Source: Styela clava (taxonomy: Eukaryota). From it: DNA of 64,000 nucleotides. Made by a program: the position numbers and the translations under genes. This document shows, piece by piece, positions 1 to 64,000 of this stretch. The notes below the pieces were generated by a model. The model did no database searches, was not told where the DNA came from, and worked only from the letters and a program-made list of their open reading frames with translations. The DNA is taken from positions 16,960,916-17,024,915 of the forward strand of contig NC_135258.1 in NCBI RefSeq assembly GCF_964204865.1. Direction: 5' to 3'. Every line of letters begins with the position of its first letter. The first letter of the stretch is position 1.

Positions 1-313
1 AAGTTTTCATATAATTAAAAGTTCTTCTCTGAAGTACATTTTGATTTCTAACACTCTAAAAATCCAATTTTTAAAAATCTCAAATTTTGGATGTCGATTG
101 GACTAATTCAATCACAATTAATAGTCTTTTATTAGTTATTGCTTTTTAACCTAACAATTCAACTTATACTTTTGACTTATTACAAAAAAAGAACCTCACT
201 TCACTAAATTTTTAGTTGATTTTAAATAATAGTCATGGCTAAAATGTTGCAAAAAGGTTCTAAGTTAGCAGCTACGTAAATGAAAAAAATAAATAAATAT
301 AAAACGAAAGATT

Positions 314-1576
314 TTACGAAACAAAAAATATATCTTGCAATATTTGGGAATCGTCATCACATGGCAATGCGCTCTGTAATGTACTAACATTAATGGATGT
401 TCTTAGATTTGATTCTTGCATGGATGGATGTGCAGGTAGTTTTGAACGCGACAACTCTTCTGTAACATAAAGAGAATCAGTTTCTAAGTCTTGAGTTAGC
501 AAATGTAAAATTTGTTCCGGTGAGTTTCTAGTTTGCCGCAAAGTGCTGTTGCTTGAATTAGAAGATGTCAAAGTTTTTGGAGGAGTTGAATTACTGATAC
601 TTTTGGATGGAGAGATATAAGATACGCTTTCTTTCATTGGAATTGGAGATAGAGTTTGTATGGGAATTGATTTTTTCTTTAACGAGGATGGAGGGCCGGT
701 TGATTTATCCACATAATTTCTAACAGGTGGAGATTGATCTAACTCTGGCTCTAAGCCTTCCTTCATGAGAAGTAACTTCCGCAAATTTTCTTGTTCTTTT
801 TTTAATAATCTCTTTTTCTTTTTTAAAAACAATTTGTATTGTTGATCGGTCATCTGCAACACATCATCTTCTGTTAAACTTGAATTAGAAGTATGTTCGT
901 CATACGCATCATTCACTCTGATCTCATCTGATGTTACTTCATCAGTGCCAGTTATAATGGATTCCGTCATCTGAGACGATGATTCTACAGGTTTTTCATA
1001 ATTTGTCGAAGAGGATTCTGACTGTGCTTTAGACTCCTCCCTGGCAAGAAGTGTGGTTTGCTGCATGGTGATTAAATTTTGATAATATTGAAGCAATGTT
1101 TGGCATTGTTTTACCTCTTCCGCTAAAAATTGTTGCTTACTCATAAGAGCTCTTTTTTCTTCCTCCATTTGTCTTACTTGCATGACAAATTTATGTCTCT
1201 CATCATTGAGGGCGAGAACAATATTTTCTTTTTCTTCTCCAACTTTTGCGAGTTCTTGTATTAAGTGAGCAATTCTTTGTTTATCCTGGGGATTGAGATC
1301 TTTGAGAGTAACGCCATCATCGCTTTTAATAACACTATCTCCACCTTCCACCAATTTTTCAGGTACCAGTATTGACTTCTGTACTTTAGTACTACTTTTA
1401 TTTTTCAAAGGTGTTTTCTCTTGTTTATTAACAGTGATATTTTTCGTATGATTCCGTATTTTAGATGTATCATTACTCTTTCTCCTTGACCTTCTATTTT
1501 CTCTATCACTTATACGCTTTGTTTTTGGTTCAGAGTCAGTTGCATCTTCCCAGAAAATGTCACTACAGGACAGCAT
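314..1576 (-). CDS. single-exon ORF, 420 aa, coiled-coil N-terminal half then Ser/Thr/Pro-rich C-terminal half; uncharacterised
   Basis: Uninterrupted 1,263-nt ORF with a true ATG (1574-1576) and stop at 314-316 in AT-rich DNA, where a chance ORF this long is improbable. Heptad-like charged region (…IAHLIQELAKVGEEKEN…QMEEEKRALMSKQQFLAEEVKQ…) and basic patch KKKKRLLKKEQENLRK. I do not recognise the family by eye. Confidence 0.5.
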   Translation of the reverse strand: MLSCSDIFWEDATDSEPKTKRISDRENRRSRRKSNDTSKIRNHTKNITVNKQEKTPLKNKSSTKVQKSILVPEKLVEGGDSVIKSDDGVTLKDLNPQDKQRIAHLIQELAKVGEEKENIVLALNDERHKFVMQVRQMEEEKRALMSKQQFLAEEVKQCQTLLQYYQNLITMQQTTLLAREESKAQSESSSTNYEKPVESSSQMTESIITGTDEVTSDEIRVNDAYDEHTSNSSLTEDDVLQMTDQQYKLFLKKKKRLLKKEQENLRKLLLMKEGLEPELDQSPPVRNYVDKSTGPPSSLKKKSIPIQTLSPIPMKESVSYISPSKSISNSTPPKTLTSSNSSNSTLRQTRNSPEQILHLLTQDLETDSLYVTEELSRSKLPAHPSMQESNLRTSINVSTLQSALPCDDDSQILQDIFFVS

Positions 1577-4500
1577 GTTACAAAATAAATAATTTAAAAT
1601 TAAACTGGCCTAATTAATAACCTGAAATTTTATACAAAAGAGGTAGTAAAAACAATATAAAGACATTAATGCAGTTAGACAGATGTAGTGTAGATAAAAG
1701 AAACTCAACAACATTGTTAATAGCGATTAATATCATTTAATAAAAGCTTAATAACGTATTATTACAGCATGATTTTAAAAATAAAAATTGAAAGAAAATA
1801 TTTGTACAATAATACATAAAAGCACACCTTGTGATACAGAGATACCTGTATTCAGCTTTTATTAAATGAATTGAAATTTAGTGAATAATTTACCAATTTA
1901 CATTTTACATGGTAAATAAATTCACAACTATCATATAATTTCATAAAAACATATTTTACCAACTTTGCAGTGACCAAACATAATTTTTTTCTAACATCGT
2001 AACAAAAAACTGTACAGAAAGATAAACTAAGGACATCAAGAATTACAGTAGTTGTGAATTCAAGATATTCAAAAAGAAAATTCAAAATACATTTCAGATT
2101 GGGTTATCCAACCAATTTCCAATTGCATTATTAAGGGGGATATTGTAGTTTATCATATTCTATAAAATGAGAGAGGGCATTTTAATATGTGCCATAAAAT
2201 TCTGCAAAAACCTCAAACAATTAGGCATGGGTTAAAGATAATACATGTTTTATCTAAAGCTGATGCTGCAGATAACGACATAAAAAATTGAAACCAAAAA
2301 ATAAAATTCTGTTCAGTGGTGCAAGTTATCATAGAAAGCAGATTAATTTATGGATACTGCACAACTGCAAATTATAAAATCACTAACTTCTTTGTACATA
2401 CGGTATACATTTCTCAATAACAGCAGTTCTCCGTAACTGTTATGGGCTCTTTATCAAATAAAAACGAAGTGTACATTCCAGTGGATACATAAAAGCAAAA
2501 TGCAAATTTACTACAATAAAAGTACCGAAATAAAATATATGACCAAACCCTTTATCTTTACATATTACCAATATTAAAACAAATATTATATGAACCAACA
2601 GACAAAATAGAAAACAAATGCAAAGTGTTACCAATGATGCACAAAAGAGATCACAACAAACAATCATTAATTTACAGAAATCAGTAGATATGAATGACAT
2701 GAACCAGTGGCAAAAATTTTGCAACAAATCAGGAACACAAAAAATCTTAGAACTTAAATTATCAAAATCTATTTTTTTTTCAAACTTTAACGCAGGTATG
2801 AATACAATTTTAAAGTCTCTACATGGTAAAAATGAGCCTTTCTTAACCAGACAAAAGTGGAAAAAAGACAAAATTGAACGTACAAAAGTGCAAAAATATT
2901 TCAGGTTTTAAAGGAAATCTATATCCTATCTATATCTATACGATTAACATACATTTGCAATAAAACTTTTCTCCTTTAATACATGACATATTTTAATATT
3001 TTATCACATGTTTTTTCTTGGCAAATTGAGCAATACCGATTAAATATTGTAGTTCAATACTTATTATCAAAATTCACAATGACCTATTTATTTCAACAAA
3101 TTGGCAAAATCTATTGAAAATTTTATCCGAATCCAACATTCAAGGCACAAAAAATAGCAAAGCAATAATACCTAAAGGAATATAAAACTTGATTATCAAA
3201 AATACCATTTCAACAATCAATAGCATTGCTATGAAACTTCTAAATAACATTGTAAAAACACCTGTGGCAAAAATTTACATTATTCCACATTTATGAATAT
3301 GAAACATAAATCAACCACAATATACTAATATCCCTTCTGAAAATTTGCTTAGTAATGAGTTAATTCTTATCAAGTATATATCATACATAAATCGCACTAA
3401 GATGATACAATATATAAGCAGCCCATGCAAGACTGCTTCAATTTATTGAAATTCAATGTTTAATAAATGATTTGAATTACCATATGTTTCTTATCCGTGA
3501 TACAAAGCATTTTTTAAGGAAATTGATTATGCACAAAAACATGGCAATTCGTGGCGTGAGTTTTACATAAGTTAACCTAAATAAAATATTGTTGTATTGA
3601 TAGCCTTCATGAATATTTTCTTGATTATTGATACATTTTTGAGAAATATATTCCGAAGCAAAATGATAACATGGACGAAGCATGCTTGTTAACTTGTATA
3701 TTCAAAATGAAATCGAGTCTTATTTCAATTATTCTGTTTGGAAATCGTTGAAATATATAGCCAAACAATAAAAGAGATGTATCATAGGTTTCATTAGGTA
3801 CCCTTTACTGAATATTTTAGCTCGATTTTGTTCAGTCTAGCACTGCCAAGCATATTAATGTATTAATGTTGCAACAGAGAATTGACTTTCTTAACTCTTG
3901 GCAAAAATACCATACATAATATGAAAAGATAGAGAAATAAGCCACCGTGTTCAGAATGATCAATATATAGCAATCGAAAGTGCATGAGAAAATGATAAAC
4001 AACTGAGCAAGCATATATGAAACAAGGCAGTTAAAGCATTTTATTTAATAAAATTGAAGGTAACATGGAGAGGTACTTACATAAAAGCATAATAAATTAT
4101 CAAGTCCAGCACCTAGTGCGATTTCAAATATAAAAATTATAAAATGAAACAATGGGAGTTCAAATATATAAAACGGTTCATTAATGTTTCTACATATTTA
4201 ACGCAGTTCACAGAACAAATTTGAACCTGGGTGATTGAGAAGTTGAAAAAAATATATGAAACATGAACTACATACAGAGCACCAGTGAATTTAGTTGAAG
4301 CAAAATTCAAAGATAAAAACAGACTAAATATTTTTCTGATGCAGTGGCGTAAATCTAATTTTACTAAATTGGATATTAGAACAGCCAGGAATATACATGA
4401 AAAAATTGGCAATATCGTTACAATGAGCCAACATGCAGTATTTGAACTAATCTGCATCAAATCCCAAAATTGAGTAAACTTTTTAAATATTTCCAATTTT

Positions 4501-5264
4501 AGAAAACAGCAACTATAGCCAGCATAAAAATCCTAACTTTTTGACTATTCATATTTAAAATCCGAAAACAATAGAAAATTTTTTTTTTGGAAAATGCAAC
4601 AAAATATTGTATTTGTATTTTAGAGAAACTAAGCTAAACATTGATACAAAACTAACAGAACATCGCAAAAATGAAAACCTCTCAAATTATCTCATTAATT
4701 ATACGAAGCAAAAGTCTAGTGTAATCTATCATGGAAAGCCAGTTTGATTTCAAAATTAAAACATCGAAAGAAAAATACTGTTATGTCAATGCAATGTGTC
4801 AAAAAAAAAAGTTTGAAAACATGATGTATGAATTAATATGAAAACCAAAATAAAAAAACTTAAATGTAGCTATACAATATTGGCAAAATAAACTGCTATA
4901 ATTAATACGCTGTAGACATGTAATTTGTACCAACTACCAATACCAATCCCACAAAAACTTTCCTCATAGCAGCTAATTACTCAGATACAAAAATTTTACC
5001 CTAAGGATGTCTGCATCTGAATATTCGGGTACAATGGAATTCCAACTTCCAAGATCGAAATGAATATATTTTGTGAAATATCAAACCAAATTTAATTGAG
5101 ACAAACCATGATTTTAACACGAAACAGTAAATTTTACTTAAAAAATACAGTAATTGTATTCTTATTTCAAATCATAATCATCTCGTTTAAAATGTAATAA
5201 AAATGTAGTATAATAAATCAGGTACGAGGGATAAAATAAAAAAAAAGCATGAAATAATTATGCA

Positions 5265-8200
5265 TTATACACTCGTTTCATTTCTGAGAGGAAGTGAATG
5301 TGACCCGACAGTGTTCGTACTTCCTTTCAATTGAAAACTACTTTCTGAAATAATATTGTCATCGTCGACTATTGTATCATCATGGGATGATAATATTAAA
5401 TCCAAATCTTTTTCCGATTCCTCTGAATTTATTACATTATTAGATTTGTTAATATTTAGTTTGTCTAAATTTTGAGTCTCCGTAACAATAGGTCTGTCTG
5501 AATCTGTCTTATCATAAAGTAAAAAAGGATTTGCATTTTGTAACTGCTGTAATGTTAAATACCCATGATTTTCTGATTTTGCTGGAACATTAGTCCTACT
5601 ACCAACAACTGGTGATAACCTTTCAATGTTATTAGCTGTTGTTAAATTCGATGAAGAATCATCTATCTTTGTAGAGACATTTTCTGCTTGATGTAGGTTT
5701 CTTTCGACGCGGCTTCTACTTTTTTCACTCGACGTTGTGTCCCTTTCTCTTTCCGATAGAGTAGAATTGTGACTGCGTCTCATGTTTTGTTTCGCTCGCT
5801 TTGTGGCTTGACCATTTTTATCTGCTGCTAAACCTTTAAGATGACGATGTTGACCATTTGATTCTCCTCGTTTCACTCTTCTGTTAGGTTTGCTGTGAGA
5901 TTTTTGTGTGTCATGTTTTTTATTAGATGGTGAATGTATTAAAAGAGTTCTGTATTTTGATGCGCTACTGTTATCAATACCATTCATATTATTCCCAGTA
6001 CTTTCCACTCCATTACAATTCACAGATTTTTCTGGAGATTGTATTAGTGGACTCGCCTCATTGATATTGCCTTCTTTCTGACTTATATCCTCATTACTGG
6101 TGAGGGGATCTTGAGCATATTCTCGAAGAACGTTGAGTTTTTTCTGTCTGGCTCTTTTGTGTTCGAGTGCTTTTCTCATTCTCTGATATCTATTGTAGAA
6201 CAAAGCATTGTCAATTTTCGGCTGTGTGTGATGTTGCATAACAACAGGAATCGTGTGCATGTTGTTATGTGCTATTTCATCAAAACTATGTTCCGTCATG
6301 CTAGAATCATGTGTCATGTGTAAATTAGTCATTTTTACAGGTTTATTATGTTGTTGGTGTGTGTGACCAAGATGTCCCGTGTGGTGGTTATGGTACCCAT
6401 GATGGTAATGGTGTGAATCTGCCATGTAACTTCTCGAATTCATTGCCATACAATGATCGTGAGAATACGGGTGGTGCAAATGTCCATGACTGGGTGAATG
6501 ACCTCTGAAACTAGCATTTAGAGCATGATCAGAGTGTTTGATAACACAGCCACTATGCATAGAAGTAATGGATTTGGCAGCACGCTCAATCTGGTGGTCC
6601 ACGCAAGGTAAATGGCCACTTTCATACATATTTTGCATATTATGGGGTGAAATACCACTATTATCTCTTGATAATTGTCTGAAATTAACACTTCCACTGT
6701 GAGCTATTTGTTCATCTTCTACTGTTGTAGAGTTGAAAATAGTCTCCATTGTAGTTGGATCTGTTTTATCAGTGTACATTTGATGTTCCCTTTGGTTTTT
6801 CTTATTTCCACATGGCGTAGATGTTTTATCATGAACCGAAGAACGGAAATCATCTGCATGTTCACCTGCTGCATCAAAATGATCACTTTCTGTATTCAAT
6901 GGTGCTGAAGTAGCTTGCGATTGTAAATCGGCATTTCTTTTGTATCCTTTTCTAGCTCGCTTGCAAGATGAACAAATGTAATTCCATGATGACCTGACAT
7001 CTCTTCGACAAATTAAATGCTGTATAAGTAAAAATACACCCATTATTATCGCCATTACTGCATAAGCATATGAAAATACTTCACCAGAAGTTGAAGTTGA
7101 TCCTTGTTGCCAGATTGCAAAATCCATGAATTCAGTTTCATATTGATCTTCATGTGAAAATTTATCCTGCATACCCGGAGCAGCAACTGACAATGCAGCA
7201 GCAACCCAAGTCATAATAAAGAAAACAAACAGCAAAGCAACACCAGTAAGCTGAGTTTTAAAACTTTGTTCATTCGAACGAGAAACTTGAAAACTGGGCG
7301 ATGTCACCGAACCACCGATTACTGCATTGTTGACTTGTGTGGAATAATGAAGCGAACTATCTTCATCTAAATTCCTACTGCATATCGCTTGATACCGATC
7401 TCCACCATTTGCCACTCTTGTATTTCCTTGCCATGATGAACGTGCAAGTGGGGAACTGGGACTGTCATCTTGTCTGGAGTGTTGATTGAGGGCACACAAT
7501 ACTCTTATCAACAAAATAACACAAACCACTGCTATCAAAAAAGCAGGCAAGTAAAAGGCAAAAATACTGGTTTCCCATGACAACCAACAATACTCCCTGT
7601 GCTTCCCAATATCACCGCTATAATTTTGAACTTTGGCAGCAGCTGTGATTCCACAAATCACTGTTGGAATCCCACATCCAATAAGATAAAACCTTAGCAT
7701 TGGTCTGGGTGGTTTTGGTTCAGCAGAAGGTGGTCTACTATGAATAACCAATTCTTTGTGAATATTTTTTGCACTAATTGTAATCCATAACAAAATTGAC
7801 AATGATGCATAGTGTAGAACGATTCCACATGCCAAGCACATAGCTTTGTAATCTACCCGCCAAATCCCGAGAGCAAAAGCACAAGAGACAAGTAACATAT
7901 GTCCACATATGTTAACAAGCATATGTCTAGAGTCTGACGATATTTTCAGTTTACTTGAACAGCAAATGTAACTCATTATAATTACAATGAGGCATGCATT
8001 GAGAATTCCTGTGCCTGCAAATACTGCTGGATGTGCCAGATTTGCCAATGACCATGGGTTGGAAGAATCAGCGACAGAAGATGGATCATATAATATCGTT
8101 ACAACAGACAATTTCTTGCATCTAACATAGGTGTAGTTCCTGTTGAAACGTTGTGGCGAAGCTATACAACTCTCGTCTTTTACCCAACCACGATCTCGAG

Positions 8201-10211
8201 ACCAAACTGCGGGACCATGAGATCCTGTGTGAGTAGTTTTAAATTTGAAACTAATTGGGTCAGAGAGATTAGAAACATTGCAACCACTAACTCCAGTTTC
8301 CAGAACAATATTCTGTGTTATTGAGTTTGAATTTCCAAAGGTTGTGTTCGATAAGCTGTCTATACTATCCAGAAATTTTTGTTGAAATAGGCTCCCATTT
8401 CTATAGGCAATGAAGTAAAGCTTATATTGGCCAGTTGGACTTTCTCCACATGAATTAAGAAGGGATTTTGGCAAAGACACAGAAGATTGCATTTCTTGGC
8501 GTTTAAATTGAGATGTCTTACATTCAAATTTGAAGTTTTTAATACCGCTTGAAACCTTACATGTCAATCCATTACCTTCTTTATTATATTGTGACTTACT
8601 CTCCATCATAAATCCACTCACTGCGATATTTTCAGAAGCATCGCTGAACTCTGCAGAAGATGTTCCTTTCAGTGCATAGCTTCTTACAACTTTCAAAATT
8701 TTATCGCACGCTCCAGAAGCTTTTTGTGCCTCTCTTAAAAGAGATGCATTGGCATTCATAGCATAGCTTGCTAATCCCAATATTTCATCGCCCAAATCAT
8801 GCCTGTTGCCATGAACCATAACATCCATCAATCTTTCCATTAGCTGACTGATTAACTGGACAGTGAGAGATTCTGTGATGGGTGTGGGAACTTGAAGCAA
8901 GCCAAGATTCCTTATCAACTCCTGAACTAAAGATTCTGCATTACGTGATGTAATATCTTTTAAAGAATTGTGTATCAATCTAGTTGCCTTGCTTTTGTAA
9001 GGGCAGTGGTCATAATGCTCCAATGACCAATTCCCACTGGAACAGCTTCGATATGCCTTGTTAATATGCATTTCACCAGGCATACTTCGTGATAATGGGC
9101 ATTTGATGGACTTTGTTATGCCAGATACCGTTGAGTTCCACGTAAAGTCACCTCTGTTATTTTCAACTTCCCTTCTAGGGCAGTAACTAGAATTATGACT
9201 TATGACTATAATTCTGATAACTCTATTTTCACTTCCATGTTCTGATGAAACCATACAACTCCAATTTCCACTGTGATTCTTAGAGAGATTTTTTATCTGT
9301 AAGAATCCCATAATAATTGGTTCATACTTGCTGATGGCTGCATTTTTTACAATCAGGTTTTCGTCACTCAGATTAATAGATATTCTGTTGAAACTCCAAG
9401 TTATTTCAGACGTTGGCAAATTTGTACCTTCACATTGCATAAAGAATTCATCACCTTCAAAAACTAATTGATGGGAATCCGGTGTTATTTCAAAATAGGG
9501 CAAACTTGATAATGTATTATTTGCATCACATACAAAATCATCCGTAGTCAAGCTACGAAGCGAACGTCCCCTCAAACTTAGGGGTAAGTGACAAGTTCCA
9601 TATACTCTTACTGGAGGGTCTTTCGTATCGATCCAGATTTTGAAATCATGCATAAGGCAGTTGCAAACAAAATCAGTAGATTTCACATACAATTTTCTTA
9701 ATTTTGGAAGATTCGAAAATGAATCTCCAGGAATTATGGGAAATATGTTTAAGGAAAGGTCCAGAACTTCCAGACTTGGTAAACCCTCAAACATATCGGC
9801 GGATAAATGTCCAATGCTGTTTGAACTCAAATTCAGTCGTGTCAAATTTGTAAAAATTGAAAACGATTTTGGAGATATTCTTGAAATTTTATTGTTTGAC
9901 ATATCCAACTTTATAACTTGTTTTAATATTTCAAGTGTGTGAAGTTTTTCTCCAAAAATATCTTTATTTATTTCTTTCAAATCATTATCAGTAAGATCTA
10001 TGGAAAGTAAGACAATGTCGTCTGGAAATTCCGCATTAGCAAACATGTCAGCAATATTGATTCTGTGACAGTCCATTTTCTTGCCTTGTATCTTGGACTG
10101 TCGTGACTTGTTCCTGCAGCCGCATGACGTGTGGTAATTGAGAACACATCCATTTGACAGAGATGCAAGTAATAGGATCACAGGCAGTAATATCTCGGGG
10201 AACTCCATCAT
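5265..10211 (-). CDS. adhesion GPCR, ADGRA (GPR124/GPR125)-like, intronless, 1,648 aa
   Basis: Single ORF. The track start 10223 is TTG; the first ATGs are at 10209-10211 and 10206-10208 (MMEF…). Signal peptide EFPEILLPVILLLASLSNG. LRR repeats (LxxLxLxxNxI…) plus LRRCT (CNC…FVCD). Ig-like domain (QCEGT…ITW…GNWSCMV). Hormone-receptor motif CPRREVENNRGDFTW…C…GNWS…C. GPS-like CIASPQRFNRNYTYVRCKKLSVVTILYD. Seven hydrophobic helices (about 6990-8045 on +) with a long ICL3. 500-aa tail ending ETSV. Confidence 0.85.
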   Translation of the reverse strand: MMEFPEILLPVILLLASLSNGCVLNYHTSCGCRNKSRQSKIQGKKMDCHRINIADMFANAEFPDDIVLLSIDLTDNDLKEINKDIFGEKLHTLEILKQVIKLDMSNNKISRISPKSFSIFTNLTRLNLSSNSIGHLSADMFEGLPSLEVLDLSLNIFPIIPGDSFSNLPKLRKLYVKSTDFVCNCLMHDFKIWIDTKDPPVRVYGTCHLPLSLRGRSLRSLTTDDFVCDANNTLSSLPYFEITPDSHQLVFEGDEFFMQCEGTNLPTSEITWSFNRISINLSDENLIVKNAAISKYEPIIMGFLQIKNLSKNHSGNWSCMVSSEHGSENRVIRIIVISHNSSYCPRREVENNRGDFTWNSTVSGITKSIKCPLSRSMPGEMHINKAYRSCSSGNWSLEHYDHCPYKSKATRLIHNSLKDITSRNAESLVQELIRNLGLLQVPTPITESLTVQLISQLMERLMDVMVHGNRHDLGDEILGLASYAMNANASLLREAQKASGACDKILKVVRSYALKGTSSAEFSDASENIAVSGFMMESKSQYNKEGNGLTCKVSSGIKNFKFECKTSQFKRQEMQSSVSLPKSLLNSCGESPTGQYKLYFIAYRNGSLFQQKFLDSIDSLSNTTFGNSNSITQNIVLETGVSGCNVSNLSDPISFKFKTTHTGSHGPAVWSRDRGWVKDESCIASPQRFNRNYTYVRCKKLSVVTILYDPSSVADSSNPWSLANLAHPAVFAGTGILNACLIVIIMSYICCSSKLKISSDSRHMLVNICGHMLLVSCAFALGIWRVDYKAMCLACGIVLHYASLSILLWITISAKNIHKELVIHSRPPSAEPKPPRPMLRFYLIGCGIPTVICGITAAAKVQNYSGDIGKHREYCWLSWETSIFAFYLPAFLIAVVCVILLIRVLCALNQHSRQDDSPSSPLARSSWQGNTRVANGGDRYQAICSRNLDEDSSLHYSTQVNNAVIGGSVTSPSFQVSRSNEQSFKTQLTGVALLFVFFIMTWVAAALSVAAPGMQDKFSHEDQYETEFMDFAIWQQGSTSTSGEVFSYAYAVMAIIMGVFLLIQHLICRRDVRSSWNYICSSCKRARKGYKRNADLQSQATSAPLNTESDHFDAAGEHADDFRSSVHDKTSTPCGNKKNQREHQMYTDKTDPTTMETIFNSTTVEDEQIAHSGSVNFRQLSRDNSGISPHNMQNMYESGHLPCVDHQIERAAKSITSMHSGCVIKHSDHALNASFRGHSPSHGHLHHPYSHDHCMAMNSRSYMADSHHYHHGYHNHHTGHLGHTHQQHNKPVKMTNLHMTHDSSMTEHSFDEIAHNNMHTIPVVMQHHTQPKIDNALFYNRYQRMRKALEHKRARQKKLNVLREYAQDPLTSNEDISQKEGNINEASPLIQSPEKSVNCNGVESTGNNMNGIDNSSASKYRTLLIHSPSNKKHDTQKSHSKPNRRVKRGESNGQHRHLKGLAADKNGQATKRAKQNMRRSHNSTLSERERDTTSSEKSRSRVERNLHQAENVSTKIDDSSSNLTTANNIERLSPVVGSRTNVPAKSENHGYLTLQQLQNANPFLLYDKTDSDRPIVTETQNLDKLNINKSNNVINSEESEKDLDLILSSHDDTIVDDDNIISESSFQLKGSTNTVGSHSLPLRNETSV

Positions 10212-10310
10212 ACTAATGATCAAGAAGTCATGAGCAGTTTAATGGCTGCCACAAATGTGTTATAGTTATCACGTTATCATTTCAACCATAATTATATTTA
10301 AACATTAATT

Positions 10311-10665
10311 CTAGGATAAGATAGGATTTACATATTTATCCCGGGGGAGAGGAAAGGCGATAAGACGGCTTAATCATATGGCGAACCACGGCCTCTCACC
10401 CGGTTACCAGTCCAGGTCGGGTATGGGATTAGATAGCCAGTTATTTGTTCTGGAAAGCATGGACTTGACTTGGACTTAATGGTGGAGGAAGCCGTAACCG
10501 ACCAGTGGTTACGTGAACCACCCTGCGGCGGCGAGGAGTCCAGCAATGCTCTCGCACATGATCATCCCTGCATGGGATTCGAACCGGCGAACCCACGAAG
10601 GGTAATTAGAGATGCGGTGAGGAGCGTATTTCTAACGCTTAGCACGATAGCCACACCGCCGAGCC
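10311..10665 (-). mobile_element. tRNA-derived SINE, family A, full-length copy
   Basis: Read on the minus strand: GGCTCGGCGGTGTGGCTATCGTGCTAAGCG…GGTTCGAATCCCATGCAGGG (pol III A box, perfect B box), then a body with GGGTGGTTCACGTAACC…GGTTACGGCTTCCTCCACC, ending in the tail GGATAAATATGTAAATCCTATCTTATCC. Related copies at 11899-12097, 20741-21005, 25129-25432, 31760-31865 and 36690-36800. Confidence 0.7.
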
Positions 10666-11717
10666 AATTCTAGAAATATAGTAAAATATTACACTATTGA
10701 AGTAATCTTAATCGGAGACGTTCACGTAAATCTGTTTGTTGGCTGCTGGCTAGTTGCATGCTTCTCCGCCATTCAGTACATGTACTGGTAGTCTATTTAT
10801 AACAAACAACTTATCACAGAATACAGTCTTGTGTTTCCCTATTTTTTTTAAATCCATTTCTTACCATTACTGAATTACAGTAACATTCAGACATTAGTGA
10901 CACTGCGGTACAGTACCGGTATCAAAAAGAGAGACCCGATCAGTTAAAGCGGTTTATCAACTAAACTTTGTCAGAAAAGTTAGGCCAGATATAGCCTATG
11001 TACGTAAAAGAGGCAAGTGTAAAAACTACTAAAGGCAATGTATGAAATAATACTAGTCTAAATCGTAAATATATACCACTACTAAATAATTGAAATATTT
11101 TTGAAATTGACTCTGGTCGAAGCGAAATAGTTTGGCTTCGGATTCCGGTACCGGCAAGTGTCGAATCGTAGCCTAGCCCTAGAACAAAATTATTTGCGGA
11201 CTCATTTTCTGTCCTTTTTTATTTTGATGAATTTATATTGTCACAACGCATTCCGACAGTTCGATACTGGATTTCCTGCGAGGGCCTTGCAAACGGTATG
11301 GTACGGGACCGGTGTTGACATGCACAAATCAATGTTTAAGTTGCTTATTTTACTGTAATTCTATAAAAAAAAAAATTACTATTGATTTTTAATATTGGTT
11401 TGTGCGAATAAAATCTCTCTCGCTCTATGGTTAACCAATTAATGTTTCTCCAAGCATCGATTTCTTTGTTTATATCTATACCAATGACCATTCAGCATGA
11501 AGTACACGATGACGTAACAATGGCAATTTTTGCAGACGCTCGGACACATCCAAGCGGGACACATCGTTCACCCAGACCAACGACTAACATACCCAGACAT
11601 AGATTAGATTCTCAAGCATTGCTATAAAGTGTAAACAATGCCTCGTTTTCGTGTTTTTTTCTCGTGATATTTGTAAGATTTCAGCTGTGATTACAAAAAT
11701 TAGTTGTAAATGAAGTA

Positions 11718-12293
11718 CCGTGTTTCCCCGGAAATAGGACCTACCCTTAAAATAGGACCTAGCATAAATTTTAAAAATTATTTTAATATAACGCGAATTT
11801 ATTTTTGACCTAGTCGATAGCAAGAAATCTCCCCTACACGTTTTGAATGATTAATAACCTGTGTTTTGCAGTTATTTTGAATAAAAACGAATATAATTGG
11901 GTGGTTCACGTAACCGCTGGTCGGTTACGGCTTCCTCCACCACCAAGTTCATGCTTCCGAAAACAAACAATATATAAATAATCCCATACCCGACTTGGAA
12001 TGGTAACCGGACGAGAGGCCGTGGTTCGCCATATGGATAAGCCGTCTTATCGGCTTTCCTCTCCCCCGGGATAAATATGTAAATCCTATCCTATCCTAAA
12101 AACGTGTTATTTATAAGTAAATAGATATGTCAATTTTCATATTTTGTATATTTGAAAATCTCCCAATTTTCTACGTTGTAATTTTGTTTTTGATAAATGG
12201 AAATATAAAACATCCCCCAAAAATAAGCCCTAGTTTTATTTTTCGAAAGAAAATTGAAATAAGACCCAGTCCTATTTTCGGAGAAACACGGTA
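11718..12293. repeat. TIR-bounded short element (CCGTGTTTCCCCGGAAATAGGACC … GGTCCTATTTTCGGAGAAACACGG) with SINE-A copy nested inside
   Basis: Inverted termini at 11718-11745 and about 12265-12293. Internal sequence matches 41455-41545, 42000-42235 and 50985-51060 (…AAAATAAGCCCTAGT…TTTTCGAAAGAAAATTGAA…). Confidence 0.45.
11899..12097 (+). mobile_element. SINE family A, 5'-truncated copy (body+tail), inverted relative to the 10311-10665 copy
   Basis: GGGTGGTTCACGTAACCGCTGGTCGGTTACGGCTTCCTCCACC…GGATAAATATGTAAATCCTATCCTATCC. The reverse complement is about 90% identical to 10311-10530. Confidence 0.65.
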
Positions 12294-12372
12294 TGTAAGA
12301 TTCCGATCCCAACACCACGGGGAATCATCATCATAACGCAAATGCTTTGGCGTTGCCATTTCTTGATTCTCG

Positions 12373-12402
12373 GATTGGGTTGAGGATTCTGATTGGTTGA
12401 GG
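12373..12402. promoter_or_regulatory. tandem inverted CCAAT (ATTGG) / Y-box-like motifs
   Basis: CGGATTGGGTTGAGGATTCTGATTGGTTGAGG holds two GATTGG(G)TTGAGG units. A second CCAAT plus GC box CTGATGATTGGGCGGC lies at 13854-13869. They sit in the 4.7-kb divergent interval between the GPCR start (10211) and the GNPTAB start (14945). Confidence 0.25.
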
Positions 12403-14434
12403 TTAAATTGTATTGAAGCTGACGAGACCGCAAGGTTAAAGAAGAAGCAAGTGAGAATTATTATTTTTTTAACAAGAAATGCAATCATCGATTCAATAGA
12501 AAAGTATTAGAAACAAGATAGCAATGCTCAAATATATGGACACATCCATCAGAGCGAAGCAGTTCTCACTTTGACGCAACCGGTACCACAGAGATCCGGT
12601 ACCTACAACGCTGCTCGTCATAGCAGAGTAAGAATTTCGTTATACACCACCTTCGTTCGATGAGCACGTGATCAAGAAAACAAAAAGAAGAGTAAAAACA
12701 AATCCATTACGTGTCAAAATAACGAATCCCAAAGTGCTACCAGGAATATTTGAAATAAATAAAAGTAACACCCTTCTAGAAAGAAAAATTCATCTTTAAC
12801 CACTGAAAATTTTGAAGAAATTGGTCCAATAATCAAAGAAAAAGCTATAATTTAAGTTTTCCACTAGGTATCCAAAAATAATGCAAAACAATCGTTATGC
12901 CCACTGACGTGTCCAATAAAATTGTTTGGTATGAACCGGAGGGAACAATACGGCCGCACGGTCATCGAGGTCAACTCCCACCATACGCGCTGGTTTGATT
13001 AAGATTCACACTTGAAAATGACTAGTTAGAGAACTTCACAATAAAAGGTTTTTACAAGTTTTTGGAACAAAATTCCTTTGTATTCCCAAGTAACTTCATT
13101 GTTATACCAGTGTATGAGTGTGTGAGAAGTTAAGTTTTTCAAAATGAGACATAATTAGTTGAATACTCAGTTACACAATAAATTTTTGTCTATTTTAGAG
13201 TTAGACGATAATAAATAATAGCCTACTCTATGAAAACATTAAAAAAACTAAATACGAAAAAAGAGAGTAATAAGAATATTCATACACGGCGGAGCAGGGA
13301 CAAAAATTATAATGTGGTGAAAATTTGTCATACCATGAAAAATAATTAAATGCAACTCAGTGGTATAACTCATCTCCATTTCCACCAATAATAAAAATAC
13401 TTTATTTAAACATTCACAATCAACTATTGAGGTACACATTAGATCAGCATAAGAGGCATTGTGAGGCTTTATTCAATTTCGCAAACAACCGCACCTTTAG
13501 GAGTGCATCGTTCAATCTGCAGCTACACGAGAAGTAAGCTATGTGTAATCGCTTGCATTGCATACTCAAAATATGACCGATTTCCTAAATAAATAAAAAC
13601 CATCTACAATGGTACGACGTATGAGATAGAAGCACAGAGGATAATACCCCTTCAATGTTTAAAATTTGTGGAGTCATACATAATAATTCTATATACGATT
13701 GAAGGATATTTCGGGTCAAATGATATATTTTTTTTCATACTGTACAAAAGAATAAAAGTTTCATAAGAGGAAAAGGGTATCGTTCGCAGGTCGTTGTGAC
13801 GCCCTCCTGCACCCAAGATGATGCATCTGAAACAACTAATTGTGCTCAACATACTGATGATTGGGCGGCATGTTCAGGCCGCTTTTCTTCTTCTGCCTCT
13901 AAAATTTAGGAATGTATTATATTTACGTTTTTACGTGAACTTCGTCGCTGTTTGTATTACTTACGTGAGATTGCGAGCACATTCATTAATTTTTTCTGTT
14001 TCAACACCACAACACCTTGTCAAAAATAATTGTTATTCATTAAAACAATATAAAGCAGAGACAATGAAGAATTCTGAATATTCAGACTATTTGAAACGAA
14101 AGTGTCGAGAACATTGTGAAAAGTAAAATGAACGGCAAATAAAACGGACTATTTATACGAAAACCCGACAATTTTAAAGAAAATCATACATTCATTAGTT
14201 TGGCAACCCACACGATCCGATGCCGATGCCAGCCGATGAACGGCTTACGTTGAGACATAGATGTATGTTCTTTGAACGAAGGGAGCATTTTTTACTTAAT
14301 ACGAGGTATTTAGAGCTCCTAGAAATAAAATCCTAGAGATCTTGCATATAAAATCATAGCGCCTACTAAAATAGTCTGGAGTTTACGCATCAATGTAACA
14401 ACTAATAAATGTGTGCACTTTTCGTATTTTCAGC

Positions 14435-14443
14435 TCACGTGAC
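14435..14443. promoter_or_regulatory. palindromic E-box, CLEAR-like (TCACGTGAC), about 500 bp upstream of GNPTAB ATG
   Basis: CAGCTCACGTGACCAC is a 9/10 match to the GTCACGTGAC CLEAR consensus bound by TFEB/MITF-family factors. Position only; no functional evidence. Confidence 0.25.
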
Positions 14444-14944
14444 CACTTTTTAAATTTACTATTACAAAAAAAAACGGGTTGGTAAATAAAAATCCCAAAA
14501 ATCCATATTTCGAAATTTCAAACTTAGTCCCGAAATCCCGTCGATTTTGTAAGCTTAGTACGATCAATGAGCATATATATACATGCTCATTGGTACAATG
14601 TTCTAACGTTTGAACAAGGGGATCCAAAGACAAGAAATGGATCAAATTGTGTAGATACGGACAGCATTTCCACATTTTGGTTCATTATTCAATAATACTC
14701 ATAATTTCCAATACCGCAAAGGCAATCACAAAGTACGTTGGTATCACGAGTTTTTTGGAAGTTGTGTATGGAGTGCGTTTTTATAGGCATTTTAGGTGCA
14801 ACTTTTTGATGTAAGTTCTAATGTGGTAGTTGTCGGTATTTACAGGGCGTGCATCGTGTGGGGTTGCAACTAGGGGGTCATGAGGTTTTTCATGTGTCAT
14901 GTGTGATATACATTTACCAGGTTAACGTCATTATAGCATTAACA

Positions 14945-15073
14945 ATGAGAAAGGAAATATTTTTTAAACTTCTGCAAAGGCATACTTACACATGCCTCTC
15001 TCATCAATATGGAATCTATTTTGCATTTGCTGGAATTGTTCTTGTTTTGTATTCTATGTTTCAATTCGGCGAG
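14945..15073 (+). CDS. GNPTAB: GNPTAB exon 1 (start codon, N-terminal cytoplasmic tail and TM1)
   Basis: ATG at 14945 (the track ORF starts earlier on GTG). [43 protein letters not shown] matches the GNPTAB N-terminus (human [21 protein letters not shown]…FQFGE). Donor GAG|GTAAGT. Confidence 0.8.
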
Positions 15074-15720
15074 GTAAGTCGACAACATATGAATAGAATA
15101 AAAGCATAGGCTATAGCCTAAGTGTTTACACATTCTCTAATCTATATAGTAAAGCTTGTAGTTCTGTAGTTAGTTCACCTACTACTGTACTACGGTTCTC
15201 TGGTTCTAACTTATACAGTTAGATATATGTGAATACTGGAATATGAACAGAATATGGTCAACCTTCTATCTGTCTATCTTTTCACAGAAGTCTGGAAGTG
15301 GCAGTACTGCTTTATCTTGCTTTTTTATTTTGCATTCCAGATTGAAATCAAAATTTACCTACTTGAGTTGCCTAAATCACAATACAGCAATACAGCAATA
15401 GCCTAGCTCAATCTGACAATTGTGGGCACCAATATATATTTATAAACAAACAAATTAACTTGTGTTTTAATAGTAAAAGTACTACTATTTTCAGAATCTT
15501 CTTTGGTCAATCGGACAATAATTCTTTATACTTTGTGTGGTGGTTTTCATGCCTTAAATGTTATTTCTTGATTTGGCACTTGACTTAGAGATTAGTTTCA
15601 AAGATTTTCCTGAGTTTTAGTAACCTGGTATATCGGTATATATAAGCTATTATACACTATTGCATATTGACATATATTTATGCATTACTATCATTTCTTA
15701 CCATTTATTTTCTTTGGCAG

Positions 15721-16145
15721 GAGATGCTGGAATGGAGCCAAACTCAATATGATTCAGTTTTCAGTCTTTATCATGACAACATAGCAGGAAGATCATATCA
15801 AGCTATGTTGGCTGCCCCAATACCAATAGACGTTGTATACACATGGGTCAATGGATCTGACCCAATTCTACTCAGTCAGCTGAGTGCTTTAAAAGCAAGT
15901 TTAAACTCTGGGACTATGACCCTCAATACTACCTCACTTCCCGATCCAAAATTTTCTCAATGTTTACATAAAGATTGTTTTTTATTGCCTTGTCTGATTA
16001 CAAACCCTATGCTGGGGGAACAACTAACTGTTACTGAGGCGAAGGAAAAATGGGTAGGTCTGTCAGATCTCAAATGGATTGGAAATGTAGAAGTAACAAA
16101 AGGATTTATCTCAGAAACAAAAGCAACAAATGTTACAATTCTCAG
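15721..16145 (+). CDS. GNPTAB: GNPTAB exon 2 (Stealth CR1)
   Basis: Acceptor tttctttggcag|. EMLEWSQTQYD…NIAGRSYQ…PIDVVYTWVNGSDP matches the Stealth CR1 signature. Donor TCAG|GTATTT, phase 2. Confidence 0.85.
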
Positions 16146-16935
16146 GTATTTAATTTGTTGTCTTTACATTACATAAACAACTAGGCTGTAAATTTAAGCT
16201 GTTCTTGATTTGATACTTGAAATATTTACCAAGATATGAAGTGCCAATGGTAGAATTATATTGGTATATTAAGAAAGAATCTGATGAATTTACCTTATTA
16301 TAAAGGGTGAAATATATTTTATTCAAAATTTCGAACCATATACCCACTCCTTCAACCCATGTAAGGTAGAATAATAATTGAGTTGTTGGTAAACTGGGAA
16401 GTATCATTCCTGGCTCCCAATAAATTGATGACTGCTTGTGTGGAGCCTTGCTTAGAGTGGATTTTTTAAATCATTCATGTGAAAATACTTATTATTTTTG
16501 CCAACGGGATTGAATGAGTAAAAATTAAGAAATTTAAACTCTTCTACTAAAAATTTGAGGAAAATTGTTTAAAATATTCAAATTCATGATTTGCGAAGTA
16601 TTTTCAAGTGTCAAGATATTTGAACTATGGTTATAAAATCTTATTTAAATGACACTTTCATGATTTTCCCTTCGAATAAGGCTCTATACAAGCATCCACT
16701 GAAACTGCTTTTATATAAAAGAACCAGGATCTTACTAACAAATATACTAAACATTGAGTGAAGTCTGGAGGTAGGGGCATGGTATTTGAACTGGAGTTAT
16801 GTAATCTGTAATGCAAACACCGTTATAACAGTTAATATTTTCATGCTGCTAAATATCAGTACTCATTTTAACGAATTCCAGATAATATCGTTATCAGTAT
16901 AATTATATATTATTAAACCAAATTTTTTTTCTAAG

Positions 16936-17195
16936 GTTCGAAGACAAAGAGAAAGTAAAATCAGCATTGACCTCATTAACAGAATTACAAAATAGAACTT
17001 TCCAACCTTCATATATAACAACAGCATCTGATGCTTCAAGTTCTTCTCAACTTCGTAATGCTTTAGTATTAAAAGGGATTCCTGATAAAATGAACTCTGA
17101 TGAATTGAAGGAAAAATTTCCAGAATATTTAAAGCAAATATCAGAATGGATATATATAGCAGGAGCAGAACATCTTGCATTAGTTTGGACAAATG
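16936..17195 (+). CDS. GNPTAB: GNPTAB exon 3
   Basis: Acceptor ttttttttctaag|. Open frame …ALVLKGIPDKMNSDELKEKFPEYLKQISEW…VWTN. Donor ATG|GTGATT was chosen because it is the only GT giving phase continuity (phase 1) into exon 4, so this 3' boundary is less certain. Confidence 0.6.
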
Positions 17196-17613
17196 GTGAT
17201 TTTACATTGCTTTTATACATACCTGTAGATACCTATGTTGGCATGGCAGTTTAAAAATCTCGAGTTCAAGTCCCATAGGATGCAATAAACTGGGTAATCT
17301 TTGCTGAACTGCAAAAATTGAGGTCTTTCAAAAATAATGTGGGTTGTTACATAGTAGTGGAAGCCTATATAGAGCCTTGTTTTGAGCAAAAAGCATATAA
17401 AAGAGTCATGAAAACAGTTCCATCTGAGGTTAGACAGTCAAACAAAGCCATCTAAGAAGACCTTTTTATATATTATAAGAACAAAATTTATCATTCAAAT
17501 ATTTATTATCTATCTATTACCGTAATTATCAATTTTGAATGCCTCGCATTAAACTCAATAATCGATATTTTTTTTTAAACAGTTTGTAATATACAACATA
17601 TTCATATTTCTAG

Positions 17614-17788
17614 ATGCAAAGAAGACTGCTACCATTCTGGATCCTAAAAGTAACACAACACTTCCATTTTTTGGGATTGGTGAATCTACCGTAAAAATTT
17701 CAGCAGCTTATATGCTAGTGCATGTTGAGGAAGCACCAACACAAGATGATATGGCTCGTAGTCGCTTCGAAGACAATGAAGAATTGAG
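17614..17788 (+). CDS. GNPTAB: GNPTAB exon 4
   Basis: Acceptor catatttctag|. …DDMARSRFEDNEELR matches the conserved SRFEDNEELRYSLRS region. Donor TTGAG|GTTGGT. Confidence 0.8.
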
Positions 17789-18353
17789 GTTGGTTTTTTC
17801 TGTTGAATATAAAATGGCGTATGAGAGTAGTAGCTAGTTTTACTTTCAAGGCCGAGGTGTTTTGGTTATTTTCTGCTGATTTTTGCTGAAGTTTGCTATT
17901 AATTTTGTTCATTTTTGTTTTTGTTTTGGACTTTCTTGTTTCTTATTAAGTGGTTCAAAATTATCATTTTGTTCAAAAATCATCCTAGGATTATTTCTTT
18001 TGTCATAGGATACGTTCTCTTAACATTGCAGCATTTGAACATTTATTGATAAATATATTGTCCTTGTGCATAAAACTACCCCAGTTATTAGTACCACTAA
18101 TTATTAATAACCATTTATCATTTTTCTAGACAGGTACAGCAGGTAATTTAAACTTTTCAATGTTCTGTCATTTTCAAAAGAGCTGCGGATCCACAATGTG
18201 TGTTTGTACATCTCTATTTCTATTACTCAAACTACTCAAACATTGGTAGCTTTTTATGTCTGAATGCCTCATATGCAAAAACATACGAAAATCTGAATTT
18301 AAAAAGTTAAAATATTAACAATTTCAAAAGAATAATGTCTTAATTACTTTCAG

Positions 18354-18465
18354 GTATTCATTGAGATCTGTTGAAAAATTTGCTCCATGGATTCGAAAAG
18401 TTTTTATTGTCACAAATGGACAAATTCCTTATTGGTTGAACATGGATAATCCAAGGATAATAATA
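18354..18465 (+). CDS. GNPTAB: GNPTAB exon 5 (Stealth CR2)
   Basis: (R)[37 protein letters not shown] matches human [38 protein letters not shown]. Donor ATA|GTGAGT. Confidence 0.85.
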
Positions 18466-19032
18466 GTGAGTTTGTTATAGGCTATTAATTGTCATTGTTA
18501 AGATTTTTATTGTAGGATTACAAAATTACATGAATCATCATTTGTGAGTAAAGAATAAAACATTGTAGAAGCAGTAATTCGAATTTTTTGAAATACTTCC
18601 ATTTAACACTCCCATCAGAATAAATTAAACAGACATTTCTAGTTCAAATGCATGTTTCTGACCATGTAACAGCAAACAGGAAACAAGTGTTGTTTAATAA
18701 TCATTCAATTTTTTGAATTTGTTCCATTCATTCTTATCCATAAATAAGGATACTTATACTGAGAAAGGTTGCAGACAACTACTCAAATTCGGCTTGGCGG
18801 TATGATGCATCATGCTAAGTGCTAACCATTCTTTAATACGATTTAGTCTTAGTAGCTCTTGACACTTTAGTGGTTGCCCACAACTTCACTCACAGATCAA
18901 TCTGTCATATTTTTGAGTGAGTGCATGTAGCCTTGCTTTGAGCACATTTACTTGTAAAAAAAAGTATAACAGTTAACAGACTAACAGTTATAAATCTCAT
19001 AGTCTATAATAACCTGAATTTATGGTAAACAG

Positions 19033-19173
19033 GTAACCCACGAGGATATATTTGTCAACAAAACTCATCTTCCAACGTTTAGTTCCCCCGCAATTGAATC
19101 TCATATTCATCGTATTCCTGGACTTGCAAAAAAATTTATATATATGAATGACGATGTTATGTTTGGAAGACAG
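19033..19173 (+). CDS. GNPTAB: GNPTAB exon 6 (Stealth CR2 cont.)
   Basis: [47 protein letters not shown], with human …THQDVF…[35 protein letters not shown]. Sites aaacag| and CAG|GTAAGT. Confidence 0.9.
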
Positions 19174-19695
19174 GTAAGTTTATTTTTGGTAGAGGATTGG
19201 AAAACAAAGCAGATATTTTAGGGCAGGGATAGCAAACTGCTAGCACGGATGTCACCTTCTTTCGATATAACAAGTGCTACATGTGTAAATCTCAAACATA
19301 CACATCCATGCCAACCGATGATTACAAGATTTACAGAAAAGATGCAACAGCAAGTATCTCCTTGAAGCAAACATTGATTAAATCTATGACCCACATTATT
19401 CTCTTATGAGAAAATATAATAAATGACCCATTTCTTAAAAAAGGTTTGTCATTACTTTGTATTTCAATTCCTTTATAAGCATCTCATTTTCAGTTTTTTA
19501 ATCTCCATTAAATATGTTGTTAGTTAAAACTAGGTCTGTGGAGTTAAAGTCGCAGTTGGACTACAAAAGCATTAACTTGACTAAACATTCTCAACTGGCA
19601 ATTGAGGAAGACTTGCATACTCCAAAGTTTTGTTATCAAAATATTATTGTCGTCAAAATTTCCTTCAACCGAGGGACCGAGAGAAAAATTTTCGG

Positions 19696-19927
19696 GGCTC
19701 CCGAAGTATGCGAACCAAGATGGCAGACATCGGAATGTAATATGTGTACTAGGTTAGGGTTAGGCCATAATTTTAGGTATAAATACTACGGGAGGCTTTT
19801 GGCTAGTCTTCGAACTGATAATAGGACTAAAATAAGGAAAATTGGAAAAAAATTACCGCCTAACCCTAACCTTTTACCCATGTTACGTTCCGATGTCCGC
19901 CATCTTGGTTCGCATACTTCGGGAGCA
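19696..19927. repeat. long hairpin / palindromic MITE in GNPTAB intron 6, arms about 70 bp, loop about 90 bp, each arm ending in TTAGGG-like units
   Basis: Left arm GGGCTCCCGAAGTATGCGAACCAAGATGGCAGACATCGGAATGTAATATGTGTACTAGGTTAGGGTTAGGC. Right arm GCCTAACCCTAACC…CGATGTCCGCCATCTTGGTTCGCATACTTCGGGAGCAC, about 90% complementary. Track ORF 19514-19942 is an artefact of this element. Confidence 0.6.
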
Positions 19928-20232
19928 CCAAATTTTCATTAGCCCAGCGTCTCATTTTGGAATTGTTAGACTTGAGTCGGAACCTGGTGTAAATATTCTC
20001 CGATTCCACAGCCTTGATTTAAAGAAATAATTCTTCAGATATTATGTATACATTGTATTCATTATTCAATTCGGGTGAAAAGGAAATGCGCCAGCGAATT
20101 ACAAATTTAGTAATTTATCTGTACCTTCATCCTCATCTTAACAATATATTTATTATCAAAAATTAGTCTTTGATTTTGTGTCAGAAAATCAATGCAAAAA
20201 ATGAAATCATGTTTCTGTTATATTTGATTCAG

Positions 20233-20398
20233 GTATGGCCAGATGATTTTTATACTCACTCCTTTGGACAAAAAGTGTATCTAACATGGCCAGTTCCAAA
20301 CTGTGCAGATGGTTGTGCTCCGACCTGGATAAAGGATGGTTTCTGTGACTCCGCTTGCAATGTTTCAGATTGCAGCTATGATGGTGGAGATTGCATCG
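20233..20398 (+). CDS. GNPTAB: GNPTAB exon 7 (LNR/Notch repeat 1)
   Basis: [54 protein letters not shown] matches human [54 protein letters not shown]. Donor ATCG|GTAAGG, phase 1. Confidence 0.9.
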
Positions 20399-20538
20399 GT
20401 AAGGATCAACTATTATGTGTGAAATGGTTCACTTATTCTCCCCGACGTTTAACCCTTAGAAAATTTGCATGTGCATCTTACCAGTACCTAAGCTAATACC
20501 ATAAATATGATTTTTTTTTCTAATTTTAATTTTCACAG

Positions 20539-20654
20539 GTAACAATGTTAGAGCTGGTGTTGGGATGTCTCATGGAGGATATAGTTTCAGTACATCATCT
20601 TACTGTTATCCAGGATGTGCAGATACATGGCTTGCAGATAAATTTTGTGATCAG
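20539..20654 (+). CDS. GNPTAB: GNPTAB exon 8 (LNR repeat 2, first part)
   Basis: Acceptor ttttcacag|. …SYCYPGCADTWLADKFCDQ matches human SYCNQGCANSWLADKFCDQ. Donor CAG|GTAAAT. Confidence 0.85.
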
Positions 20655-20740
20655 GTAAATCCTCTTTTAAAGGCATAGAGTAAAAAAGTGAACATTCTTT
20701 CCTATGACAGGCTTTAATCTGGGATGCCAACATACAGTGC

Positions 20741-21005
20741 CAGGCAAGGTGATTGGGACATCATGCTAAGTGTTAGGGATACTCTTGCCATCACACCTCT
20801 TTATCCTTCGGGATTAAATATTTGTGAGAGGATGCCTGGACCTGCCGCGGGGTGGTTCATGTAACCGATGGACGGTTACGGCTTCCTCCACCATCAAGTC
20901 AATCCATTTAAAAAAATACCTGGCTAACTACAGTATTTACATATATTATTAAGTTATTTTATCAGCTTCCTTCTCCCTCTGGATAAATATGTAAATCCCT
21001 TCCCC
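20741..21005 (+). mobile_element. SINE family A copy in GNPTAB intron 8
   Basis: tRNA-like head (…CATCATGCTAAGTGTTAGGGATACTCTTGCCATCACACC…), body GGGTGGTTCATGTAACCGATGGACGGTTACGGCTTCCTCCACCATCAAGTC, tail GGATAAATATGTAAATCCC. Confidence 0.65.
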
Positions 21006-21098
21006 AAAACATTCGTCATTGGTATTTATTCCCCCAAAAACTTTTATTCTTATTTTCAATTTGGCTATTACGATACCCATAGTTTTATTTTATTACAG

Positions 21099-21248
21099 TC
21101 GTGCAACAAACTGGAATGTGGATTTGATGCAGCAGATTGTGGGAAAAGTAATTTTAACAAAATCTATAAAATCAAGTTTCGAATGGAGAATGGCACGATA
21201 TACAAAGTACCGCACGGTGCTAAAAGTGCATACATCGACTTTTCAAAG
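21099..21248 (+). CDS. GNPTAB: GNPTAB exon 9 (LNR repeat 2 cont.)
   Basis: Acceptor ttttattacag|. SCNKLECGFDAADCGKSNF… matches human ACNVLSCGFDAGDCGQDHF. The track ORF at 21019-21252 is the wrong frame. Donor AAG|GTAGGA. Confidence 0.85.
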
Positions 21249-21595
21249 GTAGGAAACCTATTAGACTTTGAAAGTTTAAAGTGGAAGCTGGAAAGTAGTT
21301 TCTAGGGATTTTTTCTGTCATTTCATTGAAATTCAAAAGAGCAGGATTATTTACATGTTTAAGAATTCTGATAATGCTAAAAATTTTAATTATTAACAAG
21401 ATTTATTTATGACCATGAAATCTTAATTTAGGTTGAATTTTATCATTGAAAATATTCAAGAAAGTATTAAAAGCTGTTTTGATTATCAATGCTAAACCTT
21501 TTATTTTATTATCAATTATGTTAAAAAAAATTCTATGTTTGTGTCTGTTTTAATTTTATAACTTCTGGAATATAATCCTCTTCTATAATTTTCAG

Positions 21596-22545
21596 CACTT
21601 TAGAAAAATTACAAAAGCGGAATACGATAAAGACAAGTCAATTCGTACTGCTGCTGTGTCGAACAAATTTAACGTCACTACTTTAATATATAAATCAGAC
21701 GGAAATGAATCCAATATCAGATTCATTTTGACTGGTGAATCATTGCATCCAAAAAATTCTAAAGGAGATGAGACTTCAAATAGAACTATGATATGTGTGT
21801 TCTTTAACGTCACTGCATATCCTTCGAAAAACGTAACTTTTAATTTATCGAGTATACATGAAGAAGATCCCGATGACGTTTCAGAAAAAGTTGACGACAT
21901 TGTTGTTAACAAAACTAACTCGGTAATAAACGATGATTTTTCCGATATAATCACTTTTCCGGAAGATAAAAAAAAGCCTCGTGTATTTCATCACGAAAAA
22001 ATGATCCCAAAATCAGTAGATTTACCGGAATTTATTGACACTAGCGTCTTGCCTGAAAATGTTGCAAATCAGTATCAAAAACTGGAAGAAGCTTTTCAAA
22101 GCAATTACATCACTGAAAAAGGATACAGAAAACAAAAATCTGTCTTGTTGTCACCATTTCTTGATGTTTTAAAACAAGCAGCACTCGATATGAACGAGAA
22201 AATATCACAAGATTCTATTCTTAAAGAAATGAATGCAGCAAAATTAGGTTTACAAAGAAGCAAAAATATGGGAGTTGCTTTAGATTTTGAAGAAAGTAAA
22301 GAAAAGAATAAAGTTACTGATAGTCAACAGAATAAGCTTCTTCCGAAAGAGAATACAAATTCTGAAATTCCAGATAGTCATGCTAACGAGAAAAAAGAAT
22401 TGGATTCGAAAGATAGTGATAAATTAGTAGATAATAGAGAAAACCAAACGAATGATTTTTCTGAAGCTGGTCATCAACATAATAAAGGCGACACTGGTCA
22501 AGAAGAAAAACTTGATCCTGTAGAGGCACATCATGAATCTTTAAG
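21596..22545 (+). CDS. GNPTAB: GNPTAB exon 10 (950-nt spacer-region exon)
   Basis: Acceptor ttttcag|CACTTT. The frame stays open for 950 nt through a low-complexity acidic/Ser/Lys-rich region, N-glycosylation sequons and …VLLSPFLDVLKQAALDM…. Donor TTAAG|GTTAGT, phase 2. Confidence 0.75.
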
Positions 22546-22874
22546 GTTAGTAGCTGTGTTAAAGCTGATGTTAATAAACAATGCAAGAAGTCCCACTAAA
22601 TGAATGTTAAATGAATAAAATTCCGCATTGTGAGCTTTATTAAATTGTTGAGTACATGGCCTGTGGCCAGCTAGATGTCTAAAGTTGGTTATATGGGCCG
22701 ACAAAAGATGTTGCACACCCCTGTTTTTATGTGCAGTGCCTTCATGAACATTACATAAATAACATTCACTGTGTGTTGGTTTTACAAGGTACAGCTTGTT
22801 TGTACATAGCACTGAATCATTGATATCAACATTTTGTTCATTTGTAACTTGTCAAATGTCAATTTATTTTACAG

Positions 22875-22993
22875 GAAGCCACCGAATCATGAAGCTCTCA
22901 ATGAATCCATGTTGAAGAATCCGTTTTATAGAATCATCAAGAATTCTCCGGACTTGAAGAAGTCTAGGAACAATTCCACTTTCAATGAATCAG
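22875..22993 (+). CDS. GNPTAB: GNPTAB exon 11
   Basis: Acceptor ttttacag|. (R)KPPNHEALNESMLKNPFYRIIKNSPDLKKSRNNSTFNES. Donor TCAG|GTATGG, phase 1. Confidence 0.7.
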
Positions 22994-23433
22994 GTATGGG
23001 CTAAGGATGTAAATGTGACACTTCGTTTGAATCTGGTCTTATTTAGTTTTCTAAAATTTTGCCTTGCATTATCTTGTTTTGCCTGAAGAAGTTAGATTAG
23101 AATCTAACAAAAGCTCACAAATATACTTGCTATTTTGTGAAAAGAGATCATTTCATTCTTACTTAATATTTTGAAACTATCTTGTTTGAGTATCCTGGTG
23201 GCAATGACCGTAATTCAGATATGAAGTAGGAAGTAGACCAGGAGAAAAGACCTGCAGTTTAAATGCCATATCCTACTATTTAAAAGTTTAAAGTCAAATG
23301 TGTATAATCCAAAGTCTAAAGTTTTTTTAAAAATGGTTAAGCTCTTATATCATGGTTTTTAGTATCATGGCGATAAATCCATCTCTAATCTCAGTTTATC
23401 TTTTCCCCATTTTTTCATTCACACCTATTCTAG

Positions 23434-23623
23434 AACATGCATTTGCTGGAAGAAAGCTCCTGTGGTATGAAGAACAACAATTATTACTGAATGAAACTCT
23501 GGAGAGAGTTTTGCATCACCAACCAAAGAAAACAGGATTTTTACCCTGGGAAAAGGAGAGAATATTTGACCTTGATATGAAGAAGGTGGAGGAGAGAGAG
23601 AGAAAAAGAAGATTGATGAATGA
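23434..23623 (+). CDS. GNPTAB: GNPTAB exon 12
   Basis: Acceptor cctattctag|. …GRKLLWYEEQQ…KTGFLPWEKERIFDLD matches human …[28 protein letters not shown]. The only donor that restores frame into exon 13 is GA|GTATTA at 23624. It is a weak site, so this 3' end is tentative. Confidence 0.6.
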
Positions 23624-24020
23624 GTATTATGATTAATGATTGGTAGAGATACCCACACCCTCATAACACCCTCCCTTAAAATTTCTTATAGGTCTGGCCG
23701 TCTGGGGCAATTTTCAAGATCTAATTTCAAATAAAAATGAAAACGGCATTTTCAAGTTTAGCCTTTTCGGATTGAAACCATTGAAATGAGATTTATTATT
23801 AAAATTACAGTTGAAGCTCAATGTGTTTTTCATTGACAGTTCATCGCACTACCGCTTGTGCATGGTGCATCTTACAAGATCAGAAGCTGTCAGAAAAATG
23901 AAATAAATATTCTTGAAACACAAATCTACATCAATATATCTATCTGACATTGTGAGCTAATTTGTAAATTTAAGGAGATGGGTATATTTTATATTCCTGT
24001 CCTTTTTATCCTATCTGCAG

Positions 24021-24170
24021 ATTCAAAATTGACGATTCTTTAAGAATTGGTAGAAGAAAACCCTTAGATGCATTTGCGGATTCCTTAAGATACGTCAGTA
24101 ATATTTACAACAGAGATTTTGGTTTTACTCAGCGTAAAGTACCAGCACATATGCCTCACTTTGTTGACAG
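24021..24170 (+). CDS. GNPTAB: GNPTAB exon 13 (alpha/beta cleavage region and Stealth CR3)
   Basis: Acceptor ctatctgcag|. …[41 protein letters not shown] matches human [40 protein letters not shown]. Donor GACAG|GTAAGG. Confidence 0.85.
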
Positions 24171-24782
24171 GTAAGGTTATTAAACACGGATATGGTACTC
24201 TTTCTGGGATGGCCACATTTGAAATCCCAAATAGGCACTAATTTTGGAGTGTCTTAACGGCTCAAGTTATAGGCAAATATAGTTGAATTTTATTGAAGAT
24301 CTGTTCATGGTTTCCCTGTGGCAATGTACAAGTAATCACTCATATGGTACTATTTTCGAAGGACCGATATCTTCCAGTTTTTGCATTGCATATCCAATTT
24401 ATAAGATTCTGAGTGAGGTGGTGGACATGGTGTTTTGAATAATAGAGGTCAATTATAAGGTCAACATAGTCCACCGCTCAGACCGTCATCTTAACCATTA
24501 AAAATGATCACTTGTCCGAAAATAACTGTTATTTGTTCAATCTCTCAATAAGAAGATTCTTAGCTTGTGTTTACTCGTGACATAATGCGGCTCTTGTGCT
24601 GTTTGAATATTTATGTGTCCATAATATGTATCACAGTAATACTAAACTAATCAATATTAGAAAAACTTAGAAATGCACATTTATGTATTTCCTCCTGAAA
24701 ACAGCCAATTCCACTCTGTGGAGGAATTACTTCCCTTTTCAGAAACACAACCTTAAAGTTTCAATTATTTTATTATTCATAG

Positions 24783-24861
24783 AGACATCATGTTCGAATT
24801 ACAAGAAAAATATACAAAGGAATATGATATCACTTCCTCACATAAACTTCGACATTCTGAA
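24783..24861 (+). CDS. GNPTAB: GNPTAB exon 14
   Basis: (R)DIMFELQEKYTKEYDITSSHKLRHSE matches human [27 protein letters not shown]. Donor GAA|GTGAGT. Confidence 0.8.
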
Positions 24862-25128
24862 GTGAGTGGCATTTCTGTTACTTTGATATAGATTGTGAAT
24901 TGTTTTTCTGATGTTTGCCATCTATTACTTGAAATTTTTTTGACAAGTTACGGTAACTCTTTGGTATAAATACAGTTGTATTGTAGTATAATTATGATTA
25001 TATATTATATAAATGTCAATTTTTTTCGAGTTTTTGGACAAAGTCTGTTTCTTCTTTCTCATAAAAATATCATAATTTAGCTCATATCAATGTTAAAAAG
25101 TTGGTACCTATTAGTCATGCTTACTTTT

Positions 25129-25432
25129 AGGATAGGATTTCACATTTATCCTCGTAAAGTTGCTAAGATGACTTAATCATATACCACAGCCTCTTGTCCG
25201 GTTACCAGTCCATGACAGGTATGGTATTAATTAAGCAGTGATTCGTCTCAGATGCATAGACTTGGTGGTGAAGAAAGCTGTAACTGAACCACCTTTAGCC
25301 AGCGAGGTCAAGTAATCCTTGCACATAATTAACCCCATGTGATTCGAATCTGCCAACAAACTCAAGGTAATATCATAGGTGTGATGACAAGTAAATTTCT
25401 AAAGCTTAGCATGATGCACCAATCACAGAAGG
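25129..25432 (-). mobile_element. SINE family A copy in GNPTAB intron 14
   Basis: Minus-orientation copy with tail TAGGATAGGATTTCACATTTATCC, body CTTGGTGGTGAAGAAAGCTGTAACTGAACCACC, head B box GATTCGAATC and …CATCATGCTAAGCTTTAGAAAT…. Confidence 0.6.
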
Positions 25433-25538
25433 TGAATTTATATCGAGACTATTAATATAATGACCTAATATAATAACCAGCATTATATTCAAATATGTAC
25501 CAATGAATTGTCTATTTTCAATTGTCTACTTGTCACAG

Positions 25539-25663
25539 GATATGCAATTTGCTTTTTCATACAATTACTACTTGATGAGTGTGAAAGAGCCACTTAACTT
25601 CACCAAGGTTTTCCTTTCTCTCGACACTGATGGTTCTAAAGTATTGTCTGATAGGGAGATAAG
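25539..25663 (+). CDS. GNPTAB: GNPTAB exon 15 (EF-hand, first part)
   Basis: Acceptor cttgtcacag|. [13 protein letters not shown]…[17 protein letters not shown] matches human [13 protein letters not shown]…[17 protein letters not shown], with a canonical 12-residue EF loop [12 protein letters not shown]. Donor ATAAG|GTAATA, phase 2. Confidence 0.85.
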
Positions 25664-26249
25664 GTAATAACTTGACTTTAACGTACAGTAGTTCTTGTTA
25701 ATTTTCTAATTATCATCTCCTGTACCTGATTTATAATTAGATCTGGATAAAGTAACAGGTGCCTTCCATGGTATCTTTGTGCTCTTTGGGAAGGAATTTA
25801 CATGCAAATATACAGGCTTACACGAATATGTTGCACGATCTCGCACCTCAAACTAATTTTTTGCCATTTTGTAACCTTCTGGATGGATCCTGAAACTGCT
25901 TTTTTCACTGACTTATGGTGAATGCTTTATGATAACATTGAAAGATGTAAATATTCAATGAGAATGAATGCCTTAAAATATATATTTTTTATTGCCTACT
26001 GAAAATTAAGAGTTCTAAAAATAAAATAGTAAAACATCTTTCTGTTTTATATATTTTTTTCTTGAAACTTTAGTAGAGCTTCTTTCACTGGACTTTTGAG
26101 TTTGGTCATGTGGTGGTATTAAGTAAAATAAGCTAAAACCAAACAGTGATGTCACAATAAGCACCTGCATTTTCTATAGCATAAGCATAGAGCGATGCCT
26201 ATGGGCCTGTTTTACAGTAAGCCATGGTACAAACTGCTAAATTTAACAT

Positions 26250-26423
26250 GGTTTGTCAAATCTTAAATGTTTTGGTATTGTACATCCATCCTCTAACATA
26301 CCTCAGCGACCCCACGACCTGTTTGCAACCCTACCTACTTATCACTCTGACCCAATTTGGGGTCGTGACCCCTGGTTTGAGAACCCATGGTCTATAACCC
26401 TTAACCACTCGGCCACCAAGCCC
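26250..26423 (-). mobile_element. tRNA-headed SINE, family B (GGTTCTCAAACC…GGGTCACGACCCC core), intronic
   Basis: The reverse complement reads GGGCTTGGTGGCCGAGTGGTTAAGGGTTATAGACCATGGGTTCTCAAACCAGGGGTCACGACCCCAAATTGGGTCAGAGTGATAAG… (tRNA D-arm-like GGCCGAGTGGTTAAGG). The core is shared with MITE termini at 40557, 50377 and 63262. Confidence 0.55.
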
Positions 26424-26468
26424 ACAGATATCTATATACTCTCAAATCAGTTTTTGCCTCTAATACAG

Positions 26469-26580
26469 AACACTAGCAACAAGAACACATAATCTACCTT
26501 TAACATTGCAAGAATTAACAAACTTAGAAAAGAATATTATATCATGTGCTTGGAAGCTGTATGGACCTCAGAGAATAAAG
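26469..26580 (+). CDS. GNPTAB: GNPTAB exon 16 (EF-hand region, second part), small exon not visible in the ORF track
   Basis: Found from the phase mismatch between exons 15 and 17. Acceptor taatacag|. (R)TLATRTHNLPLTLQELTNLEKNIISCAWKLYGPQRIK aligns to human (R)[39 protein letters not shown]. Donor AAG|GTAGGG. Length 112 restores phase 0. Confidence 0.8.
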
Positions 26581-27011
26581 GTAGGGTGGTACCATTTCCC
26601 TGTTATTACTAATTAGTTTTTTTGTTTGATACCGTGAAAATCTATGTCACACATACAAGCACACATGAGCTTCAAGCCATCTCATTTGTGACACTTACAA
26701 TATGTCAAGTATTTTTCAGCTGAATTTACCGTATATGATATGCACATATTTGAATTAATTTTAAAGAATTAATTATCTTACTTATTAGGAACAACTACAT
26801 GGTGAGAGAACATAACTTTTGTGCAAAGCATCTTAGATTTCTAAACTTATGGGTATAATCATACACAAAGAAAATTTCAAGTGTTAAATAAATTTTCTTC
26901 ATTTTCATAGAGTAATTAGTAATTTATCTGTTATGTTTTATTGGGCCACCCTGCAGACAAAATTTCTCTTTTTTGTATGGACTGCAAGTCAGTGAATATA
27001 TTTTCCAAATA

Positions 27012-27450
27012 CTGTATATACTCGCAGATAGGTCGCAATTTTTTTCTTATATTTAAAAAAAAAATATAGGTGCGACCAATCCGCTCGACATAGTGCAAAT
27101 CGCCACCAAGTCGGAACAGCGAGTTGGTTATTCATGAGTCGTATGGTCTGCGCTTGCGTACATGCACTTATTATCACAGGTGTCGATAAACATATTTTGA
27201 TCATATGGTCTGCGCTTGCGTACATGCACTCATTATCACAGGTGTCGATAAACATATTTTGATTTTAAGCCCTACAAAAAGAAAAAAAAATGGGAAGTTA
27301 TCTATGCAAAAAAGCTAGGGAAAAGGCCTTCTAAGTCCCTAGATTTTCAGTGCGACTTATGTGCGAGTCAACTCTGAATTAAACTTTTTGAACACAAAAT
27401 TAATAGTGCGGCCTATACGGTGGCGCGACCTATCGACGAGTATATACGGT
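27012..27450. repeat. MITE-like element with about 27-bp TIRs and an internal 61-bp tandem duplication (27136-27264), in GNPTAB intron 16
   Basis: TIRs ACTGTATATACTCGCAGATAGGTCGCAA and CGCGACCTATCGACGAGTATATACGGTA. The internal unit …TATGGTCTGCGCTTGCGTACATGCACTYATTATCACAGGTGTCGATAAACATATTTTGAT is repeated twice. Confidence 0.5.
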
Positions 27451-27981
27451 AACTATCATGCTACTATTTTTATTGATGAGTGTTTTTTCTATCGAAATGG
27501 TCAATTTTGTGCAAGAAAGTGTTATCCAGGACAATGTAGTGTTTTAAATAATCATTTGGTTATAACAATCAATCTCAAAATTGAATCATATATTAATTGG
27601 TACATATTGTTTACGTCTAATCATGATAGTGACAGAATTTATGTGGACTACGCGTTGACCGACCACAATGTATGTGTAGGCTATTTTGTTGTATGGAATT
27701 ATTTTATTTCAAAATATTTCCGTAATTTTTGGTCATGATCACCTATATACAAAGAGCTATCGATTTGATATTTTGCTTTTAAAGATTATAGATCTTGTTT
27801 TAATCTCCTCTATGCATAACACCCTTACCCAAGGTATGATAATTTGTGTAGGGTTGTCAAACTGGACTTAGACTCTCTCAAAATAGTATCTCCTTACGTA
27901 TCAATGGCTAATTTTCCTTATTTGAAGTGAAAATATGCGGAACATCTAAAAAATTATTTTTCCATTCATGTTTTTCTGAAG

Positions 27982-28197
27982 GAAGGGAATCAAACCGACG
28001 ACAAAGATATAGAAGAAGACAAACCCAAGTTATCAGAGATGAACCAACCTACGGAATCGTTGGAGCCGTGGGCAGTCACAGAGCATTATTATGATAAAGA
28101 AATGCCTTTTGTTACTGAACATCTTGTTCTAAATTGCCCATTTTTGATGCAAATGATCAACAGTTCTTATGGAGCAAAACCAAAATATAAACACCAG
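27982..28197 (+). CDS. GNPTAB: GNPTAB exon 17
   Basis: Acceptor tttttctgaag|. …PTESLEPWAVTEHYYDKEMPFVTEHLVLNCPF…YGAKPKYKHQ matches human …[27 protein letters not shown]…KDKNKYRFE. Donor CAG|GTATGA. Confidence 0.8.
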
Positions 28198-28728
28198 GTA
28201 TGATAGAGTAAATTGAAAATAAGGCTTATGTGTTCATATCTTGGTTTTCTGGATGAATTGTGATTGGTACTTATTTATTGACAGATATCGATTAATGCGA
28301 ATGTGTTTATAATATGACGTTTTTTATGGAAATTTCACTTTGAACATTGCTCAATGCAACCAGTGACCTATATTTTTGGCATACTTGAGTTTTGGAATGG
28401 TAGACATAACCCTTGGTTGGTTACGACTTCTTCAGTTGTTCAAGGGCCTGTATTGATACAATTAAATTTTCAATACGTGTCATTTGATAATAGATAATAG
28501 GAAGAGGTTTGTCAAATATCTAAGCATTACCATTTGTTTTTCTTTCCCCCAGCATAAAACAAAACTCATATTTCAAACTTGACACAAAATGCAAATGGAT
28601 TTAATATATTGTTTCAGTTGAAGCTCCATGCATTTGATTGGTCTAGATTTTCTTTGAAAAATCTTTGTCGTATTGAAGTTTATGGTTCACTGTACATAAT
28701 CCATGTTTGATTGTTCTGATTATTCCAG

Positions 28729-28865
28729 GTTATGGATGAAGATGAAATCACATTTAAAATGATTCGTAGCAATGTATCGACTGTTGTAGGACAACTCGAT
28801 GATATCAGGAAAAATCCTAAAAAATTTATTTGTCTCAATGATAATATTAATCATCATAATACTAA
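28729..28865 (+). CDS. GNPTAB: GNPTAB exon 18 (Stealth CR4)
   Basis: [45 protein letters not shown] matches human [44 protein letters not shown]. Donor ACTAA|GTAAGT, phase 2. Confidence 0.9.
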
Positions 28866-29554
28866 GTAAGTCTAGAAAATGATTCTTCTCCGGTAATATA
28901 TAACCTGGTGGGTGCAGTTAATAAGGCTCAGAAAGCCATATATATGATTGGGAATATGCACATTTATTAAATGAATCAGGATACAAATACAGGATATCCA
29001 ATTTGTGTGACTATATCAAGTAATAGGAGTGGGGCATACCCCTGGTGTAGATGATGCAGTTATATCAATTTTATCCACCGACCATGGTGTTGTTTCAGTG
29101 CTATATTTTCTGATTCTGTAATATCTGAATATGAAATTATTTTTTTGTAATATTGTCCCGATTGCCGCATTGATAAGAAGTTATTACCTATATATAGCAA
29201 AGTGATAAAATCTGTCTGGTAAAGAAAACTTATTATTAAAAGACTCCTCATTCATAATTGTTGGGACATTAATTGTGTCTACTGTCTACTGATTGTTTTG
29301 CTAAATTGTTATTCCTCTACTGATGAACCAATCATTTTCAAATTCTCAGTATTTGAAACAAGACTTACTTTTTTTCCAAATTCTTATATGGTTAGCTTTC
29401 TATTCCTTATTGTTGTACCACCTTGTGACATGTAGGTCTCGTAGGCAACCGCTGTACTGCAGTTAGTAATTTGACCGCATTCTTGCTTATAGAAATCTTA
29501 CCTCTCAAACATTTTGTACATTAAATATTTAACTTCATGTTTTTTATCTTTCAG

Positions 29555-29906
29555 AGATGCTGAAATGGTCAAAGCTGTTTTGCGAGACTTCTATGAGACA
29601 TTTTTTCCCACAGAATCACAGTTTGAGTTACCACCAGATTATAGAAATAGATTTTTAGATATTTATGTACTTAGAGCATGGAAAGAAAGAAGAGATTATA
29701 TTTCTTCGTGGTTACGTTTAATATTACTTATAATTTTATTTTTCACTGTTATATCAATATTATGGGACAGAGTTTCAGGTTCCTGGCGTCTCAATAAGAA
29801 TCGATTTTTACGAAAAATTTCTAATTTTAGTATATTTTCTTTTTCAAATTCATTATCTGATTCAAACCAGAGTTATGAACGAAAACGTAGGATGAGTAAT
29901 GTGTAA
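29555..29906 (+). CDS. GNPTAB: GNPTAB exon 19 (terminal; C-terminal TM and stop)
   Basis: Acceptor tttttatctttcag|. (K)[34 protein letters not shown] matches human [35 protein letters not shown]. TM segment LRLILLIILFFTVISIL. Stop TAA at 29904-29906. Confidence 0.9.
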
Positions 29907-31759
29907 CATGTGCCATGATTTTAAATTTATATTCGAATTAAATATTTATAACCAATGGTACAGCATAAATATTGCAAAAACCTGTATTGAGAGTACTGCA
30001 AAGCCTTTTTTGTGATGGTCGAGCATGCCTTTTTGGGTTCAACATCCTCGTTTCACCCAGGGTGTGCTGGAGAGATGACAGTTATTTGAAAAATTGTAGC
30101 CACTTATGCAAAAAACGTAGATCTCTCATTTGAGGAAAATAAGAAATAAAGACTGCTTAGTATCATGGGGAACCGCTATGGAACTAGTCCTATAGTGAAA
30201 ATATTTACCAGTTTGATTCCAGATACTTTTTTATTCTATCTCCCCTTATTGCAGTTAACAACTGTATTGTTTACAAGTATGATATGTTGGAATGCATGCC
30301 CCCTTTCGATAACTTTAAAAAATCAAGTTGACTTTGTGCATCAAAGTTCTTGGAAGAAATCGAATGTCCTATGAAATATTTCCTTCAATTTACAGTCCTA
30401 GTTTTACAAACACCAAGCTTTGTTTCATATATTTCTAAAATTGCATTTCTTTTACATTGTTGCCGGTATGATGTTCTCTCTATATTTTTTTGAAACGGTA
30501 GCTTCATGAAAATCCACATTCATTTGTTATAACTCTGTGCCAAAATATTAACCTAACCGGAATTGATATTATAATTTTTGTACCAGCCTCAAATTTCACA
30601 TTGAAGCAAGAAGTTTATGCTACTCCATTAAATTAGGACTTGATTCTGTAATTTAGTAACTTAAACCTTTGCCAAACATAATAGTACTCTGAACTGGTAT
30701 CAAAACGGTCTGTAGAAACATGTTTATATTAGTTTCATGGCCTGCAACTTCAAAACTGGGACCTGCTCTTCTGTGAAAAGCTGGGTGTGCCAAATTTTAT
30801 TAAGTTGAATGCTAAGAATGAATGCTTTGCATATTCACTGCAAGTTTAATTCTTTTTGAAAAATCACTGTATCCTACCTTGCTGAATTGTACGAATATTC
30901 TACTGTGTTGTATTTCTGGTGCATTTCAAACCGTATATTAGCATGTGATACCAGCGTACTGTATTGCAAAATTACATCATATTTAAATTTCGAACATCTA
31001 TAACTCACTTGGGGGTATTTCCATTGATCAATGTTATTGTTGGCTTATTCAATGAGAATACTTTCTGTATTTTAACACAGTAGAATTAGCTCATTTAAAA
31101 ATCTGTAGGACTTGCAGTATGTTTTAACTTTTTTTACTGTGTTGTAATGTAAGGCGCAGCAACCTACGATATGCAACAGAGGTATTTTTCGTTAATCTGG
31201 TGGTACTTCAATGTCCTTCATAGGTAAATTTGGTAACGAAGAAAGCAATTTCTGTTTATAACTTGATTTCATTATTTATTCGATTCATCTATTTTAAACT
31301 TTTCAATTCAATCACATTGTGCCAAATGTTGGCGTGCTGATACTTCCTAGTGCAATAAAGCAAACTTTATTATTAGCGTACATAGATTGGTTGTATTGTG
31401 ATTTGTTGAACAGTTCCCATGCTTAGTCTTGCAGGAAGTATAGTCTTGCAGGAAGTCTTGAATAACTTCTTGCTGCCCATATAGATGGAATTACATACAT
31501 AGGCATGACGACGTACAAAATAGTAAGAACCTGAGCGCCAGAAAAATCCTTATAGCCTACAGGAGAGATTCAGAGATTCACAATTTTGCGGAACAGATGC
31601 AAGTCATTGCATAAGACCGGGATGGCACACCAATGACCCGCTACCTCACAAATGAATGCAAAATGCATACTAACATTACACTGGTAAAATGATAATAAAA
31701 CCGACTTTCGCTCAATCCAAAGTGACTTGACTGTTTATAGTCACTTTGGCTCAATCTAA

Positions 31760-31865
31760 CAAGAGGTGGTGTGGCGCTAAGCGTTAGGAATGCGCTTGCC
31801 ATCGCACCTCCGATTACCGTGCGTGGGTTCGCAGATTTCTGGACTCCTCGTCGCGGAACACGAAG
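31760..31865 (+). mobile_element. SINE family A, head-only fragment
   Basis: GAGGTGGTGTGGCGCTAAGCGTTAGGAATGCGCTTGCCATCGCACCTCCGATTACCGTGCGTGGGTTCGCAGATTTC… (A box and diverged B box). Track ORF 31641-32072(-) is partly read through this fragment. Confidence 0.55.
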
Positions 31866-32559
31866 CAAGTTCGTTTCCAGATCATTATGAACGTTTTCCA
31901 GTATATTGGTATACACGTGGTTTCGCAAATGAACTTCCTGAAGTCGAGCACCAGAAATCTTTCTAGTCGTGAATCGTGATAAAAGTGCTGCGTGAGTGCA
32001 GCTCAAAACTCCACAATAGCAACCAAGAATTATAAGCAGAGCATGCAACAGCATCTTTCTCATTTGATGCAAACCTTTATTAAATATCTATGACCCACAG
32101 TCTTATTTTCCACAATGAAAATATAGTTTTTGACCCATTCATTGAAAGAGGTTTGCCATCCATGGCCCAGCCCTGAGAGGTGCGTTGGAACATCATTTGG
32201 GGAGAACATAACTAGTGTGCACAGCGTCCTTTATTCCTGAAACTTTTTACAATCACGCACAAACAGAAGTTCAAGTGTATACAAAATTGAATGAATCGTC
32301 TTTATTTTCGTAGAAGCAATTAAGAAGATTTATGGGTTCTGTTTTTTGGGGGGTTACCCTGTATATTACTACATAGTAGGGATGGGCCGGGATTCGGATC
32401 CGGACTCGGATTCGAGTCGAATCTTCTAGGCGAAGTCTTCTAGGCGCGATGACGATAGCCAGAGATGGGCAATATAGAATACCGAATCCAACAGGATCCG
32501 ATAACAGGATTTGATTTCGGTCTCTTCGGCGCCATGCGTCAATTTCGTATTTCCTGCCC

Positions 32560-33100
32560 TAATTTATAAATAGAAGACTAGCGTTTTCTTTCGCGTGGGA
32601 ATCTCCCTCGTTTAATTATACTTGCGTTTTCTCGTAAAGAACCCGCAAATTCGGTAAACATCAGACACGGTAATCTCACTCGGCATATTCAGAACAAGAA
32701 GACGGCCATGAAAACCACCACATGGCGAAGAGTCGTTATTGCACCATTTTTGCGTTTTCCCGCTTTACTATCAAGTTAGCGTATAATGATATTCCGATAA
32801 ACTGTTTGCAACAAACTTTCATTTTTACAGACGTGCCTTGCGTCAGTTTACATTAAATGGTTTTCGCGATCTGCGAGCTTTCCACAACAAAAATAATATA
32901 AACTATAATCTAGGAGTCAAATGTTATGACATCATTTGCGAATAATTTAGAATCAATATTATTTGTGAATAACTTTGTTACTTTTACTACACCATTTTCC
33001 AAAAAAGAAGTTATATCGTAAAACAAGACAGACTGTTATAGGGAGAAGCGATGCAAGTCTTGGGGATAAAGACTGTTCACCATGGAATGTGACTCCAATC
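32560..33100. repeat. dispersed repeat family D, copy 1 (others at 42650-43240 and 56700-57610)
   Basis: Shared blocks include …GACGGC(C/G)(A/T)T…ATTGCACCATTTTT…, CCCGTTTTCGAAAATACAA(A/G)GTTATA(T/A)CGCAAAA…TGTTTTGT(T/C)ACATTTATTTTGC…CCAATAAAATACATAT and …TTGTCTCAAGATG…. No intact ORF, so non-autonomous. Confidence 0.5.
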
Positions 33101-36100
33101 TGGATTCCCTCGGACGATAATAAGCACACGATGTTGAATGTCGAATTGTTGTATATTATTGAAAAGATGCACGATCCAAATACAGATAAAATTGTACACA
33201 CTTAATTCTTAATGCAGTAAGATTACGGTCAGCTCACAAGTCGAACAAAAAGCACTATTTTTCAGAGTCATCTCGGCAAACCGGAAACGATACGTCATCA
33301 AATTGGTAGAAACGAGAAAGGCAACACATGGATTTTGTGAAATATCACATGCTAATATGAAAGGGTTAAATACATTATAATCCATATTACACAATGCACA
33401 TTCGCTACACTGTCACATTTATTTTTCACACTCGAAAGATAACATATTTTTCGTTGTTCAAGTCAACCAGTCCGTTCCTATCTTTTAAGATCGACATACG
33501 TTTGATCGAGTGTCTGTGGCATTTTAGTCGACGATAAATTTTAAAAACTTACCGAGTTTAAGTAGGGCCAAGTCTGGGTAGATATATGACGAATATCTTT
33601 AGATGTTATCACCTATTAACTAAGTACGAAATCATGACTACGGTAACTTTGTTTCACTAGTCTCGCACACATAAAATAAAAACGCGGACCCATAGTCGAT
33701 TTGGATTGATAGTGGTTAAATTTAATATTTTACACTACCTGCATAGGTTGCAGTGACTACACGCTGGTCCTGCATCTAATTAATTCTCAGCGGATGTGCT
33801 TAATACTCTCGGCACATTAATGATTTAATATATATTTTTGTATTCAACCGTTTACAATTAATGTGTATAGAGCGAGTCTTAATACAGCATTTAGGGATCA
33901 CATACATTTTGAACAATTTGAGGGAAAAAATATTGTAATATTCTTAAATTAAGTTGTCCTGGGAAATGCCTGTTTTTACAATTTAACATCTAAATCCAGA
34001 AATTCCCAACATTTAAATAAGTATAAAAATAAAATAGTAAATTATTCTATATTGCCCATTCTTAACGATAGCACACCGCCAGAACAGTGGAGATGCCGCG
34101 GCCCGATTTGATTCTCGATGAATTCGGGCAATCGCTGCTGCAAGATAGCGGAGTTAAGAGGCATTTGTGGTTGGTTCCCTTGGCAGTTACGCCGTTGGAA
34201 GCCAGACTGCTCTTCGTTCTATGGATGTGCCCATGGGTGCCGCTGCGGCAGTTACTCCCAACTGCGTCAGGATCGTTTTGTCAGCATGTTCTTGTTGGTA
34301 TTTTTCTTCTTCGCATCTTATGAAAAAATCCCTTTTCTCTTCAATTATTTGACCAACTGCTTTGAAATTTTTAGTGGTTGAAGATTGAATTGATTTTAAA
34401 AATTCCTGTGGGCTCTTGGTAGAGTTGCTTTTTTATGAGCCATGACGTTATCAAAAATTGCGCACCTTGTGGCGGTTCTGGGTAGTCTGGGAAAATTGTG
34501 GTACCGGTGGTGTATTGTGACAGATTGCATAACCGAACTACTTCGTTACCAAATATTTGAGCATTGCTCTCTTGTCGATTGTCTTATCTATATGAAAAAA
34601 ATAAGCCTTTCACATTTACTAGACTGACTTTGAAATTTTTAGTCATTAAAGTTTGTATTTTCAGCTAGAAGACTATAGCTTTTATTTGTTTCAAACATCT
34701 CCATTTGGTGCGTTTTTAACAGCGAAACTTTGTTCAAAATTAATAAAATTATTTGTAGCGGTTATGCAACCTCTCGCGCGCTATGCGAAAGTCTTCTTCT
34801 ACATCAGACTAGCTATCGATTTCCTTGCTCATTTCCGCAACAAAGACCACTTTCAATTGTGTTTTCCGAAAATATTTATAAATCAAAAACTCAATCGACA
34901 TTAGGTTTTCTGAAGAGCTTTAGTTTAGTTGCAATAACCTAAAATTAGTCAACCGGTCTGTAAGGGCCAACTCTCCGAACACACAAAAAGTTATCAAAAT
35001 TTTGCAAAAGTATGGTAAAGGAAAAATTCTTTTGGGGTCAAGGGACACGAAGTTGATCGTCAGCATCACTCTTTTGTTTAATTTAAAAAAAAGCATGGCC
35101 AGAAGTAAATGCATTTTTTTTTTCAACTTTATTCTGATAAACAGAAAAATAGGACCAACAAAGAGCAGGCTTTTTGCCATGTACTCTATCCACTTTCAAT
35201 TTTCATGATGAAAATTCACCAGTCTCAAACACAGTTCACAACGGTCATCCTGGAGGATAATGCGCCCAGTTCACCTGGAACAGAAATAACAAATATTTCA
35301 AAATTTAAATAACTTTCGTAAATGAATATGCAGCATATTTTTTACTTACATATCAACAGCATTAGCTGCGCCTCGCTTATAATTCCGACATTCGTTTTTT
35401 AAATAATCTATGTCAGCTGGTTGAATCCATGTAATCCTACGGTACAACTGAAAAATATGGAACAAAATAAAAATGTGGAAACAAAAGGTACATTGCAAGT
35501 AGGATTCATAAATAAGGTTGTTACACTCTGGGTCATTGTAAATATTTAACTGAAGCTATACTGATACCAAGTGTCAGACGATATGATTAGGTAAGGCAGG
35601 CAACTCATTAAAGAGTATGGAGTGTTAATTTAACTCAGAATTTCAAAACGCCGATGACGAGAAATTCGCTTTGCGACCTTAGTTGCCGCATTAGCTTAGA
35701 AATACCAACATTACTTATTTGCGGTAAAAAGTGGGAAGCCTTTTAAACATCATTATGGGTGAGACTACTTTATAAGGGATACGAAGCCAATAACACGGAG
35801 AAATACCCAGAACCATACTAGTATATCTTTGTTGCATTATGTAAATTCCAAAGAGCTGGGACCAACAATATTCGCAAAAAGTTCACATATTCGCGAGCTG
35901 TATCCGCTATCGATACAAGATTCAACCGTGACGGATTTAGCACAGCGAGTAATGATTCAAACGATAAGTTTGATAATCAGATAAAATTACAATGAGTTGG
36001 CCCCAGCCCTGACAAAAATCGCAACCGCATAAGGGGACGATAAACTTTCACCTTTCGATGTCTTCATCATGTCTTGATCGCGTTATCGTCGATGATCGAA

Positions 36101-36689
36101 GTCTGTAAATGTTGCCGTGACGATGATCCCGTTTCATATTTATAGACGTCGTTCGATGCCCAGATTACATGTGAACCGTAGACCAGATAACAAAATGAGA
36201 CCGTGAGTATTTGAGAGAACCCTAATTTTTTTTAGCAAAACTCTGCCTTGGTTTAATTAGTAATTCCTAGGCACGATAGTACGAAATTGCCAATCACAGT
36301 TGAAAATTAACCACCGTCCACCAATGACAATTAATACAGTTGATATAACTTTAATGTGATGCAATTGAATTCTGTAGCTTTTATGGTAATAGTTCGCTAC
36401 CCATCGCGCCACTCCCTAAGTTGGAGAAACAGGGCCTATTTGGCCAAGTGAAAGTCAGGAAAAAGTCAAATGGTAGAAATTGCATCTGAGTCGTTGTTAC
36501 TGTTAGTATAACCATTATATTATGTCAGCTACGCAGTTATCTGACCAAGATGAAATTAGGATTTTCATCCTTATACAGATTTGTCCCATTTCCTTTTTAT
36601 TTTGGGTGTTGGTTGGGATTATATAATCAAGCAATCACTGCAAATGCATGGACTTGAATGGAAAAGACAAAACCTACAAGCAGTTACCC

Positions 36690-36800
36690 AAACCACCCTG
36701 CGACAACGAGAGGTTCAGCAATCCTTCTACATAATCATTCCCTCAAAATTCAACCCATATGAAGTACCCAACGCTAAAAGACTTGCTGTAGCGGATGTCT
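36690..36800 (-). mobile_element. SINE family A, diverged fragment
   Basis: CAAACCACCCTGCGACAACGAGAGGTTCAGCAATCCTTC…ACGCTAAAAGACTTGCTGTAGCGGATG parallels 10490-10660. Confidence 0.35.
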
Positions 36801-37133
36801 TCTATTTTATCATAGTTTCATGAGCGCAATTTCTGTCTTTGCGTTTTTTTTGTAGAGTGGACCATCCCTATTCATTATGCGTATTGAGTTAGTACTTAAA
36901 CAATTAACATTGCAACAGAGCTTCAGCTTGATTTTTTATTAAGAAAATCACGCAGTACAACTACCAACTAGTAAAAGCGAAAGATAATAAAAAGCTGGCG
37001 AAATAACTGGTTATATTTGTAGTTGCCCAATAACAACTATCATTTTTGTGACATGCAGTGCGGAACTTTCACATCAGTTTTTGCAGTATTACAGCTGATT
37101 TGCGGCCTCCAAATTATTCCCAAAGGTAAATGT

Positions 37134-38058
37134 CTAATAGTCTGCTCCGAGTCCCCCCCCATATAAGTAATCGTCAGGTCCACCGCCGACGGAGTCGGGA
37201 TCCCCATATCCATCGAGCATACCCGCTGAAGAGCGCAATTTTTCACGTGCACTTGCTGCTACAGCAGCCGCACGTCTCGCTAATAAAGCTCGCTGCAGTG
37301 TGGAACTGGGCGAACCAACAGACTGCGGAGCTTCTCTAGCTCTTGAAAGGGAGGCAGACGAGGGTGGAAGTGGGAGGCGAGCTTTAACCATTGCCCTTTC
37401 TCTTAACAAGCGCAGATATTCTGGCGGTGGAGGGGGAAGGTTGAAAGGATCAGGGCACGCTATCAACCTACGCTCATATTGGTCAAGCGCTTCAAGTCGG
37501 CGACGTCTATCAAGTAATTCCAGCAACTCCATTCTGCCTTTTGCAGGTGGTGGCAAACTAGCAGCGCCATCCCCAAAATCATCATACTCCCCATATCCAC
37601 CAGCATCAAGAAGTGAATCGCCATAACCGCCGCCAAACCCTCTATTTCGTCCCCCCATTCCACCATACCCATCACCACCAAATCCACGACCACGTCCACC
37701 ACCGAAACTCCCTCTACCCCCACCACGACCCATTCCACCACGAAACGGTCCAAAGTCCCCACCACCTTGATTTTTTGATCTCTGGACTTTCAGGGCCATT
37801 CCCCGAAATTCCCGACCGTTTATACCTCTGATTGCTGCATCAGCAGCCCCAGATTCGATGTGAACGAAAGCGATTTTTCTATCTTCCACGACATCACATT
37901 CGGCAACATAGCCGTACCGTTCGAATAGAACACGGAGATCGACCGACGACATTCCCTCAGCTAAGTTTGCTATGTGCAACTTGGTACATCCCGCTCTACG
38001 AACGGCTTTAGCCTCAGCACTATTGTCCGCGAAACCGCCTCGACGATCCCTGTCTCCC
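37134..38058 (-). CDS. RBM4/lark-like RNA-binding protein, exon 3 (RRM2, RGG/Gly-rich and Pro-rich C-terminus, stop)
   Basis: Acceptor on the minus strand cctttgtttgacag|GGGAGAC, phase-matched to exon 2. TKLHIANLAEGMSSVDLRVLFERYGYVAECDVVEDRKIAFVHIESGAADAAIRGINGREFRGMALKVQRSKNQ is RRM2 (RNP1 KIAFVHI), followed by GRGGGRGSFGGGRGRGFGG and PPPPPEYLRLL. Stop at 37134-37136. Overlapping track ORFs 37300-37626, 37463-37765 and 37613-37831 are alternate frames of this GC-rich region. Confidence 0.8.
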
Positions 38059-39212
38059 CTGTCAAACAAAGGTTTAGTTACGATTAGCGAATTTAGGCTT
38101 ACGAAAGTACGAATATTATTACTAGACTGACTGAAGTAGGGATGTTTAGTTTGATAATTACGAACCAAATTAACTTGAAAGAAATTATCAATGAAGTTGA
38201 GTTTGCTCAAAAAATATTATTATTCTTAAATTCTTAGAAGATGTAGCAGGCAAAAAGAAATATAGATCAGCGCAAGTAACACATTTCGATGTTGATTCCT
38301 ATTACGATAAGTTCAACACTTTTCCAAAAAGGCCAGGTGGCATTCAGCCGCAGCGTCAATAAGCATAGGTAATACTTCAGTCAGCTTTATATAAATTTAG
38401 AGTTGGACCGAGCACATGCGATTAATAATAAATATTGTTTCGGCTGGTTATCTTGTTCAAAGTTTCAGCTGACTCATGAGCTCTCTTCCAGTATCATATA
38501 AACATAATCTCGAAATAACAACGGTGCTATAAGGGCTATAAACGGTTTTTAAAATCTTAGACTGGGACACTTCTGACTGACAAAGCCGTATTAGGGGCTT
38601 ACATCCCTAATCAAAAGTACACGAATACTGTTAAATTCATATAACGATAGAATGGATAATCAGATCATTAGCGCACATATATTCCGTGTGAGACGTAATT
38701 ACGGTACTTTTAGACCGCACATTGAACAGAAACATTTTACCTATTAGGATACATAAAAATGTAAGCATGCCACAGTTTTTTTTGTACGAAGTGGTGGTAT
38801 GTAAAAATCTCATCTTCAGGCAAACGTATGAAATATTATTTTTTCTCGATGCAATTAGGCTCCATTTGAACCCATGTTGAATGTTCTCCTATAGTTTGTG
38901 ATTTTACTTTTGTTTCAATCATCCTCAAACTAGTGTTAACAGAAGGTTTGCAAAACATGACTATGCCACCAGCTTCTCAATAAAACAAGCAAAACTAGGA
39001 TGCATTTCTAACAAATCTTTTAAAGTATTAAACCTGATAATGTGAACATTCAATTTCATAAATAACTGGTTTGTTTCATATATCCAATGAAATAAAAATG
39101 ATTAAACTGACAAAATAACAAAATTTTAATCAAAATATAAATCCATAAGTCAAATTAGATAAAATTTCACCAAACCAGAATACAACACAAGGTTTTGAAT
39201 ATGTTACGGTAC

Positions 39213-39314
39213 CTTCCTCCTCCACCGCCTCCTCCTCTCCTTCCACCACCTCCAGAACTTTTGCTTTTTTCTACATTGAGTTCTTGTCCTCGAATCTTGC
39301 GTTTGTCCATATTC
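39213..39314 (-). CDS. RBM4/lark-like protein, exon 2
   Basis: Acceptor ttttttcag|GAATATGG. (K)NMDKRKIRGQELNVEKSKSSGGGGRRGGGGGGG, compare RBM4 …HGVNINVEASKNKSK. Donor AG|GTACCG, phase 2. Confidence 0.7.
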
Positions 39315-39483
39315 CTGAAAAAAATGGAAGCAAATCTGTGAATAGTGACATGAGCCACTGCAGAAATGGTCTAACTTAGCATTTTTCAAGTTCAGACATT
39401 TTTCTTGACTAGATTAGAAAAATATTTCGGTCTACAAAGATTCGTAAATACAGAAATAGAACATTTATAACAATGGAACTTAC

Positions 39484-39641
39484 TTTATAGCTTTTTCAGC
39501 TTCCGAGTCTGTGCCCATGTGAACAAATCCATAATTTCCCAGAACGCTGCATTCTGAGACGGATCCATACTGAGAAAAGTGATCTCTAAGTTCGTCGTCG
39601 GTGACACCATCCGCAATATTTCCAACAAAAAGTTTAACCAT
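39484..39641 (-). CDS. RBM4/lark-like protein, exon 1 (start codon, RRM1)
   Basis: ATG at 39639-39641. MVKLFVGNIADGVTDDELRDHFSQYGSVSECSVLGNYGFVHMGTDSEAEKAIK has RNP2 LFVGNI and RNP1 NYGFVHM; compare RBM4/lark MVKLFIGNL…KNYGFVHIE. Donor ATAAA|GTAAGT. The upstream in-frame MGFYTRHVPRLYK is probably 5'UTR. Confidence 0.8.
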
Positions 39642-39777
39642 CTTATACAATCTAGGGACGTGTCGCGTATAAAAACCCAACTAATACCGAGAGAGCAGCG
39701 GAAGGCCAACAAATCTAAGAACACGCAAAATAATTGAAATTCGTGGAACGAAAATCCAACCTTGCGAAAAAAGGCGC

Positions 39778-39787
39778 GTCACGTGAT
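39778..39787. promoter_or_regulatory. palindromic E-box GTCACGTGAT about 140 bp upstream of RBM4-like ATG, with TATA-like TTTTTATAC (minus strand, about 39668-39676) and CRE-like TAACGTCA (39826-39833)
   Basis: GGCGCGTCACGTGATGCG. Motif calls only. Confidence 0.25.
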
Positions 39788-40556
39788 GCGTAAATAGTCG
39801 AGGACTTGCTTACGGCCGATTCCGTAACGTCATCGATTCCATTGCAAACCAGACACCGACCACTTTATAATACATCTTCAAATGGTGTCGGTATCAAACA
39901 CTAAAACAGATAGACGTGGAAGTAAGTACATTAATTAACATCTTGTAATTATTTTCTTCTACCTCCCATCATATTTCTGCAAATTTATTTTGGCCTCTTA
40001 TCTTAAAAGGGATGATATTTATTACTATGTTGCAATGGACCTTTCCCCTAGCACCGACTTCCTTGTTTACTTTGTGACATTGGCCAATCAGCAAAATGCA
40101 AAAAGTGACGTAACAATGTTTCCTTTTCGCATCCGCTCAGACACTTTTCTCACTCAGACAGATTTTCAGGCGTGGTCGTAAACATTACCTCGTTTTCGCG
40201 TTTTTGAACTCTAGTCGTTAGCTTTCGGTTGTGTTTCGTAAATTTAAATGTAAATCAGGTAATTCAATGATCGCTCTGTCTTCTTAGGAGTTTTAATTTA
40301 ATTGCAGTAATGAAAAATTAGTGCAGTAATAGCTGTGATAGATTAGGCTAAAATTCTTTACCGGTACTTTTAAAAAACAGATTGTTGTGTGCGATGAATC
40401 ATAATGATGGTTTAAAACAAATACCTCATTTTACAGGCACCAACTCGCGAAACCACTCTTAAAATAAGTCTCAAAAATTTTGCAATGGTAAAGTATAGAA
40501 AGAATTTTTTGGGGGTAAAAGGTCGTGTAAAGGTCCGTTACATTCAATGTCTATTG

Positions 40557-42430
40557 CAGGGCTTCCCAAACTTTTGAGCTCGCGGCCCCTTTTAATATAT
40601 TAAAATTCTTCGCGGCCCTTGTCCACGTTAAATAATGCCAAAGAGTTCGAATTATGCATTTTTGATGTTTTATTGGCACAGCTAATTCTCAACTTTAACA
40701 TGTCTACTCAATAACAAAAACAAGCACATATTTATGCAGATTAACGTTTCTCAATTATTCAGTGTAATGGGTACGAATGCTTTTTGCTGCGTAGCAAGGC
40801 TCAATGTATGTTTATACAGGCCTAAATGATGAACTACGATGTCTGGCTACAGACGGCATGGTCCTTATCTCGAATTGTTCACTTAGCATAAGGCAGCATT
40901 TTGTACGACGCCAAATTATCAGGGAAAAAACTCATGGCGCACCTACACGAAAAATATACTGCCTCGAAACAAAACACAATTTTGTCATTGTTAATATGTA
41001 CTAAATGTCTTTTGAGGTTTTTAATCATGTATGACCGAGGAATAAAGGCAAAAATTCAACGTTTCTCCTTTTTTTTTTATCTCTGTTTAATTTTTCTTTA
41101 AAATGCTAAAGAAATCACTCAAGTTCGATGAACTCGGTTCAGCAAATGAATAAACTGCTAAACGAAACCCTATACGAAATTGCAGCATGTAGTGTTTATC
41201 TCTTATATATACGTAACGATAAACCCTATCTAAAGAAAGTAAACACATAGAACGCCAAAATGACTTTGATTCATAAACACGTCATTTGAAACAATAAAAC
41301 ATTTAGAATAAATATGATGTGTAATATGTTTCGAGGCGCACTCAGCGAATCGTTCTCGGAAAGCGCTAGCTTAACGATTAAATCCGTCATTGTTATGCAA
41401 ACCGCAAATCGGGTTTCACGATCAGAATATGCATTGTTATGCAAGCGCGATCATTCACCGTGTTTCCCCGAAGATAAGACCAAGCCTGAATTTTAAAATG
41501 GATTTCAATATAAGCGCTCTCCTTTAAAAAAGACTTAGTCGATAGCGCAACTTTTTTTTGGACTCAATCCCGTGGAGGTGCGTCGTTTCAATTTTGCTAG
41601 GACGTCGCAAAATTTCGTGATTCGTGAACCTTTCAAACAACCCATATCTTCTAGTTTCACTGGAAAAAAGAAAGATTAAATCGATCTTACCTGTGATGTT
41701 GCTATAACAAGAAAGTTTAATTCTGGAAATTCGGTTTTCTGTAGATAAAGATTATTTGTCATTGGTTCAAAAAACGTTGCGCACTCCCATCTTCTTTGCG
41801 ATTTCGTATTTATATAAAGCAGGGTTTTCTACCAAGGCCCATTAATTGCGATTTCACTGAATATCGTTAAGTTTTGTTTGTTCGTTTATATGAAACTCAT
41901 TGCGAAAAAGGTCTTTTATTAAACAGTATCAATACGTATTTTCACGGGTTGCAACTTGAGCATATTTTTGAACGGCGTCACAATACGATGAAGTTCGAGA
42001 AACACTGCGTCCCAGTCGATAGCAAGAAATATTTTCTACTTTTTCAAATGGTTAATAGTCTATATGTAGCAGTTATTTTAAATAAAAACGTGCTATTTAT
42101 AAGTAAACGAAAATCGGTATTCATATTTTGTATAATAAAAAGTCTCACTTTCTCTATCCCAAAATAAGCCCTAGTGTTATTTTCGAAAGAAAATTGAAGA
42201 CAGTGTCTTATTTTCGGGAAACACAGTATTATGATGATGTCATCATTCGGAATCGTGAAATCTTTGTTTTACACTATTTATATAATAATTGTATTTCGAA
42301 TCAAGAGTCAGAAAAAGTACAATATATATGGTACAATATATACTGTGTAAAATTGATGTTCTCTTCGCGGCCCCTAGAATTCGTTTCCCGGCCCCGTCCA
42401 GGGCCGCGGCCCCTAGTTTGTGAAGCCCTG
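40557..42430. mobile_element. TIR-bounded non-autonomous element (1.9 kb), GGTTCCCAAAC-type termini
   Basis: Left end CAGGGCTTCCCAAACTTTTGAGCTCGCGGCCCC, right end GGCCGCGGCCCCTAGTTTGTGAAGCCCTG (inverted). Interior holds only short ORFs and copies of the 11718-12293 family. Confidence 0.6.
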
Positions 42431-42649
42431 GTCTATTGAATATGATTCACTCACGGCCGGTTCGCTACGCATGAGTGATGCGTTTCTACGTCATCAGTTT
42501 GCTATATTTTGATTCTTTTTGAAGCTTACGGAAGAGGATTCCCATTCGAATTTATTTGCGTATTTGGAATGGTTTTGTTGGTTGAAATAAATGAAAATAT
42601 ATATTGAGGCATTAGGATAAAGTAGGGGGTCCTGGCATCTGCCACCTAG

Positions 42650-43240
42650 AGTGTTATTGGCTCGCAACGAAATCTCGGTCTCGTGTGATTACACTTGTGT
42701 TTTCTCCCAAAGAGCCCTCAATAGATTTTGCGGCAGACATCAAACACCGTAATCTCAGCTTGACTATTCAGAAAGCGAAGACGGCGTTATTGCACCATTT
42801 TTTATTGGTGCCGATTGCCACCTTACAGCCGATTTTCCAGTAGCAACAATCTTAATTTTTTGGAATAGTGAAACATTCTTTATTTTAGATTGAATGACTT
42901 TTCGAGTTCTCCCGGAAAAGTACCCGACGTTGGACGATAAAACATTATTTGCAATTAATTTAGATAAAATTTTACCTTTCACCACACCCAGTTTCCGAAA
43001 ATACGAAGTTATAACGCAAAACAATGCGTTTTGTCACATTTATTTTGCGCTGCCAATAAAATACATATATCTTGGATTTCGAGTTGCTGATAAAACCGTT
43101 CCTATCGTTGAGTGTCGGGCGGTTATTCAGTCGAAGATGATTTAAAATAGTTGGCACACGTAGTATGTATAACGATGATGACTGAAAATTAAAATTTGGT
43201 AACAGAAATTAATTTGTCTCAAGATGTATTATTTTATAAG
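42650..43240. repeat. dispersed repeat family D, copy 2
   Basis: See 32560-33100. …CCCAGTTTCCGAAAATACGAAGTTATAACGCAAAACAATGCGTTTTGTCACATTTATTTTGCGCTGCCAATAAAATACATATAT…. Confidence 0.5.
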
Positions 43241-44339
43241 TTTTGCTCGCAGAAGCAATCGATTTCTGTCAAAAGCACAAGACATTCAAACAATATATAA
43301 CGATATCATATCAGTCCGATAACCTACATCCCCATCAAACATCGGTTACAGCCAGATAGCTGAGGACTACACGCGCCACAATACCGCGTTGAGCGAATAC
43401 CATGACGCATCACTCATGCGTAACGAGAGAACTGTGTAACATAAATAAACAAAGACGAAAACAGCGTGAGCGAACTATATTAAGTTAACTATGGTTACTT
43501 TATTTAATCACCAGCAAATTAGTTTGGCCTTTTTTATGTTGTCGGTTTGAACATCGTGCTAAATAAGGTAAAGGTTTCAATGGGAGGGTGAATCTACGCC
43601 TATTTTCTGATTGCCAGCCTGAGTTGGGTATGGTAATAGTTAGCCAAATAATTGTTTCAGACTTGAATGACGGAGTGAAGTGAAGCATACCCGACCAGCA
43701 CGCGCGGCATTGAGCAGTACAAGTCAAAACACGTAAAACACCAAGGTGTTGATGGAATCAAATCTTCGCTCAATTTTCTGATAACTCGATGATTAAGCAA
43801 ATGTAAGGGTCATTTTTGGTTTTAGTGAAACCCATTACCTTCAATATTATAATTTACTGCAGTTGGTGTAATAAAGGCAGACAAAAAGTAGTCCATGAGA
43901 AGAAAAGGGTTGAGAAACTGCTTCACAGTGAAATTAAGTTCTGAGTGTTCTTCCGACGCCCATACGCACTTCTTGAAAAAGAGAATTAGCCATGCGATTG
44001 TTGGCTACTTTACATTCCATTTTCACATACCCACTTCCCTAGAAACAAAGAATGGAGAATTTATAGGGAATAACGTTGCACTTTACACTGCAGTACAACA
44101 GTTCCGAACCTCATCATGTTAATCAATCATATTCTCTAGTAATGTTTCAGTCAATATTACTCAGCCACATCTGATACTGTTGCTCAGTATGGCTACATGA
44201 GAACAACTCGTCTCGAAATTGCAAAGTAGGCTATTTGTAATACTTTTTTGAGAATTGGTTCTTGGGAAAAGAAGGCGTGAAAACGTAGACCATTACTTCA
44301 AATCGCTAAATATACTCAAATTAAGTTGAAGATATGATA

Positions 44340-45960
44340 AAATTTGAAGTATTATCATCAACTTTTGACTTTTAACATAATGCGCTACCAAACTTCTGTG
44401 ACGACATACTTGTCAAAAATACCTCCAACCGGAGAAGTGGGCAAAATTTATTATTCTGTTTTTCATTTTGTTTGTATATATTTTTTTACTGAGTATATCT
44501 TACATTTCTCTTTTTTTTCTCCCTCGAACTTTATTTCGTCTGCGTGATTGTACGTGTGCGTGCGTGTTTTGATTAACCTAATACTTTTGGGTGAGCGAAC
44601 ACTTACCAATTCTTTTGACAACACTTTTCAAACTGAAATCTGTACGTTTTAAACCTTACTTAAAGTTTTGTGCCCTCTGCTTATTCTGTAATCATTTTTT
44701 ATTTATTTTGATTTCATCAATTATTTTATCGTCTGTAATGCTGATTATCGAGGCAATATAAACTTAAACTTCATTGATAATAAAGATTGCATGCATGCAG
44801 AGACATTGAGAATACACGATTTGAACACGAATGCCATCTACTATCGGGGAAGGAGTACACATAAAAAAATTAGTGTACGGTATTTAGGCAAAGCCCATAC
44901 GGGAAATTATTGTTTACGGGTATGCAGCGAGTGACTAGCGCAGTTTGGATTGCCGCACACAGGTGAGAATGACACGGACCTCCAACTGCTATGTCGCGAG
45001 TTTTTAATTTCTCTGAGCACAGCCGTCGTATTAGTCTCATTTAGGACATATAATATCGCATATTTGATGCATGTATTGACCGAAACCCGTCGAATTTAAT
45101 GAAATAAAACACTATTGACACTCACACAATCGAAGACATTCCAAAACGAAATAGCAGATATTATACACGACGAACAAGTTTTATAAAAAAAAATTTAGTT
45201 ACAAATTTAAAATATACACCCGCCGGATGCGGCTTGCTGGTCGAGGTTCCCGGCCGACACCTCTTATAGATAAACAAAGATCCTTTACTCCACTTAAATA
45301 ATATAACGAACCAATTTGATCGGGTTTTTTAAATAATACAACAAATTATGGAGGAATTACCCTCATTTTCATAGAAAAATTACCCTAAGTGAACGCCGAT
45401 GCTCTTTTTTGGCATGTGGTGTAAAGACGTGAATTATTTCTGTATCTATGTACACAGCGCATTAAAATTGAAGAAACCTTTAATTGAGTTTAAAATATGG
45501 CCAAATGCATGCTTTGTATAAAAAACTTACGGTTATGGGGTGCTTATTTAAATCCTTATTGAAATCCCGAATTTTATTAAAATGAATCCCGAGATCGAGG
45601 CTGGAAAATTAGTCTAAATCCCCAGCCCCTCCGCAGAGGATTCTGTCTATCTACATTTACGAGTATTTGCGAGTGTGGATGGAAAATCTTGATTAAGGTT
45701 CAATACATACAGATTTTGGAATGATGGGTGTTGTCAAATGGTACGTGTTCGCTTACTCAAAAGTAATTAATGAATTAAAACACGCACACGCACGCATACA
45801 TGTATACAATCACGGAGGCATAATGAAATTAGAAGACAAAAAGAAAGATAAACATAAAATGTATTACTTAGCAAAAAAGAAAAATATACAAACAAATAAG
45901 AAAACAATTTCCATAGCATATTAATAATTTTGTAACGATTGCCAAATTGGATACCGAATT
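44340..45960. mobile_element. foldback-type element, long inverted termini (about 250 bp) separated by about 1.1 kb
   Basis: 44520-44610 (…CTGCGTGATTGTACGTGTGCGTGCGTGTTTTGATTAACC…GAGCGAACACTTACCAATTCTTTTGACAACAC) is the reverse complement of 45720-45815 (…GTGTTGTCAAATGGTACGTGTTCGCTTACTC…ACACGCACACGCACGCATACATGTATACAATCACGGAGGC). Similarity extends outward (AAAAATATATACAAACAAAATGAAAAACAG vs AAAAATATACAAACAAATAAGAAAACAATTT). Confidence 0.55.
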
Positions 45961-48900
45961 AGTTGACAATATGGAAAAATATATATAATAGAAGCTATAG
46001 CCAAACTAATTATAGTTGGAGTCTCCTTCTGCGGAATTGATCAGTTAGAAGTTGCTAAGTTGGATGCATGAAAAGGTGGGCTAGTCCGCTTCACTCACCA
46101 AATTAAAGTCAAAATGATCTAAATTAGAGATCAGATTATATCAAATACAGTATTATCAATCAGTATAAGTAATTAAAAATAATTAAGGCAGTATGATACT
46201 GAGGTAGGAGAATAGGTTATGCCTGTTATGGGAATATATATTAACTTTTTTTACTGGATGGAAAAAAATAAACTTGACTATGACTATATGGAACGGTTCA
46301 AGAAAGATTTTACCAACTATAGCCATGGGCATAGAAATATAATTCAGGTCGATGACAGGGGTCAGTTTAAATTTATCAGAGATGATTCACCGTTATTGTT
46401 GAATAAGCTATCTGTTAAATTTACGGTTAAATAGATTTGACCAATGACATTAAACAACATGATGCGCAACTTCGGCATTTTTGGCCGAAGATCGTATCCG
46501 ATAACACGCTCCAATGCACATACTTGACGAGACGAAAACGAGCGGATGTGTGCTGCTTTCAGGGCATAGCACGAATGGTGTTCGTGCCAGCTTTGACAGT
46601 TGTTGTCGATTTTAATGATATCTTGGAAAGTTGAGTTAAAAAGAAATCGGAAAAAGATAAGGTAAATACTATTCCGTATATCACACCCGGACATCGCACT
46701 GTTAAGTACATGTGGGAAAGCCAGCTTTTTCAAATCATATGAAGTTATTAATTCAGTACGGTACGTAGTTGCCCATTTGCCGAAATTGCATATTTACTTA
46801 CCACTTATGGTTTCAAATAGTTCATGCACCTCCATTTAGATTTTTCTAACCAATGAGGATATATACTCATTGCTGTAACATATTGTTCATTCACTTTTAT
46901 TTGCGTATTGAATCAAAGGGTTAACAAGTTCACCTAACATTTCACTCATACCGGTCTATATTGTATAGTCTGATCTTTCAAGTATATGGAGCCACGAATG
47001 CTTGTAATTTTCGGATTAAACCCCTTTATTAAAAAAAAATTTTACATGAGATATTGGATTTATTAGCTTCTCCATTCTAAATCATATAGATTGCTTTATT
47101 TATTCTTGACGAAAATTAATAAATCTTCTCTCTTTCTCAGATGTGAATGTTGGGGACAAACCTGTCCAAGCATTGTGAGATTCCTGCAGCACAAGAGGCA
47201 ATAGCAAAAATAGTAAGTATATCAATCAAAAAATTAAACCGACATAAAGCAAAACTTTCTACTATTCGTCTAACCTCAATTTCTCATTATTTATTCACAG
47301 GACAACTGTAGCAGAAGGGGAGATACCAGAAGTCTGGCAAAATATCAGTGACAGTGTGATTCCAAGAAATATACCTAGAATACTCCATAAATGTTTGCAA
47401 CAGAAGAACAACCTATGGAGACATGCAAAGACATTTGACCCTCCGGTAGAGTTGTGTATGGCCCCCACATCCTGCAGGGCTTGAGGAAAATAACTAAAAA
47501 TTCCAAAGCGTAAGATTGCATAAACGGTCTTATTTGTAAAAGGCACAAAACACGCCAGACATACTTAAAACAGCTTTGGAAATGTAGATTACGGGTCACT
47601 CACTACACCTGTGTTAGAATTGGTTCATCAACTTTTGGTAGTACTATAAAAGAAGTTCAGGGAAGGGTATAATCATGATTCACGATAAAATACTATTCAA
47701 TATTTCTGCATTTCTCAAAATTCTGAAGCACATTGTTTAATTTGTCATATTTCCATCAGTTCAATGAAAAAACACAATAAGCTCAGCAGCCAATATGACA
47801 AATTCAAAGACCAACTTCGAACAGAAAATTTCCATGTGTTTGTATATTAATATAATTATACAACGATTTAGTTACTAAAAATCAATATCAATAATAATTC
47901 AAGCAATCCTATGCCACGCAATGTGGCGCGCAATGTCTTCTGTCATTCTGTCATTTGTTTGTTTACTGATCTATACACTTTTTTGCATTACTGGAATTAA
48001 TTAAGCATTCTCAAAGATCCAAATTAACTCATAATCATGTGACCTCGTTAGTTAGAGTTGGTACCATAAAATCATTTCATATGCTGGTGACACAAAAAAG
48101 ATGCCAAACGTCAGGACAAATGTAATTAAGTAAACATTGAGTTTATACTGTAGTATTTTTGTTAATTTTAGGTCTATATATTTAGATTAAGTCATTTTTA
48201 ATGTATGCATGATTCTTTACTTAGCCAAAGCTTGTTCAAAAATGATTTTGATGGTTGAAAATCGAATTTTATAATTTTTTGTAATAAATACAGTAACTTG
48301 CAATAATAGTGGAATGCAAATATTAATATGTAATTGCATTTGAAATTAAAGAAAATATTAAAACTTAATCCAACTGTTTAACTGCATCACAATATATGTC
48401 ACAAACTAAAACTATCTTAAAAATATATTTCAAGTATACATTATCAAAATCTGTTTACGGCCCTTTTCACAATTTCCAAAATGCGATGCGGCATATTGTA
48501 TGACTTGTATTGTAACTTGTATTTGCTGTCGCAATGTATTATCTCAATGTCAAACTTTTAATTAGTGTGCATATTTAGCTTCCAGGTGACATAAATGTAT
48601 TGTCTTGTTTATTACCTCCGCTTGGAGTATTGACAAGAAAAAAATACCAGTAGCCCAAATTACGTGAAACTTTTTTCAACTCTATGTTATAATCAGAATT
48701 CACATTTAATAGGAAATATAAACAGCCAACAATCAATGAGAACTATATGCGAAATTTCTCAGATTAAATTTGTCTTCTAAAATCGGAGGAAGGCAAAACA
48801 TATAGGTAGTTTCCATTCACACAAGTCTTTCAAGAAGACTTGCTCGAGCCAAACTAGATGAGCATCATCAGGTGATCGGTAAGGCTGCAAGTTGAATTCA

Positions 48901-49934
48901 GCCCTGCAACCTCCTACATAGAAGATAACATTAATTAGTGGGCTATGAGCTAAATTCCTAAATTTAGACACAAACATATGTACGAGGCAATATGTACCAC
49001 CAATGTTACCTACGATAAACTGAATATGTAATATGCCTAATAAATTCACCTACTAAAGCAAGTTCGATGGGTGCAAACTTTGTGTTATGGAACTGTATCA
49101 CAGCACCGTTAAGAAAAGTATAAACAGTTTTGCTGTTTTGTATGACACCCTCTTTAATTGAAATTTCAATGTTTAAGTGCAAACATTAAAATTAGTAACT
49201 TTGAACTCTGTCATTATCTGCAAAATGTTCCGCACAAAATCTTTACACTATCGCGTTTGTAATCTTCTCTGATATAAAAAAAAAACGTCTATTATGTCCA
49301 GAATTACTCTTTACAGCTAGCTTGTCTGCCATTCCAGCTTTCCAAGTGAGCAAAACTTCTTAGATATAATGATTATTCTCTTTTTGTACAGGCGCAAAAA
49401 GGCAGGTACTACACGTAAAGAAGGCGCCAAGTAGCAAAAGCGAATGAAAAACGGTCGCGAAAGGCGACGCTAACTATGTGCATTGGAGCGTATCATGAAA
49501 TACAATCTTTCGCATGTAGTCTTATGGAGTGACGTCAGAGTTGCCTATCATGTTGTTTAATGTCATTGATTTGACAAATTTCATCACGACACGACCTGAA
49601 AAACGAAAAATAATATTAAGAAACAACAAAGGCTACTAAGGTGAAGGCATACTTGAGATGAAAAAAGTATTATTACAAAAGTTGCAAGCGACCGATGACG
49701 TGCTACGATCTATAAATATTTATGGGTCCTTGCGAAAAGATGTTCGATTTGAAACATTCCAGGTCAACAATCCTCACCGTCTTACTCAAATTATAGTCAG
49801 TTGTGACATTTCCTAGATTCAATAACCACAGTTTTGTCTTTTAATTACCTAACAATTAGCTCATTCTAAAATCAAATCGCTAAATTGAAAAAAAAATAGA
49901 GCAACTTTATCTGAGGATTATACTTATCTCAAAG

Positions 49935-50145
49935 TTAGACGGGAATCCCCGGGCACATCCGGGACTCTCACGCTTGTCGACATGGCATATTACCCTGCGT
50001 GACCCGCCGGCACCAATTATGTACGCAAAATGTGTGACGTGTTACGCATTTACTCTTCGATTCGGGATTTCAGTCTCGATTGTCGATCTCATCTGCTGGT
50101 ATGTCGAAGTCAGGATGCCCGGGTTTTTCCGTGTCAATGTTCTTA
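49935..50145. repeat. GC-rich hairpin/MITE-like inverted repeat
   Basis: GACGGGAATCCCCGGGCACATCCGGGAC … GTCAGGATGCCCGGGTTTTTCCG. Track ORF 49974-50177 lies within it. Confidence 0.35.
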
Positions 50146-50376
50146 TTCAATTCCGAATTATGTTATTGTTATGTTAGCACCTTTATGAAAATAATTTTAG
50201 GTTTACTGATGCTGCAGTTGAGCATTGCTTGGATATGGAAATTAAGTTAATGCTTTAATGATAACGCTGTTCTGCTGTTTGCAGTGCAATGACAGAATGA
50301 GTTGAAATTAAGACACCAGCAGAATTAAGCTAGCGCATTTGTTTCATGTCTGCTTGTGTGTGGGAATAGTGTAATG

Positions 50377-51178
50377 CAGCGGTTCCCAAACTATGGGTCG
50401 CGACCCACTGGTGGGTTGCAAAAGGAATCTTAGTGGGTCAGGAAAAGATGTAGAAAGCTTTGACTAATTATACTGGTTATTACAGTATTAGGATCGGTGG
50501 CGACTCGAATACGTAAATCTTCAAAAAAACAAATTAAATTGAATTTAAATTCTAATCTGGCAAAGCTTCCCTCTTTACGATCTTCTCAATGAACAAAAAT
50601 TTGCTGCTAAAAAATGTGGCTTTTTCTCGCATAGCAAGTTGGTACACTGTACAGCACTTCTTACCGTGTTTCTTCGAAATTTAGTCAGGATTTAGATTTA
50701 TTTTCTTTTGAAGAATGACACTATGGTTTTTTTTTGGAAGAGGTCTTTTGAATTCATTTATCAAAAATAAAATTACATTGTAGAAAATCACGAGATTTTT
50801 TAATGAACATTATATAAAAACCGACATCCATTGTTTTTATTTGTATTTCCTATACAAAAATCAAGTGACAAATATCATAATTGTGATATCACACAAACTT
50901 GAATAGTGGTGCGATCTCCACCTTACCTCAGGTCATTTAACTATTCCTCTCCCACACATTTTAAATTTATTTTAAGGGAAGGGTTTAATTAAAATCATTT
51001 TTAAAATTCGAATTAGGTCTTATTTTCAGGCCAGGTCTTATTTTCGAGGAAACACGGTAGTTTTACGATGATTAGCCATTGCTGTGTTCTGTGTTATGTT
51101 ATAATAAATTTAAATGGGTCGCCATAAGCTGTGGTAATAAACAGTGGGCCGCAACTCTAAAAAGTTTGGGAACCACTG
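50377..51178. mobile_element. MITE (0.8 kb), GGTTCCCAAAC-type TIRs, same superfamily as 40557-42430
   Basis: CAGCGGTTCCCAAACTATGGGTCGCGACCCACTGG … CAGTGGGCCGCAACTCTAAAAAGTTTGGGAACCACTG. Confidence 0.6.
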
Positions 51179-51899
51179 GTGTAATGTATACTGTACATGA
51201 CAACGTTGTGGATTAAGATTGTGAAAGTACAGAAGTAGGGTGTCAGAGTCAGGGTGTAGGAGTAGGATGCAATGCATCTAACATAATACACCTGTCTGCC
51301 TGTACACAGACATACAGATACAAATAAAATTTTGACTGACTGATTCCTGGATTTTCTCTGTTTTTATTTATTTGTTTTTATCAATTATTAATTATTGTAT
51401 CTGTATATAGTCAGATAGTTCAGATTTATTGTTCGGGAAAGAAAGGAGAAAACATTTTATGAATAGGTTAATCTTTTTTTTGGTGATGGGGAGGAATTTT
51501 TTTGAGTTTTTGCATGCATTCAGGTCATTCAGTCATTGGTATACTGGTATATAACAAACATACAATATTTAAATTGCTGAATTGCCTAAATACATGAAAT
51601 ACATATTTCTGTATTTGTTATGTTTGTATGTAGCGAATAGCTAATGTGACAAAAGTCTACTACAAAATTTTTATGAATTCAGGAATTTCAAAATGTTACT
51701 TGACAATCATATATTCAATACTTTCTGACTTCAGCAATAACACTTCTTTATTTTACAAATATTACAGGTGGATCCGGAGATAATATTATACCGTAGCCTT
51801 CCAATCAATCTATATTGGTTATTATCAGTGAATTCACTGTATCCTGGTATCTGACAAATTTGGTCAGATCTGATCCAATTGTTGACGAACAACAACATA

Positions 51900-51994
51900 A
51901 TGTTTGGAATGGAATCAAATTCTGCTTCACTGCTTGCGTTTGCAGCAGTTGTGGTTATTGGTGCTGTTGTCATGTATTTGGTGTCTTTATTCAG
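51900..51994 (+). CDS. kinectin/RRBP1-like protein, exon 1 (start, N-terminal membrane anchor)
   Basis: First ATG at 51900 (the track start 51879 is TTG); alternative ATG at 51909. MFGMESNSASLLAFAAVVVIGAVVMYLVSLF(S) is a signal-anchor TM, as in kinectin/RRBP1 N-termini. Donor TTCAG|GTATGT, phase 2. Confidence 0.6.
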
Positions 51995-52327
51995 GTATGT
52001 GCAAATTAGAATTTTCATGAAATTTTGTTCGTATAATAGCAATTGTTCACATCTTTCTCTCCAAACACTTCACAAGTACCACTGATATCTAATGATTTTT
52101 GCTATGAAACAGACTTTTCTTTTTATTAAATATGGCTCACTCATAGTGTTTGTTTGTACACTATCATCGACCAATAGTTGTGTAAGAATATTTGTAAGTG
52201 ATTTTTATGTAGTTATGGTATGATAATCCTTTGCCATTCAGTATATCATTTCTTGTATTTTCTTCTTGTAGTATTTCAAGCTACAATGTATTAGATTATA
52301 TTTTATCGCATTTTTCTTGCATTTTAG

Positions 52328-52464
52328 CATGAAAGAGACTCGTTTTGAAGATGTTCTTGAGGAACAGAGGAAAAAGAAAGAAAAGGAAGACAGAGAGAGA
52401 TCAATGCATAACAAACAGAAACGTGAACAATACAAGAAAAAGTTCAATGAAAAGAAAAAGAAAA
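52328..52464 (+). CDS. kinectin/RRBP1-like protein, exon 2
   Basis: Acceptor cattttag|. (S)MKETRFEDVLEEQRKKKEKEDRE… matches kinectin MKETLYDEVLAKQKREQK and RRBP1 SMKETSYEEALANQRKE immediately after the TM. Donor AAAA|GTATGT, phase 1. Confidence 0.75.
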
Positions 52465-52602
52465 GTATGTACTTCCAGTACAAATTTTGTTTTGATCTTG
52501 GCTAGAATTGAATATAAAGCCATCTAAATTTGCTTTGAAATTTTCACAAAATGCTATTTTTCTATAATATGATAAGGTAAAAGTTTTCATTTTCAATATC
52601 AG

Positions 52603-52919
52603 CTCCTGTTGGAAATGGCAAGGTGGAAAAAATTGACAGTAGTGTGTCCCCAATGCATGAAGTACAGATCAAGGAAACCCCTCAAGTTGAGACCGGAAGT
52701 GGTGAACCTGCTCCATTGGAACAAAAGAAGAATAAGGGAAAATCTAAGAAGCAGGAGACTCCGGCACCCCAGCCTAAACAGGACAGCCCCAAACAGTCCA
52801 ACCCGATTCTGAAACCTGCACCTGAGAAACCTAAGAAGGAAACGGAGGTCAAACAAACTGCTGCTACTGAAGTAAAAGCTGAACCACAGAAGAAGAAAGA
52901 AGCTGGACGTACTCGCACT
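52603..52919 (+). CDS. kinectin/RRBP1-like protein, exon 3 (Lys/Pro/Glu-rich region)
   Basis: Acceptor caatatcag|. …KVEKIDSSVSPMHEVQIKETPQVETGSGEPAPLEQKKNKGKSKKQETPAPQPKQ…. Donor ACT|GTGAGT. The track start 52623 is GTG. Confidence 0.75.
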
Positions 52920-54914
52920 GTGAGTTAATTTGATTTTATTTTTCCAATTCTTATTTATGTGGTGTCCAACTCTTTCGATGCTAAGAATTTTTATACAGTA
53001 ATACTTTGATATAGATTGAAAACCCTCATTGTAGAAATTGGGATATTATTTAATACTGTGATACAATATCAGAAAATTCCACTATTGAGATGGGAGTTAC
53101 ACAAGACTGACTCTCGATCCGTATGCAAAAAATATAAGGATGCTGTAGCAGGAATAAACATGATTATGCTATGAAATTTGAGAGACCTGCTGAACATAAA
53201 CACGAATTTACTTCTGTAATGTTCCATTCAACCAAAGTCGTACTTTTTCAGACAAGCAGTTTACAACAATGACCAACATACAAGATTTAAGGGAATTTGC
53301 AAAAATTTATTATATTGTGCCAATGCGAATAAAAATTTTATATAAAATTATATATTACATAATATTTAAATCTTAGCGAACAAGATTGTCAATCATTCAA
53401 TCCTATAATACACATATCATGGATGGGCTATTTAATATAGAAAGTTTGTGAATGAGTAAGAATTATGTCATCCTTATTTTACATAGGAAACAGACTTCCT
53501 TTCGTTATTCTTAGAAATCATTTTCTCACGTTTCTTGTGGCTAAATAATTAATCAATATTGGATTCAGTATACCGTCCTTAAGCAAAGATTGATATTCGC
53601 TCAAAATTTATGGCAGTTTGGTAATATTGTTTTGTTTGGATTGTAAATATCAAACATGGTAAAATTTGTTACATTTCATCGTTAATATTGTAATTCAGCT
53701 CACTTGTATTTTTGGTAAATGAATCTTACTTTGGATATAAATGATATAGCTTTATAAATGCAAATTTAAATTCCCTAAATTCACAGAATAAATGTTCCGT
53801 TCTAGCAATTTTTATATAGAATGCAGCCATGTACCGAGTGTTCTCTTTTAGTTTGTGAGTATCAAATAAAAAAAAAATGATATTTTAGTTAAACATACAA
53901 TTATTTAAATGCAATACTGTCCACACACCTAACCATATCTTCTGAATAATATGGTAGGTTATATCAATTATGCGTAAGCATTTATGACAACAATTATTAC
54001 TCAACTATCATTATAGACATTGCTATTTAGAATGGATAATGTAATGCTAAATATATATTCGTATAATATGTCACATCCACAAGAAATGGGGTATGTGTGG
54101 CCCATGCCAAAGTGATACAATTCTACTGTATGCTATACTTGAATAGCATGATGTTTTCTATATTGATAACACTTGTTAGCATGCATTGTTTGTTTTTCAT
54201 ATATTATACCTGACAGATGCTCTTCATATTATGTAATTGGACATAAGTGGCTGAAGTGCTAAGCTTCATTTGGTTATTAATAATGATTGATAATTGTTCC
54301 ACTAATGATCTAAATTGGGCACTTGTTAGTCTGCAATATTTATTCTTATTCTAATAATTAAAGGATTAAATATACACCTGACCTGAATTTAGTGGATTGT
54401 TGCCTATACTGTTGCCTGATAAATCATAAGCAAAAGATATTATTGACACATTGTATTTATTAAGACCTGACATTATGAACGAAAATATGATGTCAATGAA
54501 CAAAAACCTTTCAATAATTGGTTATGGTTTGCATTATAGCTCTCTATCCGTTGTTTGTTATAATTATCTTATTAAGTAGTGTTTAATGTGACTCAGATTA
54601 TTCGCATGAACTAACTACTTGGGCCGCATGAATTGACTGCAAATTGGGTCACATTGCTATCACACCATTTGTGACAATTAGGCTGGCCATCACTTTGGCC
54701 GCATAAGCTGACATCAGTTGACAGCACATAGTGACATAGGCTGACCATCACTTAAGAGTGACATTGTAAGCTGGCCATCACTTGAGTCACATAGGCTGAC
54801 CGATACAATTAAACTATCATGCAGAACAAAACTTTGGATAATTTACCAGTTGTTTTGTAAATTTGATTTTTGAAGTTGAGTTTAATTTTTTCTAACACTT
54901 TTGTTTTCTTCAAG

Positions 54915-55008
54915 GTATCATTCAGTGATGAAGTACAGGATAAACAGAAGAATGAAAATGAACAAGAGAAAAGTAAGAAGAAGAAAAAGAAACCTGTGGA
55001 ACCTGAAG
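54915..55008 (+). CDS. kinectin/RRBP1-like protein, exon 4
   Basis: Acceptor ttttcttcaag|. VSFSDEVQDKQKNENEQEKSKKKKKKPVEPE. Donor GAAG|GTATGA, phase 1. Confidence 0.65.
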
Positions 55009-56699
55009 GTATGATTATTCCATCGCAATAGCTAAATAAATTTGTAGCCAGACTACTTTTTGGTTTCAATTTAACAAGACATCTGTAGTCAAAATTACAG
55101 AGTTGAAATCCATATTGCACCCGTTGCAATATTGATAAAATTAGACTGTACCTGATATCATAATTATGGTAAGCCAGTGCATATGAAAAAAATCAACATT
55201 TGGGCTTCATGCAGTTTTAAAAATTGAAATTAAATAGAATGCCCTTCTAGTAACTGCTTTCGTCTTCAAATAAGGGAAATTGAAATTGATTGTCTATTAT
55301 TTGCAGGAAAAAGATTATATTTTCTACAACCAAAAAAGCAACAACAAATTAATAAAATAATCTGTAGATCTGTCTCGATAAGGGGCTGTGTGATATTTCG
55401 AGGTTCCATATCCCCAACTAGACACGGCGATATTACATTGGTAAACTAACCCAAATCACTTTTTTCAGATTCTTGAAATAATTGTTGTTCATAGGGATAA
55501 TTTATATTGTTAATCAGTGTTCACTATTAGCGCACTTTTTTGCGAAAATTGCGAAGCACTTTCGCAACTTTTTTTAGGGACTGCGAAATAGCACTTTTTT
55601 CCGATTTTGAAGAGAAATAGCACTTTTTTCCGATTTTGAATGGAATAAAAATTCAAAGTTAACAAATATTTTCGAGTATTAAGTTGACAAATAAGTAACA
55701 TACTGGTACTTTTGTAACTCAATTCTGCATATCATAACGATATTTACCGGAATTCTAACCTATGAGATGCAGACATAGGATATAAAGCTTTTGCATTAAC
55801 AGCAAAATCTTGTTTATAATATGATTATTATACAAGCACACGGATTCCGCTTCTCCCGCAAAAAACGCTTCCCGGGCGTTTCTTTGAACGAGAGTGGTCA
55901 TGTGACTATCAATGATATCGATGAATTCAAAATGACTATAAAAAGTGTTAGTAACCTGTTATAGTCACTTTGGATGAATTGTGACCAAACTGCACTATTT
56001 TCAAATCAGACGAAACTTTTAGCAGCATGTCACAGATTTGCAAAATCAACAAATTCACAAAATACCATTAAGTGCCATTTTATTGTAATCACAATGTTGA
56101 AAGGACGTCATTGATATGCGAGGAGGGGTGGGCAAAATTCAATATTTTTTTAAATCGAATATTTTTAAGGAGTACCGAATAAACGTGGTGGAAACATTAA
56201 AAAATCGGCAACAAAGCCTTTTTACTGGTTAATTCCGTTGTAATCGCTAATTGTTCTTGTCACCGATCGTTTGGCGGCGATATCCAGGTTTTGGGTAATC
56301 TGTATTCCCGTCCTCTCTTTTTTACAAATATGAATTCTTGTGGGTCGGCGGACATCGAAGTTTTATATTTCGGGTTTACCTGTTCGTTCACATCGGCAAC
56401 AGCTGTTAAAGACATTGAGGACTCAAATTAACATTTGCGCTGGCTTTAATATTACCTATCAAGATTTGTAAATTTACCGTCCCAATTTTATGCGAATGGT
56501 AATATTATTGTCCATACCGTGATGCAGATATTTATTAAGACGATAATTAACTTTCTCATGTATTTCTATGGTGATAAACTTCGCAAATCTGAAATTGTGC
56601 CAATCCTGAATGTGGATTTGAAATAGTGATTGAATAATTCGGCTATAAAGGCATTTCTGCGTGGTCATAAGACGAGATGACGTTAATGAACAGCACTTC

Positions 56700-57610
56700 T
56701 TTTACAGGATATTTTACGTATGCGACTTAATGCTAAAAAGATTGGGCTCGAGTGCCTAATAGACGTCAGGCGCTAATTGTAACTAATTCCCTCAAGTTTC
56801 AACGTGTTTTCAACAAAACAATACCCCGGCGATAATTATAGCTAAAATGTTACCGAGCAATTCACAATTTTATTTATGGAATTTGCAAATTCACCAGTTT
56901 CTTGACGATTTTGATGTTGTCACGCCCTAATTATTAGTGCAAAAATACTCCCCTTTCTCCGCGGCGGTTTGACGGGTTCTTTGTTCCATTCTTCAGAAAG
57001 TTCTGACACGGGGATATAGAATACTGAATCCGGAGGGTTGAATCCTTGTCCACTTACTGGTGATTTTTCGTTTTGAAATGCGTGAAACATTTTCTTTTTT
57101 AAATTAAATGACGTTTCGCGGGCTAGAGTTCTCCCCGAAAATGATGTGTTCCAGACGTTAGTTAGACGATAGATAAAACATTAGATTAATAATTTTCGTG
57201 ACGCCCCGTTTTCGAAAATACAAAGTTATATCGCAAAAAAATGCGTTATGATACATTTGGAATGAAACATTATTTACGGTGAATTCAGATCACATTTTAC
57301 TCTCCATGACACCCGGTATCTGAAAATACAGTTGTATCTCGAAAAATGTGTTTTGTTACATTTAAAATAAAACATTTTTGCGATTAATTTAGATCATATT
57401 CTACTTTTCAGGAAACCCGTTTTCGAAAATACAAGGTTATATCGCAAAATGTGTTTTGTTACATTTATTTTGCATTCCCAATAAAATACATATTTTCCCT
57501 AATTAAGGTCGTCGATAAATTAAAAAGTTGCCACACGTTATTTGTATAACGATAATAACTGAAAATTAAGATTTTATAATAGAAGTGAATTTGTCTCAAG
57601 ATGGTATTTT
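56700..57610. repeat. dispersed repeat family D, copy 3, with an internal about 130-bp direct repeat (56805-56940 / 57783-57912)
   Basis: TTTTCAACAAAACAATACCCCG(G/A)CG…AATTTTATTTA(T/C)GGAATTTGCAA…TTGACGATTTTGATG(T/A)TGTCA(C/T)GCCCTAATTATTA occurs twice about 980 bp apart. It lies in the 5-kb intron 4 of the kinectin-like gene. Confidence 0.5.
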
Positions 57611-59560
57611 ACAATTCCTGCCCACAGAAAATAAACACACTGACAGGCTTGGTTATAATTGATATTTGTTTAATTTATTTTACACTATTAATAAACGCGC
57701 CACACCAATTGCGACCATATAAATTGCAGTCGCATCGGTATGGACTGTATGTTTTTGGCGCTCTCAAATTAATAATAATTTTCAACAAAACAATACCCCG
57801 ACGGTCATTAAAGCTGAATTCGTTACCGAATAATTCGCAATTTTATTTACGGAATTTGCAATATCAAGATCTCACTTGACGATTTTGATGATGTCATGCC
57901 CTAATTATTACTGCTTGAATGCCTCAAAATACAGCAAGTGTAAGCATTTTCGACGATAACAGGCGCAACAATTCGTAAACGAGCCTTTATAACGAAATTC
58001 GCGAATGATTTTACCTCTCTCTTGTTTACAATTTTAACATCCCGCCGGCCATGTATGGCCGAATAAAATGTTCACATATTCGAAACATGACTTGGCCAAG
58101 GATGGAAGGGATCACTAAAGAGCTAATAGAAAGTACATACGCGAGGGTATGATATTAATATCGAGAATATTTGAGCATATCACAGGACGGAAATATTTTG
58201 CACCCGGCTGTTTGTTGGCAGAACAACGATACGCTAAAGTTAATTGATCGAATACAGGGAAGTATTTATTTATCATCTCACTTGCGAACATCGAGGTTTT
58301 GGCGGAATTGTACGATCATGTTGTCTTTCTTAAATAATAACTTTTTCAATAAATGTTCATTTTACTTTTGCGTCTTCATTATATGTCTGGTTTTCATTTA
58401 TTTTAAATTCGAAATTGTCCGAAATACTCCAACAGGTGTATAGGTACAATAATAATAGTACTTACCAAAGTACCTACCAGGGAAGTTTAATACACACGAT
58501 GTGTAAAGGGCGTCGTAACTCCCGTTTATTAATTTTAAATTTTTTTACATTCTGCTTAAAAAACAAAGGCAGTCATCTCACGTAACTCTCGCGACCAAAT
58601 CTTTTTTGTTTTGTATGGCATCGTCTTGGCGACGAATTTATTGCCGACTGAATTTTAATTGTGTTTTAGGTTAGTTATTTTCTGTTTGTTGGTTTCTAAA
58701 CTTTACAAACTTGGGTAGCAACTACTATTAATGTGAGATTTGTGCATATGAACGATTGAATATCGGGACTGAATGTCCGATATCTGAGAATGCGTAATTC
58801 TCTTTCAACATTAATTTTCAGGATATCAGCGTTCATGTGGTCGAATAAAAATTATTTATCAAATGGATTGGTATTTCGAGACACTCTCAAAATTATTTGG
58901 GATCCATTATCATATCATTCGTTTATTTTTTATATTCATGTTTTTCTCAAGAATCACCCTCGTTATATTTAGTGTACCTTCGCAAAAGAAAACTCTTTGA
59001 TGTCATCGTTCCTATTAGTGTAATTGAAATATATGGAAACCTCGCAAGTGGCGTTGTGATGCGAATATTTGATACTAGGTCAGCAGCATTACAAAGAGTG
59101 CTATTTATGAATGCTGAAAGTACATGACATTACTAAACATTTTGCCAATATATGATGTTTTCTGCCCGATTTAAACTAACTCGCACGCAAACCAAGGCAT
59201 GTGGACATTTAAAAATTACTTGTCTTTGGGGAAGCTCTGAAATAGTATAATATAAATGTAAATGAGAAATTAGGTCACGCTAGCTCACGAAACGGGAGGA
59301 TTTTCAAAGTGATCTTGTGTAATATTTCGGAGAAAAAAGTTTGAAAGGAAAGTAGGTCAACCTATCTCCTAAAACAGGGGAGTATCCTGCGTAATATTTC
59401 GGAGGGAACGTAGGTTAACCTATCTTTTAAAACAGCGGGTGGCGACTTTCAAAGCGGTTCAAAATCACAAATTAATAATTATCAGATTAGGTTTAGGGAT
59501 GAATCGAAAAGTTGAATTTCTAGCGCACCTAACCCTAATTAGTTGATTGCTATTTATATT

Positions 59561-59586
59561 GGGGGGGGGGGGGGGGGGGGGGGGGG
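59561..59586. repeat. G26 homopolymer
   Basis: TATATTGGGGGGGGGGGGGGGGGGGGGGGGGGATTATT, flanked by a short inverted TAGGGATG/CTAACCCTAA motif. Intronic. Confidence 0.9.
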
Positions 59587-60051
59587 ATTATTTTGCACCG
59601 GATTTGTACAAACGATCCACCCTGTAATTAATATGGTTTCCAGCCGGCCTCCTGTCTGTTAGATGGAAGGAGTAACAAATGTGAAAGTCTTTGCTGTTTA
59701 CGCAAGTAAGCAACTGACACCGTGATACATTGCATGAAAGTAGGTAGGCAGGTGTTAGCAGATGTCATTTCGTTGCCGATGAATTCGCTTGTTTTAATTA
59801 AACACGAATTCGCTTAAAGGGATTCCGTTAACGAAAAGGCTTCTCTTTAATTCATAGTATTAACCGGAGGAGCGCTTTTTCGAGTATCTATGCCGTTTTA
59901 AATGGGTTATATGAAAGGCTAGGGCACCTAACTTGTTAAAATCGGCAAAAGCACTTTCGCACTTTTTTTTTGGACTGCGAAGCACTTTCGCACTCATAAT
60001 TTGCTTAGAGTTAACACTGTTGTTAATTAATATTTATTTATTTAAAAACAG

Positions 60052-60167
60052 TTGAAAGTGAAATTGTCATCCAACTGAGGGAAGCCAATCTTGGTGAACG
60101 TGATGTTAAGAATATTATTACTATGATTAAGCAGAAGTATGGAATTGATGTCGGAGGTGGAAGCAAG
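60052..60167 (+). CDS. kinectin/RRBP1-like protein, exon 5
   Basis: Acceptor aaaaacag|. (V)ESEIVIQLREANLGERDVKNIITMIKQKYGIDVGGGSK aligns to RRBP1 EGEAQRLIEILSEKAGIIQDTW and kinectin SEDEALCVVDLLKEKSGVIQDAL. Donor AAG|GTAATA. Confidence 0.7.
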
Positions 60168-61288
60168 GTAATACCATTTCTATTCTTTGACAATTACCAT
60201 AAGATAATACAAGGGCTAACCCAAGGGTTAAAAACTTGTTTGATAAAATGTTTTGATAAAATAAGGAAACGTTTGTTTTTGATTTTTATCGCTTTTTACT
60301 TAAATACTTTGTGGAATATCACTTCCAACATTGATTAGCTTTCTTTGTAATTTTTCAATTGAAATATTCAAAATTTACACATTCACTTTTTTGTCTTGTA
60401 ACGCTCAAATATATAATAGTTGGTAGTATAGAACTGAATAATATTATTATGGATATGCTCACATAAATAACAATATACAAATTATCACATATTCTCCATA
60501 CTAAACTAGGAGGTACTGATTGCAACATAATCAATTGACTTGTTTGAAGTACCTCCCATGCTTTCGATACTGGAGTATCACTGTTATTTTTTTATTACTT
60601 TATGTTAATGGACCAATCAAAATAGTTTGAAGCAGATGATGTACAGCTTCTGATTCTGTAGTATTTACTTTGTGAATTTGTACCAAATTTTGGTGACATC
60701 CGACTTTTGACAGCCTGCCATTTCAATAAAAATTGTTCTCAAGATTTATAAAAACACTAATACTTATTAAAAAAATGAATTGATTCTCAACTGATAAACT
60801 GTATTCGTAATTTGTCTGTTAAAACTGGTATATTTGTTGCCCTGCCTCAATGCCAGTCAGGTGTTGCAATAAAAATATTCTCAAGAATTATGATTCCAAC
60901 AAGATTTATAAAAAAAAAATAATTTATTACTGATAAATGTGTGATGACTGTAATTCTTCTTGTTAGGATGAGAATATTTGCCAGCTGGGGCCAAATCAGC
61001 TGGCATGCAAATGTTTTAGTATTCCGATTTCCTAATATAATAGCATATTATGCTGAGATTATGAAATATCGAATACATTCTGAATTTAGGCTTATTGTTT
61101 TCTCTGTGTCGTTTGTTACCAGTTGAGATATCGCGCGCTTAGATCCTCTTGTCTGAGTTTTGAATGCGTTCGAATATTCAATTCCTTTCAGACAGACCTG
61201 CATGCTGTATTCTTAATTCAACAATTCTAAAATAAGATATGATTCAGTTTGTTTATTAGTTTTGTAAATTCCATTTGTATAATTACAG

Positions 61289-61411
61289 ATTAAAGATTTG
61301 CAACAACAACTGGATAAAGCCAACAAACAGCTTTCACAAAGTGAAGGTGGTTTACAACAATATGTTTCTCGATGCATGTCTGCTGAGAATAAAATAGAAC
61401 AACTGAAACAG
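61289..61411 (+). CDS. kinectin/RRBP1-like protein, exon 6 (start of coiled-coil rod); gene continues beyond the window
   Basis: Acceptor aattacag|. IKDLQQQLDKANKQLSQSEGGLQQYVSRCMSAENKIEQLKQ. Donor CAG|GTCAGT. Confidence 0.7.
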
Positions 61412-63261
61412 GTCAGTACTTTATAAAAGATTGAGAGTTAACACGATTATATACTTAAATATACATTACACAGTTATATATACGGTACTTGATCCAACTA
61501 TTCTAAGGCTGGCGCTTCTACAATAGATATACTGGAGTAAACTAAATCAATGAGGCATAATTAAATAATTACGTAACAGTAAAAATAACATTTCTAAATT
61601 CTAATCATGAATATCTATTATTAATAATAACAAGTAGATTTCTAGGCCCGCATTCAATATTAGTTTTATCGAATACTTCTTGAAATATATTGTTTCGTTA
61701 TTTTGAAATTTCTGTAAAAATTTTCAGATTTGAACTTATGTGTTTTCCGACACTAACAGAATTGTGTATCTAAAAGTTGCATAGAATGCCATTATGGCTT
61801 AGTTATTGTATGTTACCTTCATGCATTGCCTTTTCCATATAATAAAATTGATTTTGTACTAGTAAATGTAGAGTTACCACTAAAATCTGCCGCTTCTATT
61901 TATCATTTTTGTAATGAGACTAATCACACGAATATCCTCAGGGCAGCTTTATTAGACGAGGAGGTCGTAGAAATAAACGCCGCCTTTCTAGGGAGTTTAT
62001 TCTAGTTTAAATGTACTTAATTAGAAGTATTTTAAATACTTGAACAATCTCTAGGATGTAAAACTGCCTGGGGGTGCTTCACGTGTCAGTCAGTGACTTG
62101 AATTGACTTTGTGCATTTTTTGTTGAGCGTCACGCTTTTACCAATAATTTTCCATTAGTCATGTTGATATGGGATGTTTGCTTTCGTGAATCAATGTAAT
62201 TGAATTATGTTCTATATGAAACAGTTCCGATACAAGTACCGGTGATTATTTTTATGTGTCATTAGTGATAGAAAAATGACTCAAATTTGTTTATTTTGTA
62301 TTTCTATCAATAGTCGATCTAAATATTTAACCTAATGACCCCTGGTGTTCCTGGGTCATTTTGACACCCTTCTATAATTTTTTTAATATTTCACCAACCA
62401 AAAATGCCAAAGACACCATTAATGTGTCCCTGAAAAGCTTATTTTCGTCGCTTCCCACTAAAACGCGCCCACATTACGTAGCGTAAATGCGTCCGACCAT
62501 ATGCCAGTAAGAAGAGAGAAAATTCAAAAAATTTCGAGAAAAAGTTTCTCACTTTTAACGCTGTGGTCGACACGTGATTGATATGCGAGAGAAAGAGTTC
62601 TCTTTTAGAAGAGCTATACGTCACCTTCAAGATAAAACAAGACTGGGATTTGTAAGTGAAGTGATATTCGTTTTATCGAAGAGCATTTGATCGCGTGCTG
62701 TCTGGTATCTTTGTTTGTTTATTATGAGCCGAAGAACGTTGCTCGCGCGTTCAAAATACTTCGTTTTCAACTAACAATAGATTATTTGGTTATTTTTAAG
62801 CTTTGAAATACTCATACAAATAAAATTGACCTTGTTGCAAAATAAAAATTATACATAAAAAAAATATGATGACATCACCGTAATTAAGAACACTCGGATC
62901 AAGCATGGGTAATTTAAACTCAAACATTTTGAGTTTTGAAATTGGTTTTGTTCACATGCAGACCACTATGAAATACTATTGACCCCCCAAAATACATTTA
63001 AATTAGCCATAAACCCAAATTATGACACAGATCAGCCATTTATGGCAGGGCCGAAACCCTAGGGTTAATAATATCCTATATATGTTTAATTGAAACTCAT
63101 GCCCAAATAGCTGACAATCTCATCTATCCATGAGTGCCTATATTCAGGATATTCCTCTGCTTTGAAATTTCATTCTATAATGCATATAGAAATCATAATC
63201 TCATGTTTAGTGTGTGTGAATTCTGAATTTCCTGACTGAATTTCCCTACAAGTAAACCTCT

Positions 63262-63745
63262 AAACCAGGGGTCGGCAACCTACGGCCCGGGTGTCGGATA
63301 CGGCCCGCGGAGTAATATAATCCGGCCTGCAACGTTTCAATGAATTATAGTAACAAAACAGCTGTTTTGACGATTATATTCTTTACGTAATAACATAATT
63401 TATTGTAAGACACGTGTAAACAAAATTATATTAAAACCTAACAAGTATATTATTCACAATAACTCGTTTAATGAGCCTATAATTTAATAGTAATTAGACA
63501 AATGGCAACAAAACACAGAGAAGTTGATGCTAAGTGTAAACTGTAAAGGGTTCAATGACGCTGAAAATATTCAAATGGAATTTTTTGAGATGTAATGCAA
63601 TGAGGAAATTAACCTAGATTCTATTCGAGAGATGTATCACTACTTAAAAAAAGTATCATCTGTTCGGTTTCCAACTTTCTAAAAATATGTGCGGCCCGCC
63701 AATGACTTGCAACCCTCAATTGCAAGCCCTGATGTAAACCATTGG
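63262..63745. mobile_element. possible third GGTTCCCAAAC-family MITE
   Basis: AAACCAGGGGTCGGCAACCTACGGCCCGGGTG … GTGCGGCCCGCCAATGACTTGCAACCCTCAATTGCAAGCCCTG. The termini are only loosely inverted. Confidence 0.3.
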
Positions 63746-64000
63746 TTTTTAGCCAGGTTGCACAAGTATAGCCCGCAAGTTTACATTCAAATCTGAGAGG
63801 CTAAATTATTTAATATATAGATATATTGTTCAAATATAATCAAATACACAACGTCATGTATAGTATAGTCATATGATAAGACTGGTTTTCTGTGAAAAAC
63901 CTTCATGTGTTCTTCGTCAAATTCTTGTTTCACATTTTTTGATTGGTGTATTTTAATAAATATAACCATAAATCAATTGCACAAGAGTTGTACAAGCTTT

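Follow-up and report, generated by a model that had tools for sequence, protein, structure and literature searches.

An intact, intron-free family-A adhesion GPCR gene in Styela clava, with probable loss of all coding introns through a spliced mRNA

The vertebrate adhesion GPCRs ADGRA3 (GPR125) and ADGRA2 (GPR124) are the best non-tunicate matches of the Styela clava protein described here and share with it the domain order, namely LRR, Ig, HRM (a weak match in S. clava), GAIN, class-B2 7TM and a long tail, as well as a non-canonical GPS, several tail motifs and a terminal E-T-[ST]-V. Vertebrates have three ADGRA genes, and the single tunicate gene is co-orthologous to all three, with about 29% identity between the vertebrate proteins and that of S. 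clava; in Ciona, family A is reported to be represented without expansion (PMC8584163). The coding sequence of these receptors is usually split into many pieces, and the cichlid ADGRA3 that we mapped exactly has 19 coding exons, in contrast to the one of S. clava. Loss of introns through an mRNA has itself been described, both as mRNA-mediated intron loss, for which a reverse-transcriptase model exists (PMC3652778), and in the form of orphan retrogenes; in these cases, as in S. clava, the removal is precise, all coding introns are gone and the gene is intact.

The features found in the window, i.e., the whole stretch of 64 kb that was analysed, are collected in Table 1. The minus strand carries one ORF that ends in NETSV, and its frame is open from 5265 up to 10223, with the first ATG at 10211 and the TAA stop at 5265-5267, which confirms the unbroken 4,947-nt ORF of the first-pass annotation. 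The runner-up ORF of the window reaches 420 aa; at the stop-codon frequency of the window (0.0605 per codon), 1,648 open codons would arise by chance with a probability of about 10^-45. Over its 1,648 aa, the translation matches with 100% identity the NCBI RefSeq entry 'adhesion G protein-coupled receptor A3-like [Styela clava]' and, therefore, the annotated CDS also lacks introns. The locus is an intact and already annotated S. clava gene for a family-A adhesion GPCR (ADGRA, GPR124/125-type), and it holds no new kind of element or mechanism.

Table 1. Features of the 64-kb S. clava window; aa positions are those of the ADGRA protein.
Feature	Position	Strand	Basis
Complete CDS, 1,648 codons plus TAA, S. 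clava ADGRA	5265..10211	-	ORF listing and RefSeq identity
Signal peptide, about aa 1-25	10137..10211	-	hydrophobic aa 6-24; N-terminus aligns with tunicate ADGRA
LRRs and C-terminal cap, aa 70-230	9522..10004	-	LRR_8, LRR_4; PDB LRR matches
Ig-like domain, aa 238-334	9210..9500	-	Ig_3, ig, I-set
HRM domain (weak Pfam match), aa 343-404	9000..9185	-	sub-cut-off Pfam match; Cys/Trp columns
GAIN, about aa 420-708, non-canonical GPS	8088..8954	-	PF26588; invariant W/C residues
7TM domain, aa 729-1063	7023..8027	-	7tm_2, hydropathy, TM6/7 columns
Cytoplasmic tail, aa 1064-1648	5268..7022	-	alignments with ADGRA2/3
Four lost ancestral intron sites	7590..8088	-	cichlid ADGRA3 and L002 intron maps projected on the alignment
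Lost intron, aa 708, phase 0	8088/8087	-	CDS continuous
Lost intron, aa 752, phase 2	7954/7953	-	CDS continuous
Lost intron, aa 839, phase 2	7693/7692	-	CDS continuous
Lost intron, aa 873, phase 2	7591/7590	-	CDS continuous
KIAA1328/hinderin-like coiled-coil gene, one 420-aa ORF, downstream neighbour	314..1576	-	Pfam KIAA1328 1.8e-11
Interspersed SINE-like repeat, 100-440 bp before the ATG, outside the gene	10309..10648	.	marks the 5' flank
RRM ORF	37134-38210		Pfam

The domain architecture proposed from the first reading, LRR-Ig-HormR-GAIN-7TM-PDZ-tail, was borne out by Pfam, hydropathy and alignment, with a weak HRM. The LRRs were matched by LRR_8 (E 2.5e-19) and LRR_4 (2.7e-7) at aa 98-180, and were followed by Ig_3 (4.6e-8) at aa 238-322. 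The HRM domain scored below the Pfam cut-off (E 0.01, 16.6 bits, cut-off 26.2); its columns C344, W358, C371, C390, W395 and C403 are invariant across the aligned tunicate and vertebrate ADGRA. No GPS or GAIN match was returned by the Pfam scan with a local Pfam copy; a match to PF26588 (GAIN_ADGRA3) is precomputed for the identical database protein, and the GAIN residues W670, W676, C682 and C698 are invariant in the ADGRA alignment. In the hydropathy scan the signal peptide was detected, and the TM segments numbered exactly seven. The 7tm_2 match (E 6.3e-16) extends over TM1-5, the TM6/7 columns are conserved in the alignment, and in a sequence search of a structure database the 7TM also matched ADGRG2 structures.

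Directly before TM1, the GPS site reads C-K-K-L/S (aa 698-702) and has no His at -2. Its triad, KL/S, is non-canonical like those of the aligned ADGRA2 (HLG) and ADGRA3 (SLG); as KL/S stands in place of HL/T, self-cleavage of the GAIN domain is unlikely. The tail contains KMTNLH, TEHS, MHTIPV and VLREYA, motifs common to vertebrate ADGRA2/3, and closes with the PDZ-binding ETSV (5268-5279, minus strand); the same ending occurs in Phallusia and in the tunicate contig L002, fish ADGRA3 and marsupial ADGRA2 end in ETTV, and a second tunicate contig, L001, ends in ETTL. The S. clava protein is longer than the vertebrate ones in intracellular loop 3 (about 80 aa), in extracellular loop 3 and in the His/Ser/Asn-rich tail. 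From what is known of the family, the product would be a working adhesion GPCR, whose LRR-Ig-HRM ectodomain would serve for partner binding and whose class-B2 seven-helix domain for signalling, with ETSV as a putative docking site for PDZ proteins such as Dlg.

An exhaustive HMMER search gave as closest relatives the tunicate GPR125/ADGRA3 proteins (a Logan protein, Phallusia and Ciona), followed by vertebrate ADGRA3/2/1 and then by lamprey, Owenia and Lineus ADGRA-like proteins. In cluster look-ups with 20 representatives, all named top matches were ADGRA1/2/3 and the rest were unnamed or hypothetical; none of the named ones came from another aGPCR family, and the assignment to family A stands. 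The last look-ups yielded vertebrates and molluscs but no additional tunicate. The tunicate ADGRA sequences cluster together with 100% bootstrap, and the alignment with tunicate and vertebrate ADGRA proteins is colinear end to end, including the tail motifs and the ETSV/ETTV/ETTL terminus. Judged by these comparisons, the S. clava gene is the orthologue of vertebrate ADGRA1/2/3 (GPR123/124/125). Among tunicates, the orthologous and colinear sequences of Phallusia mammillata (CAB3250649.1), Ciona intestinalis (H2XJY3) and the Logan contigs L001, L002 and L004 share 34-48% identity overall, with a maximum of 69% in the 7TM. The contigs come from the SRA runs SRR23343704 (L001), SRR10746996/7 (L002/L003) and SRR32906200 (L004). 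The 1,648 open codons, the conserved motifs and the colinear full-length alignment all agree with the earlier view that this is no dead pseudogene.

The first-pass annotation had placed the gene between intron-rich neighbours, which proved true on one side. GNPTAB, on the plus strand at 15.7-29.9 kb, is split, with Stealth_CR1, DMAP_binding and Stealth_CR4 in separate ORFs; the KIAA1328-like neighbour, by contrast, is itself one ORF. Ten further ORFs of at least 90 aa in the window had no Pfam match, and a 'kinectin-like' gene was not found, unless it corresponds to the KIAA1328-like ORF. Several repeat families occur in the window; the SINE-like repeat upstream of the gene gave no tRNA or Rfam match.

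The intron maps of two orthologues allowed us to define the ancestral state. The contig L002 differs from S. clava in that 14 GT-AG exons join into a clean 994-aa ORF that ends in NETSV, a minimum number for the portion of the gene that was mapped, its 3' 60%; like the 19 coding exons of the cichlid gene, this fits the intron-rich structure given beforehand for ADGRA2/ADGRA3. Four of the L002 introns coincide with cichlid introns in both position and phase, and three of these four were also seen in a mammal-like ADGRA2 fragment. All four are missing from S. clava, and their removal was precise, leaving the flanking codons undisturbed. Thus, the intron-free state is a secondary loss, since introns common to a tunicate and a vertebrate are absent. 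In L001 the coding sequence is likewise continuous across the four ancestral sites. L004 lacks the ancestral intron at aa 752, as well as the vertebrate positions 570 and 641, and keeps at least the one at aa 708. The Ciona model (P0118) differs in that, where L002 has introns, it carries inserts resembling translated introns; the in-frame insert VCYSNFF...FFKQ, located where L002 has its intron at aa 1015, starts with a Val codon (and so with GT) and finishes with Gln, like a retained GT...AG intron.

The intron-free gene is shared with L001, which contains one ADGRA ORF of 1,510 aa followed by a single-ORF KIAA1328 gene, as in S. clava; the two KIAA1328-like proteins are 36% identical end to end. 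As L001 joins two complete genes and a 4 kb ORF-free spacer on one contig of 10 kb, we argue for DNA as its source; were it derived from RNA, the absence of introns in it would say nothing. Since this deeply diverged tunicate has the same gene and neighbour, the event looks old, and it would be explained most simply by a single change in the common ancestor. The substitution rates agree with this: in both tunicate comparisons the synonymous sites are saturated and dN is 0.37-0.62, values that indicate a long divergence under constraint. Of the dN/dS comparison suggested earlier, dN could be obtained, but the ratio is not computable with dS saturated.

Such a loss is what a spliced mRNA intermediate produces, and reverse transcription would be its mechanism. 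Starting from an ancestral ADGRA gene with many introns, a spliced ADGRA mRNA would have been copied back into DNA, and either the cDNA recombined with the gene in place, removing the introns, or a full-length retrocopy took the place of the multi-exon parent, which disappeared; we consider these two routes about equally likely. A retrocopy would have to be ancient and to have replaced its parent, because L001 has the same intron-free gene and neighbour, and the S. clava gene is neither a young retrocopy nor a pseudogene. As a whole, the reading of an S. clava ADGRA orthologue from which all coding introns were removed through a spliced mRNA, long ago, appears to us probable. It retains, of the earlier alternatives (an ancient retroposed copy or a lineage-specific paralogue), the secondary, mRNA-mediated loss, and finds, among the S. 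clava proteins retrieved, no support for the paralogue.

Among the hallmarks of retroposition, the absence of the introns of the source gene is evident, both in the undivided CDS and at the four vertebrate-tunicate sites. The poly(A) remnant and the flanking target-site duplications, which the first-pass annotation had advised looking for, did not exceed chance. The 1.5 kb that follow the stop contain no A-rich 20-mer; a single A10 run is present, 680 nt downstream, and the window has about one run of this kind per 3 kb. The best direct repeat between the flanks measures 12 nt, a length reached or exceeded in 24% of shuffles. In lacking both marks, and in having no known parent copy, the S. 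clava gene differs from the described cases of mRNA-mediated intron loss and orphan retrogenes.

The second of the two routes, taken on its own and held by us tentatively, is that of an orphan retrogene, in which a full-length ADGRA retrocopy was inserted upstream of KIAA1328 in the ancestor of S. clava and L001 and the multi-exon parent was lost later. It would account for every coding intron missing at once and for the fact that both intron-free genes adjoin KIAA1328. The intron-bearing L002 orthologue lies in another context, being followed downstream by a MARCH5-like RING-CH ORF and a weak DAAF9_N ORF, with no KIAA1328 within 7 kb. Moreover, when Phallusia, the nearest outgroup, is used and rates are corrected, the quartets favour S. 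clava with L001 (75-98%). The absence of a poly(A) remnant and of a target-site duplication speaks against it, although age would erase both. The synteny comparison covered the downstream flank alone of L001 and L002, so that a single L002 flank was compared, and tunicate gene order is heavily rearranged. In addition, if S. clava were sister to L002, two retrocopies beside KIAA1328 would be implausible.

How S. clava, L001 and L002 branch depends on the outgroup, the parsimony quartets are tied (20 vs 21) and, were S. clava to group with L002, two independent complete losses would be needed. Somewhat less probable to us than the orphan retrogene is the history in which S. clava is sister to L002, the adjacency of ADGRA and KIAA1328 is ancestral, and the introns were purged twice, independently and in place, by cDNA recombination. 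Neighbour-joining on 267 gap-free 7TM columns unites S. clava and L002 with 100% bootstrap (identity 69% vs 50%), quartets with a vertebrate outgroup do so at about 100%, and the loss of single ancestral introns from L004, which keeps that at aa 708, shows that piecemeal loss occurs in ADGRA. On the other hand, this history requires two complete convergent losses, the fast-evolving 7TM of L001 would be prone to long-branch attraction towards distant outgroups, and the signal reverses with the nearest outgroup and rate correction. Furthermore, the identity of the tail is nearly equal in the tunicate comparisons (0.43 vs 0.41).

It is unlikely that the gene is a retro-duplicate or lineage-specific intron-free paralogue whose multi-exon parent lies elsewhere in the S. 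clava genome. What favours this is that L002 has been placed in a species other than S. clava without formal proof, and that the protein searches were weak: a word-indexed search with the GAIN-7TM query returned only vertebrate ADGRA and missed even the identical protein, and one with a four-tunicate alignment as query gave zero matches. Against it, the sole S. clava ADGRA protein retrieved in the protein searches, among which the word-indexed ones are insensitive, is this one, which behaves as an orthologue, and no sign of an extra copy was seen among the S. clava proteins retrieved. L002 shares no interspersed repeat with the window, despite the repeat families present there; its most conserved exon is just 70% identical at the DNA level, and the family is reported not to be expanded in Ciona.

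Operons and trans-splicing occur in tunicates; neither ADGRA nor the KIAA1328-like gene has introns, the two share a strand, and their pairing is conserved between tunicates that diverged deeply. The two could have arrived jointly, if one spliced polycistronic (operon-type) transcript was reverse-transcribed and its copy then replaced the multi-exon parents, a scenario that we regard as quite improbable. Most improbable of all is that the gene was always intron-poor or is a non-functional relic: the nine L002 introns from TM5 to the C-terminus that have no vertebrate counterpart, and the introner elements reported in S. clava (PMC12130899), would suit later gain, but the four introns common to vertebrate and tunicate already contradict it, the L002 introns share no similarity with each other, which rules out an introner origin, the Ciona insert looks like a retained intron at an L002 position, and a relic would not keep so long an ORF, conserved motifs and a dN well below the saturated dS.

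The S. clava ADGRA gene is, in the end, probably a neat, if unremarkable, instance of introns lost through mRNA or of a gene replaced by its retrocopy. Its value is that the ancestral state is defined, which makes the example a clean one: a developmental receptor gene of 4.9 kb, formerly of about 19 or more exons, has lost all its coding introns and is intact, and this in a host genome for which few intron-less genes (PMC7540406) and active intron gain (PMC12130899) have been reported. If species names were assigned to the three contigs used for comparison, the locus would become a small test case for retrogene replacement versus in-place cDNA conversion. Moreover, the sole tunicate ADGRA is easy to clone thanks to its single-exon CDS, and this may be useful in studies of the ancestral role of GPR124/125.

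The coding span of the receptor in the first-pass annotation (5265-10211) was exact. The ORF has 1,648 codons, with NETSV as the C-terminal residues; no other ORF, in any of the six frames across the 64 kb, exceeds 420 aa, and at the stop-codon frequency of the window (0.0605 per codon) the probability of an open run of 1,648 codons is about 10^-45. Pfam matches over threshold were found for LRR_8, LRR_4, Ig_3 and 7tm_2, with a sub-threshold match for HRM, and a hydropathy scan showed exactly seven membrane segments besides a signal peptide. From end to end the translation was 100% identical to 'adhesion G protein-coupled receptor A3-like [Styela clava]', an NCBI protein that carries a precomputed GAIN_ADGRA3 match (PF26588); the gene is already annotated, and its CDS is this same ORF. 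The uninterrupted reading frame described previously was confirmed together with its domain order, the HRM domain being weak by Pfam.

Features of the window and of the receptor (aa, receptor residues)
Feature	Window position	Strand	Residue, phase	Basis or remark
Receptor ORF	5265..10223; first ATG 10211; TAA 5265-5267	-		ORF listing
Seven membrane segments			aa 729-747, 765-783, 790-808, 841-859, 890-908, 991-1009, 1045-1063	hydropathy
Site of lost shared intron 1	junction 8088/8087		aa 708, phase 0	L002 + cichlid
Site of lost shared intron 2	junction 7954/7953		aa 752, phase 2	L002 + cichlid
Site of lost shared intron 3	junction 7693/7692		aa 839, phase 2	L002 + cichlid
Site of lost shared intron 4	junction 7591/7590		aa 873, phase 2	L002 + cichlid
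KIAA1328/hinderin-like gene	314-1576	-		Pfam KIAA1328 match; single uninterrupted ORF; homologue of L001 gene
SINE-like interspersed repeat, ~340 bp	10309-10648			tRNA-like B-box (GGTTCGAATCC); 100-440 bp upstream of receptor start codon
GNPTAB Stealth_CR1	15667-16176	+		separate ORF
GNPTAB DMAP_binding	21656-22603	+		separate ORF
GNPTAB Stealth_CR4	29514-29906	+		separate ORF
358-aa ORF with RRM domain	37134-38210 (region 36000-38300)	-		side observation

An exhaustive HMMER search with receptor aa 331-1100 identified as best relative a 1,510-aa Logan protein (41% identity, E 9e-162), followed by Phallusia mammillata 'GPR125' and Ciona intestinalis ADGRA3, and then by vertebrate ADGRA3, ADGRA2 and ADGRA1 and the ADGRA-like proteins of lamprey, Owenia and Lineus. 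Colinearity holds across the full-length alignment, from the LRRs down to the final residue, with conserved tail motifs (KMTNLH, TEHS, MHTIPV, VLREYA) and an ETSV/ETTV/ETTL terminus. Membership of family A is secure, in agreement with the ADGRA2/ADGRA3 assignment made at first reading; published surveys report at least one member each in Ciona, lancelet and lamprey (PMC8584163). The family modules, HRM weakly by Pfam, and the conserved PDZ ligand are retained, and dN is well under the saturated dS, which upholds the view that this is not a dead pseudogene: it is most probably an orthologue of long standing and presumably functional, rather than a recent or extra copy.

The GPS position reads C-K-K-L/S, without His at -2, and is likewise non-canonical in the aligned ADGRA2 (HLG) and ADGRA3 (SLG); self-cleavage is thus unlikely, and the receptor probably works without GAIN autoproteolysis. 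By analogy with ADGRA2 and ADGRA3 (on the latter, see also PMC12059339), the receptor would be expected to serve at the cell surface as an adhesion and co-receptor scaffold recruiting PDZ and polarity proteins.

The 32-kb cichlid ADGRA3 gene, mapped exactly with its own protein, has 19 coding exons and 18 introns, matching the figure of about 19 exons quoted for ADGRA2/ADGRA3 at first reading. Through a 113-aa Logan fragment we reached the tunicate contigs L002/L003 (SRR10746997 and SRR10746996); in L002 the counterpart of S. clava aa 709-1648 is spread over 14 exons, separated by GT-AG introns of 65-332 nt, and splicing yields a clean 994-aa ORF with the terminus NETSV. Projected on the alignment, four of these introns coincide with cichlid introns in position and phase, and three of the four are directly seen in L005, a mammal-like ADGRA2 fragment, which indicates that they predate the tunicate-vertebrate split. 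Since the S. clava coding sequence is unbroken across all four sites, its intron-free state is a secondary loss.

Nine more L002 introns, from TM5 to the C-terminus, lack a vertebrate counterpart. One of them, at aa 1015 (phase 0), is probably at least ascidian-wide, because the Ciona model H2XJY3 carries there the in-frame insert VCYSNFF...FFKQ, whose first Val codon (GT) and last Gln give the pattern of a retained GT...AG intron. This Ensembl-derived model contains other hydrophobic low-complexity inserts (e.g., LLLFNFSILLFFHSFLFF, KFIIF), placed exactly at L002 or vertebrate intron positions of the ADGRA alignment; small introns were probably read through or mis-spliced in this model. An introner origin of the L002 introns was ruled out, as they share no mutual sequence similarity. 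Piecemeal loss also happens in ADGRA: in L004, a tunicate fragment from SRR32906200, the intron at aa 708 is present, and the one at aa 752 and the vertebrate ones at 570 and 641 are absent. In L002 (614-821) the position of one intron, S. clava aa 789 (phase 0), precedes that of a cichlid ADGRA3 intron (aa 794, phase 0) by five codons; L004 (~790-800) seems to be interrupted at aa 794 itself, where the donor is of GC type (CAG/GCAAGA). The offset may reflect intron sliding or a contig-end artefact.

A probable second intron-free case came from L001 (SRR23343704), a 10,256-bp contig in which one ORF (208-4740) encodes the 1,510-aa Logan protein; next on that strand comes a KIAA1328 gene, likewise a single ORF, of 454 aa (6273-7637, +). 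Two complete genes plus about 4 kb of ORF-free sequence suggest that L001 is probably genomic DNA. The same pair occurs in S. clava, where the KIAA1328-like gene shares the strand of the receptor, lies 3.7 kb downstream of it and is 36% identical to that of L001 from first to last residue; synonymous sites are saturated between the two species. By contrast, KIAA1328 is absent within 7 kb downstream of the L002 ADGRA, whose 3' neighbours, a MARCH5-like RING-CH ORF (7811-8092, -) and a weak DAAF9_N ORF (10135-10311, +), have no counterpart in the 64-kb window.

The neighbours had been described as intron-rich. This holds upstream for GNPTAB (14900-30000, +; head to head, ~4.7 kb apart), clearly multi-exon with its domains in separate ORFs, but not downstream, where the single KIAA1328-like ORF may be the gene called 'kinectin-like', its CDS then being unspliced. 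Within the GNPTAB span there are, in addition, a palindrome of 252 bp (19685-19936), a tandem duplication of 63 bp (27139-27263) and older copies (25128-25415 and 20820-20900) of the SINE-like repeat, which has an inverted partial copy, 85% identical, at 11899-12101, 1.3 kb further upstream; neither ARAGORN nor Rfam called a tRNA in it. The RRM ORF lies within the 2 kb of the window where GC content (0.45) and C-skew are highest.

The introns would have been lost through a spliced mRNA, as the four continuous ancestral sites suggest; to this extent 'retrogene-like' was apt. In-place cDNA conversion and retroposition with later loss of the multi-exon parent are about equally probable. That the intron-bearing L002 gene has other neighbours downstream speaks somewhat for retroposition with parent loss; however, this compares one flank only, and tunicate gene order is notoriously unstable. 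Of the hallmarks sought, a poly(A) remnant below 5265 was not seen, with no A-rich tract after the stop and a lone A10 run, 680 nt downstream, at background level; as for target-site duplications, the flanks share no direct repeat longer than 12 nt, a length that 24% of shuffles equalled or surpassed. Hexamers of the polyadenylation signal, AATAAA or ATTAAA, occur at +169 and +1216.

The ADGRA gene alone does not resolve the branching order of S. clava, L001 and L002. Two independent purges, in the S. clava and L001 lineages, are possible: neighbour-joining on 267 gap-free 7TM columns pairs S. clava with L002 (100% bootstrap), as do distance quartets with a vertebrate outgroup (~100%). However, the L001 7TM domain is accelerated, and with Phallusia as outgroup and rate correction the quartets flip to S. 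clava + L001 (75-98%), the pattern expected of long-branch attraction. Parsimony quartets with Phallusia were tied (20 vs. 21), the tail identities of S. clava are nearly equal (0.43 vs. 0.41), and its GAIN domain is equally close to L001 and L004. Given the quartets and two rare shared characters, no introns and the same neighbour, a single old loss in the common ancestor of the S. clava and L001 species is the simplest reading.

It is improbable that the receptor is an extra copy, the 'lineage-specific intronless paralogue' once suggested: the protein searches, of which the word-indexed ones proved insensitive, recovered no ADGRA of S. clava other than the receptor itself, and L002 is most likely from another species, as it has no interspersed repeat in common with the window and even its best-conserved exon reaches no more than 70% DNA identity. 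The S. clava genome is reported to have fewer intron-less genes than Ciona (PMC7540406) and to contain introner elements (PMC12130899), so a 4.9-kb single-exon CDS is atypical for this organism; the intron-free ADGRA is a further instance of an already known phenomenon.

What the first reader, a model, noticed from the sequence alone, without database searches (positions are those of the whole stretch)
6240..6570. His-rich tract in the cytoplasmic tail of the aGPCR
An approximately 100-residue segment (…GHSPSHGHLHHPYSHDHCMAMNSRSYMADSHHYHHGYHNHHTGHLGHTHQQHNK…MTHDSS…MQHHTQ) contains about 30 His, including HHYHHGYHNHH. I am not aware of such a tract as a described feature of ADGRA tails. His clusters of this density usually indicate divalent-metal (Zn/Ni/Cu) binding or pH-sensing behaviour. 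It lies between the 7TM and the PDZ ligand, a good position to modulate scaffold binding.
Basis: seen in the sequence. Interest (0 to 1): 0.55.

Follow-up and report, generated by a model that had tools for sequence, protein, structure and literature searches.

The report
Histidine-rich linker in sea-squirt ADGRA tail
The cytoplasmic tail of a sea-squirt (Styela clava) adhesion receptor of the GPR124/125 family really does contain an unusually histidine-dense, disordered stretch that evolution has kept. Similar stretches recur in this receptor family, so it is a modest curiosity with an untested metal- or pH-sensing function, not a new kind of system.

Summary
Window 6240-6570 (minus strand) encodes aa 1218-1328 of a 1652-aa uninterrupted ORF. 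That ORF is identical to the annotated Styela clava 'adhesion GPCR A3-like' protein. The stretch holds 26 His in 111 aa and 10 in the densest 20, far beyond chance, with no DNA repeat behind it.

- **A true His/Tyr/Gly-rich block**, aa 1240-1293.
- **The start of a chordate-conserved tail module** (KxTNL, TEHS, MHxxPV, a basic helix, LREYA), whose few His are ordinary conserved residues.

The His block fills a slot just upstream of KxTNL that is His-free in vertebrate ADGRA3. It carries 14-18 His per 60 aa in Styela and three close relatives, and 6-9 in Clavelina, Phallusia and Ciona. It evolves under purifying selection (dN/dS about 0.1-0.2, with synonymous CAT/CAC changes at invariant His). 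AlphaFold predicts it disordered.

His-rich stretches recur elsewhere in ADGRA tails: teleost ADGRA1 in the same slot, amphioxus, and spiralians at other positions. So this is the extreme of a family-wide tendency.

Function is unproven. Metal or proton titration of a disordered linker next to the conserved helix is my preferred reading. Interest is low to moderate.

The parts
5265..10223 (-). Single uninterrupted ORF of 1652 aa from a TTG. The NCBI model starts at MMEF, window 10211, giving 1648 aa. It is the Styela clava ADGRA (GPR124/125-type) adhesion GPCR.
   Evidence: ORF list. Pfam LRR_8, Ig_3 and 7tm_2. 100% identity to P0001 'adhesion G protein-coupled receptor A3-like [Styela clava]'.
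7005..8036 (-). Seven-transmembrane domain, about aa 730-1073.
   Evidence: Pfam 7tm_2 covers aa 737-925. A 7TM profile built from five ascidian orthologues ends at P0001 residue 1069, which is ORF aa 1073.
5268..7004 (-). Cytoplasmic tail of 579 aa, with 8.1% His against 2.7% in the rest of the protein.
   Evidence: His positions are listed.
6228..6644 (-). Statistically best His-biased tract, aa 1194-1332: 31 His in 139 aa.
   Evidence: fLPS-style scan, P = 4e-21 at a 2.4% background.
6345..6506 (-). The true His/Tyr/Gly-rich block, aa 1240-1293: RGHSPSHGHLHHPYSHDHCMAMNSRSYMADSHHYHHGYHNHHTGHLGHTHQQHN. It has 18 His, 6 Ser, 5 Gly and 4 Tyr in 54 aa. It occupies a slot that is His-free in vertebrate ADGRA3.
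   Evidence: Composition. Alignments. dN/dS of 0.09-0.18 among three relatives. pLDDT below 50 and no secondary structure.
6381..6407 (-). Best-conserved core motif YHHGYHNHH, aa 1273-1281. The same residues occur in Styela and three relatives apart from a one-residue insertion (YHH-I-GYHNHH). Looser Tyr/His versions occur in Ciona (WGYHGYGQHYY), Clavelina and Phallusia.
   Evidence: Codon alignment with synonymous TAC/TAT and CAT/CAC differences. Upstream strings.
6090..6344 (-). Chordate-conserved tail module, aa 1294-1378: KPVKMTNLH, DSSMTEHSFDE, MHTIPVVMQ, a basic helix, LNVLREYAQDPLTSNE.
   Evidence: Alignment with vertebrate ADGRA3 and ADGRA1. Amino-acid identity of 0.72 between Styela and relative P0002, and dN/dS of 0.01-0.04 among relatives.
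6117..6206 (-). Predicted basic amphipathic helix ALFYNRYQRMRKALEHKRARQKKLNVLREY, aa 1340-1369. It is the only confidently folded element in the 198-aa segment modelled.
   Evidence: AlphaFold2 on alignment A3: helix at residues 153-182 of the segment, block pLDDT 87-93.
5268..5279 (-). C-terminal ETSV, a class I PDZ-binding motif. The stop codon is at 5265-5267.
   Evidence: ORF translation. ET[ST][VL] is conserved in all ascidian and most other ADGRA homologues.

Best explanation
**What it is.** The tract is a real, translated, intrinsically disordered His/Tyr/Gly-rich linker in the cytoplasmic tail of the Styela clava ADGRA (GPR124/125-type) adhesion GPCR. It sits about 170 residues after TM7. 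It lies immediately upstream of the chordate-conserved KxTNL-TEHS-MHxxPV-helix-LREYA module, and about 360 residues before the ETSV PDZ ligand.

**How it arose.** It is not a slippage repeat. It is a selectively maintained block that is modest in all ascidians found (6-9 His per 60 aa in Ciona, Phallusia and Clavelina). It is intensified to 14-18 per 60 aa in the clade of Styela and three unnamed relatives. More broadly it is the extreme example of a recurrent tendency of ADGRA tails to be His-rich.

**How it most likely works (inferred, not shown).** The clustered imidazoles (HxH, HH, HxxH) form a low-affinity, reversible binding surface for divalent metals such as Zn2+, and for protons near neutral pH. 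Binding would collapse or recharge the disordered linker. That would change how the adjacent conserved helix and module, and the distal PDZ ligand, are presented to scaffold partners such as Dlg or Dishevelled, or to the membrane.

**Confidence.** The figure of 0.5 is for the whole statement. The descriptive part (real, coding, conserved, disordered, part of a family trend) I hold at about 0.9. The metal/proton-switch mechanism I hold at about 0.35.
For: **Shown.**
- Density and significance.
- No DNA repeats, and mixed His codons.
- The tract lies inside a 4.9-kb ORF identical to the annotated protein.
- Seven ascidian orthologues have a His/Tyr-rich stretch in the same slot: 18, 17, 15, 14, 9, 6 and 6 His per 60 aa. 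The figure is 0-3 in 20 vertebrate ADGRA3.
- Orthology is supported by conserved gene order with a KIAA1328-like neighbour and by an NJ tree.
- Purifying selection. dN/dS is 0.09-0.18 in the block among three relatives, 0.13-0.20 in the 7TM domain and 0.29-0.41 in the distal tail.
- Ten columns are His in all four species, and seven of them carry synonymous codon differences.
- Styela-to-relative identity is 0.49 in the block, against 0.34 and 0.28 in the flanking tail.
- Predicted disorder in the block (pLDDT below 50), next to one confident helix.
- Family-wide trend. Tail versus non-tail His is 6.4 vs 2.8% in ascidians, 7.3 vs 4.0% in ADGRA1, 4.4 vs 2.6% in ADGRA3 and 5.0 vs 2.5% in other invertebrates.
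- Teleost ADGRA1 carries HxHxH runs in the same slot, up to 13 per 60 aa.

**Inferred from general knowledge.** Clustered His in cytosolic loops of ZIP and ZnT transporters binds Zn2+. ADGRA tails bind Dlg and Dvl through ETTV and an internal motif (PMC9171404).
Against: - No experiment or computation here shows metal or proton binding. Composition alone is weak evidence.
- The block lacks long (HX)n alternation and has no His run longer than two.
- The only Cys in the block (C1258) is replaced by Tyr in one relative, which argues against a fixed Cys/His zinc site.
- Positional conservation outside the Styela clade is weak. Only two His columns are invariant across five ascidians. What is conserved more widely is composition, and that can also arise from relaxed but biased evolution.
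- dS among the relatives is near saturation (0.6-1.9), so the dN/dS values are approximate.
- I could not measure how common His-rich disordered regions are in the Styela proteome.
Confidence: 0.5

Rival explanations
1. The block is a neutral, compositionally biased low-complexity filler. It is a tolerated His-rich spacer in a long disordered tail, produced by drift or codon slippage, and has no specific function.
For: The segment is predicted disordered. His-rich stretches appear at different positions in different ADGRA lineages, which suggests easy gain and loss. Across all ascidians only two His columns are invariant. Shark ADGRA1 has 3 His in the slot where teleosts have up to 13.
Against: There is no tandem or direct DNA repeat, and codons are mixed. 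dN/dS of 0.09-0.18 is as low as in the 7TM domain and lower than in the distal tail. Ten His columns are invariant across four species, with synonymous changes in seven. The YHH(I)GYHNHH motif keeps the same residues despite about 46% overall identity.
Confidence: 0.2
2. The block is a His/Tyr 'sticker' region. It drives pH-tunable self-association or condensate partitioning of the receptor tail, for example clustering with Dlg or Dvl scaffolds. Metal binding would not be needed.
For: The block is enriched in His, Tyr and Gly (18 H, 5 G, 4 Y in 54 aa). Tyr is co-conserved with His across ascidians: YHHGYH, WGYHGYGQHYY, YHYEHHY. His-rich squid beak proteins phase-separate through His/Tyr contacts (PMC6884462, found). 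Dvl-based oligomerising scaffolds act on ADGRA tails (PMC9171404).
Against: There is only one short block of 54 aa, whereas the beak proteins have many tandem GHGxY repeats. No repeats are present here. There are no data on self-association.
Confidence: 0.15
3. The block contains a short linear motif for a specific protein partner, with YHH(I)GYHNHH and its flanks as the candidate site. It could be phosphotyrosine-dependent. On this reading the His richness is incidental to the motif.
For: The nine-residue core keeps the same residues in four species, and the flanking SHD.C and R.Y positions are also conserved. The block abuts the strongly conserved KxTNL module. ADGRA tails are known to carry internal partner-binding motifs (PMC9171404).
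Against: The motif is not conserved in sequence in Ciona, Phallusia or Clavelina; only its composition is. It matches no Pfam family or solved structure. A single motif does not explain 18 His spread over 54 aa.
Confidence: 0.1
4. The tract is an artefact: a misassembled simple repeat, an unannotated intron, or a frameshifted region that is never translated.
For: None found.
Against: The tract lies in frame in an uninterrupted 4,959-nt ORF, flanked on both sides by residues conserved from ascidians to vertebrates. There is no repeat. The annotated Styela protein includes it. Independent assemblies of three relatives, plus the Ciona, Phallusia and Clavelina proteins, carry the homologous stretch.
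Confidence: 0.02

Closest known systems
Vertebrate ADGRA3/GPR125 and ADGRA2/GPR124 cytoplasmic tails
   Same: They share the architecture LRR-Ig-GAIN-7TM-long tail-PDZ ligand. ADGRA3 shares the full tail module KxTNL, [ST][LM]TEHS.D, MH..PV..Q, basic stretch, L.VLREYA.D..TS. The ADGRA2 tails examined keep KLTNL but lack the rest of the module. The C-terminus is ET[ST]V. In vertebrates these tails recruit Dlg, Magi and Dvl (PMC9171404; PMC9539791, listed).
   Different: The 60 aa upstream of KLTNL hold a median of 0 His in ADGRA3 and 2 in ADGRA2, against 18 in Styela. The ascidian linker between TM7 and KxTNL is about 220 aa, against about 70 aa. The Styela gene is one uninterrupted ORF.
Vertebrate ADGRA1/GPR123-type tails, especially in teleosts
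   Same: The tail is His-rich overall (median 7.3%). Several teleosts have an HxHxH-type stretch in the same slot just upstream of CKL[TS].L. An example is Astyanax: GHTHAH..THGHSHAHSHAHCH..SHSHSHGLCKLSGM, 13 His per 60 aa.
   Different: The pattern is alternating (HX)n plus many Cys, not His/Tyr/Gly. Shark and gar ADGRA1 have only 3-4 His there, so the enrichments are probably independent. ADGRA1 also has a separate conserved Cys/His cluster, CH.LCH[RH]H[VI]CC[AT]K, which is absent from Styela.
Cytosolic His-rich (HX)n loops of ZIP (SLC39) and ZnT (SLC30) zinc transporters
   Same: Both are disordered, cytosolic, His-dense segments of a polytopic membrane protein. In the transporters such loops bind Zn2+ and regulate transport or endocytosis (my own knowledge; related papers are listed).
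   Different: There is no homology and the protein is not a transporter. Styela has only short HxH or HH units, not a long (HX)n run. Metal binding is untested here.
[quoted passage not shown]
   Same: The composition is similar (His, Gly, Tyr). pH-dependent His/Tyr interactions drive their assembly (PMC6884462).
   Different: HBPs are extracellular structural proteins with many tandem GHGxY repeats. Here there is a single 54-aa non-repetitive intracellular block.

Membership tests
ADGRA subfamily of adhesion GPCRs (GPR123/124/125) | N-terminal leucine-rich repeats followed by an Ig-like domain | tested here: met
   Pfam LRR_8 (E = 2.6e-19, aa 125-184) and Ig_3 (E = 4.7e-08, aa 242-326).
ADGRA subfamily of adhesion GPCRs (GPR123/124/125) | Secretin/adhesion-type 7TM domain whose closest relatives are ADGRA1-3 | tested here: met
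   7tm_2 at E = 6.4e-16. The best non-tunicate hits are all named ADGRA3, A1 or A2. An NJ tree places the ascidian clade beside amphioxus and vertebrate ADGRA.
ADGRA subfamily of adhesion GPCRs (GPR123/124/125) | GAIN domain (ADGRA type) and hormone-receptor motif between the Ig domain and the 7TM | tested here: inconclusive
   PF26588 (GAIN_ADGRA3) is in the precomputed Pfam list for P0001. My own hmmscan at E <= 0.01 listed neither GAIN nor HRM for the Styela protein. HRM (PF02793) is listed for the Phallusia orthologue.
ADGRA subfamily of adhesion GPCRs (GPR123/124/125) | Long cytoplasmic tail ending in a class I PDZ ligand (ETTV-like), with the KLTNL..TEHS..LREYA tail module | tested here: met
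   The protein ends in ETSV. The module aligns with vertebrate ADGRA3 and ADGRA1.
(HX)n His-rich metal-binding loops of ZIP/ZnT transporters | Alternating (HX)n run, n about 3-6 or more, in a cytosolic loop | tested here: inconclusive
   The location is cytosolic by topology. The sequence has short units only (SHGHLHH, HDH, GHLGHTH, HHYHH, NHH) and no long alternation. Amphioxus and teleost ADGRA1 tails do have long HxHxH runs.
(HX)n His-rich metal-binding loops of ZIP/ZnT transporters | Demonstrated Zn2+ (or other divalent metal) binding | not testable with these tools
   This needs ITC, ICP-MS or NMR on the recombinant segment.
(HX)n His-rich metal-binding loops of ZIP/ZnT transporters | Homology to the SLC39 or SLC30 fold | tested here: not met
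   No such Pfam hit. The host protein is an adhesion GPCR.
Homopolymeric poly-His tracts (five or more consecutive His, nuclear-speckle type) | An uninterrupted His run of five or more | tested here: not met
   The longest run in Styela is HH. The relatives have HHHH at most.
Tandem-repeat His-rich structural proteins (squid beak HBP type) | Multiple tandem GHGxY-like peptide repeats | tested here: not met
   No tandem or direct repeats at the DNA level. There is a single 54-aa block.

The most novel reading that the evidence does not exclude
ADGRA-family adhesion GPCRs carry a recurrent, positively maintained cytosolic His-rich sensor. It takes the form of a His/Tyr block in ascidians, HxHxH runs and a Cys/His cluster in ADGRA1, and His/Arg blocks in spiralians. 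This sensor would bind Zn2+ or protons and couple intracellular metal or pH status to Dlg/Dishevelled scaffolding and to planar-polarity or Wnt signalling. That regulatory input has not been described for any adhesion GPCR.
Probability: 0.1. Interest if true: 0.6.

Novelty: new member of a known kind. Interest (0 to 1): 0.3.

Why it matters
If the block really titrates metal ions or protons, it would give the ADGRA receptors (GPR123/124/125) a previously unrecognised intracellular input. These receptors act in planar cell polarity, Wnt7 signalling and synapse function, mainly through their tails. The comparative pattern found here gives natural variants for testing this: His-free ADGRA3, His-rich ADGRA1, and graded ascidian blocks. 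If it does not, the tract is one more conserved compositionally biased linker. In that case the useful by-product is a clearer map of the conserved ADGRA tail module next to it.

Tried and rejected
- **DNA repeats.** TRF and direct-repeat searches over 5200-7200 and 6100-6700 found nothing relevant. The simple-repeat or misassembly idea is rejected.
- **First homologue search.** The full-length query was swamped by LRR proteins and returned only two ascidian relatives.
- **Second homologue search.** The 7TM-plus-tail query of 691 aa returned only vertebrate ADGRA of 459-1205 aa and missed even the self hit. The tool seems to restrict hits by length.
- **Searches that worked.** A profile search of the representative library, and a third search with a five-ascidian alignment, recovered Phallusia, Ciona and two more relatives.
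- **Solved structures.** A profile search of the PDB with the tail alignment gave only chance-level internalin hits, E >= 0.15.
- **Pfam.** It finds no domain in the tail.
- **AlphaFold2.** The 198-aa segment gave only one confident helix. The model is too disordered (pTM 0.23) for a fold search, so none was run.
- **A fixed Cys/His zinc site.** I considered one, built on columns invariant in three ascidians. I dropped it because the Cys is Tyr in one relative, and only two His columns stay invariant once Phallusia and another relative are added.
- **Literature.** Searches for 'ADGRA3 + histidine-rich' and 'ADGRA1/GPR123 + histidine' found no paper that mentions histidine together with these receptors.
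- **Unnamed relatives.** I could not name the three Logan-assembly relatives (SRR32906212, SRR23343704, SRR25569784). I call them the Styela clade only on the strength of an NJ tree.
Full report
**What is there.**
- Window 5265-10223 (minus strand) is one uninterrupted ORF of 1652 aa.
- It has Pfam LRR_8, Ig_3 and 7tm_2 domains and ends in ETSV.
- It is 100% identical over its length to the annotated 'adhesion G protein-coupled receptor A3-like [Styela clava]' protein, P0001. The window therefore comes from the ascidian Styela clava, and the gene is already annotated.
- The finding's coordinates, 6240-6570, encode aa 1218-1328. That is well after TM7, which ends near aa 1073, and about 320 residues before the C-terminal PDZ ligand.

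**Checking the observation.**
- The segment holds 26 His in 111 aa, and the best 110-aa window holds 28.
- The densest 20 aa, SHHYHHGYHNHHTGHLGHTH, holds 10.
- The rest of the protein has 3.25% His. Against that, the binomial probability corrected for window positions is about 3e-12.
- In 2000 shuffles of the protein, no 111-aa window exceeded 16 His.
- A scan in the style of the fLPS composition-bias tool places the optimal His-biased tract at aa 1194-1332 (window 6228-6644). It has 31 His in 139 aa, P = 4e-21. The remainder of the tail has only 4.1% His, so the bias is local and not a property of the whole tail.
- Tandem Repeats Finder (TRF) and a direct-repeat search find no repeat behind it.
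- His codons are mixed, CAT:CAC = 15:11.

**Anatomy: the tract is composite.** I aligned the tail with vertebrate ADGRA3 and ADGRA1.
In vertebrates it reads KLTNLQ ... DNSLTEHSVDN.IKMHVAPLEVQ ... RLTVLREYAYDVPTS.
- Its His residues (TEHS, MH) are ordinary conserved positions.
- The true His-rich block is aa 1240-1293 (window 6345-6506), with 18 His, 6 Ser, 5 Gly and 4 Tyr in 54 aa.
- It fills a slot immediately upstream of KxTNL. In vertebrate ADGRA3 that slot is Ser-rich and essentially His-free.
- AlphaFold2, run on a 15-sequence alignment, predicts the block to be disordered (pLDDT below 50, no secondary structure).
- The only confident element is a basic helix at aa 1340-1369, ALFYNRYQRMRKALEHKRARQKKLNVLREY.
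- Neither the PDB nor Pfam has anything matching the tail.

**Is it lineage-specific?** The searches recovered six other ascidian orthologues:
- Clavelina lepadiformis
- Phallusia mammillata
- Ciona intestinalis
- three unnamed sequences from Logan assemblies

Two of the unnamed ones lie on genomic contigs with the same downstream KIAA1328-like neighbour as in the window, which supports orthology. An NJ tree groups them with Styela, opposite Clavelina, Ciona and Phallusia.

| Group | His in the 60 aa upstream of KxTNL |
|---|---|
| Styela clava | 18 |
| Three unnamed relatives | 17, 15, 14 |
| Clavelina | 9 |
| Phallusia | 6 |
| Ciona | 6 |
| 20 vertebrate ADGRA3 tails | median 0 |
| 52 vertebrate ADGRA2 tails | median 2 |

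A Tyr/His-rich stretch in this slot is therefore common to all ascidians found (YHHGYHNHH, WGYHGYGQHYY, YHYEHHY, HQFYRHHY), and it is strongly intensified in the Styela clade.

**Is it constrained?** I built a codon alignment of Styela and the three relatives.
- Ten columns are His in all four species. Seven of them carry synonymous CAT/CAC differences.
- The nine-residue core YHH(I)GYHNHH keeps the same residues in all four, although overall identity is only about 46%.
- Styela-to-relative amino-acid identity is 0.49 in the block, against 0.34 and 0.28 in the flanking tail.
- dS is close to saturation, so the dN/dS ratios are approximate. The direction is clear: the block is maintained by selection and did not arise by recent slippage.

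| Region | dN/dS among the three relatives (Nei-Gojobori) |
|---|---|
| His block | 0.09-0.18 |
| 7TM domain | 0.13-0.20 |
| Conserved tail module | 0.01-0.04 |
| Distal tail | 0.29-0.41 |

**Wider context.** His enrichment is a recurrent property of ADGRA tails.

| Group | Median tail His % | Median non-tail His % |
|---|---|---|
| Ascidians | 6.4 | 2.8 |
| Vertebrate ADGRA1 | 7.3 | 4.0 |
| Vertebrate ADGRA3 | 4.4 | 2.6 |
| Other invertebrate homologues | 5.0 | 2.5 |
| Vertebrate ADGRA2 | 3.5 | 3.5 |

- Teleost ADGRA1-type tails carry HxHxH runs in the very same slot upstream of CKL[TS].L, up to 13 per 60 aa in Astyanax. Shark and gar have only 3-4 there, which suggests independent gains.
- Amphioxus has HTHTHSHSHSHS.
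- Owenia, Lineus, Octopus, oyster and Patella have a His/Arg block at a different place, just before a KSLxWE..FK..YAYVNH motif near the C-terminus.
- Among the 199 tails scored, Styela has the densest window, 17 per 50 aa and 10 per 20 aa.
- The Styela tract is therefore the extreme of a family tendency and not a singular invention.
- I found no paper that mentions histidine together with ADGRA3 or ADGRA1.

**Mechanism.** Nothing here tests function.
- Shown: the block is translated, cytosolic by topology, disordered by prediction, under purifying selection, and adjacent to the most conserved part of the tail.
- Inferred: clustered imidazoles of this kind bind divalent metals. Zn2+ binding by the cytosolic His-rich loops of ZIP and ZnT transporters is my own knowledge (related papers are listed). 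They also titrate near neutral pH.
- A metal- or proton-driven collapse or charge change of the linker could alter how the neighbouring helix and module, and the distal ETSV ligand, meet scaffold proteins.
- In vertebrates, ADGRA tails work through exactly such partners: an internal Dvl-binding region, and ETTV binding of Dlg4 and Magi3 (PMC9171404).
- I prefer this reading but give the mechanistic step only modest probability.

**Rivals.**
- A His/Tyr sticker for pH-tunable self-association, by analogy with squid beak proteins (PMC6884462). The block is single and non-repetitive, which weakens the analogy.
- A short linear partner-binding motif centred on YHH(I)GYHNHH. It is conserved only within the Styela clade.
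- A neutral filler. The selection signal disfavours this.
- An artefact, which is excluded.
- I also considered and dropped a fixed Cys/His zinc site, because the Cys is not conserved.

**Verdict.**
The protein, topology and non-repeat nature are right. The tract's boundaries and its uniqueness need revision. The function is untested.
- It is a new example of a known kind of feature, a His-rich disordered cytosolic segment, in a family where it has not been described.
- Interest is low to moderate.
- The most useful outcome is a testable comparative series (His-free ADGRA3, His-rich ADGRA1, graded ascidian blocks) and a sharper map of the conserved ADGRA tail module.

Noticed in passing
window 5265-10223 (minus); L002 208-4740; L003 4731-9284: The ADGRA gene is a single uninterrupted 4.9-kb ORF in Styela. 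It is called as one contiguous gene on the genomic contigs of two relatives. To my knowledge vertebrate ADGRA genes are multi-exon, so the gene looks intronless in this ascidian clade, possibly through retroposition or intron loss.
   Followed up: partly
window about 320-1318 (minus): A KIAA1328-like gene lies just downstream of the receptor on the same strand (tblastn E = 1e-46 to 1e-50). The gene order is the same on contigs L002 and L003 of two relatives, so microsynteny is conserved.
   Followed up: partly
window 6090-6344 (minus), aa 1294-1378: The tail module KxTNL, [ST][LM]TEHS.D, MH..PV..Q, basic helix, L.VLREYA.D..TS is conserved from ascidians to vertebrate ADGRA3 and, in part, ADGRA1. 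AlphaFold gives a confident helix at aa 1340-1369. Spiralian ADGRA3 seems to keep a related SNINLVP..S.TE.S..FYNPRQNG.AKK.W stretch. I did not find its function described.
   Followed up: partly
proteins P0370-P0375, P0204, P0208, P0383 (vertebrate ADGRA1-type tails): ADGRA1-type tails carry a conserved Cys/His cluster, CH.LCH[RH]H[VI]CC[AT]K, plus PH[VI]H[LV]HA and H[VI]HRC motifs. This looks like a possible zinc-binding site. Several proteins that NCBI names 'A3' (Megalops, Chanos, Conger) have ADGRA1-type tails ending GNIRTGPWRNETTV.
   Followed up: no
proteins P0218 (Owenia), P0244 (Lineus), P0229 (Octopus), P0211 (oyster cluster), P0207 (Patella): Spiralian ADGRA3 homologues share a His/Arg-rich block directly before a conserved KSL.WE..FK...YAYVNH.Y motif near the C-terminus. 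Owenia has 19 His in 50 aa there.
   Followed up: no
P0229 (Octopus) about aa 735-745; P0002 about aa 920: His runs also occur in what is probably the third intracellular loop: HHHHHHHHHH in Octopus and NHHHHP in one Styela relative.
   Followed up: no
window 5538-5567 (minus), aa 1553-1562: A short motif, HGYLTLQQLQ, in the distal tail has H, Y and T invariant in all five ascidians aligned. The surrounding sequence is otherwise poorly conserved.
   Followed up: no
window 10350-10650: GC content rises to 0.48-0.53 just upstream of the ORF start, against a 0.35 background. This may be a promoter or 5' UTR region.
   Followed up: no
L001 both ends: The Logan contig that carries P0002 begins and ends with Nextera adapter sequence (CTGTCTCTTATACACATCT and its complement). 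The contig ends are therefore library artefacts.
   Followed up: no
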